From contig CAYQCY010000003.1 of NCBI GenBank assembly GCA_964416095.1, positions 27,877-91,876 on the forward strand: a stretch of 64,000 nucleotides of DNA, given 5' to 3'. The translations under genes were made by a program, and so were the position numbers. Under the pieces are notes generated by a model. It was not told the origin of the DNA. It did no database searches and worked only from the letters and a program-made list of their open reading frames with translations. Positions within the stretch are counted from its first letter, which is position 1, and each line of letters starts with the position of its first letter. This document shows positions 1 through 64,000 of the stretch, in pieces. The stretch comes from an uncultured Gemmatimonadaceae bacterium. GTDB lineage: Bacteria; Gemmatimonadota; Gemmatimonadetes; Longimicrobiales; RSA9.

Positions 1-2216
1 TACGGATGGGTGGCGAACCCGTGGCGCCGCTCCGGGAAGAGGAGCAGGTCGAAGTCCTTGTTGGCCTCGATGAGCGCCTGGACCACGAGCAGCGTGTTGT
101 ACGGCGGCACGTTGCTGTCCAACATGCCGTGGGCCAGCAGCAGCTTCCCCTCCAGGTTGTCCGCCAGGAGCTGGTTCGCCTGGTTGTCGTAGCTCGTCGT
201 GCCGTCCGCGTTCTCCACCAACAGGCCCTGCCACTTCTCGCCCCAGTCGTCCTCGTAGTTCCGGTTGTCGTGGTTGCCGGCCTCGGAGACGGCCACCTCG
301 TAGAACTCCGGATAGCGGAGGATGGCGTCGGCGGAGGCGAAGCCGCCCCCGGAATGGCCCCAGACGCCGACCCGGTCCAGATCGATCCAGGCGTGCCGCT
401 CCGCGAGCTGACGGATCGCGCCCATCTGATCCGGCAGCCCGTTGTCGCCCATGTTCCCGTAGTACGCCTCGTGGAAGGAACGCGAGCGCATGGGCGTGCC
501 CATGGCGTCCAGCGCCACCACGACGAAGCCCAGCTCCGCCAGGGCCTGGTGGTCCCGGTGCGCAGCACGGAAGCTCCGGCTGCCCACGCTTCCCGACTGG
601 GGGCCCGGGTAGATGTAGTTCACCACCGGATACTTGACCGACGGATCGAAGTCCGTGGGCCGGAAGAGCAGCCCGTACAGGTCCGTCTGCCCATCCCGGG
701 CCTTCACGCTGAACGGCACCGGCGGCTGCCAGCCCGCCTCCACCAGCGCCGTGATGTCCGCCCGCTCCACCTCCATCACCACCTCGCCGTCCATCTCCCG
801 CACGACGGTCACCGGCGGTGTGGTGGGCGTGGAGTAGCTGTCCACGAAGTACGCACCGGACGGGGACAGCGACACCTCGTGATTCGCGCTGTCCGGCGTC
901 AGCAGCACGAGACCCGTGCCGTGCATGTCGATGCGGTACAGGTACTGGAAGTACGGGTCGCCCGGCTCCCGTTCGTTGCCCAGGAACGTGATGGTACGCT
1001 CATCTTCGTCCACCTCCAGCACCTGGAGCACGTTCCAGTCACCCTCGGTGATCCGGTGCTCGAGCCGCCCGTCCAGGTCGTACAGGTAGAGATGGCCCCA
1101 GTCGTCCCGCCGCGAGTACCAGATCACCTGCTCCGACGCCGGTAGGAACCGCCAGTTCGCCGTCCGGTAGCCCGACTCGAAGAAGGTCTCCACCGCCTCC
1201 TCCAGGATGTCCCGGACCGCGCCCGTCGCCGCGTCGGCCACGCGCAGCGTCGCGCGCTTGTGGTCCCGGGACGACGACACGAAGGCCACCCGCGCCGCGT
1301 CCGCCGACCATTCCACGTCCGCGAAGGTCCCGCCGCAGTAGACGTGGTCGCACACCGTGGAGCGGTGCGGGTCCGCCGGCATGTCGAACCACACGACGCG
1401 CTCGTCCGCCGGCGCGTCCAGGTCCGCCACCAGCCGGTGGATCCGGAAGATCACCGTGTCCTCCGGCAGCGGGTAGCGCCACGCCTCCAGCTCCGGGTGC
1501 CCCACGTTCGTCGTCACCAGGTACATGTTCCCCACGCCCCGGGCATCGTGCCGGAAGGTGGCCAGCTTCCGCGAGTCCGGCGACCAGCGCACCACCGGCC
1601 GTTCGCTCTTCGTCCAGCCGGCGTTGTTCGTGGCGTAGCCGAAGTGCTCCTCCCCGTCGAAGGTGAGCCGCGTCTCTTCGCCCGTCGCCAGCTCGCGCAC
1701 CCACAGGTCGTGGTCCCGGATGAACGCCGCCCGCTCGCCGTCCGGCGACACCACCATGGTCCGGTCCGCCTCCGGCGCGCCCCGCTCCTCGCACCGGTAC
1801 CGGCGCAGGTCGCACACGACGACGGCGCCGTCCAGCTCGAACGTCGCGAGCCCCCGCTCCGGCGCCAGCTCCATGGACCGGAGCGGCAGCTCGAAGGCTC
1901 CGTAGCTCGTGTCCACCACCACCGACAGGGCGCGGGCCAGGCGGGGGTGGTCGAAGGCCCGCTCACGGGACCGCTCGGCCACGTCGACCAGCACCGCCTC
2001 CTCGCCGTCCGCGATCCGGTTCCGGTACCAGAACCGCTCCCCGTCCAGCCAGACGGGGCGGACATCGCCGCCCAGGACCAGCGGATCGACCTGCCCGGAC
2101 AGGAACCGCTCGGCCCGGGCGTAATCCTCCGCGGTCACCCGGGCGGGGGCGTACGGCTGCTGCGCGGCGAGGGGCGCTGCGAGAAGCACGGCGGCGAAGA
2201 ACGCGGCGTTGCGCAT
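1..2216 (-). CDS. S9-family (DPP-IV-like) serine peptidase, secreted; C-terminus cut by the window edge
   Basis: Absent from the ORF track because there is no stop inside the window. Hand translation of the minus strand from the ATG at 2216 gives a signal-like N-terminus (MRNAAFFAAVLLAAPLAAQQ) and a long N-terminal half. It then gives GVWGHSGGGFASA (GxSxG nucleophile elbow) and LLLAHGMLDSNVPP. The + ORFs 6..1145 and 1260..2414 are antisense shadows. Confidence 0.85.
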   Translation of the reverse strand, partial: MRNAAFFAAVLLAAPLAAQQPYAPARVTAEDYARAERFLSGQVDPLVLGGDVRPVWLDGERFWYRNRIADGEEAVLVDVAERSRERAFDHPRLARALSVVVDTSYGAFELPLRSMELAPERGLATFELDGAVVVCDLRRYRCEERGAPEADRTMVVSPDGERAAFIRDHDLWVRELATGEETRLTFDGEEHFGYATNNAGWTKSERPVVRWSPDSRKLATFRHDARGVGNMYLVTTNVGHPELEAWRYPLPEDTVIFRIHRLVADLDAPADERVVWFDMPADPHRSTVCDHVYCGGTFADVEWSADAARVAFVSSSRDHKRATLRVADAATGAVRDILEEAVETFFESGYRTANWRFLPASEQVIWYSRRDDWGHLYLYDLDGRLEHRITEGDWNVLQVLEVDEDERTITFLGNEREPGDPYFQYLYRIDMHGTGLVLLTPDSANHEVSLSPSGAYFVDSYSTPTTPPVTVVREMDGEVVMEVERADITALVEAGWQPPVPFSVKARDGQTDLYGLLFRPTDFDPSVKYPVVNYIYPGPQSGSVGSRSFRAAHRDHQALAELGFVVVALDAMGTPMRSRSFHEAYYGNMGDNGLPDQMGAIRQLAERHAWIDLDRVGVWGHSGGGFASADAILRYPEFYEVAVSEAGNHDNRNYEDDWGEKWQGLLVENADGTTSYDNQANQLLADNLEGKLLLAHGMLDSNVPPYNTLLVVQALIEANKDFDLLLFPERRHGFATHP

Positions 2217-2404
2217 GCGAGGCTCCGGAAGAGACTGAGGCAGTGGTCTGACCGAGGGTTCGCCGGTCAACTTGCAGCCCTGCCGGCGGACGAGCAACGC
2301 GGTGCGGCTCTTCTGCCCGGCATGGGCGTCCTCACTCCCGATGGACCTTTGCGACGGGAATGGCGTATGCGCCTATTCTGCAGACACTTACAGCAAGGAG
2401 ACCG

Positions 2405-2590
2405 ATGGGGCTGACGACGCTGACGGAGCGGGAGCGGGAGTGGCACGAGATCAAGGAGCGGGCGCTGGACGAGGGCGAGGAGTGGGAGCGCTGTGACGCG
2501 TGCCTGCGCTACCACCCGGTGGGGTACGAGGGCCCGTGTGAGAATCGGAAGAAGCGACTTCCCCGCAAGCCGGAGGAGCTGCAAAGCTAG
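2405..2590 (+). CDS. hypothetical small protein (61 aa, CxxC...C)
   Basis: Internal ATG of track ORF 2360..2590, preceded by AAGGAG 5 nt upstream. GC3-rich codons. No family recognised. Confidence 0.55.
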   Translation: MGLTTLTEREREWHEIKERALDEGEEWERCDACLRYHPVGYEGPCENRKKRLPRKPEELQS

Positions 2591-2751
2591 TGTAGCGTCG
2601 CCGGAATGTCGTTGCATTCGAGCGCGGCTGCATCGCGAGAGGCGGCGTTGCTCAGCCTCGCAACAGCGCTGCTATTCCTCGGCTTCGCGCCTTGCCTCTC
2701 GCGCGCTTCCGCGCTCTCGGTGCCACACGGAACTCCGGCGACGCTACGCTA
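2588..2751. terminator. about 160-nt extended imperfect hairpin filling the gap between two convergent genes (bidirectional terminator or structured RNA)
   Basis: Nested perfect helices: 2592-2605 with 2734-2747 (14 bp, extendable to 18 bp and then including both stop codons), 2620-2627 with 2709-2716 (8 bp), and 2634-2642 with 2695-2703 (9 bp). Confidence 0.6.
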
Positions 2752-4317
2752 GGGTCCGGCCCTGGCAGGCAGATCGTCGGCGTCGTACCCGTTGGCCTCG
2801 GGCATGGCGGCCGGCACCTTGGCGACGGGCAGCAGGATGGTGAAGGTGGTACCCTTCCCCGCCTCGGTGCGGACCCTGATGTCGCCGCCGTGCTTGCGGA
2901 CCATGCCGAGGGAGACGGAGAGGCCGAGGCCGGTGCCCTTCGCGCCGGTCTTCGTGGTGAAGAACGGGTCGAAGATGTTCTCGAGGACGTGGTCGGGCAT
3001 GCCGGTACCCGTGTCGGTGAACTCGAACGCCACGAAGTCCCGGTCCCGGGTCGTGTGGATGGAGATGGCCAGCACGCCGCCGCCGGGCATGGCGTCGAGG
3101 GCGTTGAGCACGATGTTGAGGAAGACCTGGGTGAGCTGCTGGAAGTCGCCGCGGATGGCGGGCAGGTTGTCGGCCATCTCTCCCTTGACCTTGACCTTGG
3201 CCAGCTTGATCTGGTTGGCTGCGAGCTGAAGCGTCTGCTCGACGAGCTCTTCCGGGTCCAGCACCTCCGTCTCGATGCTCGATTCCCGGGCGAAGTCGAG
3301 GAGGTTGCGGACGATCCGCTGCGCGCGCTCGGATTCGGTCACCAGGTCGCGGATCATCTCGGCCCGATCCTCCTCCGACAGATCGTCTTCGTCCTCCTCC
3401 AGCGACGCCGCCGTGAGCATGATGTTGTTGATAGGGTTGTTCAGCTCGTGGGCCACGCCGGCGGTGAGCGTACCCACCGCCTTGAGCTTGTGTGCCTTCA
3501 CCAGGAGGTCCTGGCGGTGCTCGAGCTGGCTCATCATGTGGTTCATGGCGACGGCCAGCTCGGAGAACTCATCGTGGTACTTGCGGACCGGGGTGATGGG
3601 CGTGAAGTCGCCGTGGGCGATCCTGCGGGCCGTTCGGGTCATGCGACCGAGGGGCGCGAGCACCTGGCGGCTGTACATCAGGGCCAGGTAGGTGACGAGC
3701 CCGGCCAGCACGACGATGAAGGCGACGGGGATCCTGCGGGAAATGGCCAGCATCCGGTGCACGGCTTCGCGCTCCCGGCGCACCAGCTCCTGGGCCTCCA
3801 CGAACATCTCGGCCCCGATCTCCCGGAGCCCGGCCTCGATGGCGTCGTGCTCGGGACCGGTCACCGGCCGGTCCTGCCGGCGCAGCTCCTGTAGCCGAAT
3901 GAGCAGCCCTTCGTACCGGTCCAGGTGCGCCTTCATGGTGGACACACCCGCATCGCCGATCACCGTCCGGATGTGCTCCAGCTCCCGGTCCAGCAGGGCA
4001 CCGGCCTGGCGGACGTGAATCAGGGCGTCGTCCAGGTCGGTGCCGTACAGGAAGTAGTTCTTCTCGAACCGCCTGGCCTGCTGAATCTCGACGGTGTAAT
4101 TGTCCACGGCCTCGGTGAACCGGATCTTGTCCTCGATCCGGTTGATGGTCACGATGGACACGATGCTGAGACCCACCGAGAGGACGAACCACGCCACGAC
4201 GCCCGCGGTCAGGCGCGTACGGATGGAGATCCTGGGCCGCGCCTGCAGGGCTTCCTGGGCCTTGCCCAGCACGCTCTGCGTGCGCGTCGGAGCCGGATCG
4301 GCCGGAGAGTCCATCAT
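2749..4317 (-). CDS. membrane sensor histidine kinase (TM, HAMP-like region, HisKA, HATPase_c)
   Basis: Track ORF of 522 aa. H-box AHELNNPINNI, N-box LNIVLNALDAM, G-boxes DTGTGM and GTGLGLSV. N-terminal TM segment VVAWFVLSVGLSIVSIV. Confidence 0.9.
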   Translation of the reverse strand: MMDSPADPAPTRTQSVLGKAQEALQARPRISIRTRLTAGVVAWFVLSVGLSIVSIVTINRIEDKIRFTEAVDNYTVEIQQARRFEKNYFLYGTDLDDALIHVRQAGALLDRELEHIRTVIGDAGVSTMKAHLDRYEGLLIRLQELRRQDRPVTGPEHDAIEAGLREIGAEMFVEAQELVRREREAVHRMLAISRRIPVAFIVVLAGLVTYLALMYSRQVLAPLGRMTRTARRIAHGDFTPITPVRKYHDEFSELAVAMNHMMSQLEHRQDLLVKAHKLKAVGTLTAGVAHELNNPINNIMLTAASLEEDEDDLSEEDRAEMIRDLVTESERAQRIVRNLLDFARESSIETEVLDPEELVEQTLQLAANQIKLAKVKVKGEMADNLPAIRGDFQQLTQVFLNIVLNALDAMPGGGVLAISIHTTRDRDFVAFEFTDTGTGMPDHVLENIFDPFFTTKTGAKGTGLGLSVSLGMVRKHGGDIRVRTEAGKGTTFTILLPVAKVPAAMPEANGYDADDLPARAGP

Positions 4318-4384
4318 GGTGCCGCTGCCGTGCCCTGTAGACCTTCGTCAAAGCGGGGCCGCGCCGGAGACGAAGCCCTGCCCG

Positions 4385-5005
4385 TCAGATGATGCCCCGG
4401 TGACCCAGGGACAGCGCGGCCTTGTTGATGACGGCCCGGAGCTCCTTCGGCTTGAAGGGCTTCGCGATGAAGTCGAACGCCCCCTTCACCAGCGCTTCCC
4501 GGGCCACCTCGACGGTGGCGTAGCCCGTGATGAGGATCACGCGGGAGTTCGGGCAACTGGACATGACGTGCTCCAGGACCTGGATGCCGTCCACATCCTC
4601 CATGCGCAGGTCGGTCACGATGATGTCGAACTCCTGTTCCTCCAGGCGGGCCAGCGCTTCGGTCGGGTCGACGTACGACTCGACCTCGAACCCGTGCTTC
4701 GTCAACGTCGGCGAGAGCCGCTTGCCGACGATGGGCTCGTCGTCGATGATCATGACCCGGAGCCTCTCTTCACCGGATGGTTCCTGCTTTTCGGGTACTT
4801 CCGGCGCTGTCTCCTCCATCGCGGTCCCCCTTTCACCTTCGGCCCATTCGTCCCGCACGATCATGATCTTGTCGAGGGCGAGCTTGCGCACGGGATCGAT
4901 GCCCGTCTCCTGGAAGCCCATGTCCGCCTCGCCCGCCTCGGCGAAGGAGATCCGGACCATCCAGTCGTCGATCTTCGTCGTCGGGCGGTCCTTCTTGTCT
5001 CCCAT
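4385..5005 (-). CDS. stand-alone response-regulator receiver with an unrecognised ~90-aa N-terminal extension
   Basis: Receiver motifs: RVMIIDDEP, IIVTDLRMEDVDG, ITGYA, KPF. I chose the start at ATG 5005 because AGGAGG lies 7 nt upstream; the track start at 5083 is unlikely. Confidence 0.85.
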   Translation of the reverse strand: MGDKKDRPTTKIDDWMVRISFAEAGEADMGFQETGIDPVRKLALDKIMIVRDEWAEGERGTAMEETAPEVPEKQEPSGEERLRVMIIDDEPIVGKRLSPTLTKHGFEVESYVDPTEALARLEEQEFDIIVTDLRMEDVDGIQVLEHVMSSCPNSRVILITGYATVEVAREALVKGAFDFIAKPFKPKELRAVINKAALSLGHRGII

Positions 5006-5090
5006 AATACGTCCCTCCTTTCGGCTCCGAGACCGGCCTCGTCCCATCCCGTCTCGGACCGATGCCTGTCCGGCGGCCTGCACGGCCGCC

Positions 5091-6200
5091 TCATGCGATT
5101 TCGGGCGCCTCCGTTACTTTCTGCAGGGTGACATGGACCTGTCGCCGCTGGCGGTAGGCCCTGGTCACGTTGTACAGGATGATCAGCGCGCCGGAGATCC
5201 CGGCCAGGAAGAGCACCGCCTTGCTGGCCAGGTTGAAGTACCGGTCCCAGCCCGGGTCCATGTCGAGCCAGCCCAGCTGGCGCAGGTAGATCGGGACCGC
5301 GATCGCGCGGCTGATGACACACAGCAGAATGATCACGGCGGTGACCAGCCGGATCATGACTTCCTTCACGACCTTCACGCCGTAGGCCCCGACGAAGATA
5401 CCGAGGAGCGACCCGAGGTAGAGGAGCAGGACGAGCCGCAGGTCGACGAGGCCCTGGAACGCGTAGTTGACGGCACCCCAGGCCCCCATGAACTGGGCCA
5501 GGTACAGCTCGGAGCCGGCCGCAACCGCCGTGGGCACGCCGAAGAGGTAGATCATGGCCGGAACGCCGATGAAGCCGCCCACGCCGATGGTGCCGGCCAG
5601 GTACCCCGTAGCCAGGCCCGCCGCCAGGATGATCCAGAGCGATACGCGCACGTCCGCGACCTTCAGGTGCACGTACGGCGGCAGGTACAGCTTCGACAGG
5701 TAGTCCGCGATCTTGCGCGACGGCACCTGCTCCTCCGCTTCCTCGTCCCTCCGCCTGAGCGCGTCCCGCAACATGAAGATGGCCACCACGGAGAGGATCA
5801 GGATGAAGACGGCGCTCACGTAGAGGTCCGACGCGCCCGAGCCCGTACCGCCACCGTGACCGTCTCCCTCGACCCGGAAGAGGGCGCTGTTGATCCAGAC
5901 GGCCAGATTGATGCCGAGGAACGCCGTGATCACCATGAACAGGGACAGACGCTTGTCCACATTGCCCAGCTCGCCGTGCTTGCGGCTCCCCACCATGGCC
6001 TTGCCGAACTTGTGCGTGATGTTGCTGGCCACGGCCACCACGCCCGGAACGCCCAGGTTCATCATCCCGGGCGTCATGAAGAAGGCGCCACCGCTGCCGA
6101 TGAAGCCGCTGAGCGTGCCGCCGATGAGCCCGAGCAGCACCACCTGCAGCGCCGTCGCGAGGTCGAGATCGATGTACTGGCCGAAGAGCAGAGCCTCCAT
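5091..6200 (-). CDS. TauE/SafE (DUF81) family anion/sulfite-exporter-like membrane protein
   Basis: Polytopic membrane protein with the duplicated motif GxIGGxLSGFIGSGGAF / GTIGVGGFIGVP. Start moved to ATG 6200, downstream of AAGGAG. Confidence 0.8.
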   Translation of the reverse strand: MEALLFGQYIDLDLATALQVVLLGLIGGTLSGFIGSGGAFFMTPGMMNLGVPGVVAVASNITHKFGKAMVGSRKHGELGNVDKRLSLFMVITAFLGINLAVWINSALFRVEGDGHGGGTGSGASDLYVSAVFILILSVVAIFMLRDALRRRDEEAEEQVPSRKIADYLSKLYLPPYVHLKVADVRVSLWIILAAGLATGYLAGTIGVGGFIGVPAMIYLFGVPTAVAAGSELYLAQFMGAWGAVNYAFQGLVDLRLVLLLYLGSLLGIFVGAYGVKVVKEVMIRLVTAVIILLCVISRAIAVPIYLRQLGWLDMDPGWDRYFNLASKAVLFLAGISGALIILYNVTRAYRQRRQVHVTLQKVTEAPEIA

Positions 6201-6224
6201 GGGCCGCACCACTCCTTTTGTCGG

Positions 6225-7775
6225 CTATTCCATCTTGATGAGCTTCAGCAAGCCGCTCGTGACCCTGCCGTACGAGAACGCCACGACGGGGATGAACAGG
6301 AAGACGGCCACCGAGACCAGGATCTTGGCCGCCCAGCCGACCTCGCCGCCGCCGGCCGCCTCCGCGTACCACCCCGTGTGGGCCAGGAAGGCGAGGATCG
6401 CCTCCTGGTTCGTGAACACCAGGAGGTACAGCACCACCACCACTGCCAGGAAGGCCGCGACCCGCACGGCGTCCCTGGGCCCGAACAGGTACTGGCTGCC
6501 CAGCTCGTCCGACGCGACGATGGGCACCCGCAGACGGTCGCCCAGGTACGCCCGCAGGTCCCGCATGGCCCGGATCCGTGCGGCATGCCCCTTCGACAGG
6601 AACAGGTCCCCGATCACCACGAGGGTGTACGGAAACGAGCGGTCCACCGTCTCCACCAACCGCTGCTGCGTACCACACACCGTCTTCCCACCTCCCGACC
6701 GGCCCAGCCGCGCCAGCTCGTCCAGTGCGTCCCTCAACCCGCCATCGTCGTGGTCCACCTCGACGGTGTCCGGCTCGATGCCACCGTTGTACTCTTCGCT
6801 CCCCGGCCCTCCGCCCATCGGCGTCGCCGGCTCCGCCACCCGCGGCTCCCCCCGCTCGTCACACCCGGACGGGGCCAGCCGCAGCAGCTCCACGGCGGCG
6901 TTCCACTTCGTGGCGATCTCCACCACGTTGTTGAAGGCTTCCGACCCCACCTCGAACCGCTCCTGGATCCACAGCAGGTTCGAGGTCGCCATCGTCACGC
7001 TCAGCTCGTCGATGCCCTCCACCGTATCCAGGACGTCCGGGATGTGACCCGCCACAGACGCGTCCGGCGGCAGGTAGCTCACGGTGACCAGCCCGGAATC
7101 GGCCCGCACCTTCAGACCTGCGGCGTACGTACGGTCGTCCCGTGCCAGGGCGAGGCGCGCTCGGGAGCCCAGCAGCAGATCCTCCATCCGCTGACGCGAT
7201 GACGGCGTCATCTGGAAGTCGGGCAGCTGCGCCGTCTGCACCATCACCGCCGCCGCGTTCTCCACCCCTATCTGCTGGAGGTTCACCGTCACATCGTAGT
7301 TCAGCGCCTCCCCCACCCCCACGCCGTACATGTGCCGGACCCAGCGCTCCCGGTCCTCGTCCACCTCCTTCACGTACCGCAGCGCCTTCTCCCGGTCCAC
7401 ACCCAGCTCCGACATGATGAACTGGACCCGATGCTCCAGGTCCCACACCACCCGCACCCGCAGGACATGCGACACCCCGGGCACCAGCATGTGACCCGTC
7501 CGCCCATGGTAGACCAGGTTGTGGTCCACCGCCCGCTCGCACAGGTAGTTCCGCGCGAACGCCAGGTAATGATCCCGCTCCCGCGCCAGCTTCTCGCTGA
7601 ACGCGTGCGGCTTGATCATCGCCATCTCGAGCTTGCCGACCTGGATGCCCTCGCGCGTCGCCGCCTCGATCAGGTCTTCCCGACCCAGACATTCGTACCC
7701 CATCTTCTCGGCCAACCGCTCCGCCAGCTCCTGACCGCGGCCGTAGCTGCCTCTCGAAACACAGATGATCTGCAT
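6225..7775 (-). CDS. Cytidylate_kin2-like (PF13189-type) N-domain fused to a BON-like/unknown middle region and a C-terminal 2-TM anchor
   Basis: N-terminus MQIICVSRGSYGRGQELAERLAEKMGY resembles the ITISRxxGSGG start of cytidylate-kinase-like family proteins. C-terminal hydrophobic helices: VAAFLAVVVVLYLLVF and ILVSVAVFLFIPVVAF. Confidence 0.65.
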   Translation of the reverse strand: MQIICVSRGSYGRGQELAERLAEKMGYECLGREDLIEAATREGIQVGKLEMAMIKPHAFSEKLARERDHYLAFARNYLCERAVDHNLVYHGRTGHMLVPGVSHVLRVRVVWDLEHRVQFIMSELGVDREKALRYVKEVDEDRERWVRHMYGVGVGEALNYDVTVNLQQIGVENAAAVMVQTAQLPDFQMTPSSRQRMEDLLLGSRARLALARDDRTYAAGLKVRADSGLVTVSYLPPDASVAGHIPDVLDTVEGIDELSVTMATSNLLWIQERFEVGSEAFNNVVEIATKWNAAVELLRLAPSGCDERGEPRVAEPATPMGGGPGSEEYNGGIEPDTVEVDHDDGGLRDALDELARLGRSGGGKTVCGTQQRLVETVDRSFPYTLVVIGDLFLSKGHAARIRAMRDLRAYLGDRLRVPIVASDELGSQYLFGPRDAVRVAAFLAVVVVLYLLVFTNQEAILAFLAHTGWYAEAAGGGEVGWAAKILVSVAVFLFIPVVAFSYGRVTSGLLKLIKME

Positions 7776-7932
7776 GGCGACACCCCGTGAGCGCCGACCC
7801 GTGCCTCGGGCCCGAACATCCGTTTATGTACGCAAATTCGAACGTCGTTCAAGATCGGCCCCCATCCGCTCCGAGTCAAACGTCGAGCGACGGGCGGGGG
7901 CATGATGCGAGAACGGGGTGTGGGCGCGCGAC

Positions 7933-7961
7933 TTGACGGCCTCCCGAGCGTGTCGCAAACT
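7933..7961 (+). promoter_or_regulatory. candidate sigma70-type promoter of cspA (TTGACG-17-CAAACT)
   Basis: Hexamers at 7933-7938 and 7956-7961. This would give a ~60-nt 5' UTR, as is common for cold-shock genes. Pattern match only. Confidence 0.3.
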
Positions 7962-8028
7962 TGCCCCGCGTTTCCACGCGGCCAATGCGGCGCCCGTGAA
8001 GACCCGTTTCCACAACCACCGGGGTACC

Positions 8029-8235
8029 ATGCGCACCAGGGGAACCGTGAAGTGGTTCGACGACGCCAAAGGCTTCGGCTTCATCACGCCGGAGGACGGC
8101 AGCCAGGACTGCTTCGTCCACTACAGCTCGATTCAGGGCGAGGGTTTCAAGAGCCTGCAGGAGGGTCAGACGGTGGAGTTCGACATGGTTCAGGGGGACA
8201 AGGGCCCTGCGGCCGAGAACGTGGTACCTGTCTGA
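8029..8235 (+). CDS. cspA: cold-shock protein (CSD)
   Basis: [24 protein letters not shown]...DCFVHYSSI contains RNP1 KGFGFI and an RNP2-like FVHY. Uses the internal ATG of track ORF 7918..8235. Confidence 0.93.
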
Positions 8236-8263
8236 GCCGAGCAGAGATCCTGTACGAGAGACC

Positions 8264-8296
8264 GACGGCCGCTCCGGCGTATCCGGCGCGGCCGTC
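8264..8296. terminator. GC-rich hairpin between convergent cspA and the 8330-8647 gene
   Basis: GACGGCCGC (8264-8272) pairs perfectly with GCGGCCGTC (8288-8296). Confidence 0.5.
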
Positions 8297-8329
8297 GTCG
8301 TGCGGGGTGGTACGGCGGTGCGACCGGGG

Positions 8330-8647
8330 TCAGCCGCCGAAGCTGAGCCGGGTCATGTTCTCGAGGAAGACCCGGTCCCCGGGTGAGAGGACCTCCGGCC
8401 CGCTGGCCTCCACGACGTTCAGGAGCCGCTCCACTTCTTCCCGGTTGATGGGATGCAGGCTGTCCAGGTCAACCTGGCGCCAGCGCTCCCGGTCCCGCTG
8501 GTCCCGGACGAGCTGCGACGAGTAGTGGGAGTTCGGCTTCTCCACGCGCCTGCTGGCCGCGACCCGCTTCGCGTGCCAGCGCGGGTACCATACGCGCGCC
8601 ACGATGGCGGCGAGGAGGGCGATAGGTGCCGCGATCCAGAGGTCCAT
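8330..8647 (-). CDS. hypothetical single-TM protein (105 aa)
   Basis: C-terminal, sensible-looking part of track ORF 8330..9478, starting at MDLWIAAPIALLAAIVARVW. GC3-rich. The upstream part of that track ORF is antisense to the ABC-F gene. Confidence 0.6.
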   Translation of the reverse strand: MDLWIAAPIALLAAIVARVWYPRWHAKRVAASRRVEKPNSHYSSQLVRDQRDRERWRQVDLDSLHPINREEVERLLNVVEASGPEVLSPGDRVFLENMTRLSFGG

Positions 8648-8741
8648 GATTATTGATACACCGGTACCGGTCGACGTGCTCCATGTAGAGCGCCCACACC
8701 TTCTCTGACGGAATCCCGGCCCCGAAAGTTGCAGGGTGACT

Positions 8742-8802
8742 GCAGGCGGGAGGCGGAAGGTGGGAGGTGGGAGGCGGAAGGAACGGCGATACGGCGAGGG
8801 GA
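8742..8802 (+). repeat. 61-bp direct repeat R1: (GGRAGGN)5 heptads followed by ACGGCGATACGGCGAGGGGA
   Basis: 57/61 identical to 10771-10831. Ends 14 nt before the ABC-F stop codon. Confidence 0.9.
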
Positions 8803-8816
8803 ACTGGGAGGCCGGG

Positions 8817-10763
8817 TCAGAGGGGGTCGGCGAGGGCTTGTTCGACGCGTTCCCATTCTTCCATGAGGCGGGCGACCTCGGCCTCCTTGCGAGCGCGCTC
8901 CTCGTCCAACTTCGCGACCTGGTCGGGCGCGGCCCGCTGGTAGTAGCCGGGCCGGGAGAAGGTCCGGTCGATCTCGGCGAGCCGGGCCTCGGCGGCCTGG
9001 ATGCGGGCCATGAGCTCTTCGGCCCGGTCCCGGAGCCGTTGGCGCCGCGTCTCCGCGTCGGTGGTCGCGGGCCGGGCCGGGCCATCGTCGTCCCGTCTCC
9101 CTTTTCTGCGGGCCGTCTTCTCGCGCCGCTTCTCCCGCTGCGCCGCCACGACCCGGTCCACATCGAGGTGGTCGTCGCCGCAGGCGTGGATGTACTCGTC
9201 GTAGCTGCCGGGGAAATCGGTGATGCCGGTGGGGGCGATCTCCACGACCCGGGTGGCGAGCTCGCCGACGAACCAGCGGTCGTGTGAGACGAAGACGAGG
9301 GTGCCGTCGTAGGCCCTGAGCCCGTCGACGAGGGCCTCGATGGACTCCAGGTCCAGGTGGTTGGTGGGCTCGTCCAGGACCAGGACGTTGGGCTGCCGGA
9401 GGATGAGGCTGCCGAAGACCAGCCGCGTCGCTTCGCCGCCGGACAGGGTGGCGAGGGGTTTGGCGGCGTCGTCGTCATCGAAGAGCATGAGGCCCATGTG
9501 GGCCCGGACGAAGCGGCGGTCCCGGCCGGGGCAGAAATCCCGGATCCACTCTTCGGCCGACTGATCCGAGGTGGCGAGCCGCTCGTGGTGGTCCTGGACG
9601 AAGTATCCCGGGTGGGTCTCGTGGCCCCATGTCACCTGGCCGGCGTCGGGCTCCAGCTCACCCATGACGATCTCCAGGAGCGTGGACTTGCCGATCCCGT
9701 TGGGCCCGATGATGGCCAGCCGATCCCCGCGCCGGACCCGGAGGTCGACGCCGTGGAGGACCTCGTTGCCGTCGAAGGCCTTCCTCACGCCTTCGAGGGT
9801 GAGCACCTGCTTGCCGCTGGCCCGGCGCTGCTCGAACCGGAAGGTCGGGTAGCGGCGGGAGCTACCGGGCAGCTCCATTAGCTCCTCCGCCTTCTTCTCG
9901 ATGAGGCGGAGCTTGCTCTGGGCCTGGCGCGCCTTCGTGGCCTTGGCCCGGAACCGGTCCACGAACTGCCGGTGGTGGGCGATCTCCTTCTCCCGCTGGG
10001 CGATCTCCTTCTCCCGCCGCTCCCGCTCCGCGCGCTTCGCCTCCTGGAAGTCCGTGTAGTTGCCGTGGTAGAGCAGGACGGTCTCGTAGTCCACGTCCAG
10101 GATCCTGGTGGCCACGTTGTCCAGGAACCGGTGGTCGTGGGAGATGACCACGGCCGGCCCCGCGAAGTCCTGCAGGAAGGTCTCCAGCCAGCGGATGGAC
10201 AGGATGTCCAGGTGGTTGGTGGGCTCGTCCAGGAGCAGGACGTCGGGCGCGCCGGCCAGCACCTGGGCGAGCAGCACCCGCAGGCGGAATCCGCCGGAGA
10301 GGGTGGACAGGCGATCGTGGTGCACCTCTCCCGGTATGCCGAGTCCCTCCAGGATGCGGGCCGCCCGGGCTTCGGCGGCGTAGCCGTCGTGGCGCTGCAC
10401 CGTCTCCTCCAGCTCGGAGAAGCGGTGGGCGTCGAACGCCTCTTCCGGACCGGCCAGCATGGCTTCCTTCGCCTGCATGGCGTCCCACAGGACGGGGTCG
10501 CCCATGAGCGCCACGCCCAGGATCTCCCGGTCCTCGTACAGGAACTGCTCCTGGCGCAGCACGCCGAGGCTCGCCGAGCCCGGGATGGAGACGGTGCCCT
10601 CGGTGGGTGGCAGGTCGCCGGCCAGAATGTTGAGCAGCGTCGTCTTCCCCGAGCCGTTGGCCCCCACCAGCCCGTAGCGCTCCCCGGGGTTGAGCTGGAA
10701 GGAGACGTCGGCGAACAGGGTCCGGTCGCCGTACTGCATCCCCACCTCGGAAACCGAGATCAT
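8817..10763 (-). CDS. ABC-F family ATPase (two ABC domains, coiled-coil C-terminal extension)
   Basis: Two Walker A sites (GANGSGKTT, GPNGIGKST) and two signatures (LSGGFR, LSGGE). No TM domain. The inter-domain linker and Arg/Glu-rich tail are typical of ABC-F translation factors. Confidence 0.9.
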   Translation of the reverse strand: MISVSEVGMQYGDRTLFADVSFQLNPGERYGLVGANGSGKTTLLNILAGDLPPTEGTVSIPGSASLGVLRQEQFLYEDREILGVALMGDPVLWDAMQAKEAMLAGPEEAFDAHRFSELEETVQRHDGYAAEARAARILEGLGIPGEVHHDRLSTLSGGFRLRVLLAQVLAGAPDVLLLDEPTNHLDILSIRWLETFLQDFAGPAVVISHDHRFLDNVATRILDVDYETVLLYHGNYTDFQEAKRAERERREKEIAQREKEIAHHRQFVDRFRAKATKARQAQSKLRLIEKKAEELMELPGSSRRYPTFRFEQRRASGKQVLTLEGVRKAFDGNEVLHGVDLRVRRGDRLAIIGPNGIGKSTLLEIVMGELEPDAGQVTWGHETHPGYFVQDHHERLATSDQSAEEWIRDFCPGRDRRFVRAHMGLMLFDDDDAAKPLATLSGGEATRLVFGSLILRQPNVLVLDEPTNHLDLESIEALVDGLRAYDGTLVFVSHDRWFVGELATRVVEIAPTGITDFPGSYDEYIHACGDDHLDVDRVVAAQREKRREKTARRKGRRDDDGPARPATTDAETRRQRLRDRAEELMARIQAAEARLAEIDRTFSRPGYYQRAAPDQVAKLDEERARKEAEVARLMEEWERVEQALADPL

Positions 10764-10770
10764 TTGAACG

Positions 10771-10831
10771 GCAGGCGGGAGGCGGAAGGCGGGAGGCGGG
10801 AGGCGAAAGGTACGGCGATACGGCGAGGGGA
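10771..10831 (+). repeat. 61-bp direct repeat R2 (partner of R1)
   Basis: Starts 8 nt beyond the ABC-F start codon. Differs from R1 at 4 positions. Confidence 0.9.
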
Positions 10832-10859
10832 CGGCAGGCGCGAGGCGTGGGGCATCTTT

Positions 10860-11747
10860 CTACACTCCCGTGCGGGCGTAGCCGGCGTAGAATCGGCAGC
10901 GGCCGAGGGCGGCGGCGAGGAGGGCCGTGGCGAAGGCGAGGGCGGCGGCGACGGTGAAAGGCCACGGACTCGTCGCGGGCACGACCACCCAGGCCCCTAC
11001 GGCCAGGAAGAAAGCCGCGGCCACGAGCGCGATGCGCCACGTCCCCGCTCGGCCCCATGCACCGACTCCTGCCTCCGGGTTGAGGCCCGGGTCCACCAGC
11101 GCCTCGGCGGCTTGCCAACGTCGCCGCCAGAGCGGCTCGAGGGCCAGCTCGACGGCGAGGCCGGCGGCCCCGAGGAGCATCAGCACGCGGAGCGCCGGGG
11201 CGGCCCAGGCCACCTCCGCCGTCCGTGACCCGGGCGGCGCCGCGAGCACGGCGGCGCCCAGCGCCCCCAGCGACACGGCGGTGATGAAGAACGTCGTCGT
11301 GGTGAGCGGCGTGTTCCAGACGGGCACCGTGCGCAGGCGGTACACCCGGGCCATGCTGTAGACGAGCCCGGCACCGACGAGGAACACGGCCACCGAAAGC
11401 GCCACGAGGGCCGGCGACGAGGGTGGAGCCGCCGCGGCGTGGCGCCAGCGGCCCGGCAGCACGAAGAGCAGCCAGCCGCCGGCGAAGAGCACGGCGAAGA
11501 GGACCTCCCGGCTGAGCCAGGACGAGCGCAGGTTGCCCAGGGCGCGCCAGGCGTTGCGGGGCGTTCCCAGGTGGAGGAAGGAGACGGCGAGGGCCGCGGC
11601 GGCGAGGGGCAGGCCGGCCAGGAGCGGGCCGGCGATCCAGCGGTCCGCGGCCGCCCCCACCACCCACCACACCCCGGCGAGGGCCCAGAAGACACCCACC
11701 GCGAGCTGGGTCAGGAGAGTGAACGCAACCAGCGTGGGTTCCCTCAT
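10860..11747 (-). CDS. dmsC: DmsC-type membrane anchor subunit
   Basis: Polytopic hydrophobic protein starting MREPTLVAFTLLTQLAVGVFW. Its ATG overlaps the dmsB stop (ATGA). The upstream part of track ORF 10860..12320 is a shadow. Confidence 0.75.
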   Translation of the reverse strand: MREPTLVAFTLLTQLAVGVFWALAGVWWVVGAAADRWIAGPLLAGLPLAAAALAVSFLHLGTPRNAWRALGNLRSSWLSREVLFAVLFAGGWLLFVLPGRWRHAAAAPPSSPALVALSVAVFLVGAGLVYSMARVYRLRTVPVWNTPLTTTTFFITAVSLGALGAAVLAAPPGSRTAEVAWAAPALRVLMLLGAAGLAVELALEPLWRRRWQAAEALVDPGLNPEAGVGAWGRAGTWRIALVAAAFFLAVGAWVVVPATSPWPFTVAAALAFATALLAAALGRCRFYAGYARTGV

Positions 11748-12364
11748 CCGGATCGCACCTCCTCCCGGTTCGCCACCCGGGCGCCGTCCCGGGCCCGCGC
11801 CGTGTCCTGGTGCGCCGTCATGGCGAGGGCCGGCCGGGTGAGATCGGCTTCGGGCAGCGGGTAGGCCTCCGGCAGAGGCCCGTGGCGTGCCTCCAGCTCG
11901 TCCCGATCGCCGAAGTCCAGGACGCGCATCGGGCAGGCGGCGACGCAGGCCGGCGCTTCGCCCCGGTCCAGGTCGTCGACGCAGAACGTGCATTTCGTCA
12001 TGCGGCCGGCCGCGGCGTCGTACTGGAGGGCGCCGTAGGGGCACGCCCATTCGCAGTACCGGCAGCCCATGCAGCGGTCGGCATCGATGAGCACGACGCC
12101 GTCCTCCCGCTGGGTGATGGCCCGGGTCGGGCAGACCTGCAGGCAGATGGGATGTTCGCAGTGGTTGCACGCCATGGAGACGTGGTAGGCGAAGACGTCG
12201 TGCATCCAGGCGGCGCCGCGATGCTGCCAGCCCCCGCCGGCCACCTCGTAGACGCGGCGCCAGAGCACACCAGCCGGCAGCCCGTTCCGGTCCTTGCACG
12301 CCACCTGGCACGCCTTGCACCCGGAACAGGCCGAAGCGTCGAAGTAGAAGGCGTAGCGCGTCAT
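11744..12364 (-). CDS. dmsB: 4Fe-4S ferredoxin subunit (DmsB family)
   Basis: MTRYAFYFDASACSGCKACQVACKD..., CNHCEHPICLQVCP, CMGCRYCEWACP and CTFC...CVAACP make four Cys clusters. ATGA overlap with the dmsA stop. Confidence 0.9.
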   Translation of the reverse strand: MTRYAFYFDASACSGCKACQVACKDRNGLPAGVLWRRVYEVAGGGWQHRGAAWMHDVFAYHVSMACNHCEHPICLQVCPTRAITQREDGVVLIDADRCMGCRYCEWACPYGALQYDAAAGRMTKCTFCVDDLDRGEAPACVAACPMRVLDFGDRDELEARHGPLPEAYPLPEADLTRPALAMTAHQDTARARDGARVANREEVRSG

Positions 12365-14694
12365 GCCGGCTCCACCTGGACCATCATGGTGTGCTGGGCG
12401 GTCCCCTTGGCCAGCGGCGTCCAGCGCTCCGACGTGAGGACGTTCACCGAGCCGGCCTCGTCCTCGCCGCCCTCGCCGGGCGTCCACCAGGCGCCCTGGG
12501 GGATGTCCACCACGCCCGGCATGATCCGGTTCGTGACCCGGCACGGCAGCACGGTGGCGCCTCGATGATTGAAGACCCGGACCCGGTCTCCGTCCCGGAT
12601 GGCCCGCTCCCGCGCGTCCAGCTCGTTGATGAAGAGGCGCTGCGGGAAGGCCTCGGCCAGCCAGTCGTTGTTGGCGTGGGTCGAGTGGACCCGGGCCATG
12701 GTGTGGTGGCCCATGGCCTGGAGCGGGTGCGACGCCGCCTCCGGCCCGAAGGGGCTCTCCCACTCCGGGACGTACTTCGGCACGGCCGGGACCTCGTCGG
12801 GCCTGCCCATGTCGTGGAGCTGCTTCGAGAAGATCTCGATCCTGCCAGACGACGTCGGCAGCGGATGCGCCTCCGGGTCCGCCCGGAAGTCGGCGAAGGC
12901 CACCGCCGGCTCCGTCACGGGCCGGGACCAGACGCCGGCGTTGCCGGCCTCGAGCTCGTCCAGCGACGGGATGTCGGGGAACCGCCGCTCGCGGTAGCGC
13001 TCCACGGCCCACGCGATCCAGCCACGCTCGTCCCGTCCCTCGGTGTAGGCTTCGCCGATGCCGAGCCGCTCCGCCACCTCGGCGCAGATGCGGTAGTCGC
13101 TCTTCGTCTCGGCCAGCGGCTCCACCAGCGGCGGCATGAGGATGACCTCGTCGCCGTACTTCCAGCCGTCCTCGAGGCCCCAGGTCTCGAACTGGGTGCA
13201 CGCCGGCAGCACCAGGTCGGCGAAGCGGCCGGTGGGCGTCAGGAAGTTGTCCTGCACCGCGATGAACTCCACCAGCTCCTCGTTCGCCAGGATCCGGGCC
13301 GTGCGGTCGATGTGGGCGTGCTGGTTCAGCAAGGCGTTGCTGGCCACCGCCCAGATCAGCTTGATCTCCGCGTCCAGCCGACGGTCGGGGTCGACATTGC
13401 CGCCGCGGTCCTCGCGCACCGTCCGGCCTTCCGGCACCGCCTCGTCGAAGAGTACGCCGTCCTCGGCGCCCAGCTCCCTGCCCCGCAGCACCGCTTCGGT
13501 CCACAGGAACACCGGGATGCTGGCGCCCACGGGGTTCCGGCCCACGGGGAAGACGTTCCAGAGGGGCCCGCCGTCCGGCGCCTGGAGGGCGAGCCCGCTC
13601 GCCCAGCCACCCGCCACGCCGACGTTGCCCGTGATGGCGGCGAGGACGCACCCGGCCCGCACGACCTGCTCGCCGTAGGCCCGGCGCTGCATCCCGTAGC
13701 CCTGGTAGAGGACGCCGGGCTTCGTGGTGGCGTACTCCCGGGCGATGCGGGCGATGGTCTCCCGGGGCACGCCGGTGATGGCCTCGGCCCATTCCGGCGT
13801 CTTGGGGACCCCGTCGCGCAGCCCGAGGATGTAGTCGCTGTAGCTCTCGGCCTCGGCGCAGCCGGCGGGCATCTGCGAGTCGTCGAACCCCACGCAGTGG
13901 GTGCGGATGAAGGCGTCGTCGTGGAGGTCCTCGGTGAGCATGACGTGGGCCATGGCGCTCATCATGGCCACGTCCGTGCCCGGCCGGATGGGCACCCACT
14001 CGTCCGCCAGCGCCGCGGCGCTCATGGTCATGCGCGGGTCCACGCACACCACACGGGCGCCCTGCTCCCGGGCCAGCTTGACCAGGTAGTCGCTGTTGGT
14101 GCCGTCCCGCATCTCCGCCGGGTTCCAGCCCCACATGAGGATGTACCTGGCGTTCAGCCAGTCCTGCCGCTGGTTCCCGGTCTGGAGCGTGCCGTATACG
14201 GTAGGCGTGGCTACGTTCGTGGCGCCCCACGAGTAGCTGTTCCAGATGCCCAGGCAGCCGCCGTACAGGTTCAGCAGACGACGCGCCGTCTGCGACCCGT
14301 TCGTCTGGTTGTAGCTACCCGTCCCGTAGGGCACGAACAGGGCGCCGTTGCCGTACGTCTCCCGCACCCGCCGGATCTCGCCGGCCAGCAGGTCCAGCGC
14401 CTCGTCCCACGAGATCCGCTCGAACCGGCCCTCACCGCGCGCCGCCACCCGGCGTAGCGGATGCGTCAGCCGGTCCGGGTGGTACTGGCGGCGCAGATAC
14501 GCGCGACCCCGGGCACACGCCCGGAGCTGCGGGTCCGACACCCGGTCCGGGCGGTCGTCCGTCTCCAGCCGCGTGATGATGCCGTCCTCCACGTGGGCGA
14601 TGAGCAGGCACCGCCCGCCGCAGTTGTGCGCCGGACACCCCACCCGCACCCTGCGCGTAGCCGGCCCGATAGAATTCGCCGGAATCGTGCTCAC
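12361..14694 (-). CDS. dmsA: molybdopterin oxidoreductase catalytic subunit (DMSO reductase family, DmsA-like), no Tat signal
   Basis: 777 aa. The FS0 cluster motif CPAHNCGGRC begins at residue 19. GTG start. An in-frame TGA 8 codons upstream rules out a longer N-terminus. Confidence 0.88.
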   Translation of the reverse strand: MSTIPANSIGPATRRVRVGCPAHNCGGRCLLIAHVEDGIITRLETDDRPDRVSDPQLRACARGRAYLRRQYHPDRLTHPLRRVAARGEGRFERISWDEALDLLAGEIRRVRETYGNGALFVPYGTGSYNQTNGSQTARRLLNLYGGCLGIWNSYSWGATNVATPTVYGTLQTGNQRQDWLNARYILMWGWNPAEMRDGTNSDYLVKLAREQGARVVCVDPRMTMSAAALADEWVPIRPGTDVAMMSAMAHVMLTEDLHDDAFIRTHCVGFDDSQMPAGCAEAESYSDYILGLRDGVPKTPEWAEAITGVPRETIARIAREYATTKPGVLYQGYGMQRRAYGEQVVRAGCVLAAITGNVGVAGGWASGLALQAPDGGPLWNVFPVGRNPVGASIPVFLWTEAVLRGRELGAEDGVLFDEAVPEGRTVREDRGGNVDPDRRLDAEIKLIWAVASNALLNQHAHIDRTARILANEELVEFIAVQDNFLTPTGRFADLVLPACTQFETWGLEDGWKYGDEVILMPPLVEPLAETKSDYRICAEVAERLGIGEAYTEGRDERGWIAWAVERYRERRFPDIPSLDELEAGNAGVWSRPVTEPAVAFADFRADPEAHPLPTSSGRIEIFSKQLHDMGRPDEVPAVPKYVPEWESPFGPEAASHPLQAMGHHTMARVHSTHANNDWLAEAFPQRLFINELDARERAIRDGDRVRVFNHRGATVLPCRVTNRIMPGVVDIPQGAWWTPGEGGEDEAGSVNVLTSERWTPLAKGTAQHTMMVQVEPA

Positions 14695-14855
14695 GCGAGC
14701 CTTCCGCCTTTCGCCTCACGCATGTCGTCCCGCATGAAGTTCCGGGCCTGGTAGTTCCGCACCCCGACCCACGCCGTCTCGCCGTCCTTCTCCAGGTCGT
14801 CGATGGAGTAGACGTAGGGCTCGGACTTCATGAGCCAGTAGTTCCGGTCCGCCAA
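14691..14855 (-). pseudogene. EVE-domain gene stump (54 codons; a full domain is about 140-150 aa)
   Basis: Hand translation: GGAGG, 5 nt, then TTG start, giving MADRNYWLMKSEPYVYSIDDLEKDGETAWVGVRNYQARNFMRDDM. It then diverges (REAKGGRLA) and stops in a GTGA overlap with the dmsA start. The N-terminus matches the canonical EVE start YWLMKSEP...W.GVRNYQARNF. Confidence 0.7.
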
Positions 14856-14889
14856 GGCTGCCTCCGTTCACGCCGGTTCGGTCCCGGTG

Positions 14890-14918
14890 ATTCTGCCGGA
14901 ACGGGGCCGTGCTGACAA
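14890..14918 (-). promoter_or_regulatory. candidate promoter for the EVE-stump/dmsABC operon (TTGTCA-17-CAGAAT)
   Basis: The hexamers read on the minus strand at 14918-14913 and 14895-14890. They align with the candidate metH promoter in repeat copy C. Confidence 0.3.
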
Positions 14919-14930
14919 CCGGGAGCGCCC

Positions 14931-15229
14931 GTGGACCTTCCTCATTCTGTTCGGTTGCTCGCATGCAAATCGGTAATTCGGGCCGCCGTCGGGCTCCCGC
15001 TGGCAGCGCTGCGAGGATGGTCCATCGCCGGGCCCTGCGGCAGAGCCACCTTCGCGGTCGGGAAAACGCGGGAACACGGTAGGAGGCGGCTGCGCGGAGG
15101 CCGTCGTCGTGAACGGTTGCGCTTCACGCCGCCGTCCGACAGGAGGCCTCGAGGGTCGGGCTGCGGCGCGTACGTAACGGCAGGCGCGAGCGTCCCGCGT
15201 CTCCGCGCAACGATTCGGCGCTTCCGCGT
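14931..15229 (+). repeat. intergenic repeat family, copy A (core 15018-15229)
   Basis: The core is about 87% identical by hand count to the reverse complement of 26766-26977. The left part (14931-15017) is about 75% similar to 53116-53202. Confidence 0.9.
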
Positions 15230-15287
15230 TGAGATGCGTTTGCACCTTGCCCGCAGCCCGCCTAGGATCCGCCCGCCCCGGACGGGC

Positions 15288-16679
15288 TCAGCCTGCGGCG
15301 CTGCCGCCGTGGCGTCGTCTCACCCACAGGAACACGGGCACACCCAGGGCGATGACGCCGAGGCCGGCCAGGGACGGTCCTGGCGCACGAAGCACGGCCT
15401 GCACGACCATGGTGGCGGCGGCGGCCACGAACAGGGCGGGGACCAGGGGATAGCCCCAGACGCGGAACGGCCGGTGCGCCTCGGGCCGCGTCCGGCGCAG
15501 CACGAAGAGTGTGGCCACGCCGAGCCCGGCGAAGAGCACCACGGCGAAGCCTGTATAGGTGAGCAGCGCCTCGAAGCCACCGGTGAGAACGAGCACGCCG
15601 CTCCACGCCGCCTGGGCCCAGATGCTGAAGCGGGGCACGCCGCCCGGCGGTACGCGTGCGAAGGCGGGCGGCAGGCAGCGGTCCTGGCCCATGGCGTAGT
15701 AGACCCGCGGCCCGGTGAGGACCATGGCGCTCACGCTGCTCGCCAACACGAGCAGGATGAGCGGCGTGAAGAGGCGGACGCCGGCGGCGCCCCAGAGCAC
15801 GCGTGCCACCCGGTCGCCGGTGGCCTCGGCGTCGGCGATCCCGTCGACGCCCAGCACGTGGACGTAGAGCAGGTTCAGCGCCACGTAGAGCGCGATGACG
15901 ACGACGGTCCCGCCCAGTAGCGATCGAGGCAGGGTCCGGCCCGGGTCCCGGACCTCCTCCGCCACGTACGCCGCCGCGTTCCAGCCGCTGTAGGTGAACA
16001 TGACGAGCACCAGGGCGACCAGCGCGCCGCCGAGGTCCGGTACGGACGCGGCCGATGGGGCCGGCGTCGCCGGCGCCGTGCCCGGGTCCGCCAGGAAGCC
16101 CAGCACGATCAGCAACAGGATCGTGCCGATGTTGAGCCAGGCGAGCGCCTGCTGGGCCACGCGCCCGGGACGGAGGCCCCGGTCGTGGACCAGGGAGAAG
16201 ACGACGATGAGGCCGAGGGCCACCAGCGTCCTGGGCGACACGGAGACGGCGAGCTCTCCCGTGAGCGGGAGCCGGAGCAGGGCCTCCGTGGAGCCGGCCC
16301 CGGGCACCAGCCGGTCCAGGTAGATGGCGAAGCCCACGGCGGCGGCCGCGATGGCGCCGGAGAACCCCGCCACCAGCGATGTCCACCCGCTCAGGAACCC
16401 GGCCAGCGGGCCGAAGGCCTCGCGGATGTAGACGTACTCGCCGCCCGCCCGGGGCCGCATGGCGGCCAGCTCGGCGTACGCGAGAGCACCGATGAGGGAG
16501 AGTGCGCCGCCCACCAGCCAGAGGCCGAGGAACGATGCGGTGGAGCCGGCCCGCTGCGCCACGAAGGCCGGTGTGAGGAAGATGCCCGTGCCGATGACGT
16601 TGGTGACGACGACCGCCGCTCCGTCCAGCAACCCGAGCCGCCGTTCCAGCGCCGGCCCCGGCTCCGGTCCTATCGGCAC
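15288..16679 (-). CDS. APC-family amino-acid permease
   Basis: 463 aa with about 12 TM segments. N-terminal motif VVVTNVIGTGIFLTPAFVA and EYVYIREAFGPLAGFLSGW. Confidence 0.88.
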   Translation of the reverse strand: MPIGPEPGPALERRLGLLDGAAVVVTNVIGTGIFLTPAFVAQRAGSTASFLGLWLVGGALSLIGALAYAELAAMRPRAGGEYVYIREAFGPLAGFLSGWTSLVAGFSGAIAAAAVGFAIYLDRLVPGAGSTEALLRLPLTGELAVSVSPRTLVALGLIVVFSLVHDRGLRPGRVAQQALAWLNIGTILLLIVLGFLADPGTAPATPAPSAASVPDLGGALVALVLVMFTYSGWNAAAYVAEEVRDPGRTLPRSLLGGTVVVIALYVALNLLYVHVLGVDGIADAEATGDRVARVLWGAAGVRLFTPLILLVLASSVSAMVLTGPRVYYAMGQDRCLPPAFARVPPGGVPRFSIWAQAAWSGVLVLTGGFEALLTYTGFAVVLFAGLGVATLFVLRRTRPEAHRPFRVWGYPLVPALFVAAAATMVVQAVLRAPGPSLAGLGVIALGVPVFLWVRRRHGGSAAG

Positions 16680-16707
16680 CTGGAACGATCCTCCGGCGAC
16701 GGGCCCG

Positions 16708-17499
16708 TCATGACGCGGTGTCGGGCGGCTCGGCCACCATGGGCACGAAGCGGACCGGCATGGCGGCCACCTCCCGGAGGCCCTCCGGCGTCTTGCGTAG
16801 CACCCGGAGCGTCTGGACCATCCGGCCCACCGGCACCACCATGGTCCCGCCGATGGCGAGCTGCTCTGCCAGCGCCGGCGGCACCCGCTCCGGCGCCGCC
16901 GTCACCACGATGGCGTCGAACGGGGCGTGCTCCGGCCAGCCCAACCACCCGTTGCCCGCCCGCACGTGCACGTTGTCGTAGCCGAGCTCGCTCAGGATGC
17001 CATGGGCCCGCTCCGCCAGCTCGGGCACGATCTCGATGGTGTACACCTCGTCGGCCAGCCCGGCCAGCACGGCGGCGTCGTAGCCCGACCCGGTGCCGAT
17101 CTCCAGCACCCGGTCGTCCGGCTCGATGGCCGCGGCCTCCGCCATGAACGCCACGATGAACGGCTGGGAGATGGTCTGGTCGTAGCCGATGGGCAGCGGA
17201 TGATCCCGGTACGCCAGCGAGGGCGGCGCGCCGGGCACGAACCGGTGCCGCGGCACCTCCCGCATCACCCGGAGCACCGCCGTGTCCGTGATCCCCCGGG
17301 CCTCGATCTGGCGCCGGACCATGGTGTGCCGCAGCTCCGTCAGCGCCGCCGTGTCCTGGGCCTCGGCCGTCGCCGCATCGCCCGGTCGGGATTCCGGCCC
17401 CGCGCACGCGAGCGCCGCGAGCAGAAGCAGGATCGGCGCTATCATGGACTGGAAGACAGGCATCGGTGGCACTCCGCGTTGAATGGAGTTATCCGTCAT
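16708..17499 (-). CDS. pcm: protein-L-isoaspartate O-methyltransferase with N-terminal signal peptide
   Basis: TISQPFIVAFM and LEIGTGSGYDAAVLA (SAM motif I). N-terminus MPVFQSMIAPILLLLAALACAG is signal or lipoprotein-like. The start may instead be ATG 17463. Confidence 0.88.
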   Translation of the reverse strand: MTDNSIQRGVPPMPVFQSMIAPILLLLAALACAGPESRPGDAATAEAQDTAALTELRHTMVRRQIEARGITDTAVLRVMREVPRHRFVPGAPPSLAYRDHPLPIGYDQTISQPFIVAFMAEAAAIEPDDRVLEIGTGSGYDAAVLAGLADEVYTIEIVPELAERAHGILSELGYDNVHVRAGNGWLGWPEHAPFDAIVVTAAPERVPPALAEQLAIGGTMVVPVGRMVQTLRVLRKTPEGLREVAAMPVRFVPMVAEPPDTAS

Positions 17500-17589
17500 G
17501 TCCCGGCGCGACGTTGTTCAGACCATGCAACAAATATACACGGCCGGCCGCACGGACCACCGGGATCGGTGCGGCTCGCGCTTGACGCC

Positions 17590-18894
17590 ATGCCACTCCG
17601 GTCGCTCCTCATCACGGCCCTCCTCCTGGTTTCCGGCTGCCACGACGCGCCGGACGCGGGCACGACCGTGGTGACCTTCTCCGGTAGCGCCGTGGGGGCG
17701 GAGGCGGAGGTTCTCCGCCGTCAGCTCGATACCTTCATGGTGGAGAACCCGGACATCCAGGTCGAGGTCCGGTCCACGCCCGACGCGGCGGACCAGCGCC
17801 ATCAGCTCTACGTGCAGTGGCTCAACGCACGCACGCCGGACCCGGACATCCTGCAGCTCGACGTGATCTGGACCGCGGAGTTCGCCGCCGCGGGTTGGAT
17901 CCTGCCCCTGGACCGGTTCCGACCGCCGGTCGATGCGTTCTTCCCCGCCGCCATCCGGGCCAGCACCTGGCGCGACACCCTGTACGCCCTCCCCTGGTTC
18001 GTGGACGTGGGCATGCTCTACTGGCGGACCGACCTGCTGGAGGACGCGCCTCCGACGTACGCCGATCTTCTGGCGGAAGCCCGCCGGGCGATCGGCCCGG
18101 ACGTGCCGTACGGGTTCGTGTGGCAGGGCGCCCGCTACGAGGGCCTCGTCGTCGTCTTCCTGGAGCACCTGCACGCCTTCGGCGGCCGGGTCCTGGACGA
18201 GGCGGGCCATGTCGCGCTGGACTCGGACGCGGCGCTGCAAGCGCTCCGGTACATGCGCGACGCCGTCCACCGGCACGGCGTCGTGCCCGAGGCGACGCTG
18301 ACCTGGCGCGAGGAGCAGACCCGGTTCGCGTTCCAGAACGGCCGCGCCGTGCTCATGCGCAACTGGCCGTACGCCGTCCCGCTCCTGGAGGACACGGCCG
18401 CCTCCCGGGTCGCCGGCCGGTTCCAGGTGGCGCCGCTGCCCGCGGGGCCGGGCGGCCGGAGCGCCTCGGTGCTCGGCGGCGCGCAACTCGCCATCAACGC
18501 CCACAGCGGCGAAGCGGAGGCGGCGTGGCGGGTGGTCGAGTTCCTGACACGCGCCGACGCCGTGATCGAGCGCGCCCGGGGCGTGGGCCAGTACCCGGCC
18601 CGCCGTGACGTGTACGGCCGGCGGGAGCTGGCCGCGGCGCTGTCGGTGGACCCGGCCCGGGCGCGACGCATCATCGAGCACGCGGTGCCCCGGCCCGTCA
18701 CGCCGGTCTATCCGCAGGTCTCGTCCATCCTCCAGGTCTGGCTGCACCGGGCCCTGACCGGCCAGCGGGACCCGGCGACGGCGCTGGCGCGGGCCGCCGA
18801 CGAGATCCGGTCCCTCCTGGAGCGGGTCGAGCTGGCGCCGGAGCCGTCTTCCGCGGCGCGGCCCGCGGGTGCCGCGGAGTCGTCCCGTGGCTGA
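17590..18894 (+). CDS. carbohydrate ABC transporter substrate-binding lipoprotein
   Basis: Internal ATG of track ORF 16927..18894. MPLRSLLITALLLVSGCHD is a lipobox. The protein looks like a family-1 SBP (QLDVIWTAEFAAAGW). Confidence 0.85.
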   Translation: MPLRSLLITALLLVSGCHDAPDAGTTVVTFSGSAVGAEAEVLRRQLDTFMVENPDIQVEVRSTPDAADQRHQLYVQWLNARTPDPDILQLDVIWTAEFAAAGWILPLDRFRPPVDAFFPAAIRASTWRDTLYALPWFVDVGMLYWRTDLLEDAPPTYADLLAEARRAIGPDVPYGFVWQGARYEGLVVVFLEHLHAFGGRVLDEAGHVALDSDAALQALRYMRDAVHRHGVVPEATLTWREEQTRFAFQNGRAVLMRNWPYAVPLLEDTAASRVAGRFQVAPLPAGPGGRSASVLGGAQLAINAHSGEAEAAWRVVEFLTRADAVIERARGVGQYPARRDVYGRRELAAALSVDPARARRIIEHAVPRPVTPVYPQVSSILQVWLHRALTGQRDPATALARAADEIRSLLERVELAPEPSSAARPAGAAESSRG

Positions 18895-19801
18895 GCGCGC
18901 GACACGGCGGGTCCGGCGGGAGCGGCGCACCGCCTGGCTCATGGTACTGCCGGCCGTGGGCGCCATCGTGCTGGTGGCCATCTTCCCGCTGGCCTGGACC
19001 GCCTGGGAGTCGCTGCACCTCCACGACCTGCGCATGCCCTGGCGGGGCCGGCCCTTCGTGGGTCTCGAAAACTACGCCCGGCTCCTGGCCGACGGTCGCT
19101 TCTGGGGCGCCGCCTGGCACACGGTCATCTTCGTGGTCGTCACGGTCGCCGTCGAGCTCGGCGTGGGCCTGGTGCTGGCGCTGGGGCTGGACCGGATCCG
19201 ACGGGGACGGGGTCTGGCACGCGTCGTCGTGCTGCTGCCGTGGGCCATCCCCACCGCCGTGGCGGCCCTGATCTGGCGCTTCATGTTCGAAGGCGAGACC
19301 GGCGTCGCCAACGCCCTGCTCACCACCGCCGGCGTCCTGGACGAGCCCATCATCTGGTTCGTCGGGTCCGTGACCGCCTGGGTCCCGGTCATGCTCGGCG
19401 ACATCTGGAAGATGACGCCCTTCGTCACGCTGCTGCTCCTGGCCGGGCTCCAGAACATCCCCGACAGCCTGTACGAGGCGGCGCGCATGGACGGGGCGGG
19501 TGCCTGGCAACGGTTCCGCGAGGTGACCCTACCGCTGCTCCGCCCCGCCCTCCTGGTGGCGCTGCTCTTCCGCACGCTGGACGCCGTGCGGGTCTTCGAC
19601 CTGGTCTACGTCCTCACCGGCGGCGGCCCGGGCACGGCCACGGAGCCGCTCTCCGTCTACGCCTTCGAGGCACTGCTCCAGGACCTGCGCTTCGGCTACG
19701 GCTCCGCCGTCTCCATGTCCGTCTTCGTCCTCGCCTTCGTCCTGGCGCTCGTCTACATCCGCGTCCTGGGCCGGACCGGCGTGCGAGGCGCGGCCACGTG
19801 A
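18869..19801 (+). CDS. sugar ABC transporter permease (MalF/UgpA-like)
   Basis: EAA-loop-like YEAARMDGAGAWQRFREVTLPLLRP. The start could instead be GTG 18887. Confidence 0.85.
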   Translation: MPRSRPVAERATRRVRRERRTAWLMVLPAVGAIVLVAIFPLAWTAWESLHLHDLRMPWRGRPFVGLENYARLLADGRFWGAAWHTVIFVVVTVAVELGVGLVLALGLDRIRRGRGLARVVVLLPWAIPTAVAALIWRFMFEGETGVANALLTTAGVLDEPIIWFVGSVTAWVPVMLGDIWKMTPFVTLLLLAGLQNIPDSLYEAARMDGAGAWQRFREVTLPLLRPALLVALLFRTLDAVRVFDLVYVLTGGGPGTATEPLSVYAFEALLQDLRFGYGSAVSMSVFVLAFVLALVYIRVLGRTGVRGAAT

Positions 19802-20625
19802 GCGCCCGGCCCGCACGCCGCTGGCTGGCGCCGACCGTGGTGACCGCGCTCCTCCTGGCCGCCGCCTTCCCGCTGTACTGGACGCTCAAGTCGTCCCTGG
19901 TGCCGGAGGCCCGTCTGTTCCAGGCACCGTCGCTGCTGCCGCGGGAGCTCACCCTGGACCACTACCGGGCCCTCTTCGAGGTGCGACGCTTCTGGCTGCC
20001 CATCCGGAACTCGCTGGTCGTCGCCGGCGCCACCACGCTCCTGTCCGTCACCCTCGGCTCGTTCTGCGCCTACGCCCTGGCCCGCATGCGCTTCCGCGGC
20101 AAGGGCCTGCTGCTCGCGTTCATCCTGGCCGTGGCCATGTTCCCGCAGATCTCCATCGTCTCGCCGCTGTATCTGCTGCTGCGGGAGGTGGGGCTCATCA
20201 ACACCTACCCAGGCCTGGTCCTGCCCTACCTGACGTTCGCCATGCCCCTCACCGTGTGGCTGCTGGTGGGGTTCTTCCGCCAGCTCCCGGACAACCTGGA
20301 GGAGGCGGCCCTGGTGGACGGAGCGGGCCGCTGGCGCACCTTCGGGGAGATCGTCCTGCCGCTGGCGCTGCCGGGCATCGCGACCACGGCCATCCTGACC
20401 TTCCTGTACGCCTGGAACGAATTCATCTTCGCCCTGTCGTTCACCGTCGGGCCGGAGCGCCAGACGGTGCCGGTGGCCATCGCCCTGTTCCGGGGCCGCT
20501 ACCAGGTGCCCTGGGGCGAGGTCCTCGCCGGCGTCGTGGTGGCGACGGTGCCGGTGGCGCTCCTCGTCCTGGTCTTCCAGCGGCGCATCGTCCGGGGGCT
20601 GACCGCCGGCGCGGTGAAAGGCTGA
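19798..20625 (+). CDS. sugar ABC transporter permease (MalG/UgpE-like)
   Basis: GTG start overlapping the preceding stop (GTGA). EAA loop EEAALVDGAGRWRTFGEIVLPLALPG. Confidence 0.85.
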   Translation: MSARPARRWLAPTVVTALLLAAAFPLYWTLKSSLVPEARLFQAPSLLPRELTLDHYRALFEVRRFWLPIRNSLVVAGATTLLSVTLGSFCAYALARMRFRGKGLLLAFILAVAMFPQISIVSPLYLLLREVGLINTYPGLVLPYLTFAMPLTVWLLVGFFRQLPDNLEEAALVDGAGRWRTFGEIVLPLALPGIATTAILTFLYAWNEFIFALSFTVGPERQTVPVAIALFRGRYQVPWGEVLAGVVVATVPVALLVLVFQRRIVRGLTAGAVKG

Positions 20626-20682
20626 CATGAGACGGGACTCGCCGCGCAACGCGTACGCACCGGTCAGGCAGGAGGTCGGCCC

Positions 20683-21804
20683 GTGGCCACGCTGAGGTTC
20701 GAGGAGGTGGACAAGGTCTTCGACGGCGATGCCGCCCTCGAGGACATCAGCCTCGAGGTCCGGGACGGCGAGTTCATGGTCCTGGTGGGGCCGTCCGGCT
20801 CCGGCAAGAGCACCCTGCTCCGGGTCATGGCGGGGCTCGCGACGCCCACCGCGGGCCGCGTCTACATCGACGACGACGACGTCACCGACGCCGAGCCCCG
20901 GGAGCGGGACCTGGCCATGGTCTTCCAGGCGTACGCCCTCTATCCCCACAAGACGGTGCGCGGCAACCTGGAGTTCGCGCTGCGCATGCGGGGCATCGAC
21001 GGGGCCGAGCGCGGCGAGCGGGTCGAGGCGGTGGCGGACACGCTGGGCATCGCCGAGCTGCTCGAACGCAAGCCCGGCCAGCTCTCCGGCGGCCAGCGCC
21101 AGCGCGTCGCCCTGGGCCGGGCCCTCGTCCGGGAGCCACGGGCGTTCCTCCTGGACGAGCCCCTCTCCAACCTGGACCCGGCGCTCCGCCTCCACGCCCG
21201 GGCCGAGCTGGCACGCATCCACCGGCACCTGGACGCGACCTTCCTGTACGTGACCCACGACCAGGAAGAGGCCATGACCCTCGGAGACCGGGTCGCCGTC
21301 CTCCGGGACGGCCGCCTGGAGCAGGTCGCGCCGCCCACGGAGCTCTACCGCAGCCCGGCCACCCGCTTCGTCGGCGAGTTCATCGGCTCGCCGGCCATGA
21401 ACACGTACCGCTGCCGGGTCGAGCACGACGACGGGGTCCGCCTCGTCACGCCCCACTTCCGCCTCGATCCCGGCACGGCCGCGCCCGACGCCATCGGCGA
21501 GGAGGTCGTGCTGGGGATCCGGCCCCACGATGTCCGACGCGCCGGGACGGACGACGCCGACCTGGCCGGTCGCGTCGAGATCCTCGAACCCAGAGGCAGC
21601 GACCTCCTGGTCCGGGCGCGCCTGGGCGGAAGCGACCGCGGTGGAGCGAGCGAGCGGGATCCGGACGAACGGGGGCAGGCCGACACCGTCGCCGTCATCC
21701 TGGACCCGGACGCCGATGTCCAGCCGGATGACGAGATCGGCCTTCGCCTGCCCCGGGACAAGCTCCACTTCTTCGACCCGGAGGACGGCCGCCGCCTCCA
21801 CTGA
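20683..21804 (+). CDS. sugar ABC transporter ATP-binding protein (MalK/UgpC-like)
   Basis: Walker A GPSGSGKST, signature LSGGQRQR, Walker B FLLDEP, and a C-terminal regulatory domain. Confidence 0.92.
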   Translation: MATLRFEEVDKVFDGDAALEDISLEVRDGEFMVLVGPSGSGKSTLLRVMAGLATPTAGRVYIDDDDVTDAEPRERDLAMVFQAYALYPHKTVRGNLEFALRMRGIDGAERGERVEAVADTLGIAELLERKPGQLSGGQRQRVALGRALVREPRAFLLDEPLSNLDPALRLHARAELARIHRHLDATFLYVTHDQEEAMTLGDRVAVLRDGRLEQVAPPTELYRSPATRFVGEFIGSPAMNTYRCRVEHDDGVRLVTPHFRLDPGTAAPDAIGEEVVLGIRPHDVRRAGTDDADLAGRVEILEPRGSDLLVRARLGGSDRGGASERDPDERGQADTVAVILDPDADVQPDDEIGLRLPRDKLHFFDPEDGRRLH

Positions 21805-21813
21805 CCTCGGGTG

Positions 21814-22473
21814 TCAACCCTTCCGGTACAGGGCGTTCACGCTGACCCGGCGCCCCGGATCCAGCTCCACCCGCACGGTCTCGCTCGGGACCTCCGGCTC
21901 CAGCCCGCGCGCCTCCCACGCCGCGTCCAGCACATCCGCGTCCAGCAGCACCGTGCGACCGGCCGGGAAGCCGTCGTAGACGTCGGGCTCCCCGGGCACC
22001 GGCGTCACGCCCTCCCCGGTCAGGTCCACTTCGGGCGTGAACTGGTTGAAGAGGAGCAGCCCGCCGGGCTTGAGGACCCGCGCCGTCTCGTCCGCGGCCC
22101 GTTCCCACTCCCGGCGGCTCGTCGCGCTGTGGTGCACGCCGAGGGCGACGACGAGGTCGAAGGACGCGTCGTCGTACGTCGCCAGGCCATCCATGCGGGC
22201 GACGCGCACGCGGTTCCGCGCCGCTTCCTCCCCCAGCACCGTCGAGACTCGCTCCCGCGTTCGCTCGACCATGGCCTCCGACGCGTCCACCGCGTGGACG
22301 TCGAAGCCGTGCCGGGCGAGGAACTCCGTGTTCCGACCACCCGCACAGCCCAGGTCCAGCACCCGCGCCTCCGGCGGCCGGTCGTAGCGCTCGACCAGCT
22401 CGGCCAGGCGGTGGTCCGGGTCCCGGTCCGCGAACTTCTCCACCCTCGCCGGGTCCTCCCAGTACTCGTTCAT
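21814..22473 (-). CDS. class I SAM-dependent methyltransferase
   Basis: VLDLGCAGGRNTEFLARHGFDVHAVDAS is motif I. Start moved to MNEYWED (ATG 22473). Confidence 0.8.
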   Translation of the reverse strand: MNEYWEDPARVEKFADRDPDHRLAELVERYDRPPEARVLDLGCAGGRNTEFLARHGFDVHAVDASEAMVERTRERVSTVLGEEAARNRVRVARMDGLATYDDASFDLVVALGVHHSATSRREWERAADETARVLKPGGLLLFNQFTPEVDLTGEGVTPVPGEPDVYDGFPAGRTVLLDADVLDAAWEARGLEPEVPSETVRVELDPGRRVSVNALYRKG

Positions 22474-22678
22474 GCCCGGCAATGTGGGCGGCGGCACCCG
22501 GAAGGACCAGCGGACCGTCCAAGCGTCGGCCCGATGGAACGTCGTACACCCGTGCAAGGGTGTACCATCGTGGGTTGCACGACGGTGCCCGGGACGTTAG
22601 CTCCCGCCTCGTGGCTCGGTCCGATCGGCCGCAGCGTTACAGGGGCATCCACGCAGCGAGCGGGACCGGAGGATACGG

Positions 22679-23680
22679 ATGGACTTCGCGATGTGGGGTC
22701 AGGCCCTGCGGGTGATCCCGCGGGTGGACAAGGAGCGGTGGGACCGGCTGGACGTCGTCGCCCGCTGGCTCATCGCCAGCCGGTCCGCCGTCTTCGTCAT
22801 CACCGCCATCTCCGTGGGCATCGCGGGGCTCCTCGCCCTGCGGGAAGGCGTGTTCGACCTCGGGCTCTTCCTGCTCGTCGCCGTCGGGCTCATCATGGCC
22901 CACGCCACGAACAACATCGTCAACGACATGACGGACTACTGGAAGGGCGTGGACCGGGGCAACTACTTCCGGGCCCAGTACGGGCCACAGCCCCTGGAGC
23001 ACGGGCTCATGAGCGTGCGCCAGACCGCGCTCTACGCCGCCGTCACCGGGCTCGTGGCGCTGGCCGCCGGCATCGCGCTGGTCTACCTGCGGGGCGGCCT
23101 GACCCTGCCGCTCCTGGCCGCCGGCGTCTTCTTCGTCCTCTTCTACACCTGGCCGCTCAAGTACATCGGCCTCGGCGAGCTGGCCGTGCTCCTGGTCTGG
23201 GGGCCCCTCATGATCGGCGGCGGCTACTACGTCATCGCCGGCGTCTGGAGCTGGCCCGTCGTCCTGGCCGGCATGCCCTACGCCCTGGGCGCCACCACCG
23301 TCATCTTCGGCAAGCACATCGACAAGCGCGACGCCGACCGGGAGAAGGGCATCCGCACCATCCCCGTCCTCATCGGCGACCGCCCGGCCCGCTACCTGGC
23401 CATCGCCCTCTTCGCGCTCCAGTACGTCTTCGTCGGATACCTGGTGGCCACCGGCTTCTTCACCGTCGCGCTGCTCCTCGTGGTGCTCGCGCTGCCGAAG
23501 CTGGCGCAGGTCTCGAAGATCTACCTGCGGCCCCGGCCCGACGGGCCGCCGGCGGACTACCCGGAGAGCGGCTGGCCCCTCTGGTTCGTGAGCTGGGCGT
23601 TCGTCCACAACCGGGCCTTCGGCGGCCTGTTCCTGCTGGGGCTCATCGCGGACGTGGTGCTCCAGCGGTTCGTGGTGTAG
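22679..23680 (+). CDS. UbiA/MenA-family membrane prenyltransferase
   Basis: Polytopic. Asp-rich motif NNIVNDMTDYWKGVD resembles MenA NDYGDxxKGxD. A second motif is KHIDKRDADREKG. Confidence 0.8.
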   Translation: MDFAMWGQALRVIPRVDKERWDRLDVVARWLIASRSAVFVITAISVGIAGLLALREGVFDLGLFLLVAVGLIMAHATNNIVNDMTDYWKGVDRGNYFRAQYGPQPLEHGLMSVRQTALYAAVTGLVALAAGIALVYLRGGLTLPLLAAGVFFVLFYTWPLKYIGLGELAVLLVWGPLMIGGGYYVIAGVWSWPVVLAGMPYALGATTVIFGKHIDKRDADREKGIRTIPVLIGDRPARYLAIALFALQYVFVGYLVATGFFTVALLLVVLALPKLAQVSKIYLRPRPDGPPADYPESGWPLWFVSWAFVHNRAFGGLFLLGLIADVVLQRFVV

Positions 23681-23831
23681 GGGGCGCGGCACCGTCCTCC
23701 GCATCCGGCGGGTGGCCCCCGCCCCACCGACATCCTTCCACCCCACCACGGGGGGCCATACATTGGACCGTCCGGGTGCCGTAGCCGTTTCCGGCGCCCA
23801 CTCCCCGCACGGACCTCCGGAGGCTCCTGCC

Positions 23832-26135
23832 ATGGCGATGCGGCTCACGAAGGATCTTCTCGAGCGTCGGTTCCCCCAGTACATGGCCGTCTACTTCGGC
23901 GCGTCCTGGGGGCTCATCGAGTTCTTCGCCTTCCTCGAGGACCGGTTCCTCCTGTCGCCCTACTGGACGAACCTGGTCCTGCTCGCGCTCCTGCTGCTCC
24001 TGCCCAGCGTAGGCCTGTTCGTCTACTTCCATGGCCGCAAGGGCGCCGACCGCTGGAACCGGGTCGAGAAGGTGGCCATCCCCGCGAACATGGCCGTGGC
24101 CGTCGTCGTCCTCTTCGGCACCTTCGGCGGCAGGGACCTGGGCGCCGTCACCACCACGGTGACGGTGGAGGACGAGCAGGGCGAGAAGGTCGAGCGGGTC
24201 GTCGTCAAGGACGAGTTCCGGAAGCCACTGGTGCTGTACACGCCGTCCGCGGACTCCACCGACGCGGAATCGGCGTGGCTCGGCTATGCCGTCTTCAACG
24301 GGCTCGTGAACGAGCTGTACCAGGACATGTTCATCAACCTCCGGCCCTCGCTCCTGTTCCGGAACCGGGTCCGCGAAGCCGGATACGCTTCCGACGCCGC
24401 CATGCCGCGGTCCCTCAAGCGGTCCATCGCCGCGGACATGCACGTGCCGTACTTCGTCGACGGGAGCGTGGAACGCGCGGACGAGGGGTATCGCCTGACC
24501 CTGGCGCTGAACGACGCCGACCGGGGCCGGGTGGTGGCCGAACGCGTGCACCGGGGCGAGGACCTGTTCGCCCTCATCGACAGCGCGTCGCTCCAGCTCC
24601 GCCGGGACCTGGAGCTGCCCGCCCGCCACCTGGAGGATTCACCGGACATGCCGGTGCGGGAGCACACCGCGTCCTCCCTGGAAGCGCTGCGGCACTACGG
24701 CGAAGGCCTCGAGGCATGGTTCGTCCAGGACGACTACGTCGCCGCGAGGGCGTCGCTGGAGGCCGCCCTCGAGGCGGACCCGACGTGCGCCGATGTGGCG
24801 CTGACCCTCTACGGGCTGACCGCGGTCATGGGCGACGTCGCAGCGGCACGGGCCGCGCTCCAGACCGCCATGGACAACCTCCATCGCCTGCCCGAACGGA
24901 TGCACTACCAGGTCAAGGGGGAGTGGTACGCCGTCCGCCAGGACCTCCCCAGGGCCTTCGCGGTCTACGAGATGTGGGCCGAGCTCTACCCGCAGGACAT
25001 CATGGCTCAGACCTCGGTCGCCCAGGTCCGGCTCATGCAGAACGACCGCGAGGGCGCCATCGACGCCCTCGAGGCGATCCTCGACCTGGACCCCACCCGG
25101 ATCGAGCTGCTGCCCCGGATCGGGGCGCTCTACGAGACGGTGGGCAATCCCGTCCAGGCCCGGCGCACCTACGAGCGGCACGTCGCGGCGGCCCCCGAGG
25201 ATGAGGCGTCGCTCACGGCGCTGGCGGGCCTGTACCGGCGCGGGGGCGACCACGACCAGGCCCGGGAGATGTACGAGCGGGCCGAGCTGCTCGAGCCGGG
25301 CGACATCTCCGTCGTCCTGTCGCTGGCATCGCTGGACCGGGACGTGGGCCGGTTCGCCGAGGCCGAAGCGCGCTACGAGACGGCGCTGGCGGATGCGCAC
25401 AGCGCGGAACAGCGCTTCGCCGTCCTCACGGCCCTGAGCGGCTACTACGGGGCCCGGGGCGCCATGGACCGGCAGCTCGAGTACACGGAGCGCGCGCTGG
25501 AGGAAGCGGCCTCGTACGCCCCGCCCCTCGTGGTCACCCAGTTCCGCCTCGTCAGCCTGGCCGAGTACGTACAGGCGGACCGGAGCGAGGAGGCGCTGGG
25601 TCTCCTGGACAGCCTGAGCGCGGCGCTCCAGCCGCCCCAGGACGCCCTCGTGCCCATCGGCAAGATGGCCGTGTACGAGGCGCTGGACCGACCGGACGAG
25701 CTCGAGGCGGCGATCCGGGAGGCCGAGACCATGCTCGAGCGAACCGGCATGAACATGCTGGAGGGCCCGGTCATCTACTTCGGCGGCCGACTCCACGAGA
25801 TGCGCGGCAAGTGGGACGCGGCCATCGCCGCCTACGAGCGCGAACGGGCGAACGATCCCACGGACTACACCATCCCGGCGCAGCTCGGCCGCTGCCACCG
25901 GGAGCTCGGCGAGCTGGAGCGGGCCGAGTCGCTGATCCTGGAGACGTTGAAGCTCCGGCCGTCCCACGGGCGCAGCCACTACGAGCTGGCCCTGGTCTAC
26001 GAGGACATGGGCCGCCCTGCCGACGCGATCGCGCATCTGAAGCTGGCGCTGGAGACCTGGGCTATCGCCGACGAGGACCACGATCTGGCGCGCCGGGCGC
26101 GGGAGAAGCTGGCGGAGCTGGGGCCAGCGGCCTGA
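23832..26135 (+). CDS. membrane-anchored TPR-repeat protein
   Basis: Start at MAMRLTKDLL. It has 3-4 N-terminal TM helices, and the C-terminal ~450 aa consists of tandem TPR-like repeats. Confidence 0.75.
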   Translation: MAMRLTKDLLERRFPQYMAVYFGASWGLIEFFAFLEDRFLLSPYWTNLVLLALLLLLPSVGLFVYFHGRKGADRWNRVEKVAIPANMAVAVVVLFGTFGGRDLGAVTTTVTVEDEQGEKVERVVVKDEFRKPLVLYTPSADSTDAESAWLGYAVFNGLVNELYQDMFINLRPSLLFRNRVREAGYASDAAMPRSLKRSIAADMHVPYFVDGSVERADEGYRLTLALNDADRGRVVAERVHRGEDLFALIDSASLQLRRDLELPARHLEDSPDMPVREHTASSLEALRHYGEGLEAWFVQDDYVAARASLEAALEADPTCADVALTLYGLTAVMGDVAAARAALQTAMDNLHRLPERMHYQVKGEWYAVRQDLPRAFAVYEMWAELYPQDIMAQTSVAQVRLMQNDREGAIDALEAILDLDPTRIELLPRIGALYETVGNPVQARRTYERHVAAAPEDEASLTALAGLYRRGGDHDQAREMYERAELLEPGDISVVLSLASLDRDVGRFAEAEARYETALADAHSAEQRFAVLTALSGYYGARGAMDRQLEYTERALEEAASYAPPLVVTQFRLVSLAEYVQADRSEEALGLLDSLSAALQPPQDALVPIGKMAVYEALDRPDELEAAIREAETMLERTGMNMLEGPVIYFGGRLHEMRGKWDAAIAAYERERANDPTDYTIPAQLGRCHRELGELERAESLILETLKLRPSHGRSHYELALVYEDMGRPADAIAHLKLALETWAIADEDHDLARRAREKLAELGPAA

Positions 26136-26225
26136 CCGGTCTTCTTGCCTCACATACCCGAGACACTATTAGTAACCGGTCCGAGCAATGCGCCTCATGG
26201 AGATCCGGGCGGGTGAGGAGAAGGC

Positions 26226-26582
26226 ATGACGAAGCGGATCGGCATCATCTACTGCGAGCGGATCCAGGACACGAGCTGCGTCGGCTGCGCCAAGTGCTTC
26301 AAAGCGGTCAACGACGGGACCTTCGCCTTCGAAGACATGGACGACGTGCGCGTCGTGTTCAAGACGAGTTGCGGCGACTGTCCCGGGCTCGTCCTGCCGA
26401 AGATGGACCTGCAGATGCTGGTGCTGAACTGTCTCGACGAGGGGCTCGACGCCGTCTACTTCGGGACCTGCGTCCAGAAGGCGACGGCGCTCATGAGCTG
26501 CCCCATGAACCTGGAGGGCATCAGCGCCAAGATCGAAGAGAAGTTCGACGTCCCGGTCCGGGTCGGGACCCACGAGTACTGA
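26226..26582 (+). CDS. CGGC-domain protein
   Basis: 118 aa. IGIIYCERIQDTSCVGCAKCFKA...CGDCPG...GTCV matches the Cys pattern of the CGGC domain. GAGGAG SD upstream. Confidence 0.75.
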   Translation: MTKRIGIIYCERIQDTSCVGCAKCFKAVNDGTFAFEDMDDVRVVFKTSCGDCPGLVLPKMDLQMLVLNCLDEGLDAVYFGTCVQKATALMSCPMNLEGISAKIEEKFDVPVRVGTHEY

Positions 26583-26765
26583 GGGTCACGGGTCACGGCG
26601 CCAACTGAGCTTCAACGCCCTTTCCGCAGATCGTACAGCCGTACGTGCTCCACGTCCATCTCGTCCACCCGGCGATCCCCTCCCGGGACTTTCCCCGGAA
26701 ACGGCTAAGGTTTCTCCGTAACCCGTTGTGGTGCAGAGGTGGCGTCGATTGGGAAGTGGGAATTC

Positions 26766-27050
26766 GACGCGGAAGCGCTGAATCGTTGCGCGGACACGCG
26801 GGACGCTCGCCGGCTGCCCTTACGTACGCGCCGCAGCCCGACCTTCGAGGCCTCCTGTCGGACCGCGACGTGACGCGCAACCGTTCGCGCCGGCGGCTTC
26901 CGCGTAGCCGCCTCCATCGGCGTTCCCCCGTTGTCCCGACCGCGAAGGTCGCCCTGCCGCGGGGCCCGGGGATCGACCGGAACGGAAGTTGCCCTCATCA
27001 ACTATGCCCGACCGATCGAACGATCGGCGCTGCGACCTGATAGTGAGGAG
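26766..27050 (-). repeat. intergenic repeat family, copy B (core 26766-26977, inverted relative to A)
   Basis: See copy A. The 44-nt block at 26819-26862 is the reverse complement of 15134-15177 with one mismatch. Confidence 0.9.
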
Positions 27051-27055
27051 ATGCC

Positions 27056-27634
27056 ATGAGAATGCGCGTTCTCGCACTGCTCGTCACCGGCCTGCTTCCC
27101 CTCGCGGCGTGTGATACCGACGGCGCGGAGGAGATGGAGGAGCTGGAGCCGGCGACCACGATGGAGCCCCCCGCGTTCGAGACCCTCGACCTCGACGGCG
27201 ACTCCTACCTGGACGCCGACGAGCTGGCGGCGTGGGTCGACGACGAGGGCGTCTTCACCCGCTGGGACATCGACGCGGATTCGGAGCTCGACGCCGATGA
27301 GATCAACGAAAGCGTCTACATGATCTGGGACGCGGATGAAGACACGGTCATCGTGGAATCCGAGTGGGAGACCGGCGTGGACCACGTCTACCCGGGCGCC
27401 CTGGACCCGGGCGCGTTCCAGGACTGGGACCTGGACGGCGACTCGGAGCTCGATGCCGACGAGGTGGCCGAAGGACTCGACGCGACGAGCTGGAACGAGT
27501 ACTGGTACGAGGCCGATGCGGTGATCGGCTTCGACGAGTTCATGGACATGTACTTCGCGCTCTGGGACCGCGACGGCGACGGCCGGATCGACGCCGTGGA
27601 GTACGAGACCGGCGCGGAGTACTGGGTGTACTGA
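27056..27634 (+). CDS. acidic EF-hand-like calcium-binding lipoprotein
   Basis: Lipobox LLPLAAC. It carries repeated DxDxDxxxDxxE loops: DLDGDSYLDADE, DIDADSELDADE, DLDGDSELDADE and DRDGDGRIDAVE. Confidence 0.8.
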   Translation: MRMRVLALLVTGLLPLAACDTDGAEEMEELEPATTMEPPAFETLDLDGDSYLDADELAAWVDDEGVFTRWDIDADSELDADEINESVYMIWDADEDTVIVESEWETGVDHVYPGALDPGAFQDWDLDGDSELDADEVAEGLDATSWNEYWYEADAVIGFDEFMDMYFALWDRDGDGRIDAVEYETGAEYWVY

Positions 27635-27699
27635 CGGAGCGGACCCGCGGGGGGACCGGCCTGCGGCCCCACGCCCGAACAAGACATGCCCATGATGAC

Positions 27700-27725
27700 G
27701 AAGGGCCCGCCGCGGCGGGCCCTTC
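27700..27725. terminator. perfect GC palindrome between the convergent EF-hand gene and pilC
   Basis: GAAGGGCCCGCC-GC-GGCGGGCCCTTC, a 12-bp stem. Confidence 0.55.
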
Positions 27726-27753
27726 CCTGTCGCGTGGCGTGGAACGGCTCCCC

Positions 27754-28968
27754 CTACCCTTCCACGGCGTTCATCATGTCGAAGATGGGCAGGTACATGG
27801 CCACGATCATGCCGCCGACGATGGTGCCCAGGAAGACGATCATGATGGGCTCCATGGCGGCCAGCAGCGCTTCGACGGCGGCGTCGACCTCCTCGTCGTA
27901 AAAGTCGGCGATCTTGGAGAGCATCTCGTCGAGCCCGCCGGTCTGCTCGCCCACGTGGATCATCTGGACGACCATGGGCGGGAAGACGCCGCTCCGCTTC
28001 AGCGGCTCGGAGATGGTCTCGCCACCGGCGATGGAGGAGCGGGATTCCATGACGGCGTCGTGGATGACACGGTTGCCCGCCGTCTTGGCGGTGATCTCGA
28101 GGCCCTCCAGGATGGACACGCCGGACGCGACCAGCGTGCCCAGCGTCCGGGTGAACCGGGCTACGGCCGTCTTCCGGAGCAGGTTGCCGAAGACGGGGGA
28201 CCGGAGGAAGAGCCGGTCCATGACCAGCTGGCCCTGGTCCGTCTTGTAGTACTGTCGCATCGCGAAGACGAGGCCGGCGATGACCGCCAGGATGAGCCAC
28301 CACTTGGCCTGGAGCGTCTCGGACATCCAGATGACGAAGAGGGTCGGCCCGGGCAGCGGCACGCCGGCGCCCTCGAACATGCTCTGGAAGGTCGGGATCA
28401 CGACGATGAGCAGGATCGCGACGGCGGCCACGGCGACGCCCATGATCACGCCGGGATAGACCATGGCGCCTTTGATCTTGCGCGCCAGGGCGTCGTTCTT
28501 CTCCATGAACGCCGCCAGGCGGAGCAGGATCACGTCCAGGATGCCGCCGACCTCGCCGGCGGCGACCATGTTCACGTAGAGGTCGGTGAAGACCTTGGGG
28601 TGCTTGCGCAGCGAGTCGGCCAGCGTGTTCCCCGACTCCACGTCCTGGAGCACCTCGTTGATGGTCTCCCGCAGCTTCTTGTTCTCCGACTGCTTCGCCA
28701 GGATGTCCAGGGACTGCACCAGTGGCAGCCCCGAGTTGATCATGGTGGCGAACTGCCGGGTGAAGATGACGATGTCGCGGGTCTTGACGCCGCCAGCGAG
28801 GCCCGGGATCTCGATCGCGGCGAGGCCGGCCTTCTTCGGCTCGATCTTGAGCGGGACCAGCCGCTGCTTGCGCAGGTGGCCGACGACCTCGTCGCGACTC
28901 GGGAGATCGATCTCCCCCTGCTGGAGGGTGCCGGTGGCGGTCCGTGCGGAGTACGTGAACGTCGGCAT
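27754..28968 (-). CDS. pilC: type IV pilus assembly platform protein PilC (T2SS F family)
   Basis: 404 aa with two GspF-type repeats and 3 TM segments. Confidence 0.9.
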   Translation of the reverse strand: MPTFTYSARTATGTLQQGEIDLPSRDEVVGHLRKQRLVPLKIEPKKAGLAAIEIPGLAGGVKTRDIVIFTRQFATMINSGLPLVQSLDILAKQSENKKLRETINEVLQDVESGNTLADSLRKHPKVFTDLYVNMVAAGEVGGILDVILLRLAAFMEKNDALARKIKGAMVYPGVIMGVAVAAVAILLIVVIPTFQSMFEGAGVPLPGPTLFVIWMSETLQAKWWLILAVIAGLVFAMRQYYKTDQGQLVMDRLFLRSPVFGNLLRKTAVARFTRTLGTLVASGVSILEGLEITAKTAGNRVIHDAVMESRSSIAGGETISEPLKRSGVFPPMVVQMIHVGEQTGGLDEMLSKIADFYDEEVDAAVEALLAAMEPIMIVFLGTIVGGMIVAMYLPIFDMMNAVEG

Positions 28969-29001
28969 GACGATTCAGCCTGCTTCAGCGAGTGCGTGCC
29001 G

Positions 29002-30120
29002 TCAACTCTCGGATTCGCCCAGCATGCGCATGAGCTCGGTCGGGTCGGAGGACGCGCGCGCGGCCTCCTCCATCTTGACATCGCCACCGATCACGAGCTG
29101 GTAGAGCGCATCGTTCATGGTCTGCATGCCGTGCTTCTTGCCGGCCTGCATGATGGAGTAGATCTGGTGGATCTTGTCGTCCCGGATCGTGGCCCGGATG
29201 GCCGGCGTCGCCACCATGATCTCCAGCGCCGCGATGCGGCCCTTGCCCGAGGCCCGGGGCAGCAGCGTCTGGGTGATGACGCCTTCCAACGAGAAGGAGA
29301 GCTGGGCCCGGACCTGGGACTGCTGGTTCGACGGGAAGACATCGATGATCCGATTGATGGTTTCGGCCGCCGAGTTGGTGTGGAGCGTGCCGAAGGCGAG
29401 GTGCCCCGTCTCGGCGATGGTCAGCGCCGAGGCGATGGTCTCCAGGTCCCGCATCTCCCCGATGAGCACGACGTCGGGGTCCTGCCGCAAGGCGTACTTC
29501 AGCGCCGAAGCGAACGTCTTGGTGTCCGCCCCCACCTCCCGCTGGTTGACGATCGACTTCTTGTGCTTGTGCACGAACTCGATCGGGTCCTCCACCGTGA
29601 GGATGTGGCCGGCCTCCTCCTCGTTGATCTTGTCCACCATGGCGGCAAGCGTCGTGCTCTTGCCCGAGCCGGTGGGGCCCGTGACCAGGACGAGGCCCCG
29701 GGGCCGCTCCGCGAGCTGCTCCACGACCGGTGGCAGCCCCAGCTTCTTGAAGCTCAGGATCTCGTACGGGATGACCCGCACGACGACGGCCACGCAGCCG
29801 CGCTGCTTGAAGACGTTACCCCGGAAACGGGAGAGATTCTGGATCCCGAAGGAGAAATCGAGCTCGTCCTCGGTCTCGAAGCGCTTCTTCTGGTTCTCGG
29901 TGAGGATGGAGTAGGCCAGGGCCAGCGTGTCCTTCGGCTCGAGGGTGTAGTCCACGCTGGCGTTCGTGATTTCGCCGTCGATGCGGATCTTGGGCCGGTC
30001 GCCGGCCGTGAGGTGCAGGTCGCTGCCCCCGCGCTGGACGAGCTCTTCCAGGAGCGCGCGCAGATTGAGCTGCTTGTCCTTCGTCGTCTGAGCCGGCGTG
30101 GCGGCTTCCGTCGTGCTCAT
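29002..30120 (-). CDS. pilT: twitching-motility retraction ATPase PilT
   Basis: Start MSTTEAAT (ATG 30120). Walker A GPTGSGKST, Asp box, IGEMRD, and the His box with the AHLxFGTLHTN-like motif GHLAFGTLHTNSA. Confidence 0.92.
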   Translation of the reverse strand: MSTTEAATPAQTTKDKQLNLRALLEELVQRGGSDLHLTAGDRPKIRIDGEITNASVDYTLEPKDTLALAYSILTENQKKRFETEDELDFSFGIQNLSRFRGNVFKQRGCVAVVVRVIPYEILSFKKLGLPPVVEQLAERPRGLVLVTGPTGSGKSTTLAAMVDKINEEEAGHILTVEDPIEFVHKHKKSIVNQREVGADTKTFASALKYALRQDPDVVLIGEMRDLETIASALTIAETGHLAFGTLHTNSAAETINRIIDVFPSNQQSQVRAQLSFSLEGVITQTLLPRASGKGRIAALEIMVATPAIRATIRDDKIHQIYSIMQAGKKHGMQTMNDALYQLVIGGDVKMEEAARASSDPTELMRMLGESES

Positions 30121-31829
30121 TTCGCGGTCGTCTCCTTGATGACCTCTTCCAGGGTGGTGATACCCTTCTCGACCTTCTTCATCCCGTCCATGCGCAACGT
30201 CAGCATGCCGTCCGCAAGGGCCTGGTCCCCGATCTCCTCCGCTCCGGCGCCCTGCATGATGAGCTTTCGCAGCGCCGGCGTGTTCGCCATGACCTCGTAG
30301 AGTCCCTGCCGGCCCTTGTACCCGCTGCCGCCGCAGACGTCGCAACCGGCGCCGCGGTAGAACGTGATGTTCCGCTGCTTATCGGTCAGGTTCGCGCTCT
30401 CCAGCGTCTCCTCGTCGTAGGTGACCTCTTCCTTGCACTCGTTGCAGATGCGCCGGACCAAACGCTGCGCCGTGATGACGTTGAGCGCGGCCGCCACGTT
30501 GAACGGCTCCAGCCCCATGTCGATCATACGCGTGATGGTCGATGGAGCGTCGTTCGTGTGGAGCGTGGACAGAACCAGGTGCCCCGTGAGCGCCGCCTTG
30601 ATGGCGATACCGCCCGTCTCGATGTCCCGGATCTCACCCACCATGATGATGTTGGGGTCCTGCCGCAGGAACGCCTTGAGCGCCGCCGCGAAGGTCATCC
30701 CCACCTCGTTGCGGACCAGGACCTGGTTGATGCCGTGGAGGTTGTACTCCACCGGGTCCTCGGCCGTCATGATGTTGACGTCCTCGGTGTTGATCTTCGA
30801 GAGCGCCGAGTAGAGCGTCGTCGTCTTACCGGAGCCGGTGGGCCCCGTCACCAGCACCATCCCGTACGGGTTCAGGATGGCGCGCATGAAGTCCTTCTCG
30901 GCCTTGGGCTCGAAGCCGAACTTCTCCAGGTCCAGCGTCAGGTTGCTCTTGTCCAGGATCCGGAGCACGATCTTCTCGCCGAAGATGACCGGCAGCGTGC
31001 TGACCCGGAAATCGACGATCTTGTGCTTGACCTTCAACTTGATGCGGCCGTCCTGCGGCACCCGGCGCTCGGCGATGTTCAGGTCCGCCAGGATCTTGAG
31101 CCGCGACGTCAGCGCCGCCTTCATCTTGATGGGCGGCTTCATGACTTCCTGGAGCGACCCGTCGATCCGGTACCGGACCCGGAGATCCTTCTCGTACGGC
31201 TCGACGTGGATGTCCGAGACGCCCTTGAGCACGGCGTCTGTCAGGATTCCGTTGATGAGCTTCACCACGGGCGCTTCGTCCACCTGCGCCTGCAGCGTCG
31301 CTACGTTGACTTCCTCTTCCTCGCTCTCGATGACCTCGATGTCATCGTCCTCGATCTCCTCGAGGAGGCCGGACAGCGCGTCATCCTCCTCGACCTCGTA
31401 GTGCTGGTCCAGGTACTTCTTCAGCGTGAACTCACCTACCACGACCGGCTCGATGTCGTGCCGGGTCACGAACTTCAGCTGGTCGAGCAGCCCCGGGTCC
31501 GCCGGGTTCGCCATGGCTACCGTCAGCGTCCGGCCCACACGACGCAGCGGCAGCACCAGGTGCTTCTGCGCCAGGTCCCCGGGCACGAGCTTCAGGATCT
31601 TCGGATCGATGTTGACCCGGTTGATGTCCACGGCCGGCACGCGATACTGCCGCGCCAGCATGCGGGTCAGGTCTTCCTCGTTCACGAAGCCGAGCTTGAT
31701 CAGCGAGTAGCCGACACGGGTGTTGTTGCTCCGCGCATCTTCCAGGGCCTGGGAAAGCTGCTGGCTGCTGATCAGCCCTTCCTTGACCAGGAGATCACCG
31801 ATTCGATCGGTCGTAGTCGTCGTCGCCAT
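30117..31829 (-). CDS. pilB: type IV pilus extension ATPase PilB (GspE family)
   Basis: Start MATTTTTDRIGDLLV. N-terminal MshEN/GSPII domain, Walker A GPTGSGKTTT, and a tetra-Cys motif (CxxC...CxxC). ATGA overlap with pilT. Confidence 0.92.
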   Translation of the reverse strand: MATTTTTDRIGDLLVKEGLISSQQLSQALEDARSNNTRVGYSLIKLGFVNEEDLTRMLARQYRVPAVDINRVNIDPKILKLVPGDLAQKHLVLPLRRVGRTLTVAMANPADPGLLDQLKFVTRHDIEPVVVGEFTLKKYLDQHYEVEEDDALSGLLEEIEDDDIEVIESEEEEVNVATLQAQVDEAPVVKLINGILTDAVLKGVSDIHVEPYEKDLRVRYRIDGSLQEVMKPPIKMKAALTSRLKILADLNIAERRVPQDGRIKLKVKHKIVDFRVSTLPVIFGEKIVLRILDKSNLTLDLEKFGFEPKAEKDFMRAILNPYGMVLVTGPTGSGKTTTLYSALSKINTEDVNIMTAEDPVEYNLHGINQVLVRNEVGMTFAAALKAFLRQDPNIIMVGEIRDIETGGIAIKAALTGHLVLSTLHTNDAPSTITRMIDMGLEPFNVAAALNVITAQRLVRRICNECKEEVTYDEETLESANLTDKQRNITFYRGAGCDVCGGSGYKGRQGLYEVMANTPALRKLIMQGAGAEEIGDQALADGMLTLRMDGMKKVEKGITTLEEVIKETTAK

Positions 31830-31970
31830 GAAACACCGATTCTGAAAAACTGGATGCGGCTGCCGGTCTCGGGGAGGCGTTGAAAGGTACCCGCGTTTCG
31901 GGTGAATGGTCAAGGCGTACGCTTGCCCGACATCCCGTGGCCGTGGTCCCCGAAACGTCTGCGACACGGC

Positions 31971-32663
31971 CTAGGGCCCACCCCGAAAGTGCCGCAACCC
32001 CGCCACCGTCGCCGGGCCGATTCCCGAGACCGCCGTCAGGTCGTCGAGCGAGCCGAAGGGGCCGGCCGAGTCCCGGTGCGCCACGATCCGGGCGGCCATG
32101 ACGGGGCCGATCCCGGGAAGCCGCTGCAACGTCACCGCGTCGGCCCGGTTCAGGTCGATGCCCCCGACCCGGACCGTCCCGGCAGGAACACGCCCGGGAA
32201 GCAGGTCCAGCCGGGACGCCGGTCGGTCCCGGGGCAGCTCCACGAACCCGGGCCGCCGCCCACGGCGTACGGCGACGCCGGTGAAATCCAGGTGCGGCGC
32301 CAACATCTCCGCCGTGCGAGGGCCGATCCCCGCAACCCGTTCCAGGTCCGACAGCGACCGGAACGAGCCGCGCTCCCGCTCCGCCACGATCCGGTCCGCC
32401 AGGGCGGGCCCGACCCGGGGCAGCCGCGCCAGCTCGGCCGCCGGCGCCGTGTTCACCGGGATGCGCTCCCCCGGCTCCAGCGGCCGGGCTCGCCGCTCGG
32501 CGTCGGCCAGCGCGACCGCGCTGGCCGCCTCCAGAGAGTCGAGGTCCAGCCCGGCCCCCACGACGACCCCCGGCCCCGTCCGGGCGAGCCGCGCGCCCGC
32601 CGACAGCGCGATGACGAGAAGCACGAAGGCAAGGGAGCGGGTTTCGGGGTTGGCCGTGTTCAT
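31971..32663 (-). CDS. comEA: ComEA-like DNA-binding protein with two tandem helix-hairpin-helix modules
   Basis: N-terminal TM. The modules are VNTAPAAELARLPRVGPALADRIV...VAGIGPRTAE and DLNRADAVTLQRLPGIGPVMAARIV...VSGIGPATVA. Confidence 0.82.
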   Translation of the reverse strand: MNTANPETRSLAFVLLVIALSAGARLARTGPGVVVGAGLDLDSLEAASAVALADAERRARPLEPGERIPVNTAPAAELARLPRVGPALADRIVAERERGSFRSLSDLERVAGIGPRTAEMLAPHLDFTGVAVRRGRRPGFVELPRDRPASRLDLLPGRVPAGTVRVGGIDLNRADAVTLQRLPGIGPVMAARIVAHRDSAGPFGSLDDLTAVSGIGPATVAGLRHFRGGP

Positions 32664-33028
32664 CGGCCTGGCCGGTTCGCGGACATCCGGACGAGCTGGC
32701 CGAGGATGGGGTCGTACGCCGCGTCCAACTCATGGGCGGTCCCGGTGTCCAGGTAGCCACAATGCCGCGCAGTCGCGATCCAGTGGCGCGTCTCTTCGGC
32801 CTCCGCTTCGCCGTCGTCGAGCTTGCGGATGAACGCCTTCGGGTAGCGCCGCTTTCGCCACCCCTCGGCGAGATTCGCGCCCACCGAACGGGAGGATCGG
32901 CGTATCTCGTCCGTCAGCGCGTAGAGCTCTTGCCGCGGGGAGGTTTCCGTGAGCTCGAAGATGCGAGCGGCGCACCGGCAGCCTGCCCGATACACCCGCA
33001 GGTCCTCCAGCCCCTCGATGCGTCCCAT
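32660..33028 (-). CDS. four-helix-bundle protein (23S rRNA IVS / Avd family)
   Basis: LTDEIRRSSRSVGANLAEGWRK...GEAEAEETRHWI matches the family signature (xQLxRAxxSIxxNIAEG...GSxxE). GGAGGG lies 6 nt before ATG 33028. The stop overlaps the comEA ATG (ATGA). Confidence 0.8.
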   Translation of the reverse strand: MGRIEGLEDLRVYRAGCRCAARIFELTETSPRQELYALTDEIRRSSRSVGANLAEGWRKRRYPKAFIRKLDDGEAEAEETRHWIATARHCGYLDTGTAHELDAAYDPILGQLVRMSANRPGR

Positions 33029-33124
33029 GCGGTACCCTCCCACTGCAAATCCCCCAGTCCCCCGGGTCGGAGCGGGGCGGCCGGGAGGAGTCCCCCCAGT
33101 CGGGGCGGGGCGGCGGGGATGGGC

Positions 33125-34063
33125 TCATCCCCCTTTCGCCAACAAGGCCGAGAGCACGTTCCCGACGACGCCCAATCCTTCGGCCGACACGTTCTCCGGC
33201 ATGTCGTCGTGGGTGTGCCAGTACGCGTTGTCCGGCCCGTAGTCGAAGTCGATGATGTCGATGGTCCGGATGCCCGCCTGGTTGAGCGGTACGTGGGCGT
33301 CGCCCACGGCGGGCCCCGACCGACGCGGGAAGTAGCTCCCGTAGCCCATCTCCTCCGCCAGCTGCCACACCCGAATCACCACTTCCGGTGCGTACTGCCG
33401 GGAGTACGACTCCGCGGGGAACTCGGGGTCCGTGTCCGCCACCATGTTCACCACGACACCGTAGAGGGCCCGGTAGCCTGGCGGCAGGTGCGTGGCGAAG
33501 TGCTTGGACCCCAGGTGCCTTTCGCCGGGCGCCCAGTCCTCCCCGTCGAAGAAGATGAGGTCCACGCCGATGGGCGGGGAATGGCGAGACAGGACATCTG
33601 CAAGACGGAGCAGGACGGCCACGCCGCTGCCACCGTCGTTGGCGCCGGGGATGGGCTGATCGACCAGCTCCGGATCGTCTTCCCGGTCGGCCGTGGGACG
33701 GGTGTCCCAGTGGGTGCCCAGGAGGACTCGTTCCCCGATGCCGGGCCGGAACTGCGCCACCACGTTCGTGAGTGCCAGGACCCGGCCGTCCCCCGTTTCG
33801 TGTCGGAACGGCTGCTGCCAGACCGTGTCCGCCCGCGCTTGGAGGTACGACGACATCCACGCCAGCTGCGCCGCGTGCCCCTCGCTTCCCGGCACCCGCG
33901 GTCCGAACTCGATTTGGCGGACCAGCAACGCGTACGCGCTGTCGGCGTCGAAGGCCGGGTACGACGGGCGCGCATCCGGGGCGTCGCAGGACCCGCAGGC
34001 GACCAGCAGGAACGCCACCAACACCTTCACGGGAGCCCGGCCGGCCGGCCCCGCGCGTCTCAT
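33125..34063 (-). CDS. M28-fold metallopeptidase, glutaminyl-cyclase-like, lipoprotein
   Basis: Start MRRAGPAG...LLVACGSC (lipobox). Motifs GTHWDTRP, GANDGGSGVAVLLRLA and LIFFDGEDW resemble animal-type glutaminyl cyclase (FFDGEE). ATGA overlap with the sprA stop. Confidence 0.7.
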   Translation of the reverse strand: MRRAGPAGRAPVKVLVAFLLVACGSCDAPDARPSYPAFDADSAYALLVRQIEFGPRVPGSEGHAAQLAWMSSYLQARADTVWQQPFRHETGDGRVLALTNVVAQFRPGIGERVLLGTHWDTRPTADREDDPELVDQPIPGANDGGSGVAVLLRLADVLSRHSPPIGVDLIFFDGEDWAPGERHLGSKHFATHLPPGYRALYGVVVNMVADTDPEFPAESYSRQYAPEVVIRVWQLAEEMGYGSYFPRRSGPAVGDAHVPLNQAGIRTIDIIDFDYGPDNAYWHTHDDMPENVSAEGLGVVGNVLSALLAKGG

Positions 34064-37000
34064 GGAATCCCCCCTCCGGTCGTTCCCGCCGCGAAGTCGA
34101 ACTGGCCGAACAGGCCGAGCTGGAACTGGCTGCTCCCCGCCCGCGTGCCCACGAAGCTCCTCCGGTCCGTGTAGCTGAGGCGGAGGCCCACGTTCAGGTC
34201 GGACAGGTCCGTGTCCAGAGTCAGGTCCAGCGTCCGGTTCAGGAAATCCACGTACGGGGTGCATTCGTCCTCACCGCGGAAGACGGCGGGCAGTCGGCAC
34301 TGCTGATCCGCCTGGTAGTCGTAGCGGACGGACACGCCGATGGGGCGCGGGAACCGGTCCTGGAGGGCGGGCGGCGCCAGGAACCGCCCACCGAAGGCCA
34401 ACGAGTGGGTGGCGGCGTCCCGCTCGCTGCCACCGGTGGGGTCCGTGCCGTCCCCGGTAGTTACGGTGGCGCCGTATGTGAAGTTCAACCCGCCGCCCAG
34501 CATCAGCCGGATCCGGATGGGGAGCGTGAGCTCCCGGGCGACCCGCTCCACCGGTGCGCCGGCCGCATCGATGAAGATGAGGCGCCGGGTCCGGGTCAGA
34601 CCGCTGGTCACCGTGGCGGACTCCAGGAACGACCACGTCTCCGGCACCGGGACGTCCTGCCAGTCCAGACGGATCTCGGGCCAGCGCCGCTCCCGCTCCG
34701 CCCGCTCGCCGGCCCGCAGGTCGTCCAGCGTAGTCCTGGTCTCGCCGTAGCCGACTTCGAGCCTGGCCTGTCCCGGCAGCCGCAGCCCGGTCCGGGCCCG
34801 GAAGCCGTCCCGCAGGATCACGGCCGCCGCCGTGTCGCCGTCGATGCGCCGGAAGGCGCCCTGCCCGCCGAGCCCGAGCTGGTAGCCGAGGTCCGGCGAG
34901 GCCAGCTCGCGCTCGAACCGCGACGAGATGCCGTCATCCCAGGTGAACTCCGCCGGCAGCAGCCGGCCGGCGGCCCCGTTGATCACCCGGACGATAGCAT
35001 CGGTCCAGCGCAGGTTCACCACCTCGTCCGGGGTGCCCAGCACGGCCCGACTGAGAGCGCCGGGCTCCAGCATGAGCCCGCGGCTGAGGCGACGCTCGCC
35101 GTGGAAGGTCCGCTGGAGCAGTGCCGTCGTGTCGGCGCCCGTCACCTGCAGCTCCACGTAGGCCGGCGTCCGACGCTGCCTGAACCGGCCCGTGTACGAC
35201 AGGCTCGGGCGGAGCCAGGACGCGATGCGAGGCCGGACGGAGAGCTCCGAAGCCAGGGTCCGGTCCCGCTCCCAGCCGAGGTCCAGGCCGGCGACACCGC
35301 CCTGCGCCCGCTCCAGCGCCGCCTGCTCCGTCGGCCGCGTCGTGGCCCGGGCCGGGTCCAGGAGGTCCCGGGCGCTGATCACGCTCAAGGCCGCCGTCAC
35401 CGACTCGAAGGGCCGCAGCGTCACGCTCGCCCGGTTCTCCAGGGCCTCCCTGGGCGATTCCCGCGCCTCGACCTCCCGGTCCCCGTCCAGCGCGAGGATC
35501 CCCGTGTAGCGGAAGGTCCGGTCCTCCTGGCGGCGGTACGCCGTGGACAGCGCCACGCGCTCCGGCGTGAGGCGCAGCGACGCGTCCGCGAGCCCCTGGA
35601 AGAACTCGCTCTCCTCCACCGCCCTGGGCACCAGCGCCCGGAGCGCGTCCGTGACGAACGACGGCACGATGTCCACCCGCACGTCCGCCGGGCGCCGGTC
35701 ATAGCTCACCGCCCCGTCCACGCCCACGGCGTCCCGCGCGCTCGCGATGCGGCTGGTCGACGCCGTGGCGTACCCGGCGCGCAGCGCCAATCCGTTGACC
35801 ACGGCGCCGACCCAGGGGTTCGAGGCCGGCGTCGTCTTGCGCAGCGCGACCCCGACCCTCCGGTGCGTCGCCCGCGTGGGCCGCAGCGACGGCAGGCGCT
35901 CCGCCACCACGTCCGTGCTCTCCAGGAAGATCGGCTCGGTGCCCGTACGCCCGTACGACACGCTCAACGGGATGGCCACGCCCCACGACTCCGGCGCAAG
36001 CCGACCCAGCCGCGCCGTCGCCGCCACGCTCACGTCGAGGGCACGCTGGTAATCCGGCGCCGCGTTGAGCTGCTGATACCTGCCGCCCTCCGCACCGAGC
36101 TCCAGGGTGGCGTCCAGCAGATCTCCCGCGTTCAGGTCCATCTCCAGCCGGCCCGCGAGCCCCGGCTCCGTCACCGCTCCGCCCAGACGGACATCGTTCA
36201 GCCACACCTCGCCGGAGCTGGGCAGCGCCCGGCCGTTGTGCACCGCGAACGAGATCTCCCGCACCGCCGCCAGGTTCGGACCCCGTGCCCGGTCCTGAAG
36301 CACGACGGCGTACGTGCTGTCCACGCTCCACACCTCCACCGGCTCCGACGACGGGCCCCGCTCCGACAGCACCCGCTCCGCCTCCGCCCGCAGCGCGTAC
36401 CACTGCTCGAAGTCGATGACCAGCTCCGGCAGCCAGTCCGCCGGCTGCACCGCGCCACCGTCCCTGCCGGCCTTCAGCCGCGTGCGGTACAGGTAGTAGT
36501 TCTCCGCATCCGTCCCGACCTTCACCAGCAGCGCCTGGCTGCCCGTGAAGCCCCAGTCGCCGCGATAGGCGAGACCGTACAGCCGGAGCTGGCCGTACTG
36601 GAGGAAGCTCCGGGGCTGCTGCGGATACCGGAAGTACACCTCCGCGCGCTCGTCCGGCTCCAGGTCCGTGTAGGTCAGCTTCAGGCCCCGCTCGTTGAAC
36701 TCCACGCCGCTGGCGCCGATGGCCTGCGTCGGGTCCGGGACCTGCTCCCGCACGCCCTCCGGCGACCGGTAGTCCGCGCCCTCCGTCAGCCGACTCACCG
36801 AACCCACCTGGAAGGCGGTCGTCGCGGAGCCCAGTCCCTCGTCGGAGCCGGTCTGCCCATCGAGCACCCCGTGCACGCTCCGCTTGGCCCAGCGTGAGCC
36901 CGTGATCCGGAGCCGCGCCAGGGCCAGCGTCGATACGCCCGGTGCGCGGCTCACGACGGTAATGCGCAGGTGCTTGACGAAGCGCCACGTCGCGGCGCTT

Positions 37001-40000
37001 GCGCCGTTCACGGCCGTGGCGGTCGCGCCCCGCAGCGGGATGCGGTAGAGACGGAACGCCGTGCCCGTCTCGTGCTGGGTGCGGACGAGGTACGGAGAGA
37101 CGGCATCCAACCGGATCGCGTAGCGATGGTAGGGCCCATCGGCGTCGTCGAGGACGCCGTTCCCGTTCAGGTCCTCGGTGTCGGGGCGGCCGTTGTTGCG
37201 CGTGCAGTTGGCCCGGCGATCACCCAGGGGCACCGGGTTCAGGCGGTCCGCCTCGCATTCCTGGTCCCAGAGCCCCCGGGCATCCGCTTCGGGCCCCCAC
37301 ACCTCGCGCTGCGCCAGGCGGGCCTCCTCGTCGAGAACGCCCTCGCCCCACGGGATCCCCTCGTCGGTGATGCCGGCCAGGTTGCCGCCCAGGTCGTAGT
37401 AGAAGGCGTCTTCGCCGACGGTACCGATGTCGAAGATGAGGGTCGTCGCCTCGGCGCCCCCCTCCAGGGGCCCGACGTAGAACTCGAGAAACTCGGACCG
37501 GGAGAGGTCGAGCCCGGAAGGCGACAGGGAGGTGACGATGGAGCGCCAGCGCGGGTCCGACCCGGTGCGGGACGGGTCGCCGACCGTCAGGTAGAGGGCA
37601 CGCTCGGCCAGGCGGGCGCCCGCTATGTTGATCTGCTGGTCGATCTGCTGGGGCTGGAGGAAGCCGACCTCACGCCCGCCGGAGAGGTAGCGGTCCTGCC
37701 AGACCAGGGGGGTCGCGTTGCGGAGGCCGAGGGGCCAGGGCAGGTCCGGGGCTCCGTCGTCGTCCTGGGGCACGGAGCCGAGGCGCCAGTTCTGCTGCTC
37801 GAGGCTCAGCGGCAGCTCGTCGGTGGACTCGAAGTCGTCCAGGTAGGTGGCGCCCCGTGTGTTCGGGTCGGGTACGGAGAGGGCCACCTCGGAGGTCAGG
37901 TCCAGGCGCGACTCCGTATCCTGGCCGCGGCCGGCCAGGCCGGCCAGGGCGGCGTCGAGCCACGGCAGCGGCGTGTCGTAGCGTGCGCTGGCGCCGCCCA
38001 GCAGCACGGCGCCCGGCTCGGTCCCGAGCTGCGGCCGGGTCATGAGCGTCCGCTCCGACTGGTACATCCCGACCACGTTGATCTCGCCGCGCCCGCCCAG
38101 GTCGTAGCGGGAGCTGAGCCCAAACACGGTGGTGGGCGCCAGTTGGAAGAGGGGCTGCTGCTCCCACGTCGCCCGGATCTCCGCGTCCCGGCTCGCTCCC
38201 AGGACCCGCTGCGGGTTGAGGAGGGTGACCGTGCCCAGGTCGTAGTCGATGACGTAGTCGACGCCCCGGACCAGGAGCCGCCCGTCCACGGTGATCCGCT
38301 CGCTGTTCGGCCGGATCCCGAACGCGCCCAGGTTGAACGTCGAGGCCAGCCCCTCGCTCCGGACCCGGTAGTCGAAGTTCAACCGGTACTGGGCCGCGTT
38401 GCGGCGCTCCACCGGGTCCAGCAGCTCGTAGATGGCCGTGTTGGCGTCCGTCCCGATGACGGCGGCGTTCTCGGCCGCCGTGAGTCCCTCCGACGGCACC
38501 GGCGGCGGCCGGCCGAAGGGCGCGAGGGTCGGGAAGACGACGAACGTGCCCCGGATCGCTCCACTCGTCTCCAGCCCGGCCAGGTCCGACGGCCGGAAGA
38601 TCCGGGCCTCGTCCACCCGGTCCACCGGCGCATTCTCGTCCAGCCCGAAGAGGCGCAAGAAGGGCACCCGCCGGCCGCGCACCTCCTTGAAGGTGATGCC
38701 CGCAGCTTCCTGGCCCAGCGAAATGCTCAGCTCCACGCTCGACAGCTCCACCCCGCTGGACGCGACGAACCGGTAGACCTGGTGCATCTCCAGGTCCCAG
38801 GTCGGCTGGTTCGGCTGGTGGATCGTCCCGGGACCGCGCACCAGGCGCAGGACCGGCGTGGACCCCGGCGGCAAGCTCTCCGCGCCGGGGGTGCCGACGG
38901 TGTCGCCGGACTCGGTCACGTACGCCACCGCCAGCGCCTCGTCGGGGCGGAGCGGTACCCTCAGCATGAACCAGAGCCCGCTGGGGTGGACGATGTAGTC
39001 CTGGCCGGGCTCCAGCGGCCGGAACAGACCGCTGTGCCGGAGCACTCCGTCCGATGCCACGCCATCGGCCAGGAAGTAGCCCTGCTGCGCCTGCTCCTGG
39101 AAGTTGCCCGCTACGGCGCCCTCGTCCCGGTAGAGGGCCAGGCCGCCGGGCCGGGGCCGGAGCGTGGGCGGCGCATCCGACGCCACCAGCCGCAGGGGAT
39201 CGAAGTGCGGCGCCCCCACGATGGCGGCGGGGTCCACGGCGAAGAAGAACTGGCCCCGGACGTACTCGGCGTCGTCCAGCACGATCCGCGCATCCTGCAC
39301 CAGCCCGGCATCGGCCCCGGCGTCCATCCTGAACTCGCGGCTCGCCACATCGCCCTTCTGCTGGGTCCAGACCGCCTGCACGTCCATGGCGCCCAGTCGG
39401 CCGGTGCCCTTGAAGCCGAAGTTGCCCGCCGGGATGCCCCGGGTCAGGTACCGGGACCGGGGCAGCTCCAGCGAGACGTCGCCCACCTCGATCCGCTGCA
39501 GCACTTCGCCGGGCAGGCCTTCGTAGTAGACGTTGATGTTGTTCGTCGCATCGAACTCCCGGCGCTGGTCCCAGTCCACGTCGATGTGGACCCGGTCCGA
39601 GATCGTCCCGCCGACCTGCACGCCGAACTGCACGTCCGGCTGGATCCGCGGGAACAGGCCGGGGTCGCAATTGAACCGGAGCGTCGGATCGCAGGGACGG
39701 TACCGGATCCAGGCACCGCCCAGCTCACCCCGGCCCTGGACCCGGAGCCCCAGGTCCGCGAACTCCTGGACCGCTTCCGGGATCAGGATCGGCGCCTCCC
39801 GCTCCTCCGCCCGGACCACGGAATCGGGCGCCGTCTCCTCGAGCTCCGCCGCCGGGCCCCGCGTCAGCGCCCGGACCGGCGCCACCGACGCCCCGGGCGG
39901 GGACAGCGCCAGCCGATCGGGCCAGTCGGGGAACGCCGGCGCCGACGGGCCCGCACGGAGCTCCGGCATGCGCGGGAGGCGCACCGGCAACGGCGCCGGG

Positions 40001-40137
40001 ACCCGGGCATGACCCAGGACGACGTACGTCGCACGCTCCCGGTCCGGACCGCCCGGGGACGGTACCTGGGCAGCCGACCGCGCCGGCAGGGCGGCGGCAG
40101 CGAACCATGAAAGGGCTACCAGGAGCGTTCGGCGCAT
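34060..40137 (-). CDS. sprA: T9SS translocon SprA/Sov family outer-membrane protein (2025 aa)
   Basis: Signal peptide. The block IDVDWDQRREFDATNNINVYYEG...LQRIEVGDVSLELPRS...GNFGFKGTGRLGAMDVQAVWTQQKG aligns by eye with the conserved SprA N-terminal block (DANYDTQATFDFDNQVKLEYTG...IEAGNVSMPL...LFGVKTQLKFGK...SEQKS). Confidence 0.85.
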   Translation of the reverse strand: MRRTLLVALSWFAAAALPARSAAQVPSPGGPDRERATYVVLGHARVPAPLPVRLPRMPELRAGPSAPAFPDWPDRLALSPPGASVAPVRALTRGPAAELEETAPDSVVRAEEREAPILIPEAVQEFADLGLRVQGRGELGGAWIRYRPCDPTLRFNCDPGLFPRIQPDVQFGVQVGGTISDRVHIDVDWDQRREFDATNNINVYYEGLPGEVLQRIEVGDVSLELPRSRYLTRGIPAGNFGFKGTGRLGAMDVQAVWTQQKGDVASREFRMDAGADAGLVQDARIVLDDAEYVRGQFFFAVDPAAIVGAPHFDPLRLVASDAPPTLRPRPGGLALYRDEGAVAGNFQEQAQQGYFLADGVASDGVLRHSGLFRPLEPGQDYIVHPSGLWFMLRVPLRPDEALAVAYVTESGDTVGTPGAESLPPGSTPVLRLVRGPGTIHQPNQPTWDLEMHQVYRFVASSGVELSSVELSISLGQEAAGITFKEVRGRRVPFLRLFGLDENAPVDRVDEARIFRPSDLAGLETSGAIRGTFVVFPTLAPFGRPPPVPSEGLTAAENAAVIGTDANTAIYELLDPVERRNAAQYRLNFDYRVRSEGLASTFNLGAFGIRPNSERITVDGRLLVRGVDYVIDYDLGTVTLLNPQRVLGASRDAEIRATWEQQPLFQLAPTTVFGLSSRYDLGGRGEINVVGMYQSERTLMTRPQLGTEPGAVLLGGASARYDTPLPWLDAALAGLAGRGQDTESRLDLTSEVALSVPDPNTRGATYLDDFESTDELPLSLEQQNWRLGSVPQDDDGAPDLPWPLGLRNATPLVWQDRYLSGGREVGFLQPQQIDQQINIAGARLAERALYLTVGDPSRTGSDPRWRSIVTSLSPSGLDLSRSEFLEFYVGPLEGGAEATTLIFDIGTVGEDAFYYDLGGNLAGITDEGIPWGEGVLDEEARLAQREVWGPEADARGLWDQECEADRLNPVPLGDRRANCTRNNGRPDTEDLNGNGVLDDADGPYHRYAIRLDAVSPYLVRTQHETGTAFRLYRIPLRGATATAVNGASAATWRFVKHLRITVVSRAPGVSTLALARLRITGSRWAKRSVHGVLDGQTGSDEGLGSATTAFQVGSVSRLTEGADYRSPEGVREQVPDPTQAIGASGVEFNERGLKLTYTDLEPDERAEVYFRYPQQPRSFLQYGQLRLYGLAYRGDWGFTGSQALLVKVGTDAENYYLYRTRLKAGRDGGAVQPADWLPELVIDFEQWYALRAEAERVLSERGPSSEPVEVWSVDSTYAVVLQDRARGPNLAAVREISFAVHNGRALPSSGEVWLNDVRLGGAVTEPGLAGRLEMDLNAGDLLDATLELGAEGGRYQQLNAAPDYQRALDVSVAATARLGRLAPESWGVAIPLSVSYGRTGTEPIFLESTDVVAERLPSLRPTRATHRRVGVALRKTTPASNPWVGAVVNGLALRAGYATASTSRIASARDAVGVDGAVSYDRRPADVRVDIVPSFVTDALRALVPRAVEESEFFQGLADASLRLTPERVALSTAYRRQEDRTFRYTGILALDGDREVEARESPREALENRASVTLRPFESVTAALSVISARDLLDPARATTRPTEQAALERAQGGVAGLDLGWERDRTLASELSVRPRIASWLRPSLSYTGRFRQRRTPAYVELQVTGADTTALLQRTFHGERRLSRGLMLEPGALSRAVLGTPDEVVNLRWTDAIVRVINGAAGRLLPAEFTWDDGISSRFERELASPDLGYQLGLGGQGAFRRIDGDTAAAVILRDGFRARTGLRLPGQARLEVGYGETRTTLDDLRAGERAERERRWPEIRLDWQDVPVPETWSFLESATVTSGLTRTRRLIFIDAAGAPVERVARELTLPIRIRLMLGGGLNFTYGATVTTGDGTDPTGGSERDAATHSLAFGGRFLAPPALQDRFPRPIGVSVRYDYQADQQCRLPAVFRGEDECTPYVDFLNRTLDLTLDTDLSDLNVGLRLSYTDRRSFVGTRAGSSQFQLGLFGQFDFAAGTTGGGIP

Positions 40138-40278
40138 CGCGTACGTCGACGACCGGGATTACGGAACTCGCCGCGGCGTGCGATCCCCACCGCGTCCGCG
40201 AGGGACCCAGAGGGTTGTTGCAGGGGTAGTGTCACCATAGCATAGCGACCCGATGCGTTCCACGCGACGCTTGCGTCC

Positions 40279-41694
40279 ATGACCATTCTGACGCGCTACA
40301 TCCTCCGGGCCCACATCGGCCCGTTCCTGTTCGCGCTCTCGGTGCTCACGGGCGTGCTCATGGTGAACACCGTCGCCCGCCGCCTCGAGCAGCTCGCCGG
40401 GAAAGGGCTCCCCGTCTCCACCATGCTCGAGGTCTTCGTCCTCTCCCTGCCCCACATCCTGGCCCTCACCCTGCCCATGGCCGTCCTGGTGGCGGTGCTG
40501 TACACCTTCAGCCAGCTTGCCGCCGAGAACGAGATCACCGCGCTCAAGGCGAGCGGCGTCAACCTCATGCGGCTCCTCGCCCCGCTCATCGTGGCGGCGC
40601 TCGGCTTCGCCGCCGGCATGATCTGGTTCAACGACAGCGTGCTGCCCGACACGAACCACCGCCTGAAGGTCCTGTTGGTCAACATCGGCAACAAGAGCCC
40701 GACGCTGCAACTGAAAGAGCAGGTCCTGAACGACATCCGGGCCGGTGACCGCCGTTCCCGCTTCTTCCTCCAGGCCGCCGAGATCGACCATGCCACGAAC
40801 CGGCTCCGGGACGTGGTGATCTACGACCTGAGCCGGCCCGGCCAGGAACGGACCATCTACGCCGACAGCGGGCTCATGGCCTTCACCGCCGACCGCACGG
40901 ACCTCTTCCTGACCCTGGACGACGGCTGGATCCACGAGCTCGACACCAGCACGCCGCAACGCTTCCTGCGCACCTTCTTCGAGCGATACGAGATCCAGAT
41001 CAAGGGCGTCGGCGATCGCCTGGAGCACCGTGAGAGCGAGTTCCGCAGCGACCGGGAGATGTCCCTCGCCCAGCTCGACATGACCGTCGACGCGGCCCGG
41101 CGCGAAGCCGAGCAGACCCGGGAGGAGACGCGCGAGCTGTCCCTGGCCACTCTGGAGGAAGCGCTGGCGGGACCGAACGACAGCAACAGGCGTCGCCTGC
41201 GCATCGAGCGGGACCCGAATCGCCCGCCCATCCGCCGGACCGACGACCTGGTGCGCCGCACCGCCGTCGAGATGCGCACCAGGAACAGCCGGGCCCAGCT
41301 CCTCGAACGCCGGGCCAACATGCACGCGGTGGAGTACCACAAGAAGTGGGCGATCTCCTTCGCCTGCATCGTGTTCGTGCTCATCGGCGCGCCGCTGGCG
41401 GTGCGCTTCCCGCGCGGCGGCGTGGGCATGGTCATCGCCGTCTCCCTGACCATCTTCGGCATCTACTACACGGGTCTGATCGGCGGTGAGCAGCTCGCCG
41501 ACAAGGGCACCGTCTCGCCGGTCTGGGCCATGTGGGTGTCCAACGCCCTCTTCGCCCTCCTCGCCCTCTGGGGCATCTCCCGCATCGGCCGGGAAGCGTC
41601 CCACTCCCGCGGCGGTGGCTGGGACGACCTGCTCTCGACGCTCAGGGGCCTGGCGGCCCGACCGCTCCGCCTCCTCGGCACGAGCCGGCGCTGA
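40279..41694 (+). CDS. lptF: LptF/LptG (YjgP/YjgQ) family LPS export permease
   Basis: MTILTRYILRAHIGPFLF start, 6 TM segments and a large periplasmic insert. Confidence 0.85.
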   Translation: MTILTRYILRAHIGPFLFALSVLTGVLMVNTVARRLEQLAGKGLPVSTMLEVFVLSLPHILALTLPMAVLVAVLYTFSQLAAENEITALKASGVNLMRLLAPLIVAALGFAAGMIWFNDSVLPDTNHRLKVLLVNIGNKSPTLQLKEQVLNDIRAGDRRSRFFLQAAEIDHATNRLRDVVIYDLSRPGQERTIYADSGLMAFTADRTDLFLTLDDGWIHELDTSTPQRFLRTFFERYEIQIKGVGDRLEHRESEFRSDREMSLAQLDMTVDAARREAEQTREETRELSLATLEEALAGPNDSNRRRLRIERDPNRPPIRRTDDLVRRTAVEMRTRNSRAQLLERRANMHAVEYHKKWAISFACIVFVLIGAPLAVRFPRGGVGMVIAVSLTIFGIYYTGLIGGEQLADKGTVSPVWAMWVSNALFALLALWGISRIGREASHSRGGGWDDLLSTLRGLAARPLRLLGTSRR

Positions 41695-41695
41695 C

Positions 41696-42769
41696 ATGCG
41701 GATCCTGGATCGGTACGTCGCGGCCCAGTTCGTCAAGCTCTTCACCCTCTTCGTCCTCTCCGCGCCCATCCTGTTCGTCCTGGGCGACATCACGGAGAAC
41801 CTGGACACCTACATGGACCGGGAGGTGGGCGCAGCCGCCGTGGCGCTCGGCTACCTCTACGGCCTGCCCCTCTTCGTCCTCTGGTCCATCCCCATCGCGG
41901 CCCTCATCGCCACCATCTTCACCGTCAACGGCATGACCCGCCACTCGGAGGTCGCCGCCGCCAAGGCGGGCGGCATCAGCTTCTGGCGGCTCTACGCCAT
42001 GATCCCGATCATGGGCATCGTGCTCACCGGGCTCGGACTCGGCCTCACCGAGGTCGTGCCGCACACGAACCGGCTCAAGGCCGAGGCCCACGGCGAGAAA
42101 CGCCTGGTGCGGACGGACCGGACCGACTTCGTCTACCGCGACGACGAAGGCCGCGCCTTCTCCATCCGCCGCCTCGATGTAAACGCCGGGCGTATCCAGG
42201 GGCTGACGGTGGAGCGCGAGGGGAACGAGCCGGTGGTGCCCTCCGTCCACATCGTGGCGGAGGAGGCCGTGTACGACTCCGCCGCGGACGCCTGGGCCCT
42301 CCGGGACGGCTACCTCCGGCTCTTCGCCGGCCGCGACGTGGAGCGCGCCTTCTCCTTCGCCACGCTCACACCCACGACCTTCACCGAGACGCCCGAGCAG
42401 CTCCTGGCCCAGCCCAAGGAGCCGGAGGAGATGACGTACGGCGAGCTCGACCGCCTCATCGAAATCCTCGAGCGGTCCGGTGGCCAGCCTTTCGACCTCA
42501 TGGTCGAGAAGGCCCAGAAGATCGCCCTGCCCGTCGCCACCCTCGTCATCGTCCTCTTCGCCGCGCCGCTGGCCACCTCCTCCCGGCGCGGCGGCGCCGC
42601 CTACGGCGTCGGCATCTCCCTCGCCGTCACCATCCTCTACCTCATGCTCTTCAAGGTGGCCGGCGCCGCCGGCTCCAGCGGCGCCATGCCGCCCCTGGTC
42701 GCCGCCTGGGCCCCGAACGTGGTGTTCTTCGCCGCGGCGGTCGTTCTCATGGCCCGCGTACGATCGTAG
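41696..42769 (+). CDS. lptG: LptF/LptG family LPS export permease
   Basis: Start MRILDRYVAAQFVKLF (ATG 41696, 1 nt after the lptF stop). Confidence 0.85.
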   Translation: MRILDRYVAAQFVKLFTLFVLSAPILFVLGDITENLDTYMDREVGAAAVALGYLYGLPLFVLWSIPIAALIATIFTVNGMTRHSEVAAAKAGGISFWRLYAMIPIMGIVLTGLGLGLTEVVPHTNRLKAEAHGEKRLVRTDRTDFVYRDDEGRAFSIRRLDVNAGRIQGLTVEREGNEPVVPSVHIVAEEAVYDSAADAWALRDGYLRLFAGRDVERAFSFATLTPTTFTETPEQLLAQPKEPEEMTYGELDRLIEILERSGGQPFDLMVEKAQKIALPVATLVIVLFAAPLATSSRRGGAAYGVGISLAVTILYLMLFKVAGAAGSSGAMPPLVAAWAPNVVFFAAAVVLMARVRS

Positions 42770-42791
42770 CCCCACGGCGCCGGCCCGCCGA

Positions 42792-43661
42792 TCACGCCCG
42801 CCAGGCCGACCACACCTCCCCCGGCACCCGCGCTTCGTAGATGATCTGCGCCGGCCCGCGCAACGTGAGCTCGTAGTTCTCGGCCACGTGGACGCCCACG
42901 GAGCCCCCACGCATGCGCACGGTCACGTCCCGCTCATCCAGGAGCCCCAGGCGCGTCGCCGCCGCGGCCGCGGCGCACGAGCTCGACCCCGAGGCCAGCG
43001 TCTCGCCCACGCCGCGCTCCCAGATCCAGATCTCCAGCGCTCCGGGCCCCACCACCTTGGCGAACTGCACGTTCGTCCCCGCCGGGAACGCCTCGTGCGT
43101 CGCCAGTCGCGGTGCCCGGGCCAGGAAATCGTCCCGGTCCAGCACGTCCACCACGACCACGCAGTGCGGGTTGGCCGTCGAGACCGGGGTCACCACCGCC
43201 GTCAGCCCGTTCCCCAGGTCCAGCTCGCTCCGGAGCGCCTCCCCCGGCTCCGGCGCGAAGCCCACGTCCGCGCCGGCGAAGGAGGCGCGGCCCATGGCGA
43301 CCCGGATGTCCACCGATCCGTCGTCCCGCTCGCCGAGGACCTGCATCGACACGACGTCCTTCGACAGGGCGACCTGGAACGGGTCCCGGCCCACGAGCCC
43401 CCGCCGATACAGCCAGGCCCCGAAGATGCGGAGTCCGTTCCCGCTTTTCTCCGCCTCGCTGCCGTCCGGGTTGTAGATGCGCAGTCCCACCGGGTCCCGG
43501 TCCAGGAACCCCACGAGCAGCCCGTCGGACCCGAGCCCGAAGTGCCGGTCGCAGACCCGCCGGATCAGCCCCTCCCCCGGCACGCCGCCGACATCCGCCG
43601 CCGACACCACGAGGTAATCGTTCCCCAGCCCGTGCCCCTTCGCGATCACCAGTTCGTCCAT
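42792..43661 (-). CDS. diaminopimelate-epimerase-fold protein (DapF family) with both catalytic Cys replaced by Ser
   Basis: KGHGLGNDYLVV, NPDGSEAEKSGNGLR (E. coli: NADGSEVAQCGNGAR) and ERGVGETLASGSSSCAAA (E. coli: ERGAGETQACGSGACAA). Start moved to MDELV (ATG 43661). Confidence 0.8.
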   Translation of the reverse strand: MDELVIAKGHGLGNDYLVVSAADVGGVPGEGLIRRVCDRHFGLGSDGLLVGFLDRDPVGLRIYNPDGSEAEKSGNGLRIFGAWLYRRGLVGRDPFQVALSKDVVSMQVLGERDDGSVDIRVAMGRASFAGADVGFAPEPGEALRSELDLGNGLTAVVTPVSTANPHCVVVVDVLDRDDFLARAPRLATHEAFPAGTNVQFAKVVGPGALEIWIWERGVGETLASGSSSCAAAAAATRLGLLDERDVTVRMRGGSVGVHVAENYELTLRGPAQIIYEARVPGEVWSAWRA

Positions 43662-43834
43662 CACCCCTTCTCCGGCTCGAGGACGTCTCCGTCGAGATCC
43701 GCCTTGAAACACTCGTCGGGCCGCCTCCGTACGGCCATGTGCACGGCCGAGGCAACGATCGGCCCGGCCGAACTGTCAAATGCTAACGACGCGGACGCCA
43801 CAGCGGCCCGTCACGACCCGACTCGGAACCACGT

Positions 43835-46549
43835 ATGATACGAACGCTGCTGCAACACGCGACACCATGGCACCGAAGCATCCTGGTCGGGTTGGTCCTG
43901 GCCGTGCCGACGCTCGCCGCCGGCCAGACCTCCGGAATCGTCGCCGTGGCCGAGTCCGTGGATGCCTCGTCCACCGGCGCCGCGCCGACGCTCGTGGCGG
44001 AGCGGGTGTCCGACGGGCCCTACATCGATGGACGGTTGGACGAGGCGGCCTGGGTCGGAGCCGACGTGGCCACCGGCTTCACCCAGATGTCGCCGAACCC
44101 GGGCGATCCCGCGAGTCAGCGCACGGAAGCGCGCATCCTGTACGGGGACGGCGCGATCTTCATCGGCATCAAGCTCTACGACACGCACCCCGACTCCATC
44201 GTGGCCCAGCTCGGGCGCCGGGACAGCCAGGTCTATTCCGACTGGGTGTTCGTCGCGCTGGACAGCTACTACGACCGGCGCACCGCCTTCACCTTCGGGC
44301 TGAATCCGCGGGGCGTCATGATGGACGTCCTCCTCCACAGCGACACGGACCAGGACGATTCGTGGGACGCGGTCTGGGAAGGCGCGGTGAGCATCGTGGA
44401 CGACGGCTGGATCGCCGAGTTCCGGATCCCCCTGTCCCAGCTCCGGTTCAGCGGCGACGAAGGCGAGCAGACGTGGGGCGTGAATTTCCTGCGTAGGATC
44501 GCCCGCAACGGCGAGGAGTCGGTCTGGTCGCCCACGCCGCCGGACGGATCCGCCCTCGTCTCGGCCTTCGGCCAGCTCCGGGGGCTCCGGGACCTGGACC
44601 CGCCCCGGCGCCTCGAGCTCATGCCCTACAGCGTGGCCAGGATGACCCTCGCCCCGGGCGATGCCGAGAACCCGTTCTACTCGGAAGCCGACCCGTACGG
44701 CTCCCTGGGCGCCGACCTGAAGGCCGGCATCACCTCGGACCTGACGCTCACGGCCACCTTGAATCCGGACTTCGGCCAGGTCGAGGCGGATCCGTCCGTC
44801 GTGAACCTGACGGCCTTCGAGACGTTCTTCCCCGAGAAGCGGCCGTTCTTCGTGGAGGGCGTCGACATCTTCCGCTTCGGCATCGGGCTCGGCGATGGAG
44901 ACCTGGGGAACGAGAGCCTGTTCTACTCCCGGCGCATCGGTCGCCGGCCCCAGGGACACGCCGATGGCGACTACGTCGATGCGCCGGACGCCACCACGAT
45001 CCTCGGTGCCGCGAAGCTGTCCGGCAAGACGCCGGGCGGCTGGTCCATCGGCGTGCTCAGCGCCGTCACGGCCGAGGAGCAGGCCCGCACCGTCGACGCA
45101 TCGAGCGGGCTACGGGAGCGGCAGGTCATCGAGCCACTGACCAGTTACGGCATGGCCCGGGTCATCAAGGATTTCCGGGGCGGCCAGAGTGCGGTGGGCG
45201 CCGTGTTCACCTCCACGAACCGGGCCCGCCCCGATGACGGGTCGCTGGACTTCCTCCGGAGCGACGCGTACAGCGGCGGCATCGACGCGCGCCACCGGTT
45301 CGCCGATGGGGCGTACCAGATCCGGGCGTCCTTCGTCGGCAGCCACATCCAGGGGCCGCCGCAGGCCATCGACCGGGTCCAGACCTCTCCGGTCCATTAC
45401 TTCCAGCGGCCCGACGCCGACCACCTGGACTACGACGCGAGCCGCACCAGCCTCTCCGGGTTCGCCGCGAAGGCGGAGCTCATGAAGCTCCGGGGCAAGT
45501 GGCGCTTCGCCGCTTTCGCCCTGACCCAGTCGCCGGGCTTCGAGGTCAACGACCTCGGCTTCCAGCAGAACTCGGACCTGGCCATCACCGGCTTCTGGGG
45601 AGGCTACCACCAGTACGAGGCAGGCAACCTTTTCCGGAGCTGGAACATCAATGTGAATGGCTGGACCGGCTACACGTACGGCGGCGAGCACGTCGCGCTG
45701 GGCGGCAATGTGAACGCCGGCGCCCGGTTCAACAACCTGTGGGGCATCCACGGCGGCGTGAACCGGGAGCTCGGCGTGCTGTCTCCCGGCCTGCTCCGGG
45801 GCGGCCCGGCCTTCAAGCGGCCAGGTGGCCTGAACTGGTGGGCCGGCATGTATACGGATGACCGCGCGGCGGTCAACTTCGACTTCAACGTGAGCGGGTC
45901 CTTCCAGGACGAGACGGACGGGCGGCGCATCTCACTGAGCCCGGGCATTACCGTCCGACCGTCGAACAACGCGGACCTCAGGATCGGTCCCTCCATCTCC
46001 TGGAACCGGAACGCGCTCCAGTACGTGGGCGAGCGGGACGCAAACGGGCAATCGTATTCCCTCCTTGGCACGGTGGATCAAACGACCCTGGCGCTGACCG
46101 CTCGCCTCAACTACACCTTCTCGCCGACCCTGTCGCTGCAGTTCTACGCGCAGCCGTTCATCAGCGCCGGCGAGTACGGGAACTTCCGATACGTCGCGGA
46201 CCCGCGGGCCGAGGCGTACGCCGACCGGGTCCATACCCTCACCGGCTCCGAGATCCAACCGGTGACGGACGCCGACGGCGCCATCACCCACGTCGTCGAC
46301 CTGGACCGCGACGGCACCGACGACTTCGAGTTCCGGGACCCGAGCTTCAACTTCAAGCAGCTCCGCTCCAACCTGGTGCTGCGCTGGGAGTACCTGCCCG
46401 GGTCCACCCTGTTCGTGGTCTGGAGCCAGGGCCGCACCGATTACGTCAACGACGGACGGCTCCGCTTCGAGCAGGACGTGGACCGGCTGCTCGGCGCACC
46501 GGGGACCAACGTCCTGCTCATCAAGGCCAGTTACTGGCTCGGCCTGTAG
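43835..46549 (+). CDS. DUF5916 / CBM9-like domain outer-membrane-associated protein
   Basis: 904 aa with a signal peptide. The N-terminal block IDGRLDEAAWVGADVATGFTQMSP...DSWDAVWEGAV...GWIAEFRIPLSQLRF is typical of the CBM9-like plus DUF5916 family. Confidence 0.7.
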   Translation: MIRTLLQHATPWHRSILVGLVLAVPTLAAGQTSGIVAVAESVDASSTGAAPTLVAERVSDGPYIDGRLDEAAWVGADVATGFTQMSPNPGDPASQRTEARILYGDGAIFIGIKLYDTHPDSIVAQLGRRDSQVYSDWVFVALDSYYDRRTAFTFGLNPRGVMMDVLLHSDTDQDDSWDAVWEGAVSIVDDGWIAEFRIPLSQLRFSGDEGEQTWGVNFLRRIARNGEESVWSPTPPDGSALVSAFGQLRGLRDLDPPRRLELMPYSVARMTLAPGDAENPFYSEADPYGSLGADLKAGITSDLTLTATLNPDFGQVEADPSVVNLTAFETFFPEKRPFFVEGVDIFRFGIGLGDGDLGNESLFYSRRIGRRPQGHADGDYVDAPDATTILGAAKLSGKTPGGWSIGVLSAVTAEEQARTVDASSGLRERQVIEPLTSYGMARVIKDFRGGQSAVGAVFTSTNRARPDDGSLDFLRSDAYSGGIDARHRFADGAYQIRASFVGSHIQGPPQAIDRVQTSPVHYFQRPDADHLDYDASRTSLSGFAAKAELMKLRGKWRFAAFALTQSPGFEVNDLGFQQNSDLAITGFWGGYHQYEAGNLFRSWNINVNGWTGYTYGGEHVALGGNVNAGARFNNLWGIHGGVNRELGVLSPGLLRGGPAFKRPGGLNWWAGMYTDDRAAVNFDFNVSGSFQDETDGRRISLSPGITVRPSNNADLRIGPSISWNRNALQYVGERDANGQSYSLLGTVDQTTLALTARLNYTFSPTLSLQFYAQPFISAGEYGNFRYVADPRAEAYADRVHTLTGSEIQPVTDADGAITHVVDLDRDGTDDFEFRDPSFNFKQLRSNLVLRWEYLPGSTLFVVWSQGRTDYVNDGRLRFEQDVDRLLGAPGTNVLLIKASYWLGL

Positions 46550-46589
46550 GAAGGGGGAGCACAGACCCACGAGCACAGGACGACGCGGG

Positions 46590-46607
46590 GCCGGGAGACG
46601 TCCCGGC
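46590..46607 (+). terminator. short GC hairpin after the DUF5916 gene
   Basis: GCCGGGA-gacg-TCCCGGC. Confidence 0.35.
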
Positions 46608-46768
46608 ATGGCGCCCCGTCGCGCGCGACAAGCTGGTCTCCGGCGCGTGGCGGGGCGTGGTACGTCTCCAGGCGGGACGTGGCGGTGGGCCGCTGGTCGA
46701 CCGGGGCAGTCGCGCCGTTCTACGACAAGGCCCCTGCTGCACCGTTCGCCGTCTCAGAGGCCTGAGCC

Positions 46769-48706
46769 TTACGAAACCTTCCCCGGCGGCCTGAACCCGA
46801 CGCGGTCCGCCTCGTCCAGCGCCACCTCCACGACGGCGCCGTCCACACCGTCCACGTCCGCGAAGACCTGGAGCGCGAAGGGCACCTTGCCGAAGGGCGC
46901 GCTGACCTGGATCCCCTGCACATCGGACCGGACCCGCTGGAAGATCTCCCGGGCGATGAGGATGCCCTCCTCCAGGGCATGCTCTTTCCCCCTGTCGTTG
47001 GCCTTGCGCATGCGGGCGAGGATGGGGTCCGGCACGTTGATGCCCGGGACCTCGTTCGCCAGGAACTCGGCGTTGCGGAGGGAGACCAGTGGCCAGATCC
47101 CCGCAATGATCGGCACCCAGATGTCACGCTCTTTCAGCGCCTCGATGACCGCCAGGAGCTGGTCGCTGTCGAAGACCGGCTGCGTGATGGCGTACTCGGC
47201 CCCGGCCTCCGCCTTCCAGTAGAACCGGTGCAGCTCGTGGTCCAGGTCCACGGCGCCCGGGTTCAGCCCGACGCCGATGGTGAACGACGTGGGCTCGCCG
47301 GTGGGGTTGCCGCCCGGGTCGAGGCCGTGGTTCAGCCGGTTCACCAGGTTCGTGAGCCCGATGCTGTCGATGTCGAAGACGGCGGTGGCGTCGGGGTAGG
47401 GCCCCATCTTGGGCGGATCGCCCGTGATCAGGAGGAGGTTGCGCAGCCCGAGAGCGTGTGCGCCCAGGAGGTCCGACAGCATGCCCAGCAGGTTTCGGTC
47501 CCGGCAGGTGTAGTGCACGACGGCCTCGATGCCGACCATCTGCTCCACCAGCGCCGACGTGGCCAGCACGCCCATCCGCATCTGGGCCCGGGGCCCGTCC
47601 GGGACGTTCACCGCGTCCACGCCCGCCTCCTTCAACATGCGGACGCCCGCCAGCATCGACGCGGGATCCACGCCCTTGGGCGGTACGATCTCCACGCTGG
47701 TGACCAGCTCGCCGGCATCCAGCTTCCGCCCGAGCCGCGACCGCTCGGTCAGCGGCACGGGCTCCCGCTCCGCCTCCTCCGACCGCACCGCCTCCACCCG
47801 GATCTTCGTCCGGGTCCGGCCCGGCGAGAGCGCCGCCACCGCGTCGGCCATGCGCCGGATGTGCTCCGGCGTCGTGCCGCAGCAACCACCCACGAACTTG
47901 GCGCCGGCCTTGATCAGCCGCTCGGCGTATTTCGCCATGTACTCCGGCGAGGCCATGTACATCTTCCGCCCGTGCACCTCCCGGGGCAGCCCCGCGTTGG
48001 GCTGGGCCGAGAGCTTCTTCGTCGTGCCCCGGGCCAGGTGCACGAGCGCGTCCAGGATCCCCGCCGGGCCCACGGAGCAGTTCAGCCCCACCACATCCGC
48101 GCCCCACTCGTCCAGCCGGCTGGCGCACAGCTCCGGCGCGCTCCCGTACGCCGTCGTGCCGTCCTCCCGTATGGTCATCTGCGCCACGATGGGCAGGTCG
48201 CTCGCTTCCTGCACCGCCCGGATCGCCTGATGGATCTCCTCCAGGTCCGAGAAGGTCTCCAGCACGAACAGGTCCACGCCGCCGTCCAGCAGGCCTTCGA
48301 CCTGGGTCCGGAAGAACGCCCGCGCCTCCTCGTGCGACGTGGGGCCGTACGGCTCGAGCCGGATCCCCAGCGGCCCCACCGACCCGGCCACCAGCGCCCG
48401 CTCCCCGGCGGCATGCTTCGCGATGAGCGCCGCCTGGGCGTTGATCTGGAAGGTCTCGTCGGACAGGCTGTGCTCGTGCAGCTTGACCGGGTTCGCGCCG
48501 AAGCTGTTCGTCTCGATGATCTCGGCGCCCGCGTTCACGTACGCGCGGTGAATCTGACCCACGAGCTCCGGGTCCTTCAGGTTGATCTCGTCATAGGACC
48601 GGTTGATGAAGACGCCCCGGGCGTAGAGCATCGTCCCCATGCCGCCGTCGAACATGACGGGGCGGTCGGACGTGAGGAGCTCGTGGAAGCGGTCCCTGTT
48701 GCTCAC
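46769..48706 (-). CDS. bifunctional homocysteine S-methyltransferase / methylenetetrahydrofolate reductase (YitJ-like)
   Basis: N-terminal Hcy-binding domain (GGMGTMLY, LNCSVGP, GGCCGTTPEHI) and C-terminal MTHFR-like domain. GTG start inside the stop region of the upstream 4HB gene (GTGA). Confidence 0.85.
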   Translation of the reverse strand: MSNRDRFHELLTSDRPVMFDGGMGTMLYARGVFINRSYDEINLKDPELVGQIHRAYVNAGAEIIETNSFGANPVKLHEHSLSDETFQINAQAALIAKHAAGERALVAGSVGPLGIRLEPYGPTSHEEARAFFRTQVEGLLDGGVDLFVLETFSDLEEIHQAIRAVQEASDLPIVAQMTIREDGTTAYGSAPELCASRLDEWGADVVGLNCSVGPAGILDALVHLARGTTKKLSAQPNAGLPREVHGRKMYMASPEYMAKYAERLIKAGAKFVGGCCGTTPEHIRRMADAVAALSPGRTRTKIRVEAVRSEEAEREPVPLTERSRLGRKLDAGELVTSVEIVPPKGVDPASMLAGVRMLKEAGVDAVNVPDGPRAQMRMGVLATSALVEQMVGIEAVVHYTCRDRNLLGMLSDLLGAHALGLRNLLLITGDPPKMGPYPDATAVFDIDSIGLTNLVNRLNHGLDPGGNPTGEPTSFTIGVGLNPGAVDLDHELHRFYWKAEAGAEYAITQPVFDSDQLLAVIEALKERDIWVPIIAGIWPLVSLRNAEFLANEVPGINVPDPILARMRKANDRGKEHALEEGILIAREIFQRVRSDVQGIQVSAPFGKVPFALQVFADVDGVDGAVVEVALDEADRVGFRPPGKVS

Positions 48707-49146
48707 GGTTTGCCGTCCTGGCGGGATGGCGGGCGAGGCCCGTTCGAATTCGAGTTCGAGTTCGATTTCGCACGGCGGGCGCGACGTGTGTGGCGTTGCT
48801 TCATCTTCGTCAACATGGCCACGATCCGGGCGAGGAGCTCTTCCTTTGCTTCATACTCCGCACCGTTGATCACTTTCATCGTGAGCAGCGTATCCAGGAG
48901 TGCTGCACATTCGGTGGCACTGCCACTGGCAACCCGGCAGTGGTAACCTGCCTCCGTGGGTGTCTTGTTCCCTGCACTCTCCGCCACGTTCAGCTTGATC
49001 GAGAGCGCCGCCCGCAGGAACTGATCGGTCACGAAATAGCGGTTCCGCGGGATCCGCTCCGCCACCTGCAACGACCAGATCCAGAACTCCATGGCAGCCT
49101 GATACACGTCCGGACGCTTGAACCCGAACCGCGTTGCCGTTGCCAT
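48703..49146 (-). CDS. four-helix-bundle protein (23S rRNA IVS / Avd family), divergent, with a Ser-Asn repeat tail
   Basis: FLRAALSIKLNVAESAGNKT...ASGSATECAALLDTL fits the family pattern. GGAGG lies 5 nt before ATG 49146. Tail: ...RRAKSNSNSNSNGPRPPSRQDGKP. Confidence 0.7.
   Translation of the reverse strand: MATATRFGFKRPDVYQAAMEFWIWSLQVAERIPRNRYFVTDQFLRAALSIKLNVAESAGNKTPTEAGYHCRVASGSATECAALLDTLLTMKVINGAEYEAKEELLARIVAMLTKMKQRHTRRARRAKSNSNSNSNGPRPPSRQDGKP
48742..48770. repeat. hexanucleotide array (NTTCGA) of about 5 units
   Basis: GTTCGA ATTCGA GTTCGA GTTCGA TTTCG. It encodes the SNSNSNSN tail of the 4HB protein. Confidence 0.9.
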
Positions 49147-49312
49147 GCCCGCCTCCGCGTGTGCGAGGATCGATCCTCGCAAACACGCCGCCCGGCAGCG
49201 GGCGCAGGAACGGCCAGCCGGGACATGTGGTCCGCTCGCGACGGACGTTGTCCCTGGGACCAAGCCACGCCCCGAAGGTTGCTCCCTGCCGCAAACCTGA
49301 CGTACCCCTCGT

Positions 49313-49330
49313 AATCGAATTCGAAATCGT
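49313..49330. repeat. hexanucleotide array (AWTCGA) of 3 units
   Basis: AATCGA ATTCGA AATCGT, directly abutting the metH stop codon (49331-49333). Confidence 0.8.
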
Positions 49331-52300
49331 TCAGTCCGCGCTGAAGTACCTTGCCTCCGGATGATGCACCACCAGCGCCGCCGTGCTCAGCTCCGGCACC
49401 AGCGCGCCCGCCTCCGTCAATTCCATCCCCAGCTCTTCCTCGGCCGGCAGCAGTCGGAACACCTGCCGGTGCTGACGGTGGTCCGGGCACGCGCCGTAGC
49501 CCCAGGAGTAGCGGAGCCCGCGATCGTCGTCGATGCCCAGGTCGCGACGCACGACCCGGTGGACGTACTCGGCTGCCGCCTCCGCCAGACGCACGCCGAA
49601 CCCGTGCAGGTAGTAGCCTTCGCCGTACTCGCCGCCCTTCATCATTCCCTCGGACTCTTCGAGCAGCTCGTCGCCCACCGTGACGACCTGGAAGCCGGCC
49701 ACATCCTGCGGCCGGTCCTCGTCGTCGACGGGCCGGAAGTAATCGGCGAGGCAGAGACGGTCCCGGTCCGGCTGCCGCGGGAACTCGAAGCGCGCCACCT
49801 CCTTGGCCCGCTCGTCGGGATCGTAGACGACGAGGGCGTCGCCCTCCCTCGCGGCGGGGAACAGCCCGTAGGCGCCACGCACCCGCACTTTCCCCGCGGC
49901 CAGCGTCTCCCGCTGGTACCGCTCGAAGCGCGGCCCGAACTCCTCCCGCACCAGCCGCTCCCACTCCTCGCCCTTCGCATTCTTCGCACCCCAGTGCAGG
50001 CGGTAGAGCGTGTTCAGGTCGATGAGGGGATAGAGCTCCGCCAGCGGGAGTCGGTCCAGCACCTTCACGCCCGTGAAGGCCGGCTCGGGCACATCGATGT
50101 CGTTGGACGGTCCGCCGCGCCCCCCGGGCCGCGGCGAGGCGGCGGCCCTGGCCTGGAGCGCGGCCCGCTTCGCCGTGTCCTCCCGGATCTCGTCGTGCCG
50201 GCGCTGGACGAAGCCCGACCGGTCGTCGCCCACCAGCGACTCCACGACGTGCAGCCCCTCGAATGCGTCCTTGCAGTACCAGACGCCGGGCCCGTACAGC
50301 TCGGTCTTCGCCTCGTCCACGAAGGCGGCCGACCGGACGAACGACGGGTTGATGGCCGCGCCGCCGCACATCACGGGGAACGCGAGGCCGCGGCTGTGCA
50401 GCTCCTGGACGGCGGCCGGCATCTGCTTCGAGGTGGAGACCAGGAGCGCCGAGAGCCCGATGACGTCGGCTCCCACCTCCTCGGCCTTCGCGATGATGTC
50501 GTTCACCGGCACCTGCTTGCCCAGGTCGTGGACCGTGTAGCCGTTGTTGTCCAGGATCGTGCCGACCAGGTTCTTGCCGATGTCGTGCACGTCGCCGAAC
50601 ACCGTGGCCAGCACGACGGTGCCCTTCGACTCGCCCTCGACTCTCTCCAGGTACTGCTCCATGCGGGCGACGGCCCGCTTCATCGCCTCCGCCGACTGGA
50701 GCACGAACGGCAGGATCAGCTCCCCGGCCCCGAACTTGTCGCCCACGACCTTCATGGCGGGGAGGAGAACCGAGTTCAGAAGGTCCACCCCGGCCTCGTG
50801 CGTCTCGGCGGTCGGCACGATCGAATTCGAACTCGAATTCGAATTCGAATTCGAGCCGGCCTGGCCGAGGCGCCCGTGGATCGCCGCGTCCACGAACTCC
50901 TCGATCCCCTCCTTCTTCCTGTGCAGGATCTTCCAGTGGATCGCCTCATCGGGGGTCATCTCGGCGGTGGGGTCGGCGGCCTCCTCCGTTTCCGCGGCGT
51001 GCTCCTCGTAGTAGTCGATAAAGCGTTCCAGCGCGTCGTCGCGCCGGGCGAAGATCAGGTCGTCGGCCAGGACGCGGCGCTCCTCGTCGATCTCGGCGTA
51101 CGGCGTGATGTGGGCCGGGTTCACGATGGCCATGTCCAGCCCGGTCTCCACGCAGTGGTGCAGGAACACCGAGTTGAGCACGGCCCGGGCGTGGGGCTCG
51201 AGCCCGAACGAGACGTTGGACACGCCCAGACTGGTGAAGACGCCCGGCAGCTCGGCCTTGATGCGGCGAATCCCCTCGATCGTCTCCACCGCCGAGTGGC
51301 GGAACTCCTCCTCGCCGGTCGCCAGCGTGAACGTCAGGTCGTCGAAGATCAGGTCCTGGGGCCGGAGCCCGTAGTCGCCGGTCACGATGTCCTGGATGCG
51401 ACGCGCGATCTCCAGCTTGCGGTCCGCCGTCTTGGCCATGCCGTCCTCGTCGATGGTCAGCGCGATGACGGCGGCGCCGTGCTCCACGGCCAGCGGCACG
51501 ACCTCGTCGATCCGCTGCCGGCCGTTCTCCAGGTTGATGGAGTTGATCACCGCGCGGCCGGGATACTGCTCCAGCGCGGCCTTCACCACGTCGGCCTCCG
51601 TGGTGTCGATGACGAGGGGCGTCTCCACGGACTGGGCCAGGAGCTTGACCAGCCGGCGCATCCGCTCCGCTTCGTCCTCCCGCTCCGTCAGCGCGACGCA
51701 GACGTCCAGCAGGTGGGCGCCGCCCTCCACCTGCCCGCGGCCGATCTCCACCACGCCCTCGTAGTCGTCGTCCAGGAGCAGTCGCTTCACCGCACGGGAG
51801 CCCTGCGTGTTGACCCGCTCACCCAGCAGCGTCGGCGCCGGTTCCTGGGCCAGGTCGAACGCCGTCATGGCGCTGGCGACCCGGGGCACGGACGATCCGT
51901 TCCGGGCGGCCGGCACCGCCCCGGACAGGCGGTCGACGACGAGGCGGAGATGGTCCGGCGTCGTGCCGCAGCAGCCGCCCACCACGTTCACGCCGAACCG
52001 CGTGACGAACTCCTCGTGGGCGTCGGCCAGCTCCTCCGGGGTGAGCGGGTATACGGCCCGGCCGCCCTCGTTGAAGGGGATGCCGGCGTTCGGGATCACG
52101 CTGACCGGGAGCCGCGTGTTCTCGGTGAGCCACCGTACCGGCTGGCGCATGTGCTCCGGGCCCGTGGAGCAGTTCAGGCCGAGCACGTCCACGCGCAGCG
52201 CCTGTTCCAGCACGACGCCGGCCGCCTCGATGTCCGTCCCCAGCAGCATTCGACCGGAGGTGTCCAGCGTCACCTGCGCCTGGATCGGCACCGTGATGCC

Positions 52301-52867
52301 CGTCTCGCCGAACGCATGCCGCAGCCCGGCCACCGCCGCCTTGACCTCCAGCATGTCCTGGCTCGTCTCGATGAGCAGGACGTCGACGCCGCCCCCGATG
52401 AGGCCCGCCGCCTGCTCACGGAAGACGTCCGCCAACTCCTCGTACGTCATGGCGCCCAGCGCCGGGTCGTTCGTGCTGGGCAGGTACCCGCTCGGGCCCA
52501 CGCTGCCCGCCACGAACCGCGGCCGATCCGGGGTCCCGAACTCGTCCGCGACCCGCCGGGCCAGAGCCGCCGCCGCACGGTTCAGCTCCAGCGCCTCGGC
52601 CTGGAGCCCGTACTCCTCCAGCGTCAGGCGGTTCGCCCGGAAGGTGTCCGTCTCGATGACGTCCACGCCCACGTCCAGGAACGAGCGGTGGATGTCCTCG
52701 ATGACGTCCGGCCGCGACAGCACCAGGTGGTCGTTGCACCCCTCGAGCTCTTGACCGCCGAAATCCTCCGTCGTCAGCCCCCGGGCCTGGATGCTCGTGC
52801 CCATGGCGCCGTCGTAGACGAGGACGCGCTCCGCCAGGGCATCCAGGTACCCGCCTTTATGCTCCAT
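49331..52867 (-). CDS. metH: cobalamin-dependent methionine synthase
   Basis: Start MEHKGGYLDAL (ATG 52867). Hcy domain (LGLNCSTGP, GGCCGTTPDH), pterin-binding domain, B12 domain (GDVHDIGKNLV is the DxHxxG motif; SALLVST) and AdoMet-activation domain (RYSWGYGACPD). The track ORF extends 118 spurious codons upstream. Confidence 0.93.
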   Translation of the reverse strand: MEHKGGYLDALAERVLVYDGAMGTSIQARGLTTEDFGGQELEGCNDHLVLSRPDVIEDIHRSFLDVGVDVIETDTFRANRLTLEEYGLQAEALELNRAAAALARRVADEFGTPDRPRFVAGSVGPSGYLPSTNDPALGAMTYEELADVFREQAAGLIGGGVDVLLIETSQDMLEVKAAVAGLRHAFGETGITVPIQAQVTLDTSGRMLLGTDIEAAGVVLEQALRVDVLGLNCSTGPEHMRQPVRWLTENTRLPVSVIPNAGIPFNEGGRAVYPLTPEELADAHEEFVTRFGVNVVGGCCGTTPDHLRLVVDRLSGAVPAARNGSSVPRVASAMTAFDLAQEPAPTLLGERVNTQGSRAVKRLLLDDDYEGVVEIGRGQVEGGAHLLDVCVALTEREDEAERMRRLVKLLAQSVETPLVIDTTEADVVKAALEQYPGRAVINSINLENGRQRIDEVVPLAVEHGAAVIALTIDEDGMAKTADRKLEIARRIQDIVTGDYGLRPQDLIFDDLTFTLATGEEEFRHSAVETIEGIRRIKAELPGVFTSLGVSNVSFGLEPHARAVLNSVFLHHCVETGLDMAIVNPAHITPYAEIDEERRVLADDLIFARRDDALERFIDYYEEHAAETEEAADPTAEMTPDEAIHWKILHRKKEGIEEFVDAAIHGRLGQAGSNSNSNSSSNSIVPTAETHEAGVDLLNSVLLPAMKVVGDKFGAGELILPFVLQSAEAMKRAVARMEQYLERVEGESKGTVVLATVFGDVHDIGKNLVGTILDNNGYTVHDLGKQVPVNDIIAKAEEVGADVIGLSALLVSTSKQMPAAVQELHSRGLAFPVMCGGAAINPSFVRSAAFVDEAKTELYGPGVWYCKDAFEGLHVVESLVGDDRSGFVQRRHDEIREDTAKRAALQARAAASPRPGGRGGPSNDIDVPEPAFTGVKVLDRLPLAELYPLIDLNTLYRLHWGAKNAKGEEWERLVREEFGPRFERYQRETLAAGKVRVRGAYGLFPAAREGDALVVYDPDERAKEVARFEFPRQPDRDRLCLADYFRPVDDEDRPQDVAGFQVVTVGDELLEESEGMMKGGEYGEGYYLHGFGVRLAEAAAEYVHRVVRRDLGIDDDRGLRYSWGYGACPDHRQHRQVFRLLPAEEELGMELTEAGALVPELSTAALVVHHPEARYFSAD
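50819..50854. repeat. hexanucleotide array (AWTCGA) of 6 units inside metH
   Basis: GATCGA ATTCGA ACTCGA ATTCGA ATTCGA ATTCGA. In frame, it encodes SNSNSNSSSNS in a loop of the B12 cap region. Confidence 0.9.
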
Positions 52868-53103
52868 GCCTGCCTTTCGTTTTCGTCCCGACCACGAAAA
52901 AAGCCCCACGCCGATGGTCTCGGTGCGGGGCGATCCCTCCATATTCGCGTTCTGTCGTCCCGGCACTTTAGACCTTTGGTTCGACAGGTCCGGGACGGAA
53001 CGCATCCCTCCCTCCTGTCCGGCGGTGCCAAGCGGCCTCAAATGCATCCGCCGTTGCTGCTCCTCTGTCCGCTCAATGTCATACCCGCCCTCGGCCGCGT
53101 CAA
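52868..53103 (-). promoter_or_regulatory. metH 5' leader: candidate promoter (TTGACG-17-GACATT) plus ~175-nt structured RNA ending in an intrinsic terminator; possible riboswitch or attenuator of unassigned class
   Basis: Candidate -35 at 53103-53098 and -10 at 53080-53075. There are several mutually exclusive helices, for example GUCCCGG pairing either with an upstream GGGA or a downstream CCGGGAC. The terminator lies 30 nt before the ATG. Confidence 0.5.
52897..52931 (-). terminator. intrinsic terminator inside the metH leader
   Basis: Minus-strand GCCCCGCACCG-agaccau-CGGCGUGGGGC followed by UUUUUU. Confidence 0.7.
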
Positions 53104-53202
53104 GACAGGGAAGAGGTGGACCTTCCCCATCCTTTCGATTCCTCGCTGATGCAGGCGGGCAATTCGGGAAGCCGTCGGGCTCCTGCCCGCGGCCCGCCGA
53201 GG
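53098..53202 (+). repeat. intergenic repeat family, partial copy C
   Basis: gtggaccttccccatcctttcgattcctcgctgatgcaggcgggcaattcgggaagccgtcgggctcc... aligns with A 14931-15017. Weaker similarity may continue to about 53260. Confidence 0.7.
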
Positions 53203-53299
53203 CTCCGCTCGTGGGCCTCACCGGGCACGGATTCTGCTACGAAAGCCGGGCGATGGAGCGGTGTCGTTCCGCTCCGCGCCTCGCATCGCGGAGGGACCC

Positions 53300-53506
53300 A
53301 TGACCGCCGGGAAGATGCGCCTCGACGCCCAGCGGGCGCTGCTCGAGCTGGAGCCCGGCCTGGCTCCCTGCGGGCGGTCCCAGGCCGATGGCGTGCCCTG
53401 CCCCGAGCTGGGCACCGACTGCGCCGACTGCCCGGAGGGTCGCGACGGTCTCTTCACGCTCATGCAGGAGAGCTACAAGCTGCGGATCAAGCGGCTCTGC
53501 ATTTGA
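53300..53506 (+). CDS. hypothetical Cys-rich small protein (68 aa)
   Basis: GGAGGG lies 4 nt before ATG 53300. GC3-rich. Contains C-x10-C-x7-C-x2-C. No family recognised. Confidence 0.5.
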   Translation: MTAGKMRLDAQRALLELEPGLAPCGRSQADGVPCPELGTDCADCPEGRDGLFTLMQESYKLRIKRLCI

Positions 53507-53508
53507 GG

Positions 53509-53536
53509 CATCTCGTCCCCCCGGGGGGACGAGATG
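53509..53536. terminator. perfect 12-bp GC hairpin
   Basis: CATCTCGTCCCC-CCGG-GGGGACGAGATG, immediately after the 53300-53506 ORF. Confidence 0.55.
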
Positions 53537-53565
53537 ACCCGATCACGTGGGCGTGACCACGAAAC

Positions 53566-53591
53566 GAGCCCGCCGGAATTCCGGCGGGCTC
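53566..53591. terminator. perfect 11-bp GC hairpin
   Basis: GAGCCCGCCGG-AATT-CCGGCGGGCTC, downstream of the pilin gene on the minus strand. Confidence 0.55.
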
Positions 53592-53619
53592 GCGGGCTAT
53601 CATTCCTCCACGACGGCCG

Positions 53620-54039
53620 CTACGGAGTGAAACTGCACGAGATCACGCCCGGAACCGTGGCTTCCCCCACCGTGGCTCCGCCGTCTCCCACGTAGACGTT
53701 GCACTGCTCGTCGGGGATCGCCATGTGCGTTGCCGTGGCTGCCCAGCCGCCTGTGTGGTCGCCGAGGACGATGGTCACGCCCTGGCTGGTGAGAAAGTTC
53801 AGGTCGGGGTCCACCCCGGACCAGTCCAGGGTCCCGGCCGTCTTGTAAGCGAGGGCGGAGCCGTGGTAGTAGATCTCCTGCTGGTTCTGCAGGTGCTTCA
53901 GGTCGGCGCGCATCGCTGCGTAGAAGCCGCGCTCCCGGGCACGGCTGAGCGTCGGGATGGCCAGCGCCGCCAGGACGGACAGCACGACCACGACGACGAG
54001 CAGCTCGATCATCGTGAAGCCTGGATGCACGTTGCGCAT
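53620..54039 (-). CDS. pilA: type IV pilin (PilA-like)
   Basis: MRNVHPG|FTMIELLVVVVVLSVLAALAIP carries the class III signal with the G/F cleavage site and Glu5. GAGGAA SD lies upstream of ATG 54039. C-terminal Cys pair. Confidence 0.9.
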   Translation of the reverse strand: MRNVHPGFTMIELLVVVVVLSVLAALAIPTLSRARERGFYAAMRADLKHLQNQQEIYYHGSALAYKTAGTLDWSGVDPDLNFLTSQGVTIVLGDHTGGWAATATHMAIPDEQCNVYVGDGGATVGEATVPGVISCSFTP

Positions 54040-54196
54040 GGCGTGGTTCCTCACCCCACGCGGCTGACGAGGGGAATGCTCGGGACGTCGTCGTCCGCGT
54101 TCGAGGTTGCTCCCGGGTCTTGATCAACGTAGGGGCGGCCTTTCCGCGCGGCAAGGGAAAAGAAACGTCCCCGGCCCGGGCCCGCTCCTTCCCGCT

Positions 54197-54373
54197 CCAC
54201 GTGTAGTGCCACTTGAAGAAGTTGGCCACATCGTCCACCGGGGAGTACAGGACCGGCACCAGCACCAGCGTGAGGAATGTGGCGAAGGTCAGCCCGGCGA
54301 TGACCGCGATGGACAGGGGCACCAGACCCAGCACGGTGGTCATGGCGGTGAGGACGATGGCGTTGTTCGCCAC
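54197..54373 (-). pseudogene. eroded C-terminal remnant of an RND (AcrB-family) transporter
   Basis: VANNAIVL-TAMTTVLGLVPLSIA-VIAGLTFATFLTLVLVPVLY strings together TM10-, TM11- and TM12-like motifs without the connecting loops. There are no upstream RND domains. The frame then runs into the pilin gene out of frame. Confidence 0.5.
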
Positions 54374-54433
54374 GACGCCGGCCTCCGCCCGGCATCGGCC
54401 CCACGCCGCGCGGCCGGGGCTGACAGCTTAAGG

Positions 54434-55705
54434 CTACGGCAGCCCGGCGGACAGGTTCTCGCACCCGCTTTCCGTAACGAGCACGTCGTCTTCGAGGCGT
54501 GCGCCAATGCCGCGGAGCCCGTCGGACGCGTTCTCGTCATCGGCGGGGATGTAGAGGCCGGGCTCGACGGTGAGGACCATGCCGGCCTGGAGGGGTCGGG
54601 GCTCGCCGTGCAGCGTGTAGCCGCCGACGTCGTGGACGTCGAGGCCGAGCCAGTGGGAGGTGCGGTGGGGGAAGTAGGGCTTGGTCTTCTCCTCGTCTTC
54701 GAGGAGCTCGTCGAGGCGGCCGCGGGCCAGTCCGAGATCGAGCATGGCGGTGGCCAGGACCCGGCGGGCGGCGTTGTGCACGTCCCCCACGGTGGCGCCG
54801 GGTCGAAAGGCGTCGAGGGCGGCGGTGCGGGCCGCGTCGACGGTGTCGAGGACGTCCCGGCCCGGTCCGGAGGCGGTGCCGCCCACCGGGACGGTGCGGG
54901 TGATATCGGCGTTGTAGTGGTTCAGGCGAGCCCCGGCGTCCACCAGGAGGAGCTCGCCGTCGTGCATGGTGCGCTGGTTGGCGCCGTAGTGGAGGACGGT
55001 GGCGTTGGGTCCCGACGCGGCGATGGTGGGGAAGGCGAACCCGTCGGCGCCGCGGCTGCGGAAGCCGGCTTCCATGGCGGCTTCCACCTCCCACTCGCCG
55101 CGGCCGTCGCCGGCGCGGGCGAGGGCCTCGGGGAAGGCCCGGACGGTGATCTCGACGGCCTGGCGGATGCGGTGGATCTCGTCGTCGTCCTTGACGATGC
55201 GGAGGTCATCCAGGACGGTTCCCGGATCCACGACGGTGTCGGGGCCCTTGCCGGAGCGCTGCTTCCGTCCGCGCGCCTGGCGCAGGGATTCGCGCACCGT
55301 CTCCTCGAGCCGTCCCCGGAGGCTGTCCAGGCGGACGAAGAGGCGGGGCGCGTCCTGGAGGAGGGGTGGCAGCTTCTCCTCCACCTGGTCGAGGGTGTAG
55401 ACGGTGTCGGCGCCGTAGCGTGTGGCCGCCTCCTCGATGCACAAGCGGGGCCCCGTCCAGCGCTCGGCGTCGGCGTCGGGCGGCCGGACGAAGAGGACGA
55501 AGGGGCCGTCCTCGTGGGCGGTGAGAACCGCCACGGCGCCGGGCTCGCCGCAGCCGGTGAGGTAGTAGAGCTCGGCGTCGGCGATGTAGCGGACCTCGGT
55601 GTCGCGGCCGGTGGTGAGCTCGGGCGCCGCGGGAAGGACCATGGCGCCGCCGTCCAGACGGTCCAGTACGGCGGCGCGCCGCCGGGCGAAGGCCGTGGCG
55701 GTCAT
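54434..55705 (-). CDS. pepP: Xaa-Pro aminopeptidase (M24B)
   Basis: Start MTATAFARRR (ATG 55705). DAGARLNHYNADITRT, HWLGLDVHD, VEPGLY and EDDVLVT carry the metal ligands. Confidence 0.9.
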   Translation of the reverse strand: MTATAFARRRAAVLDRLDGGAMVLPAAPELTTGRDTEVRYIADAELYYLTGCGEPGAVAVLTAHEDGPFVLFVRPPDADAERWTGPRLCIEEAATRYGADTVYTLDQVEEKLPPLLQDAPRLFVRLDSLRGRLEETVRESLRQARGRKQRSGKGPDTVVDPGTVLDDLRIVKDDDEIHRIRQAVEITVRAFPEALARAGDGRGEWEVEAAMEAGFRSRGADGFAFPTIAASGPNATVLHYGANQRTMHDGELLLVDAGARLNHYNADITRTVPVGGTASGPGRDVLDTVDAARTAALDAFRPGATVGDVHNAARRVLATAMLDLGLARGRLDELLEDEEKTKPYFPHRTSHWLGLDVHDVGGYTLHGEPRPLQAGMVLTVEPGLYIPADDENASDGLRGIGARLEDDVLVTESGCENLSAGLP

Positions 55706-57147
55706 CCCTTGAGCACGCCCAGGGGCCGGAGCCGGACGACCTTGCGGCCGATGCCGGCCCGGTCCACCACGTCCACCACGCTGGCCACGTCCTTGTAGGC
55801 CTCGGGGATCTCCTCGGCCACGGTGCCGAAGGAGGAGGCCCGGACCTGGATGCCCCGGTCCTCGAACTCGGTGCGCAGGTTCCGGCCCCGGGCCGATTTC
55901 TTGGCCTGTCGCCGGCTCATGCGGCGGCCGGCGCCGTGGCATGTGGAGCCGAAGGTCTCCCGGTAGGCCCCCTCGGTGCCCAGCAGCACGTACGAGTAGC
56001 GGCCCATGTCGCCGGGGATGAAGACGGGCTGGCCCAGGTCCCGGTAGGCGGCGGGGACCTCGTCGTGCCCGGGCGGGAAGGCCCGGGTGGCGCCCTTGCG
56101 GTGGACGCAGACGCGTCGCTCCCTGCCATCCACCTCGTGGGTCTCCCACTTGGCGATGTTGTGGGCGACGTCGTAGACGAGGCCCATGCCGAGCTCGCCC
56201 CAGGGCCGCTGGAAGGTCTCGGCGAAGACCTCCCGGACCCTGTGGCCCATCATCTGGCGGTTGGCGAAGGCGAAGTTCGCCGCGGCGGCCATGGCGGCCA
56301 TGTAGTCCGTGGCCTCGGGCGAGTCCAGGGGCGCACAGGCCAGTTGCCGGTCCGGCAGGTCGATGCCGTAGGACGACGCGGCCTTGAGCATGGTGTCGAG
56401 GGAGTCGTCGCAGACCTGGTAGCCGAGCCCCCGGGATCCGCTGTGGATGAACGTGGTGACGGTGCCTTCCTCGAGCCCGAGCCGGGCCGCGGCGGCGTTG
56501 TCGTACACCTCGTCCACCCAGCCCACCTCGATGAAGTGGTTGCCCGAGCCCACGGTGCCGAGCTGGTCCCGACCCCGCTCGACGGCCCGCTTGCTCACGG
56601 CGTCCGGGTCGGCGCCGTCCAGCACGCCCCCCGCCTCGATCCGGGCCAGGTCGCCGTCGGTTCCGTAGCCCTGCCCCACAACCCACGCCGCCCCTTCTTC
56701 CAGGACGCGGCGGATGTCTTTGGCGCTGAGGACGAAGGATTCGTACCCCTTTCCGACGCCGGCGGGGACCCGGTCGTAGAGGCGGTCCATGAGGCGTCCG
56801 AGCCTGGACCGTACATCATCCACGTGGACGGACGAGCGGAGCAGTCGGACGCCGCAATTGATGTCGTACCCCACGCCGCCGGGGCTCACCACACCGCCTT
56901 CGTCCGGATCGAAGGCGGCCACGCCGCCGATGGCGAAGCCGTAGCCCCAGTGGATGTCGGGCATGCCGATGGAGCGACCCACGATGCCGGGCAGGCATGC
57001 CACGTTCGCCACCTGCTCCAGCGCCTGGTCGCTGCGGATCTCCTCCATCATGGCTTCGCCGGCGAACACGAGCCCCTCGACCCGCATGGCGCCGGTCTTC
57101 GGGATGCGCCAGCGATACTCATCGATCCGTTCTACGGTCACCTTCAT
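55702..57147 (-). CDS. rtcB: RNA-splicing ligase RtcB
   Basis: 481 aa. MPDIHWGYGF, GGVGYDINCG, HSGSRGLG, HGAGR. ATGA overlap with pepP. Confidence 0.93.
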   Translation of the reverse strand: MKVTVERIDEYRWRIPKTGAMRVEGLVFAGEAMMEEIRSDQALEQVANVACLPGIVGRSIGMPDIHWGYGFAIGGVAAFDPDEGGVVSPGGVGYDINCGVRLLRSSVHVDDVRSRLGRLMDRLYDRVPAGVGKGYESFVLSAKDIRRVLEEGAAWVVGQGYGTDGDLARIEAGGVLDGADPDAVSKRAVERGRDQLGTVGSGNHFIEVGWVDEVYDNAAAARLGLEEGTVTTFIHSGSRGLGYQVCDDSLDTMLKAASSYGIDLPDRQLACAPLDSPEATDYMAAMAAAANFAFANRQMMGHRVREVFAETFQRPWGELGMGLVYDVAHNIAKWETHEVDGRERRVCVHRKGATRAFPPGHDEVPAAYRDLGQPVFIPGDMGRYSYVLLGTEGAYRETFGSTCHGAGRRMSRRQAKKSARGRNLRTEFEDRGIQVRASSFGTVAEEIPEAYKDVASVVDVVDRAGIGRKVVRLRPLGVLKG

Positions 57148-57199
57148 GGTTTCCTGCCCTTCCGCTGCACGCGCGTTCCCAGCGATCCGGCCGGTCGCG

Positions 57200-57652
57200 T
57201 CACACGTCGAAGATCACGGTGGCGGTCCAGCCGTCGTCGCCCCGTTCCACGGCGAGCCCGTGGTACGTGACGCCTTTGAGCTCCGTCTCGGGCGCGGCCG
57301 GTGGCGCGCCGCGCACCTCCGCCTCCAGGTGCTCCGGCTCCAGGTGCTGGAACCGTGCGCTCCGGTACTCGAAATCCCGGACCTGGATCAGGAAGAGGAG
57401 CTCCCGCAGCCACGCCACCAGGAGGGTCTCCAGATCGCCGGCCTCCAGCGCCACGCGCCGGACTTCTCCCGCCGGCTCGCCGGCCGCTCCCCCCGCATCG
57501 GTCTCCCGCGCCTCGTCGGCCTCGCCGCGTATCACGGCGATCATGCCGCGCGCGGCCCGATGGAAGAGGGCGTCCAGCGCCGGCGCCCGGACCCGGATGC
57601 CGACATCGGCGGTGTGGTCCAGGACGGTGACGCCCTGTGGCCAGCCGGTCAC
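57200..57652 (-). CDS. archease (RtcB activator)
   Basis: LDHTADVGIRV...KGVTYHGLAV...ATVIFDV. I prefer GTG 57652, which overlaps the Nfu_N stop (GTGA). The track start is 57700. Confidence 0.85.
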   Translation of the reverse strand: MTGWPQGVTVLDHTADVGIRVRAPALDALFHRAARGMIAVIRGEADEARETDAGGAAGEPAGEVRRVALEAGDLETLLVAWLRELLFLIQVRDFEYRSARFQHLEPEHLEAEVRGAPPAAPETELKGVTYHGLAVERGDDGWTATVIFDV

Positions 57653-57921
57653 ATGGCCGAGCGGATCGCGTCCTCCACCCGGGGAATCAGGTCGTCCCAT
57701 TCGGTAGCCGGGGTCTTGGTGACGGTGATGAAATCGTCCACCATGAAGATGCTGCGGACGCCGGGGAGCGCCATGAGCGACTCGCCGACGGGATCGTCCC
57801 GGGCATCCTCCGCCTCGAAGAACGACCGGGATCCGCCGGAGGGCACCACCTGGCGGTCCACCACGAACTTCCCCGCGTTGGGGTTCGGGGTCGGGTGGAA
57901 CGCGACCTTCGGCTCGGCCAT
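57649..57921 (-). CDS. Nfu/NifU N-terminal-domain protein
   Basis: MAEPKVAFHPTPNPNAGKFVV...LPGVRSIFMVDDFITVTK. GAGGAGGG SD before ATG 57921. Confidence 0.75.
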   Translation of the reverse strand: MAEPKVAFHPTPNPNAGKFVVDRQVVPSGGSRSFFEAEDARDDPVGESLMALPGVRSIFMVDDFITVTKTPATEWDDLIPRVEDAIRSAM

Positions 57922-57943
57922 GCCCTCCTCGCTGCTCAGGCGC

Positions 57944-58165
57944 TCACCACGGCTCCGGCTCGTCCCAGTCCTCGTTCCAGAACCGCTCCTCCTCCTCACG
58001 GGCCTCGTCCAGGTCCAACGGCTCGTCGACTTCCACCCAGCCGGCGTTCTCGATCTGCTGGATGTCGGCGTCGTCCAGCCGCTTCCTCCGGTCGAGCCGA
58101 CGACGCGTGGCGATCCACGCCGCTACAGCCAGCACCGACAGGACGGAGAGGAGGACGGTGACCAC
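57944..58165 (-). CDS. hypothetical small TM protein with an acidic tail
   Basis: GTG start 3 nt after the DksA-like stop. VTVLLSVLSVLAVAAWIA is the TM segment, followed by ...DEAREEEERFWNEDWDEPEPW. Uncertain. Confidence 0.4.
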   Translation of the reverse strand: MVTVLLSVLSVLAVAAWIATRRRLDRRKRLDDADIQQIENAGWVEVDEPLDLDEAREEEERFWNEDWDEPEPW

Positions 58166-58167
58166 GC

Positions 58168-58566
58168 TCAGGCCGCTTCGTTCTCGTCGACCCCCTCGCC
58201 GTTCTCCTCCACGTGCCGCTTGCAGGAGACGCAGTACCGGGCGGCCGGCACGATCTCGAGGCGCTCGAAGCCGATCTCGCCGCCGCACCGTTCACACTTC
58301 CCGAATTCCTCCGGCCTCTTGTACAGCTTGCGCAGGGCTTCGTCGACGGCATAGAGCTGGCGGCCATCCTGCGAGGCGAGCAGGAACTCCTTCTCCTGCT
58401 CCATCGTCTCCGTGCCCTCGTCCGCCATGTGCAACGGGTAGTGGGAGATCTCGCCGTCCTGGTCGATCTCGGCGAATCGCTCATCGAACTCCGCCAGGTG
58501 CTCCAGGAGCCTCCCTCGTTCTTTCAGGAGCAGCTTTTCGATCTTCTCGCGCTGCCGTTTGTTCAT
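58168..58566 (-). CDS. DksA/TraR-family C4 zinc-finger protein
   Basis: Start MNKRQREKIEKLL. Coiled-coil N-terminal part, then CERCGGEI...YCVSC. Confidence 0.85.
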   Translation of the reverse strand: MNKRQREKIEKLLLKERGRLLEHLAEFDERFAEIDQDGEISHYPLHMADEGTETMEQEKEFLLASQDGRQLYAVDEALRKLYKRPEEFGKCERCGGEIGFERLEIVPAARYCVSCKRHVEENGEGVDENEAA

Positions 58567-58643
58567 GACACCAGCCCGTTGTTGGTGATGGTGCGCCCTC
58601 GCGGGCCATTCATATTGAGCGGCAAAGGCCGTGCCGCGTGGCC

Positions 58644-59636
58644 TCAGGGGTCCGTCGCGGTGGCGGTACCCTCGAGCCGGGGAAGCAGCATCTCGGGAAT
58701 CGGCAACCGGATCGTCCGGCCCCTGTCCACACGTCCGTCCCCATCCCCGTCCCAGGCCTCGCGCTCCAGGATGCCATCTCCGTCCAGATCGTACAGGTGC
58801 TTGCGCACGACGCCGCCGGACGCCAGCACGATGAACCGTCCGTCGCGCGGGGTGCGCCATACCGTCGCGTGCACGGACGTGGGCTCCGCCGGATCGCCGC
58901 ACACGGCGGTCCGCTCGCCGAGCCGCTCCAGCCGCGTCGTGTCGGGCATGGGCCCGGCCGGTCCCGGTGGTCCGGCGGTCGGCTCTCCGTGCATCGCGGC
59001 ACGCTGCACCATCGCCTCGTCCAGGGCCAGGGTCAGGATACCCGTCTGGCGCCGGACCAGGTCGCCGCCCTCGAAGGCGTAGAACACGCGGATCGACCGC
59101 AGCGTCTCCGGATCCGGGAACGGTGCAGGAATGAACTCGGGCACCGAGTCGGCCAGGACGATGCAGTAGACGAAGGGGACGACGACCTCCACCCAGAGCG
59201 TGTCCAGACCGGGCAGCAGCTCCGGCAGCCGCCCGGGGGCCACGGGCTCGAACTCCGGCTCGAAGGCGTACCGGACCAGCGGGCCGGCCGCGCTGGTGCC
59301 GGCGGCGAGCTGGCGTCCGTCGGCGGCGGTGAGGCGAACCCGCTCCGGCACGCTCAGCTCGAGGCGGCTCGGCCGGGCCGGCGCCTCGCCGGCGTTGCGT
59401 ATCCCCAGGACCAGGGGTACCCGGCTCACGGCTCCCGGCAGGTGCGGCTCCCGCTCCACCTCGGGCCCCACGGCGACCGAGTCCCGGAACCGTCCGTCCC
59501 TGTCCAGGACCACGAGCTGCAGCTCGGCGGAGGAGGACGCACGGGGGGCCAGGACGACCGCCGCCGCGGCGACCGCCATCAGGACCAGGACGATCCAGGC
59601 CCGTCGGCTGAGCCCCGACCGGGTCCGCTTCGTCAT
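58644..59636 (-). CDS. hypothetical membrane-anchored protein with a C-terminal EF-hand-like DxDxDG pair
   Basis: N-terminal TM AWIVLVLMAVAAAAVVLA. C-terminal YDLDGDGILEREAWDGDGDGRVD. Confidence 0.6.
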   Translation of the reverse strand: MTKRTRSGLSRRAWIVLVLMAVAAAAVVLAPRASSSAELQLVVLDRDGRFRDSVAVGPEVEREPHLPGAVSRVPLVLGIRNAGEAPARPSRLELSVPERVRLTAADGRQLAAGTSAAGPLVRYAFEPEFEPVAPGRLPELLPGLDTLWVEVVVPFVYCIVLADSVPEFIPAPFPDPETLRSIRVFYAFEGGDLVRRQTGILTLALDEAMVQRAAMHGEPTAGPPGPAGPMPDTTRLERLGERTAVCGDPAEPTSVHATVWRTPRDGRFIVLASGGVVRKHLYDLDGDGILEREAWDGDGDGRVDRGRTIRLPIPEMLLPRLEGTATATDP

Positions 59637-59664
59637 GGCGTCGCCGGCTCCTTCCCCGCGTCCC

Positions 59665-60843
59665 TCACGACGTGTACTTCAGACCGCTACCGGTGTTGAA
59701 CAGCAGCACCTCGTCGTCGGGCCGTACGTGCCCCGCCTCGAGAAGCGGAGCGATGGCGGCCGCGGTCGCTCCACCTTCCGGCGCCGCGAACACGCCGGTG
59801 GTGCGCCCGATGAGGGCGACCCCCCGTATCATGTCGTCGTCGTCCACGGCGACGGCGGCGCCGCCCGATGCGCGGATCGCGTCCAGGATGATGAAGTCGC
59901 CGATGGCGCTGGGCACCCGCAGCCCGTTGGCGCAGGTGTGGGCGTCTTCCCACGGCTCGGCGTACTCCGTTCCTTCCTTCCACGCCCGCACGATGGGCGC
60001 ACAGCCGCTGCCCTGGACCGACACCATGCGCGGGCGCTCGGGCCCGATCCAGCCCATCGTCTCCATCTCGTCGAACGCCTTCCACATCCCCACCAGCCCG
60101 GTCCCGCCGCCCGTCGGATAGATGATGACGTCCGGGAGGTGCCCGAGCTGCTCGAACAACTCGTAGCCCATGGTCTTCTTCCCCTCCACCCGGTACGGCT
60201 CCTTGAGGGTGGACAGGTCGAACCAGCCATGCTCCCGGGCGCCTTCGGCGATGTACTTGCCGGCGTCGGTGATGAGGCCCTCCACCAGCTCGAGGTGTGC
60301 GCCCAGGGCCCGGATCTCCTGGATGATGGGCTTCGGCGTGTCCGTCGGTACCGCGATATGGACCGGAATGTCCGCCGCCGCGGCGTAGGCGGCCGCTGCC
60401 GAGCCGGCGTTCCCGGCCGAGGGGATGGCCAGCGCCTCCACGCCGATCTCGGCGGCTCGCGCCACCGCCATGCCCAGGCCCCGGGCCTTGAAGCTGCCCG
60501 TCGGGTTCTGGCCTTCGTCCTTCATCCAGAGCTGCCGCACGCCCAGGGCCTCGGCCAGCCGCGACGCGTCCAGCATGGGCGTGAACCCCTCGCCCAGCGT
60601 GATGCGGAACGCCGCATCGTGCACCGGCAGCACCTCGGCGTAGCGCCACATGTCGGCGCGCCGGCCCGTCAGGTTCTCGGGACGGAACGTCTCGGCGATG
60701 GCATCCAGATCGTAGCGTGCGAACAGGGGCTTCTCGCAGCACGGCGAAAGACGAATCGCCTGTTCCGTCTCCTCGATGGTCTTGCCGCAACGCGTGCACT
60801 CGAGGTGGTCCACGCCCGGCGCTCTCGTTGCCGTGATCGTCAT
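59665..60843 (-). CDS. thrC: threonine synthase (PLP fold type II)
   Basis: Start MTITATRAPG (GGAGG 6 nt upstream). N-terminal Zn-ribbon-like CTRCG...CC. NPTGSFKARG carries the PLP lysine. Confidence 0.85.
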   Translation of the reverse strand: MTITATRAPGVDHLECTRCGKTIEETEQAIRLSPCCEKPLFARYDLDAIAETFRPENLTGRRADMWRYAEVLPVHDAAFRITLGEGFTPMLDASRLAEALGVRQLWMKDEGQNPTGSFKARGLGMAVARAAEIGVEALAIPSAGNAGSAAAAYAAAADIPVHIAVPTDTPKPIIQEIRALGAHLELVEGLITDAGKYIAEGAREHGWFDLSTLKEPYRVEGKKTMGYELFEQLGHLPDVIIYPTGGGTGLVGMWKAFDEMETMGWIGPERPRMVSVQGSGCAPIVRAWKEGTEYAEPWEDAHTCANGLRVPSAIGDFIILDAIRASGGAAVAVDDDDMIRGVALIGRTTGVFAAPEGGATAAAIAPLLEAGHVRPDDEVLLFNTGSGLKYTS

Positions 60844-61033
60844 GACGGCCTCCCCCGCTGTTGAATCCGTGGGGTGAAGATAGAAGGCCAGACCGCCCAC
60901 GCCAGCCCGGGCCGTTGATGCCAGGGCGGGCGCGACTCATACTGGAGCGAACGCCCGGAACGGGGCTCTCCGCCTTTTTCGGGCAACCAAGCCAACCCCT
61001 CGCGGCATCAGAGTGGTTGGAACCGCGGAAAGC

Positions 61034-61576
61034 ATGAGTGAAGACCATCTGATCCACCGAGCGAAGCGCGGCGAGGCCGAGGCCTGTCGGGCACTGTACC
61101 AGCGGTACGCGCCGCGGGTCTACGCTGTCGTGCGGCGCATGGCGGGGGATGAAGCGCTGGCCGAGGACTGGGCGCAGGAGGCGTGGATACGAGCGTTCCG
61201 CGCCCTGCCCGGCTTCCGGGGTGACGCCAAGTTCTCCACCTGGCTGCACCGGGTGGCCGTGAACAGCGCGCTCCAGGGCCAGCGGAAGCGGAAGCGCCAC
61301 ACCAGCCGGGAAGCGCCGCTGGTCGAATCGCTGGCCACATCGTCGAGGGACCGGCCGGTGCTGCGCATGCGCCTGGAACGGGCGCTGCAGGAGCTGCCGG
61401 AGGGAATGCGCCAGGTCCTCGTGCTTCACGATGTGGAGGGGTACACCCACGAGGAGATCGGCGAGCTGCTGGGGGTCGCGCCGGGCACATCCAAGAGTCA
61501 GCTGTTCAAGGCTCGGGCGAAGATGCGCCTGATGCTTCGCCCCGAGGCGGCGGTCAGCGGAGGTAGCAGAGCATGA
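61034..61576 (+). CDS. ECF-type RNA polymerase sigma factor
   Basis: Region 2 (DWAQEAWIRAFRAL...FSTWLHRVAVN) and region 4 (VLVLHDVEGYTHEEIGELLGVAPGTSKSQLFKAR). Confidence 0.88.
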   Translation: MSEDHLIHRAKRGEAEACRALYQRYAPRVYAVVRRMAGDEALAEDWAQEAWIRAFRALPGFRGDAKFSTWLHRVAVNSALQGQRKRKRHTSREAPLVESLATSSRDRPVLRMRLERALQELPEGMRQVLVLHDVEGYTHEEIGELLGVAPGTSKSQLFKARAKMRLMLRPEAAVSGGSRA

Positions 61577-62220
61577 CAGAGCATATCGATCTCGAGACCC
61601 TGGCCCGCCTCGTCGACGAGGCGCCGGACGCGTCCGAACGCGCGCACCTCGAAGCCTGCGAGGCCTGCCGGGCCGAGCTGGAGGCGCTGCGCCGACAGAA
61701 GGACGAGCTGGCCAGCCTGCCGGCCCTGGAGCCGGCCGCGGACGCCTGGCCCGCCCTGGAAGCGCGCCTGCGGGACGAAGGGCTCATCCGGAACAGGGCG
61801 AAAGGCGGTGCCTCGACGTGGCTGCGCGCGGCGGCCGCGGCGGCGATCTTCCTCCTCGGCGGCGCCACCGGCTTCGCTGTGCGGGACGCCGGCCACGGCG
61901 CCGGCTATCCGGCGCTGCGCGGTGCGCGGCTCGCCTCTCTCGACACGCCGACGCTCGAGGAAGCCGAGCGCGCCGTCCAGGAGGCGCAGGAGCTGTACCT
62001 GGCCGCCCTGGCCGACTACGCCGAGCTGACCAACGCTCCGGCCGTAGGCGATCCGGCGGCACGACTGGCCGCGCTGGACAACATCGTGCTCACCACCCAG
62101 ACAGCGCTCAACGAGGCACCGGCCGACCCGGTCCTCAACGGCTACCTCTTCACGGCGCTGGCGCAGCGGGACGTCATGACCCGTGAGCTCGCCCGGGACG
62201 AGGGGGACCCGTGGTTCTGA
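61573..62220 (+). CDS. anti-sigma factor (zf-HC2-like, single TM)
   Basis: ATGA overlap with the sigma gene. HLEACEACRAEL motif. TM segment AAAAAAIFLLGGATGFAV. Confidence 0.7.
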   Translation: MTEHIDLETLARLVDEAPDASERAHLEACEACRAELEALRRQKDELASLPALEPAADAWPALEARLRDEGLIRNRAKGGASTWLRAAAAAAIFLLGGATGFAVRDAGHGAGYPALRGARLASLDTPTLEEAERAVQEAQELYLAALADYAELTNAPAVGDPAARLAALDNIVLTTQTALNEAPADPVLNGYLFTALAQRDVMTRELARDEGDPWF

Positions 62221-63350
62221 TGGATGGCGGCATGACCATGCACCGACTGCTCACCGGTTTCCTCGCCCTGACGCTGGCCGCGCCCGCCGCGGCCCAGGAC
62301 GTTCCCCTGCCGGGCTGGCTCGGCATCATCGTGGAGGAGGCGTGGACGCTCCGGGACAGCGAGTGCCATCTGGCCGTCACCGTCGAGGACGTCTATCCCG
62401 GCGCCCCGGCGGACCGGGCCGGCCTCAGGAGCGGCGACGTGCTGCTGCGCATCGACGGGCGGGACGCCGTCGTCGGCATCGAGCACCTGTCCGCGAGCCG
62501 GCCGCGTGCCGGCGACAGCGTCCGCTTCACCGTCTCGAGGGACGGGAAGGTTCGCGAGCTGGTGGCCGTGGCCGGGACCCGGCCGGACCGGCTGCCGCCG
62601 CGACCGGTGGCGGAGGACAGGCGGGTCCGCACCCTGGTCGCGCCGCGCAGCGTCTTCCGCGTCGCACCGGATTCCGTGATCGTGTGCGGCGAGCCCTTCC
62701 CCGCCCGCGTCGCCGCGGGCGCCCCGAACACCAAGGGCTTCCTCGTCATCCAGGCACGGGCCGACAGCCTGCGCCAGGTCATGGCACGGCGGGCCCTCGA
62801 GGCCCGCGTCGCCGTGGACACCATCCACCAGCGCGTCATCGTCACGGGAACGACCGGTGTCTTCTCCTTCCGGACCCGCGAAGCGGCACCCGAGCCGCCC
62901 GAAAGCCCGCAAGTGGTCTGGCTCAACCCGGAGGGCGTGCCCCTGCCTGATTCGCTGCGCGTGGCGTTCCGGCTCCCACCCCTGCCCGACGAGCCGACCG
63001 TGGAAGCCATCGTGCGCGGTGTGCCCGGCACCCTCGACCTGGTCCACACCTCCGCTTTCCGCCGCGGTACCCGCGCCGTGGCCGGCGCCGCGTTCGCCGA
63101 GCTGAACGAAGACCTCGCCCGGTACTTCCGCGGCGCGCATCGCGGTCTCCTGGTCCTCCAGGTCGTGGCAGGCACCCCCGCCGCCCGGGCCGGCCTCCGA
63201 CCCGGAGACGTCGTCATCGCCGGCAACGGCAGCCCGCTCCGGTCCGTCGAAGAGCTCCGCGCACTCCTCGCCCGGCGCACCGATCGAGTCCTGGCCCTCG
63301 ACATCATACGCGAGGGCCAGCGCCGCGCTCTCTCCCTCGCCTGGGACTGA
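62220..63350 (+). CDS. secreted protein with two PDZ domains
   Basis: Signal LLTGFLALTLAAPAAAQ. PDZ-like blocks: VYPGAPADRAGLRSGDVLLRIDG and VVAGTPAARAGLRPGDVVIAGNG. Confidence 0.75.
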   Translation: MDGGMTMHRLLTGFLALTLAAPAAAQDVPLPGWLGIIVEEAWTLRDSECHLAVTVEDVYPGAPADRAGLRSGDVLLRIDGRDAVVGIEHLSASRPRAGDSVRFTVSRDGKVRELVAVAGTRPDRLPPRPVAEDRRVRTLVAPRSVFRVAPDSVIVCGEPFPARVAAGAPNTKGFLVIQARADSLRQVMARRALEARVAVDTIHQRVIVTGTTGVFSFRTREAAPEPPESPQVVWLNPEGVPLPDSLRVAFRLPPLPDEPTVEAIVRGVPGTLDLVHTSAFRRGTRAVAGAAFAELNEDLARYFRGAHRGLLVLQVVAGTPAARAGLRPGDVVIAGNGSPLRSVEELRALLARRTDRVLALDIIREGQRRALSLAWD

Positions 63351-63441
63351 GCACCGGGACGGGCCCGCCACGCCGCCTATCGGCCCGTCCCGCCTGCACC
63401 TATCTTCTCCACACGATCACCGACCCTGTCCCGCCCGGTAC

Positions 63442-64000
63442 ATGGCGCACCACGACGACCCCCGGGACACCATCACGCCGGCGTCCTTCGCCGTCTCTCC
63501 CGAGCTGATCGGTACCCCCCTCGCCGGCCCATGGCGACGCGCCGTCGCTATGTCCGTGGATCTGGTCCTGGCCGCGATGCTGTCCCTGGCCGGCGGCGTG
63601 CTCCTCGCCGCCGTCGCCGCCGTCCTCCTCTTCCGTGCGGCCGCCCGATCCACGAACGGCTTCCTCGGAAGGTCCCGGCGCGCCGTGCTCTGGGCCGGTG
63701 GGGCCGTCGCCGTCGTCCTGGCCCTCCTCGGGGCCTGGGACTGGGTCACCGAGATCGGGCAGGAAGATACAGGCGCCGGCATCGTGGTCACCGGGGTGGG
63801 GGGCGCCATGGGCCTCGTGGGCGACCTGCTGGCCCTGCAGCGGTCCGAGGACGAGGACCAGGCCCGCCGGATCGCCAACCGCCTGGTGCGCCGCCTGGAC
63901 GCCGGCACTCTCACCCCGCGGGAGATCCGCGAGCTCCGCGAAAGTCTGGACGACGCCGTCCAGAGCATGCAGGCCGGAACCGAGGCCGCCGTGGCCGGTG
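63442..64000 (+). CDS. RDD-family membrane protein, C-terminus beyond the window
   Basis: Not in the track (no stop in the window). Hand translation: MAHHDDPRDTITPASFAVSPELIGTPLAGPWRRAVAMSVDLVLAAMLSLAGGVLL... shows the RDD-domain-type A.PWRR..A...D pattern followed by TM helices. Confidence 0.6.
   Translation, partial: MAHHDDPRDTITPASFAVSPELIGTPLAGPWRRAVAMSVDLVLAAMLSLAGGVLLAAVAAVLLFRAAARSTNGFLGRSRRAVLWAGGAVAVVLALLGAWDWVTEIGQEDTGAGIVVTGVGGAMGLVGDLLALQRSEDEDQARRIANRLVRRLDAGTLTPREIRELRESLDDAVQSMQAGTEAAVAG

Follow-up and report, generated by a model that had tools for sequence, protein, structure and literature searches.

A single ABC-F ATPase gene lying between two nearly identical direct repeats raises the question of whether the repeats mark the ends of a mobile cassette or have some other origin and role. 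In the DNA analysed, a window of 64,000 nucleotides, this gene occupies 8817..10763 on the minus strand and codes for 648 amino acids with two ABC_tran domains, an ABC_tran_Xtn and an ABC_tran_CTD domain (Pfam). Upstream, in the same orientation, lie dmsA (12361-14694, minus strand) and dmsB (about 11753-12364, minus strand), both coding for molybdopterin oxidoreductase subunits, and then dmsC (10860..11747, minus strand; Pfam DmsC), which codes for the membrane anchor subunit and is the last gene of dmsABC. Downstream of the repeat that follows ABC-F is a gene for a small membrane protein of 105 amino acids (8330..8647, minus strand), which has no match to a Pfam or NCBIfam family. These neighbours are as described in an earlier note on this DNA, which proposed that the repeats delimit a one-gene cassette and could be att-like scars of its insertion.

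The repeat R1 (8739..8802, minus strand) is located in the 3′ UTR of the ABC-F gene, 14 nt past the stop codon, and the second copy, R2 (10768..10831, minus strand), between the dmsC stop and the ABC-F start. A repeat search of the window joined them in one family of 64-nt direct repeats, 59/64 identical (92%) at a spacing of 2029 bp, and they were found nowhere else in the 64 kb. The earlier note had used narrower limits of 61 nt; within these, its direct orientation and its 57 identical positions of 61 were reproduced exactly, and the distance of R1 from the stop codon was also correct. R2 is indeed close to the ABC-F start, but by those limits the distance to the ATG is 7 nt and not the 8 nt given, and the extended R2 begins 4 nt from it.

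Each copy consists of five tandem heptads and a 20-nt tail, as had been noticed from the letters and is now confirmed by the repeat search, TRF and motif counts. On the mRNA strand R1 reads tail TCCCCTCGCCGTATCGCCGT, then the heptads TCCTTCC, GCCTCCC, ACCTCCC, ACCTTCC and GCCTCCC, then GCCTGCAGT. TRF reported a period of 7 with 5.3-5.4 copies at both repeats and, at R2, also a period of 21. The heptad pattern has 8 overlapping matches in the window (0.07 expected), GGRAGGNGGRAGG has 7 (0.12 expected), every one of them within R1 or R2, and the tail ACGGCGATACGGCGAGGGGA occurs exactly twice, against 0.01 occurrences expected from shuffles. A partial extra unit at 10831..10847 (minus strand; ACGGCAGGCGCGAGGCG on the plus strand) matches the start of R2.

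A contig of the independent Logan assembly of SRR7048218 (L054) is 100% identical to the window over R1, including the R1-specific bases, so R1 is not an artefact of one assembly; this contig terminates within the R1 tail. In related loci totalling about 500 kb, a search for heptad arrays and for fuzzy matches to the tail picked out the window, this contig and one more contig, L003, and nothing else. The tail was also scanned against one genome per GTDB species, a set that does not contain the source genome, and the sole hit was an Opitutales coding region lacking heptads, which we took as chance; a wider repeat family thus found no support in this set. The Rfam search placed no family at R1 or R2. 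Its only notable hit in the window was a sub-threshold match to the cspA thermoregulator beside a csp gene.

If the repeats are the ends of an inserted cassette, then we can ask: what do the relatives carry at this locus? In the closest relative found (L055), with 94.3% and 95.5% DNA identity to the window on the two sides, dmsC is followed by a 33-nt spacer and then by ABC-F, with neither the tail motif nor the 63-bp R2 unit. The window has exactly 63 extra nt here, lying between flanking repeats, and the partial unit 10831..10847 is, by the repeat search and this comparison, the flanking direct repeat spanned by the insertion or deletion. The 63 bp can be placed in more than one way within 10768-10853, since heptad sequence recurs on the flanks: positions 1529-1551 of the relative align both to 10853-10831 and to 10790-10768.

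The second contig, L003, shows the other side of the gene. Here ABC-F is followed by an R1 with two heptads, where the window has five, and with a tail that has 1 mismatch in 20, then by a conserved promoter region and the small gene; identity to the window is 94-99% per 100 nt over window positions 10248-9149. L003 is the probable partner contig of L055, but the two were recovered separately from one metagenome and may not share a genome; the 5′ end of L003 is mosaic. In a more distant contig (L002) the order is dmsABC, HIT, HNH and then ABC-F, whose protein is 71% identical to that of the window, with dmsA at 84-85%, dmsB at 66% and dmsC at 43%, compared with 94% for the dmsC product (P0166) of the closest relative. 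The proteins of L002 were compared by individual tblastn, as tblastx against the window was swamped by high-GC noise. To find an outgroup that would polarize the 63-bp event, dmsC homologues were examined, and the three contigs obtained (L056-L058) have no ABC-F beside dmsC.

These arrangements bear directly on the proposal that recombination, either site-specific or homologous, brought ABC-F to its place between dmsC and the small gene, with R1 and R2 as a duplicated attachment or target sequence and a single R left after excision. The proposal draws on the fact that 64-bp direct repeats bracket exactly one gene, near its stop and start codons; a deletion of the intervening 2 kb can be mediated by repeats as long as these, and the end of L054 inside R1 would agree with a branching assembly graph. 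However, ABC-F lies straight after dmsC in L055, where R2 is missing, it stands ahead of the small gene in L003, and its linkage with dmsABC is retained in L002. Relatives thus carry the gene at this locus without a bracketing pair of repeats, which is most of what the earlier note had named as refuting its proposal, and an empty site, with dmsC followed by a single repeat and the small gene, was not found among the few contigs sampled. There is no compositional anomaly either, the GC content being flat across the gene (0.68-0.74), and Pfam scanning of about 30 ORFs between 2.7 and 46.5 kb detected housekeeping families only, with no integrase, transposase or recombinase.

A known system of this kind is the integron cassette, in which a single promoterless-looking ORF is likewise followed by a repeat of about 60 nt and similar repeats stand in direct order behind successive genes. 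An attC site is an imperfect inverted repeat (R''-L'' / L'-R') that folds as a hairpin. The repeats here differ from it in being strand-asymmetric, with no inverted symmetry inside the repeat and no ability to fold (MFE -0.2 kcal/mol); also unlike integron cassettes, no integrase was found in the ORFs scanned from 2.7 to 46.5 kb, and relatives hold ABC-F with no upstream repeat. On the sequence comparisons, the cassette reading is largely refuted: we regard the insertion of ABC-F as a mobile gene as very improbable, and the role of R1 and R2 as attachment or target sequences as equally so.

The type of the ABC-F protein points in the same direction. Its nearest solved structure is E. coli YbiT (E = 7e-148, residues 3-529), with Uup at E = 1.5e-72 among the PDB hits, and it scored 583 bits with NCBIfam PRK15064, below the cut-off of 762. 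It has a YbiT-like core plus the extra C-terminal ABC_tran_CTD (coiled-coil) domain. All models of antibiotic-resistance (ARE) ABC-F proteins, namely Msr, Vga, Lsa, Sal, OptrA and others, gave scores far below their cut-offs. Homologues are ubiquitous, 7985 of the 8000 candidates scored having E <= 1e-50. By its sequence and its place in the relatives, the gene is a YbiT-like resident housekeeping gene of the chromosome rather than a cassette.

What, then, are the repeats? We consider it very probable that R1 and R2 are a variable intergenic repeat and not cassette ends. They would be copies of a lineage-specific, fast-changing spacer element made of a C-rich heptad array (CCTYCCR) and the 20-nt tail. 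In this scheme, short heptad tracts in both spacers would predate the split of the two lineages compared, and a unit of R1 type would have been copied into the upstream spacer of the window, the likely mechanism being slippage or ectopic gene conversion that involves heptad tracts separated by 2 kb. In the alternative direction, the relative would have undergone a precise deletion of 63 bp. R1 and R2 are variable-number tandem repeats (VNTRs) in the usual sense, since their units follow one another head to tail and vary in number from one close relative to another. Like intergenic VNTRs they have 7-nt units head to tail, a 21-nt higher-order period, five versus two heptads at R1 and precise insertions or deletions between flanking repeats; unlike them, they carry a unique 20-nt tail next to the array, a complete unit of 63-64 nt has been copied 2 kb away, and there is no phase-variable promoter spacing or frame switch of a surface gene here. 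What looked like a mobile cassette with a translation-factor ATPase thus becomes a resident gene of the ordinary kind, with copies of a fast-evolving repeat in the spacers on both sides. This removes a false lead and shows by example that microsatellite tracts, when copied ectopically from one to another, can pass for the ends of a cassette.

Does such an element do anything? R1 and R2 are the two least structured 70-mers among the 25,574 folded from both strands of the window: R1, the first, has an MFE of -0.2 kcal/mol and R2, the second, -1.3 kcal/mol, against a background mean of -25.8 (sd 6.0, n = 25,574). The C/G ratio over 78 nt reaches 4.6 at R1, the maximum of the window, and 3.29 at R2, while 0.06% of windows reach 3; both repeats have regularly spaced C residues. 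The 99-nt spacer folds worse than 199 of 200 shuffles, and in L003 no window is less structured than the R1 orthologue. In a genome of 70% GC, the most C-rich and structure-free RNA in 64 kb lies at these two places, each directly after a stop codon, and this, together with the upstream ORF described below, is the narrower interest of the locus.

Such RNA recalls the loading (rut) sites of Rho. The criteria of RhoTermPredict are a C/G ratio > 1 over 78 nt and a C residue every 11-13 nt (PMC6407284), and both R1 and R2 have this composition and spacing together with unstructured RNA. They resemble the rut sites of the tna, mgtA, corA and rho leaders in being C-rich, G-poor and unstructured over about 64-78 nt with spaced C residues, in following just past a stop codon and in having no intrinsic terminator near. 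R2 further resembles leader attenuators of this kind, since it lies in a candidate translated leader where ribosomes could mask it. On the other hand, R1 and R2 are heptad-built sequence repeats, which known rut sites, to our knowledge, are not; and the pause signals downstream are weak, with only 4-bp GC-rich stems within 150 nt. Criteria of the RhoTermPredict type have high false-positive rates. The composition fits a rut site, and a rut function is conceivable for both copies, although we hold it tentatively and at well below an even chance.

For R1 this reading would give the transcript of dms and ABC-F an end. R1 stands after the ABC-F stop, no site resembling an intrinsic terminator has been found between these genes, and the small gene has a promoter candidate of its own beyond the repeat; R1 in this position may act as the rut site ending the dms/ABC-F transcript. 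In L002 there is instead a GC hairpin after the ABC-F stop. The candidate promoter of the small gene, TGCAAC-N17-CGTC (8707..8733, minus strand), which we take to be of the ECF sigma type, begins 5 nt past R1, so R1 would be outside the transcript of the small gene. This motif is kept upstream of the small gene in L003 and also in L050-L053, which have no ABC-F; the small gene itself adjoins ABC-F in L003 and has other contexts in more distant relatives. R1 is probably untranslated, with 14 nt separating it from the ABC-F stop and a TAG ending, in L003, the frame that runs through it.

The spacer on the other side of the gene has a more complex organization. As the earlier note had stated, the mRNA leader of ABC-F is a run of CCUCC and CCUUCC motifs that lacks a Shine-Dalgarno (SD) sequence. 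The genome widely uses SDs, with GGAGG-type motifs ahead of many starts, but none precedes the ABC-F start in any orthologue examined, and the MISVS start is kept among the orthologues. A candidate upstream ORF of 31 codons (10760..10855, minus strand; MPHASRLPSPRRIAVPFASRLPPSASRLPFK*) encloses all of R2. Its ATG is 4 nt past the dmsC TAG and has GGGAG 9 nt upstream, and its TGA overlaps the ABC-F ATG in ATGA. The same arrangement has been found in L055 with 10 codons (MPPASRPPLK*), and the 63-bp difference therefore keeps the frame; both the window and the relative have the stop/start overlap together with an initiation signal for the upstream ORF. GC3 of the ORF, counted by hand, is 81%, against 68-70% in the other two frames.

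Ribosomes may accordingly reach the SD-less ABC-F start by termination and reinitiation from the SD-led upstream ORF, while the unstructured R2 tract would keep that start accessible and would uncover a Rho site only as long as ribosomes do not translate the upstream ORF. The likeness to known coupling at AUGA junctions consists in a short SD-led ORF, 4 nt past the upstream stop, which overlaps an SD-less start and is kept in L055. The differences are that the length of the upstream ORF changes threefold from one close relative to the other, that more distant orthologues have no comparable ORF, and that the overlap comes automatically, codon 2 of ABC-F always being ATC. The pyrimidine tract is stop-free in all frames, so an in-frame upstream ORF ending at ATGA would arise by accident about one time in three. 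Between the window and L055, 4 of 24 nt in the codons of the ORF differ by hand count, 2 of them non-synonymous. Coupling of the candidate upstream ORF to the ABC-F start is thus a plausible but tentative suggestion, to which we give a little over one chance in three in favour. The earlier idea of a repeated translational leader holds in a weak form for R2, which is inside the ORF that would do the coupling, but not for R1, which is in the 3′ UTR and upstream of the promoter of the small gene. No conserved RNA structure was supported in the leader and start region (z-scores -0.6 to +2.1). In the MFE fold, 9 bp of perfect complementarity join the R2 tail (UCGCCGUAC) to ABC-F codons 10-13; this pairing was rejected, being absent in L055 and not significant.

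Taken as a whole, a resident variable repeat with these possible roles in termination and coupling is the explanation that we judge probable. Since L055 does without it, R2 is dispensable and perhaps neutral. A further view is that the entire element is neutral low-complexity DNA, in which slippage-prone microsatellites occupy spacers that are not essential, repair between them left the 63-bp copy behind, and neither copy has a role in expression. Lineages about 5% diverged differ in the presence of 63 bp and by 21 bp of heptad copies, the element is missing from all more distant relatives, the codons of the upstream ORF diverge fast (the 4 of 24 nt mentioned above), no Rfam family matches and RNA structure is not significant, all of which agrees with neutrality. 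It explains less well why both copies are the most extreme outliers of composition and structure in 64 kb, in the same orientation to transcription, why the R1 tail has one mismatch in 20 while the flanking non-coding DNA of the R1-bearing lineages is 74-80% identical, and why both length differences, 21 bp (three heptads) at R1 and exactly 63 bp in the upstream spacer, are multiples of 21 that keep the frame. Moreover, tandem repeats of C-rich units (34 nt x 3.7) and a C-rich stretch without structure occur independently in the ABC-F leader of L002. We consider full neutrality rather unlikely, yet a serious competitor of the variable repeat with a function.

At the opposite extreme, the heptad tract might be a selected device, in which the SD-less ABC-F is expressed only through the upstream ORF across a strong Rho-loading tract. 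Ribosome traverse of this ORF would then gate both transcription and translation of ABC-F, the heptad copy number, changing in in-frame steps of 21 nt, would be an evolvable tuning knob, and R1 would be the same module reused as operon terminator. We find this improbable. Should the tracts load Rho or mediate coupling, the locus would be a simple case of how terminators and starts independent of an SD are built in high-GC bacteria. It might then also hint at what sets the expression of housekeeping ABC-F factors, a subject on which we know of little published work.

Could the upstream ORF act through its peptide? It may be imagined that the Pro/Arg/Ser-rich product stalls ribosomes when ABC-F activity is low and so changes Rho access or reinitiation, which would make the gene autoregulatory. 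An SD precedes the ORF, its end overlaps the ABC-F start and the whole rut-like tract falls within it, a layout resembling the logic of tnaC, where a rut site lies beside the stop codon of a leader peptide. A short ORF immediately upstream of an ABC-F gene is also what the attenuators of the ARE genes vmlR, msrD and vga(A) have. These, however, work with terminator and antiterminator hairpins, which have not been detected here, the spacer folding no better than shuffles; the present protein is of the YbiT-like housekeeping type, below the cut-offs of every ARE model listed, and the leader is not conserved, its length being 31 amino acids in the window and 10 in L055, and the ORF absent in more distant orthologues. 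Housekeeping ABC-F proteins do relieve stalls caused by particular nascent peptides (PMC11162784, PMC11381351), but YbiT/YkpA are active on poly-basic and poly-acidic stalls and are reported inactive on proline-rich ones. The predicted peptide has no poly-basic or poly-acidic run, and the more specific idea of a proline-stall sensor for a Uup-type factor is weakened by the same reports, the protein being YbiT-like. A ribosome-sensing leader peptide is, in our analysis, distinctly improbable.

The function might also lie on the other strand, which the earlier note rightly called GGA- and G-run-rich: the plus strand is 80-83% purine over R1 and R2, the highest in the window, with many GG runs and GGA motifs. 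Its GGGAGG/GGAAGG arrays could form G-quadruplex or triplex DNA on the template strand, or could yield a GGA-rich antisense transcript with which ribosomes or a CsrA-like protein would be titrated. Known CsrA sponges present GGA motifs in hairpin loops, which this sequence, being unable to fold, would not do, and the pyrimidine at every seventh base breaks the mirror symmetry needed for a triplex. With no promoter-like site or plus-strand gene found there, and nothing in the relatives in its favour, we give this reading hardly any probability.

In the course of this work one more reading frame was considered at R1, a 68-aa ORF at 8650-8856 that would place the repeat inside a real coding sequence. 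It was rejected, as its frame has a TAG in the L003 orthologue and it would cross the promoter of the small gene. It shares its frame within the repeat with the upstream ORF at R2.

The dms genes, ABC-F and their neighbour are all encoded on the minus strand. The genes dmsA (14694-12361), dmsB (to about 11753) and dmsC (11747-10860) are followed by the direct repeat R2 (10768-10831), the ABC-F gene (10763-8817), the second repeat R1 (8739-8802) and a gene for a 105-aa membrane protein (8647-8330), here called the small gene. A cold-shock gene lies on the plus strand (8029-8235), and a sub-threshold match to the Rfam cspA thermoregulator (7942-8299, plus strand; 39.9 bits, E = 1e-7; gathering score 78) overlaps its 5' region and coding sequence.

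A repeat search of the window gave R1 and R2 as 64-nt units, identical at 59/64 positions and 2029 bp apart, which form the one strong direct-repeat family in the region; the identity of 57/61 given in the earlier note is exact inside its 61-nt limits. Each unit consists of five 7-nt heptads and a 20-nt tail. Exactly two copies of the tail, ACGGCGATACGGCGAGGGGA, are present in 64 kb (0.01 expected), and the heptad pattern has 8 overlapping matches in the window against 0.07 expected, all seven two-heptad matches falling within R1 or R2. By TRF, each site has a period of 7 (about 5.3 copies), and R2 has a 21-nt higher-order period as well. The top TRF score in the window belongs to a 33-nt tandem repeat at 33056-33119 (1.9 copies, 87% match) in a G-rich stretch. 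An independent Logan assembly contig (SRR7048218) matched at 100% along R1, R1-specific bases included, until it ended within the R1 tail. Both repeats have the heptad variants in the same order (TTCC, TCCC, TCCC, TTCC, TCCC), which indicates that the five-heptad array predates the copying of one site onto the other. A GCCTSCMGT-like motif stands at both ends of each unit. The tail had no match among GTDB representative genomes except for one chance coding match, and no heptad arrays were found across ~500 kb of related loci; the element is therefore lineage-specific.

The repeats had been read as att-like boundaries of a one-gene ABC-F cassette inserted between dmsC and the small gene, a reading that we reject on comparative evidence. 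In the related locus L002 the ABC-F protein is 71% identical to that of the window (dmsA 84%, dmsB 66%, dmsC 43%), and the gene order is dmsABC, HIT, HNH, an 800-nt gene-free gap and ABC-F. Retention of ABC-F near dmsABC at this divergence indicates that their linkage is old. Two separate contigs of metagenome Ga0180434, L055 and L003, are much closer. L055 has a dmsC 94% identical to ours, with DNA identity of 94.3% through dmsB-dmsC and 95.5% over the opening 480 nt of ABC-F. Its spacer, TAG-agca-ATG CCTCCCG CCTCCCG CCCGCCG TTGAA-ATG(ABC-F), retains two or three heptads and lacks the tail motif and 63 nt, with ABC-F in place. In BLAST the single L055 tract aligns to both flanks of the extra segment of the window, so that the two differ by one clean insertion or deletion of 63 bp, flanked by short direct repeats. 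In L003 the order is ABC-F, 14 nt of spacer, the tail with a single mismatch, two heptads only, a conserved block of ~90 nt and the small gene. GC content across ABC-F is flat, a scan of ~30 ORFs from 2.7 to 46.5 kb gave ordinary chromosomal functions and no recombinase, and the repeat is unable to fold into an attC-like hairpin. A search of the relatives for an empty site, a locus without ABC-F, found none; in more distant relatives the small gene or dmsABC sits in other contexts.

Across most of ABC-F (10248-9149) the identity of L003 to the window is 94-99% per 100 nt, and over the final 300 nt of the gene it is 89-94%. Unlike these parts, L003 1-400 is only 60-79% identical to window 10648-10249, and where L003 and L055 overlap they share 75% identity. 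The break lies at the Walker-B/LLLDEPTNHLD segment, duplicated within ABC-F (window 10194-10248). An assembly chimera is one explanation of this 5' divergence, recombination with a divergent ABC-F allele the other.

What, then, are the repeats? Very probably they represent a variable heptad-based C-rich intergenic element and not a cassette mark. Between the window and Ga0180434 lineages R1 differs by three heptads (21 nt) and the upstream spacer by one complete unit of the R1 type (63 nt). Short heptad tracts were present in both spacers before these lineages separated, the R1 site already with its tail, and the end motif supplies the microhomology that ectopic conversion or precise deletion would require. 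No outgroup retaining the dmsC-ABC-F junction was found to orient the 63-nt event, so gain and loss both fit. R1, the ancestral copy, sits within the ABC-F 3' UTR, the second, polymorphic copy (R2) lying within a candidate coupling ORF of the ABC-F leader. The element joins kinds already known: the variable-number tandem repeat, the rut-like tract and the coupling upstream ORF.

Read as mRNA, R1 and R2 are extremes of the entire window; on the plus strand they are its most purine-rich and most G-over-C-skewed 60-mers. Among 25,574 70-nt windows (mean MFE -25.8, sd 6.0 kcal/mol) R1 ranks first for lack of structure (-0.2 kcal/mol) and R2 second (-1.3). Both have regularly spaced C residues and high 78-nt C/G ratios (R1 4.6, the window maximum; R2 3.29), composition criteria used to call Rho utilisation sites (PMC6407284). 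A repeat copy begins 14 or 28 nt from the preceding stop codon, and no intrinsic terminator-like site was found between these genes. In L002 a GC hairpin follows the ABC-F stop; in L003 the R1 orthologue is the least structured window of the contig. Five nt after R1, upstream of the small gene, lies TGCAAC-N17-CGTC (8707-8733, minus strand), which we take, by its consensus, to be a putative ECF-sigma-type promoter. It is kept upstream of the small gene in L003 (~1893-1925) and also in relatives with ABC-F elsewhere (L050 and L052, upstream of 9001). Since it is conserved although the small gene, whose product is a conserved protein without family assignment, sits in unrelated contexts, it looks like that gene's own promoter. 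R1 therefore stands where a terminator of the dms/ABC-F transcript would be expected. Judged by composition and geometry only, a rut and terminator role is among the most likely functions of R1, and we propose it tentatively.

SD motifs are widespread in this genome. ABC-F has none, as the earlier note had stated, and neither has any orthologue examined, all of which share a MISVS start. The candidate upstream ORF (uORF), which in the window contains R2, has its ATG 4 nt after the dmsC stop, with GGGAG 9 nt before it, and ends at the TGA of an ATGA overlapping the ABC-F start, in both the window and L055. It has 31 codons in the window (MPHASRLPSPRRIAVPFASRLPPSASRLPFK) and 10 in L055 (MPPASRPPLK), so the 63-bp difference keeps both frame and overlap. 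Such an arrangement is that of termination-reinitiation coupling to ABC-F, and ribosomes translating the uORF would shield the rut-like tract as well. Caveats are that the pyrimidine tract is free of stop codons in every frame, that ATC as codon 2 of ABC-F makes the overlap automatic, that GC3 in the uORF frame is only 81% (counted by hand), and that a comparable uORF is absent in more distant orthologues. The L002 leader has a tandem repeat that is unrelated and C/T-rich (34-nt unit, 3.7 copies; L002 7777-7923), after which very C-rich sequence without structure extends to the start codon (L002 7956-8000); the final 70 nt of the leader are among the least structured of that locus. This independent case is a hint that ABC-F does well with an unstructured C-rich leader. 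From the same kinds of evidence, composition and geometry, we infer that coupling or accessibility is among the most likely roles of the leader tract. Rfam had no match at R1 or R2, and folding gave no significant RNA structure. A perfect 9-bp inverted repeat, TCGCCGTAC / GTACGGCGA (10725-10736, 10811-10819), allows the tail of R2 to pair with codons 10-13 of ABC-F. This inverted repeat needs the A by which R2 differs from R1, and L055 does not have it.

The ABC-F protein has two ABC domains, an ABC_tran_Xtn linker and a C-terminal coiled-coil domain. Its best full-length non-self homologue is 71% identical, and it scores far under the cut-offs of all antibiotic-resistance ABC-F models. By the names of its homologues, the organism belongs to Gemmatimonadota, near Longimicrobiales. 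The interdomain linker of ABC-F proteins is the part contacting ribosome and tRNA. Here it contains REKEIAQ-REKEIAH, encoded by a perfect 21-nt tandem duplication (9976-10017; TRF 100% match, 2.0 copies) that is present in L003 too. Among solved structures, E. coli YbiT is the nearest to it (E = 7e-148; Uup 1.5e-72). A leader sensing proline stalls, attractive because Uup/YfmR relieves such stalls (PMC10895253; PMC11162784), did not hold: our protein is of the YbiT kind, and the stalls on which YbiT/YkpA acts are poly-basic and poly-acidic, with a reported lack of activity on proline-rich stalls (PMC11381351).

A 54-aa ORF (14691-14855, minus strand) aligns with the Pfam EVE domain at positions 1-42 of 145 only (E = 3.8e-16), and the remainder of the domain is nowhere in the window. 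This is a truncated gene remnant abutting the dmsA start, which indicates a past rearrangement where the dms operon begins. Exactly at the junction, in the orientation opposite to that of the two repeats, lies the heptad-like GTGAGGCGAAAGGCGGAAGG (14700-14719, minus strand). With 3 mismatches it fits the heptad pattern, for which 0.07 matches of this quality would be expected across the window, and it supplies the dmsA SD, GGAAGG, 6 nt before the GTG.

Follow-up and report, generated by a model that had tools for sequence, protein, structure and literature searches.

A segment of about 215 nt that occurs in two gene spacers of the window, by which we mean the complete stretch of 64,000 nt analysed here, is best understood as a lineage-specific, non-coding dispersed DNA repeat of an uncultured, Longimicrobiales-like member of the Gemmatimonadota, a reading to which we assign a probability of roughly 55%. 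According to this reading, the segment, in the following called the core, would have been copied into intergenic spacers, each separating the 3' end of a gene from the promoter region of the following one, and would now be drifting roughly neutrally, being dispensable for the adjacent genes and probably present in more than two copies. As a matter of conjecture, it may have spread via illegitimate or ectopic recombination or by means of a trans-acting function encoded elsewhere; these are the likeliest routes since the hallmarks of MITEs mobilized by a transposase are absent.

The two copies, A and B, form the one outstanding inverted pair among the repeats of the window, which has a GC content of 70%. 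Using BLASTN with copy A against the window, they align over 215 nt with 87.9% identity, 25 mismatches and one gap (E=2.4e-74), which confirms the alignment of about 212 nt and about 87% identity given in a preliminary description of this DNA. Repeat finding dissects the same pair into 15019-15186 versus 26811-26978 (168 nt, 87%) and, after a 1-nt indel, 15186-15232 versus 26764-26810 (47 nt, 94%). This indel at position 15186 is the only one in the core, where two had been counted previously. A 44-nt block highlighted earlier (15134-15177) indeed contains a single mismatch (15153) but is not statistically unusual, as a near-identical stretch of this length arises in 30% of permutations of the 26 differences over the 215 columns (p=0.30). 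An internal inverted repeat, GAATCGTTGCGCG ... CGCGCAACCGTTC, with its halves approximately 81 nt apart, is intact in both A and B. An nhmmer profile of the two copies, run with all filters off, recovers only these two core copies in the 64-kb window. Hence, the three-copy family proposed in the preliminary description, whose coordinates are otherwise largely right, was wrongly grouped: the third member, C, has only the left flank of A (A-left) in common and carries no core, so that A, B and C are not one family. Judged from the alignments, there is a two-copy core and a separate two-copy similarity of 88 nt, the two adjoining at locus A. The positions of all features are compiled in Table 1.

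Table 1 Features at the repeat loci, in window coordinates
Feature	Position	Strand	Remarks
Core repeat, copy A	15018..15234		87.9% identical to B; right limit inferred from the start of Logan contig L001 at 15205
Core repeat, copy B	26764..26978		Inverted relative to A; repeat finding and BLASTN
Full repeated unit at locus B, inferred	26709..26981		273 nt, extends the core by 55 nt towards the CGGC gene; from Logan contig ends
A-left	14931..15016		86 nt adjoining core A; similar to C, not to B; BLASTN 76%, E=1.4e-11
C	53116..53202		Counterpart of A-left; precedes the metH ATG by 250-335 nt; without core
EVE-domain stump, 54 aa	14691..14855	-	Pfam EVE positions 1-42 of 145, E=3.6e-16; first gene downstream of A
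σ70-like hexamers TTGTCA-17-CAGAAT	14918..14890	-	Passes the consensus scan; sole promoter-like site in 14600-15500
Weaker hexamers TTGACG-17-GACATT	53103..53075	-	Read from the sequence; fails the consensus scan
Segment without counterpart in L082	26603..26959		357 nt versus 18 nt in L082; includes almost the whole of core B
Perfect palindrome CCGATCGAACGATCGG	27012..27027		28 nt upstream of the lipoprotein ATG; identical at L082 1518-1533
Implied boundary (contig start 15205)	15234		A/B homology ends at 15232, within 3 nt
Implied boundary (contig start 26952)	26981		A/B homology ends at 26978, within 3 nt
Implied boundary (contig end 26738)	26709		Best excision point versus L082
Implied boundary (contig end 15068)	15039		21 nt inside the homology edge at 15018

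The previous assignment of the repeat as non-coding, with the overlapping open reading frames as mere shadows of it, is well supported. The core displays a GC content of 0.65-0.79 at all three codon positions in all six frames, in contrast to the neighbouring genes with 0.38-0.54 at the second and 0.92-0.95 at the third position. Mismatches between A and B distribute as 11/9/6 over the codon positions, thus without codon periodicity, and none of the open frames over the repeat yields a Pfam match, even at E<=1. A coding or pseudogene origin of the core was rejected on the same grounds of composition and Pfam.

Core A is located between the stop of an APC-family permease gene (15288..16679, -; Pfam) and A-left, with the EVE-domain stump beyond the latter. 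This stump abuts the GTG start of a gene for a DmsA-like molybdoenzyme (12361..14694, -), and DmsC is also encoded there. Core B follows a CGGC-domain gene (26226..26582, +) and precedes the gene of an EF-hand lipoprotein (27056..27634, +), its end being 78 nt upstream of the lipoprotein ATG. Flanking genes are co-directional in both cases, and the core ends face EVE stump/dmsA (TTG 14855, -) and lipoprotein (ATG 27056, +), respectively. The shared orientation reported earlier therefore holds in so far as both core copies turn one and the same end towards a gene start, but at n=2 it is of no statistical weight. Scanning for the σ70 consensus, the promoter types of Gemmatimonadota being uncharacterised, revealed no σ70-like site inside core A or B on either strand and none near B. 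Likewise, no terminator-like site was found at the A or B loci, and no transposase or other mobile-element gene among the 29 window genes scanned with Pfam; a tRNA or tmRNA gene that could have served for integration is lacking in the vicinity. Insertion beside terminator hairpins was considered as well and rejected, the flanking hairpins being no stabler than shuffled sequence.

The A-left/C segment is a different matter from the core, and locus A has both side by side. Recurrence of the left extension of A at C, as described before, was reproduced over 88 aligned nt, in nhmmer with E=1e-6 (for BLASTN see Table 1). A-left is directed towards the EVE stump and C towards metH (ATG 52867, -; start placed from the conserved N-terminus), and relative to two putative promoters the segment spans approximately -48 to -135. 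The hexamers of both loci start 12 nt after a shared GTCCAC. Hence, the preliminary description was right about their aligned positions, but the hexamers lie outside the repeated sequence, those at A in unique sequence between A-left and the start of the EVE stump and outside both repeats, and the pair at C fails the scan. A-left/C is read as an older 88-nt segment shared by the regions that directly precede the putative -35 boxes of two operons, EVE-stump/dmsABC and metH. Shared upstream regulatory DNA is plausible from this position, a second repeat that has decayed would be just as possible, and it is for this segment only that the promoter-upstream idea is possible. RNAalifold on A-left/C was uninformative or null on both strands. 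Segment C also resembles the Rfam M23 RNA (RF03006), a motif known from the 5' UTRs of genes encoding M23 peptidases (PMC5737381): 53131-53199(-) aligns to the full-length model with a well-matched 5' hairpin sequence. The match, however, reaches 23 bits where the gathering score is 41.2 (E=0.043 in a 511-nt search), the homologous A-left gives no match, and C is located upstream of metH instead of an M23 peptidase gene. An assignment of C to this motif was rejected for these reasons.

Attempts to recognize an RNA in the core gave null or uninformative results. With the 4227 models of Rfam 15, the window has no match that reaches a gathering score, and an E-value limit of 10 brings up no relevant match on A or B (E<=10). 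Single-sequence folding of both strands of A and B results in MFE z-scores of 0.19, -0.51, 1.17 and -0.40 relative to dinucleotide shuffles. RNAalifold reports two compensatory pairs per strand for the A/B alignment, as a two-sequence alignment gives by construction; covariation from two sequences has almost no power, and its absence does not exclude an RNA. In a pair-preservation test, the MFE structure of one copy was taken, the substitutions of the other copy were compared with random placement, and broken pairs were counted. The resulting P values of 0.18, 0.59, 0.048 and 0.16 do not survive correction for four tests in any case. A long-range pairing of 26829-26850 with 26940-26961, attractive in B, was discarded as three uncompensated changes break it in A. 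The earlier suggestion of an upstream ncRNA could therefore not be substantiated, given the absent folding signal and the fact that substitutions between A and B spare predicted pairs no more than chance.

A close relative, represented by contig L082 from JGI 3300018080, allows comparison of the B locus with a nearly empty site. Its lipoprotein is 90% identical, and nucleotide identity to the window amounts to 94.7% for the CGGC gene and 92.4% for the lipoprotein gene, whereas the spacer between the two genes measures 137 nt in L082 versus 473 nt in the window. By BLASTN, 1071-1467 of L082 corresponds to 26213-26602 and 1486-2322 to 26960-27804. The proximal 78 nt of the lipoprotein gene are kept in L082, including the SD and the palindrome CCGATCGAACGATCGG, which is probably an operator (putative). 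As L082 lacks the core, yet retains these 78 nt intact, the core is dispensable for the upstream region of that gene. Together with the lack of an internal σ70-like site, this speaks against the core as a promoter-carrying or cis-regulatory module, one of the ideas put forward before. The best alignment to L082 is obtained by excising 26709-26976 from the window. At the same time, a stretch of 106 nt beside the element (26603-26708) is found in the window only and, according to BLAST, homology to L082 extends approximately 18 nt into the core end; hence, an imprecise deletion in L082 and an insertion in the window would be equally parsimonious. Divergence between A and B is 12.1%, compared to 13.4% (17/127) at 4-fold sites between window and L082, and the A-B differences, with a ts/tv of 11/14, are no more unevenly distributed than expected by chance (p=0.30). 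From these values, A and B look as if they had drifted neutrally for about as long as the window and L082 genomes have been separate.

Additional copies are suggested by the way in which an independent assembly of the same organism breaks at the element. The flank contigs (SRR7048218_450963, _95388, _40949 and _80728) stem from the assembly of SRR7048218 by Logan, which builds de Bruijn contigs at k=31 in which each 31-mer occurs once (PMC12424806). Such a contig is expected to enter a repeat by k-1 = 30 nt and then stop. All four flank contigs, covering 13762-15068, 15205-18248, 21084-26738 and 26952-28762 with 0-1 mismatch to the window, stop in or at the element, with the interiors 15069-15204 and 26739-26951 left uncovered; A-left is crossed unbroken by Logan contig L171. 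Three of these contigs reach exactly 30 nt past an inferred element boundary into the element, and for the end of the fourth, at 15068, a variant at the A/B mismatch 15069 fits as well as a repeat edge. Exact identity between A and B never exceeds 24 nt in a row, and each of their 31-mers occurs just once in the window. As A and B thus share no 31-mer, neither copy can cause the contig breaks of the other and further copies would be needed. The simplest explanation would be that such copies, some A-like and some B-like, reside either in this genome or in relatives occurring together with it. Strains with and without the element were dismissed as cause of the breaks since they would stop contigs at the boundary and not 30 nt inside. 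A-B inversion, recombinants or strain SNPs were dismissed as well, because the contig ends miss the mismatch positions except 15069, and 26738 is outside the homology.

Searches for the element beyond this organism remained without success. Exact patterns of 22-27 nt from the 44-nt block gave no match in 185,579 species genomes, JGI metagenomes and IMG/VR. In approximately 170 related loci taken from genomes and metagenomes, nhmmer detected neither core nor A-left nor B-left except for the flank sequence in L082 and the contigs L001 and L166 of the organism itself, and blastn against plasmids and phages gave no match. Shadow ORFs were also used as bait for further copies: the 125-aa ORF on A(-) found no match in 5.8 billion proteins, and the 131-aa ORF on B(+) found two low-identity, multi-stretch matches to long proteins among 1.84 billion representatives, which we take to be compositional. 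The permease places the organism in the Gemmatimonadota, with uncultured Gemmatimonadaceae as best genomes (68-71% aa identity) and Longimicrobiales MAGs as source of the best proteins (72-77%). Loci found via the permease (71-77% aa at most) exhibit no synteny downstream of it and do not contain the element. Conservation of the core is not seen in family- or order-level relatives, which likewise speaks against a cis-regulatory module or upstream ncRNA. In agreement with the preliminary description, which had no RNA or MITE family to match it, the core corresponds to no known RNA, IS or MITE family, with Rfam, plasmid, phage and Pfam searches all negative.

Three rival explanations were ranked behind the dispersed repeat. 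An unlikely one, placed foremost among them, is a one-off ectopic duplication in which a 215-nt spacer segment reached a second, inverted site 11.6 kb away, the contig breaks reflecting strain heterogeneity or low coverage. A single old event would fit an A-B divergence equal to the neutral divergence from the nearest relative, as well as the presence of just two copies in 64 kb and the failure to find TIRs, TSDs or a transposase. In addition, the Logan assembly of the organism is in any case broken up into contigs of 1.3-5.6 kb, and the contig end at 15068 adjoins the A/B mismatch at 15069. Such a duplication does not account, however, for all four flank contigs stopping in or at the element with both interiors uncovered, for three ends situated exactly k-1 nt inside independently inferred boundaries, or for breaks in copies without a common 31-mer, of which the one at 26738 is wholly outside the A/B homology.

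Following in rank, and improbable in our view, is a transcribed RNA on the gene strand, acting either as a cis-acting leader of the downstream gene or as a 3'-UTR or stand-alone sRNA duplicated at the two loci. Both copies are co-directional between same-strand genes and upstream of a gene start, the GC-rich core offers many possible helices, and fewer pairs are broken than expected in one of the four tests (gene strand, P=0.048, uncorrected). Against this, the other three pair-preservation tests are null and the two compensatory pairs per strand are all that is seen, MFE z-scores range from -0.5 to +1.2 on both strands, and neither an Rfam family at E<=10 nor a terminator-like site was found; moreover, the core is missing before the orthologous lipoprotein gene in L082 and from order-level relatives. 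The least probable of the three is a DNA regulatory cassette, in which the core, in the manner of some Correia/ERIC-type repeats, would provide the gene that it faces with a promoter or an array of sites for transcription factors. Here, the identical end facing the gene start in both copies, the internal inverted repeat intact in both, and the neighbouring A-left/C segment, the end of which is followed after 12 nt by -35-like hexamers at either locus, could be taken as indications. Agreement in orientation at n=2 is a coin toss, though, the proximal region of the lipoprotein gene with palindrome and SD is kept in a relative without the core, and a σ70-like site is lacking in the core on either strand, in a scan that is weak given the uncharacterised promoter types of Gemmatimonadota. 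There is, finally, a slim chance that the core belongs to an undescribed Gemmatimonadota family whose members would spread in the absence of inverted termini or target duplications and settle between the 3' end of a gene and the promoter that follows. It might then be a new non-autonomous mobile element or a duplicate of a regulatory or small-RNA gene with a structure not visible from two copies, and A-left/C would be a common upstream control region connecting the dmsABC and metH operons.

Compared with known families of small repeats, the core as a lineage-specific dispersed repeat shows partial likeness to several. MITEs are similar in small size (215-273 nt for core and full unit), non-coding nature, intergenic location and presence/absence between close relatives, and probably also in occurring in several copies, of which two are seen in 64 kb and more are suggested by the k=31 contig ends. 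The core differs from them in that TIRs are found neither at the ends of the 215-nt core nor at those of the 273-nt unit (the best end-spanning pair has 13 nt, 85%, and is off the homology edges), and that no target-site duplication is visible relative to the near-empty L082 site, where 18 nt replace 357 nt. Furthermore, no cognate IS or transposase was seen among the 29 window genes scanned, and the indel versus L082 misses the element ends. REP/BIME, ERIC and BOX elements are likewise dispersed, lineage-restricted, non-coding and intergenic, often located just past 3' ends and with function being optional. These families, however, are imperfect palindromes with strong hairpins in tens to hundreds of copies, whereas the core, with two copies seen, folds no better than shuffled sequence. 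IS200/IS605-derived PATEs share the absence of TIRs and TSDs, but possess stable subterminal hairpins and insert beside a short specific target; stable subterminal hairpins were not detected in the core, where the end hairpins have z-scores around 0 (DNA end folds, z -0.3 to 1.3), and no shared tetra- or pentanucleotide was seen in the flanks. The Correia elements (CREE/NEMIS) of Neisseria are small repeats beside gene starts and come close to the promoter-carrying idea of the preliminary description. In the core, by comparison, we found no TIRs, TA duplication, IHF site or outward promoters such as Correia elements possess. Thus, MITE, REP/ERIC palindrome and IS200/IS605 derivative were all rejected as names for the core, TIRs, TSD, stable hairpins and a transposase not having been found.

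The practical value of these observations is modest. Small lineage-specific repeats of this type break short-read assemblies of uncultured Gemmatimonadota, generate false ORFs and mark rearrangement differences between close strains, such as the truncated EVE gene or the CGGC neighbours in L082. If the extra copies are real and still devoid of inverted termini and target duplications, their mode of spread would be worth a look. This is a new member of a familiar kind of element in a poorly sampled lineage, with no bearing on a long-standing question.

Several further observations concern the surroundings of the repeat loci. The EVE stump has the appearance of a scar left by rearrangement. Permease and dmsABC of a Longimicrobiales relative (L168) are separated by 5.5 kb that hold four other genes, and in another related genome (L169), fragments of an IS3-type transposase (rve_3, HTH_21, HTH_Tnp_1; 11812-13006) are found directly downstream of the orthologous permease, the same position as that of core A in the window. 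Upstream of the CGGC gene, L082 encodes a protein of the ornithine cyclodeaminase family (26-985), compared to an 807-aa TPR protein in the window (23712-26135); this differing neighbour, despite approximately 93% nucleotide identity in the CGGC-lipoprotein pair, suggests that local rearrangement is frequent. Another small intergenic repeat of this genome is a purine-rich direct repeat of 64 nt and 92% identity (8739-8802 and 10768-10831), which contains a 7-nt tandem of the GGGAGGC type and brackets an ABC-F ATPase gene (8817..10763, -), one copy being just past the ABC-F stop and the other between the ABC-F start and the DmsC stop. The spacer upstream of metH comprises approximately 430 nt (52868-53299), with a likely 5' UTR of approximately 200 nt, and Rfam detects no SAM, SAH or cobalamin riboswitch there. 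Divergent from metH, a small Cys-rich ORF (53300-53506, +; 68 aa from ATG) shows a GC3 of 0.91 and no Pfam match. After metH, a fused homocysteine S-methyltransferase/MTHFR gene is encoded at 46769..48706 (-).

Follow-up and report, generated by a model that had tools for sequence, protein, structure and literature searches.

Two kinds of short repeat lack an explanation: the short tandemly repeated sequences (STRR) of cyanobacteria, recognised since 1990, and the heptamer arrays reported from Xanthomonas in 2015. A great many bacterial genomes are annotated with four-helix-bundle (4HB) proteins of the 23S-IVS family, whose genes often look as though they had been dropped between those of unrelated operons and which have no known function. 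In Coxiella, the intervening sequence (IVS) of the 23S rRNA carries a PF05635 ORF in a loop closed by a 28-bp terminal stem that is cut by RNase III, with a variable number of tandem heptamers (GACAGAT) beside the stem, and the element is regarded as selfish (PMC4990558). STRR and the heptamers of Xanthomonas and Nostoc (GGGAATC, GGGGAYT) are lineage-specific, mostly intergenic and of unknown function; they frequently form inverted pairs or hairpins between cistrons, for example at hupS-hupL, and between relatives their position is kept while their length varies (PMC2670836; PMC4692102). The literature found on arrays of this type reported no link to 4HB genes. REP/BIME sequences are short palindromic repeats of the intergenic regions of operons; many lie no more than 15 nt from a stop codon and influence mRNA stability and translation from there (PMC12306157). 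A homologous four-helix bundle (PF05635-like) is found in Avd, a part of the mobile nucleic-acid system of diversity-generating retroelements (PMC10053308).

The DNA analysed here is a stretch of 64 kb, hereafter the window, with a GC content of 70.0%. Arrays of the form (TCGARY)n were confirmed at the three sites recorded by the first-pass annotation and were found nowhere else in the 64 kb, the chance expectation being 0. Profile matches and coordinates also bore out that two of them flank a 4HB gene lying between metH and a yitJ-like gene, all three genes being encoded on the minus strand. The features are listed below in the direction of transcription.

49331..52867, minus strand: metH, cobalamin-dependent methionine synthase, upstream neighbour (TIGR02082, 1075 bits)
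50819-50854, minus strand: array inside metH, 5.7 copies of the 6-nt unit
49313-49330, minus strand: array abutting the metH stop codon (49331-49333), AATCGA ATTCGA AATCGT; the candidate left arm, 3 units, sense ACGATT TCGAAT TCGATT, beginning at base 1 past the stop
49147..49312, minus strand: leader from the left arm to the 4HB start codon, with a terminal hairpin at 49146-49197
48703..49146, minus strand: 4HB gene, 147-aa ORF (PF05635, 1.1e-17; TIGR02436, 1.9e-16)
48742-48770, minus strand: array in the metH-yitJ junction on the yitJ side (TRF period 6, 4.8 copies); the candidate right arm, about 5 units, sense GAAATC GAACTC GAACTC GAATTC GAAC, 35 nt ahead of the next gene start
48703..48706, minus strand: GTGA overlap of the 4HB TGA with the GTG of the yitJ-like gene
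46769..48706, minus strand: yitJ-like gene for a bifunctional homocysteine S-methyltransferase/methylenetetrahydrofolate reductase, downstream neighbour (NF006396, 727.5 bits; PF02574, PF02219)

The start of metH was placed at MEHKGG; the public annotation (P0063, 1224 aa) begins earlier. The motif TCGANNTCGANNTCGA matched six times in the window, always inside two of the three arrays, and none of 100 dinucleotide-preserving shuffles contained a match. When at most one mismatch was allowed, CGAWWTCGAWWTCG gave eight matches, all at the three array sites, against 0.06 expected. The two flanking arrays were also present in the product of another assembler, as a Logan contig of the run SRR7048218 (L001) showed 100% identity across positions 47334-50524 of the window, both flanking arrays included. 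This Logan assembly may share its sample with the source of the window.

The 4HB protein scored above the curated cut-offs of both families (64.6 bits against 33.8 for PF05635; 60.2 bits against 24 for TIGR02436), and its conserved core corresponds to approximately the first 118 codons. The leader hairpin (inverted repeat I1) has 26-nt arms with 77% complementarity and a spacer of 0 nt, and its 3' arm contains a GGAGG ribosome-binding site. A comparable leader hairpin with a different stem sequence was seen in the relative L123. The GTGA overlap of the 4HB stop and the yitJ-like start suggests translational coupling, and overlaps of the same kind (ATGA) were present in L122 and L126. Scanning of 48500-51000 for promoters and terminators detected no sigma-70-like promoter and no excess of terminator-like sites over shuffles. 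Translation of the right array gives KSNSNSNSN within the tail of the 4HB ORF, KSNSNSNSNGPRPPSRQDGKP, and the coding of a Ser-Asn tail noted earlier was thereby confirmed. In L121, L124 and L225, however, the ORF ends ahead of the right array, so that the tail is not conserved as protein; judging from these relatives, it is an incidental read-through of the right arm.

The locus resembles the 23S rRNA IVS of Leptospira, Coxiella, Brucella and Xanthomonas in that its PF05635 ORF would lie in a loop whose ends are held together by complementary sequences, short tandem repeats of variable number standing at the putative stem. In contrast to these elements, which occupy a 23S rRNA helix, the window 4HB gene sits outside any such helix, in the intercistronic metH-yitJ junction of a protein-coding operon, and its putative stems are tandem hexamers. 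With gathering thresholds, Rfam gave no match, to rRNA or any other family, either in the window or in four related loci, and a relaxed Rfam scan of 48600-53700 gave only chance-level matches. The ORF of the Coxiella IVS is decaying, whereas the window ORF is preceded by a good ribosome-binding site and evolves under purifying selection. Of the features of STRR and the other heptamer arrays, the window repeats and their counterparts in relatives showed inverted pairs, conserved positions and a length difference of one unit; the unit of those arrays is 7 nt, whereas that of the window has 6 nt and is a palindrome rich in A and T, in a genome of 70% GC. The locus differs from the setting of Avd, as no reverse transcriptase, template repeat or variable repeat adjoins the window 4HB gene.

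The left array and positions 48743-48770 formed an inverted repeat of 18-20 nt with 85-89% complementarity. Because the unit is palindromic, any two arrays are complementary by construction, and only polarised variant units are informative here. The variant units were indeed polarised, with GATTTC on the left and GAAATC and GAACTC, complementary to left-type units, on the right. By this polarity, the two flanking arrays are inverted arms in the strict sense. The arm-to-arm score in the window, where the left arm has 3 units only, was 26, a value equalled or beaten by 7% of control placements, and the duplex energy of the arms was 1.5 SD better than that of shuffles. The MFE fold did not pair the two arms with each other, and duplex energies between the 70-95-nt GC-rich flanks were too noisy, the control windows giving -60 to -86 kcal/mol. 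The expectation that the arrays form hairpins was borne out by the array inside metH (MFE -37.4 kcal/mol, z = -5.2) but not by the two short flanking arrays alone.

In six relatives the order metH-4HB-yitJ was kept, and arms of repeats or inverted repeats stood at the corresponding places. Arrays of TCGARY units stood at window-like positions in L123, L121, L124/L125 and L225, the left one after the metH stop. L122, L126 and L127 had a left arm of (CGTCTT)n and a right arm of (AAGACG)n, 34 nt long and 82-94% complementary (94% in L126), and L128 had a degenerate inverted repeat of 40-47 nt. The arm-to-arm scores were 51 in L123, 58 in L121, 50 in L124 and 64 in L128. The spacing between metH and the next gene was also compared in L129, a relative without the 4HB gene; its junction is closed, the metH stop overlapping the next start (ATGA), and contains no array. 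The first-pass annotation had offered, as one reading, that the arrays are the ends or the target of an inserted cassette. Their role as ends is favoured by the inverted arms, the relatives and the loci of other phyla described below, and that as target is less favoured since the empty junctions, in L129 and at reciprocal Nostoc sites, are free of arrays.

The dN/dS of the 4HB core against relatives was 0.05-0.28, on which ground a recent insertion of the gene was rejected. On these ratios, the gene is an old resident of this Gemmatimonadota lineage under purifying selection. The dS of the 4HB gene against L123 and L121 was 1.0-1.5, indicating that the arrays persist although neutral sites are saturated. 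L124 and L125 showed no mismatch in 2620 bp and a single 6-nt gap, which lies inside the left array. This difference of just one unit agrees with the predicted proneness to slippage and supports slippage as the process by which array length changes.

The flanks of 4HB genes were then compared at 27 loci from Gemmatimonadota, Myxococcota, many cyanobacteria, Azospirillum and one IMG/VR contig, a sample biased to cyanobacterial plasmids and including orthologous sets. In this sample, 23 of the 27 genes were flanked by inverted tandem-repeat arrays (flanking inverted repeat score of at least 38). The 99th percentile of 451 random placements was 30 and their maximum 45, and 29 annotated neighbour genes had a median score of 18, with two of them reaching 38. 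The arms had periods of 6, 7 or 8 and comprised 15 different units, including CGTAAG/CTTACG in Myxococcota (27 nt at 96%) and STRR-like 7-nt repeats in the cyanobacterial cassettes. The link of STRR-like heptamers to cyanobacterial 4HB cassettes appears to be new. In most annotated 4HB loci the arms begin 0-15 nt past the upstream stop codon, and 4HB genes with such arms were located between cas genes, in conjugation operons, beside dnaJ and in other contexts. Homologous operons of Nostoc plasmids carried two different cassettes in two adjacent stop|start junctions, each of which was empty in the other plasmid (TAG GTT ATG; TAA TTT ATG). The Nostoc arms start directly after the upstream stop, end directly before the next ATG and arrive with the cassette; no target-site duplication was recognisable at these two junctions. 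The plasmid collection had no match to the window's own 4HB protein and the phage collection none to P0016, these searches needing more typical members of the family as queries, and viral contigs searched with the 4HB alignment yielded one locus only. The recurrence of repeat-armed 4HB genes across several phyla suggests that such insertion elements are widespread and of a type apparently not described before.

On this evidence, we consider it probable (about 0.7) that a small 4HB-only cassette of IVS-like layout occupies the metH junction, with 49313-49330 and 48742-48770 as its inverted arms, which are part of the insert. The core of this reading, namely that the two arrays would be the ends of an inserted 4HB cassette, is well supported. 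The cassette would have been inserted exactly into the junction between metH and the next operon gene, with arms belonging to the inserted DNA and not to a pre-existing target; it would be old in this Gemmatimonadota lineage, and its 4HB protein would have been retained by selection. In the operon transcript, the arms may pair mutually or fold on themselves to give double-stranded RNA, which could be cut by RNase III or could alter mRNA stability or translational coupling at the junction. The cassette may once have been mobile through a mechanism using the arms.

The arrays might instead be lineage-specific gene-boundary repeats of the REP/STRR kind, with an mRNA function of their own, as hairpins downstream of stop codons and unstructured leaders upstream of start codons, that bracket the 4HB gene incidentally. 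We regard this as unlikely, although the arrays proved not to be specific to 4HB genes: in related genomes, numerous gene boundaries and other proteins contained them without a neighbouring 4HB gene, solo arrays being common at the gene boundaries of Gemmatimonadota, and two Gemmatimonadota MAGs contained at least 5 loci with at least 7 arrays and at least 3 loci with at least 5 arrays, respectively. When the surroundings of arrays were searched by phmmer and afterwards with an HMM built from 62 homologues, no 4HB gene was detected in 119 genome and 120 metagenome loci, except for the met-operon relatives and L032, in which a 4HB gene with its own, different arms lies 3.4 kb from the array. 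The first scan of the collection (TCGARY x4) was too loose; most of the 119 matches listed were GC-rich (GAGCTC)n, (GAGTTC)n or (GAACTC)n from many high-GC phyla, which indicates a broader phenomenon. Exact (TCGAAT)n in metagenomes was an ordinary microsatellite in contigs of every GC content, so that the hexamer unit as such is not diagnostic. Array pairs of Gemmatimonadota also bracketed whole intergenic regions with neither a 4HB gene nor a remnant of one, and their mutually non-homologous interiors do not fit a MITE family with a common core. Moreover, 11 of 30 intergenic arrays were within 15 nt of a stop codon (3.3 expected, P ~1.5e-5), a feature shared with the REP sequences of enterobacteria and pseudomonads and with the left arm abutting the metH stop. 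After stops, GA[G/T]TTC units numbered 34 and GAA[C/A]TC units 2, against 0 and 25 before starts (Fisher 4e-15). REP sequences have a conserved GTAG/CGTC head, RAYT transposases and no tandem arrays, whereas the window arrays are plain hexamers without such a head. Intercistronic STRR hairpins (PMC2670836) and inverted heptamer pairs in Xanthomonas (PMC4692102) are likewise described without a 4HB link. What such boundary repeats leave unexplained is that 23 of 27 4HB genes are armed when 27 of 29 neighbours are not, and that arms and gene appear jointly at otherwise array-free junctions. The two views could be merged if the 4HB cassettes were the ORF-carrying members of a larger repeat-armed family.

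The same architecture may also act at the DNA level, the arms being terminal inverted repeats or cruciform/hairpin sites for a recombinase or transposase supplied in trans and the RNA stem a by-product. We hold this to be possible though rather doubtful. As in transposons and MITEs, terminal inverted repeats stand at the exact insert ends in Nostoc, where two cassettes were inserted precisely between stop and start at reciprocally occupied and empty junctions, and both the window left arm, directly past the metH stop, and the 0-15 nt distance of most other arms conform to such ends. The 4HB genes of L251 and L252, which have no arms, adjoin DDE_Tnp_1_4 transposase fragments, those of L267 and L269 adjoin tyrosine recombinase/integrase genes, and an integrase gene lies approximately 1.3 kb upstream of that of L266. 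On the other hand, the Nostoc junctions show no target-site duplication, and the window cassette has no transposase or other recombinase inside or adjacent to it. The strict polarity of the arms relative to transcription is more easily read as a constraint on RNA, as is the ability of the G/U-type units of after-stop arrays to self-pair only in RNA through G-U pairs. Far less probable is that the 4HB protein is an accessory of the methionine operon, acting for example on MetH or cobalamin, with the hexamers kept as Ser-Asn linkers or tails. The conservation of metH-4HB-yitJ in seven lineages, the purifying selection on the protein and the SN reading of most in-frame arrays would suit such a role, but the same family with the same arms occurs among cas genes, in conjugation operons and beside dnaJ, L129 lacks the gene, L121, L124 and L225 lack the tail, and numerous arrays, the left arm among them, lie outside coding sequence. 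That the arrays are assembly or chimera artefacts is practically negligible as an explanation, even though the window and most relatives are metagenome assemblies, given the identical sequence from an independent assembler, the orthologous array positions in contigs from JGI, ENA, NCBI and Logan, and the reading frame preserved through the metH array. A role as restriction-site decoys (GAATTC, TCGA, GAAGAC) was dropped, since arm units elsewhere are not restriction-like palindromes, and no evidence was found for footprints of repeated transposon excision.

With regard to the cassette reading preferred here, its extension to a general class is tentative. PF05635 4HB genes with inverted tandem-repeat arms may constitute a widespread, unrecognised class of mobile cassettes inserting precisely at operon stop|start junctions and rRNA helices, in which the pentameric 4HB protein would bind the arms as RNA or DNA and solo arrays such as that in metH would be ORF-less members or scars. 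Such a class would unite the 23S rRNA IVS, STRR and Xanthomonas heptamers with the 4HB genes scattered in cas, conjugation and metabolic operons. The present comparison links 4HB genes to inverted tandem-repeat arms, the two being nearly always together in this sample, and the pair would insert exactly at intercistronic junctions with the architecture of rRNA intervening sequences. It would follow that RNase III cuts the arms, that the 4HB protein binds the repeats and that the cassette is mobile. 4HB genes inside cas or metabolic operons should not be taken as functional partners there.

The array within metH keeps the reading frame, giving GSNSNSNSSSNSIV, i.e. SNSNSNSSSNS. The use of the rare codon AAT in this insert was confirmed, as AAT accounts for 5 of the 51 Asn codons of metH and the yitJ-like gene and four of these five are within the insert. 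By its units, the array belongs with the flanking arms to one repeat family, of which it is a solo member. It was also found at the same place in L121 (3242-3270) and L125 (692-717). The suggestion that it marks an unoccupied or scarred cassette site was not sustained, there being no sign of past occupation. Rickettsia palindromic elements, of approximately 100-150 bp and with a consensus sequence, can likewise lie in frame within protein-coding genes, where they lengthen a tolerant surface region by a peptide; they are in-frame palindromic inserts like the metH array, but are not tandem hexamers. In agreement with the proposed location near the start of the B12 cap region, the insert immediately precedes, on the N-terminal side, the stretch of the cap domain alignable with solved MetH structures (from 1BMT residue 40), and comparison of 120 MetH orthologues showed the loop holding it to be hypervariable. 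The array is presumably tolerated because the Ser-Asn run that it encodes falls in a surface loop of the cap domain where nearly any low-complexity insert is accepted.

Between metH and the downstream yitJ-like gene, the window carries a cassette composed of a left arm, a leader whose hairpin covers the ribosome-binding site, the ORF of a four-helix-bundle (4HB) protein and a right arm. The cassette is located exactly in a stop|start junction and is old, its protein is under selection, its arms slip, and the arrangement is general across phyla. The locus comprises the following features.

46769-48706, minus strand: bifunctional homocysteine S-methyltransferase/MTHFR gene, yitJ-like (NF006396, 727 bits)
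48703-49146, minus strand: 4HB protein gene, 147 aa (PF05635, 1.1e-17; TIGR02436, 1.9e-16)
48742-48770: right arm, hexamer array
49313-49330: left arm, hexamer array
49331-52867, minus strand: metH (TIGR02082, 1075 bits)
50819-50854: hexamer array inside metH

The three arrays, already described in the first-pass annotation, were confirmed at these places in the sequence. Tandem Repeats Finder detected period-6 arrays at 48742-48770 (4.8 copies) and 50821-50854 (5.7 copies), and the array at 49313-49330 consists of three units directly adjoining the metH stop codon (49331-49333). In the window, with a GC content of 70.0%, TCGANNTCGANNTCGA gave six matches, all within two of the arrays, compared to none in 100 dinucleotide-preserving shuffles, and a looser AT-rich pattern gave eight, all at the three array sites (0.06 expected). 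No further array of the TCGARY type was found elsewhere in the 64 kb. The Logan assembly of run SRR7048218 was identical to 47334-50524, both flanking arrays included. The tetramer TCGA occurred 421 times in the whole window when 176 were expected from base composition; this excess probably stems from favoured codon pairs (NTC-GAN) and might account for hexamer arrays of high-GC genomes being commonly centred on TCGA. A GC-rich perfect palindrome with GAATTC at its centre, GAGCCCGCCGGAATTCCGGCGGGCTC, was also seen at 53565-53590 upstream of the metH leader, with no T-run after it.

Translation agreed with the coding consequences proposed for the arrays. The array in metH is in frame and encodes SNSNSNSSSNS, where four of the five AAT codons among the 51 Asn codons of metH and the downstream gene are located, and in the 4HB ORF the right array is translated as KSNSNSNSN ahead of the TGA stop, which overlaps the GTG start of the downstream gene. 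The best matches of the window MetH were Gemmatimonadota/Longimicrobiales proteins with 72-80% identity. Directly upstream of the 4HB start, a minus-strand hairpin (49146-49197) has 26-nt arms, 77% complementary and without spacer, and its 3' arm holds a GGAGG ribosome-binding site. The relative L123 has a hairpin with a different stem sequence at the equivalent place, which may represent covariation.

As arrays of a palindromic unit are always complementary to one another, the orientation of the arms was read from the non-palindromic variant units. The stop-side arrays of the window, of four met-operon relatives (L123, L121, L124, L225) and of three unrelated array pairs (L109, L053, L054) carry GA[G/T]TTC units, and the start-side arrays of the same loci carry almost exclusively the complementary GAA[C/A]TC, with one left-type unit each in the right arrays of L053 and L054. 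The window itself has GATTTC in the left array, and GAAATC and two GAACTC in the right array. Its arms are inverted repeats of each other over 18-20 nt, with 85-89% complementarity. This pairing is weak: the arm-to-arm score of 26 was reached by 7% of control placements and is not significant alone, and the left arm is short. The minimum free energy fold of the window contained no pairing between the two arms, and the predicted folds of L123, L121, L124, L126 and L128 had a long-range stem closing the whole cassette. By their variant units, the flanking arrays are true inverted arms.

Close homologues of the 4HB protein were all encoded between metH and the yitJ-like gene, with identities to the window protein of 79% (L123), 72-73% (L121, L124/L125, L225) and 53-56% (L122, L126/L127), L128 being more distant. 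Every one of these relatives has arrays or inverted repeats at the equivalent positions. The TCGARY lineages have one array after the metH stop and one after the 4HB gene or in its tail, with a third ahead of the yitJ ribosome-binding site in L121, L124 and L225. L122 and L126 have a different, non-palindromic hexamer, with (CGTCTT)n as the left arm and (AAGACG)n as the right arm; these arms measure 34 nt and are 82-94% complementary. L128 shows an inverted repeat, 40-47 nt in length, that is degenerate. L129, a relative lacking the 4HB gene, also lacks arrays at the junction, and its metH stop codon shares bases with the following start codon (ATGA).

The 4HB core showed dN/dS of 0.05-0.28, corresponding to purifying selection. 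The dS between the window and L123 or L121 was 1.0-1.5, and this saturation of synonymous sites indicates an old cassette, whose arrays have been kept over a time sufficient to randomise neutral sequence. The predicted tendency to slippage was directly evidenced by L124 (186-247) and L125 (2261-2328), which come from different samples and align over 2620 bp without a mismatch; the single 6-nt gap corresponds to an additional GAGTTC unit of the left array, behind the metH stop. Within one intergenic region, some 45 nt of sequence (GG..GGATTYCGGGGYGCGCGRTGTTNCCGGCGCC) reappear immediately behind several arrays (L121 4815-4870 and 5426-5480; L124 248-290, 310-360 and 908-960), and modules of array plus leader therefore seem to have been duplicated. 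The assembly GCA_037380605.1 contains two versions of the metH-4HB-yitJ junction, L121 with TCGARY arms and L122 with CGTCTT/AAGACG arms; either the bin is mixed or the genome has two such operons. L129 abounds in (GAGGCR)n arrays that are read as EA repeats, of which MetH has three and the downstream gene two (4565-4594, 6074-6104, 6635-6663, 8644-8745, 9721-9848). A 92-nt array in L129 is followed 11 nt on by a counterpart in inverted orientation, the two making up an arms-only hairpin. The favoured hexamer seems to differ from genome to genome.

The MetH insert proved to be lineage-specific and variable in length, as had been anticipated. In an alignment of 120 Gemmatimonadota orthologues, its site (window 50780-50900), between the conserved EEFVDAAI and AGVDLLN segments, was hypervariable: the basal form of the loop has about 4 residues (RG-GDND), and other lineages have low-complexity loops of 10 to >150 residues, many of them dipeptide repeats (SN, TS, EA, ES, AR, GE, GN) that correspond to hexamer arrays differing in sequence. 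Alignment to solved MetH structures begins only at residue 40 of 1BMT, just after the insert, which places it in the N-terminal part of the cap domain. Nearly any sequence is tolerated in the loop. A TCGARY array is present at the equivalent metH site in L121 and L125. The window array in metH folds alone into a strong hairpin (-37.4 kcal/mol, z = -5.2), in agreement with the hairpin-forming character attributed to the arrays. The best reading of it is as a solo array belonging to the TCGARY repeat family. Since the palindromic unit makes left and right arms direct repeats as well, loss of the loop by slippage could in principle leave a solo array of this kind.

The same architecture was found in other phyla. 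In L253, a Kofleriaceae genome, a 4HB gene whose product shares 39% identity with the window protein is placed between a DUF429 gene and a dnaJ gene; its left arm is (CGTAAG)n and its right arm (CTTACG)n, with 96% complementarity over 27 nt. In all reachable 4HB loci, the upstream flank was compared with the 3' end plus downstream flank for the highest-scoring inverted repeat, and a score of at least 38 was obtained for 23 of the 27, a small sample skewed to cyanobacterial plasmids and including orthologous sets. In 451 random placements in the surveyed loci, the 99th percentile was 30 and the maximum 45; 29 annotated neighbour genes gave a median of 18, with only two reaching 38. The arms of the 23 loci are tandem repeats of period 6, 7 or 8 of 15 unit types, including the degenerate one of L128, and the hosts are Gemmatimonadota (including a Gemmatirosa plasmid), Myxococcota, many cyanobacteria, Azospirillum and one IMG/VR contig.

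Arm units of the 4HB cassettes
Period 6: TCGARY, CGTCTT, CGTAAG
Period 7: GAAGTGA, GGAGGCA, GGGAAAA, GGGAACA, AGGTGAC, GTTAGCT/AGCTTTT, GGAGTCA, GGGTGTG, GGACGGA
Period 8: GGAGGGCA, GGAGATAA
No clear period: degenerate inverted repeat of L128

The four loci below 38 were the window, with its short left arm, L262 (29), L251 and L252. The latter two are contigs of one sample (L251 2501-3776; L252 2501-3278), in which 4HB genes without repeat arms are followed about 78 nt on by DDE_Tnp_1_4 transposase fragments; here 4HB genes may spread by another route.

Occupied and empty junctions bear on the proposal that the arrays are either the ends or the target of an inserted cassette. In three Nostoc plasmids, the same operon is present, in which a 441-nt gene is followed by one of 288 nt and then by a longer one. 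L268 and L270 have a GGAGTCA-armed cassette in the first junction, which is empty in L257 (TAG GTT ATG), and L257 has a different, GGGAAAA-armed cassette in the next junction, which is empty in L268 (TAA TTT ATG). The left arm follows right after the stop codon and the insert ends shortly before the next ATG, the right arm of L268 reaching it; no target-site duplication was seen at these occupied and empty junctions. The comparison of the junctions shows independent insertions. As the arms are absent from the empty sites in Nostoc, as in L129, the reading of the arrays as cassette ends is favoured, and that as the target is disfavoured.

The expected association of arrays with 4HB genes failed when approached from the array side. 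No 4HB gene adjoined an array in 119 genome and 120 metagenome loci retrieved with array patterns, the met-operon relatives excepted. Arrays of the AT-rich TCGAAT type recur in single Gemmatimonadota MAGs (at least five loci in one and at least three in another), and (TCGAAT)n occurs in contigs of any GC content, so that the hexamer unit itself is not diagnostic. The array pairs of L053, L054 and L109 bracket entire intergenic regions, the interiors of which showed neither a 4HB remnant nor mutual homology. In-frame arrays of other proteins read mostly SN. In L186 (2167-2206), an array beginning at a stop codon passes from left-type to right-type units (GAGTTC GAGTTC GAATCC GAACCC GAACTC GAACTC), as an arms-only or collapsed element would be expected to look.

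Arrays of this kind occupy gene boundaries. With genes called by our own GC3-based heuristic and orthologous met loci included in the counts, 11 of 30 arrays were located within 15 nt of a stop codon compared to 3.3 expected (P about 1.5e-5), and others 5-17 nt ahead of start codons. The variant units, counted likewise, were 34 of G/U type and 2 of C/A type after stop codons, and 0 and 25, respectively, before start codons (Fisher 4e-15). In RNA, GAGUUC units stay self-pairing via G-U pairs and GAACUC units do not; this, together with the strict polarity, would favour a role of the arrays at the RNA level. By analogy with the 23S rRNA intervening sequences, the arms might pair in the operon transcript and provide a substrate for RNase III, or they might alter mRNA stability and translational coupling at the junction. 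Action of the arms at the DNA level, in mobility, would be an alternative of equal standing.

The closest known things to the cassette and the arrays are the 23S rRNA intervening sequences, the STRR and Xanthomonas GGGAATC arrays, and REP elements. In the first, a 28-bp stem, the target of RNase III, closes a loop that contains a PF05635 ORF, and variable tandem heptamers lie alongside (PMC4990558); gene family and stem-loop logic are alike, but the host molecule is different. Cyanobacterial STRR hairpins occur at intercistronic sites (PMC2670836) and Xanthomonas GGGAATC arrays as 70-75 inverted pairs per genome (PMC4692102), and these resemble the arms in the kind of repeat, although no 4HB link has been reported for them (PMC2670836, PMC4692102). 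REP elements lie near stop codons, like the stop-side arrays (PMC12306157). In the literature covered, which is incomplete so that a prior description is possible, we found no paper tying 4HB genes to flanking inverted tandem-repeat arrays.

In cyanobacterial cassettes, the purine-rich left arm resembles a tandem Shine-Dalgarno sequence (AGGAG, GGGAA) just before the 4HB start (L257 1435-1470, L268 1439-1473, L263 1442-1474, L258 1424-1458), and the right arm is a CUCCU-like complement just before the start of the next gene. Three 4HB genes were located in cas loci (L259 1489-1857, L264 1495-1854, L262 1483-1839). The cas6-4HB-cas4 arrangements of Anabaena sp. 90 and Pseudanabaena galeata are repeat-armed cassettes with different heptamers, and Picosynechococcus has a 4HB gene with weak arms only (score 29) between cmr2 and cmr3. 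Genes of this family between cas genes were interpreted earlier as functional cas partners (PMC3936711); the arms seen here suggest insertion rather than a cas function.
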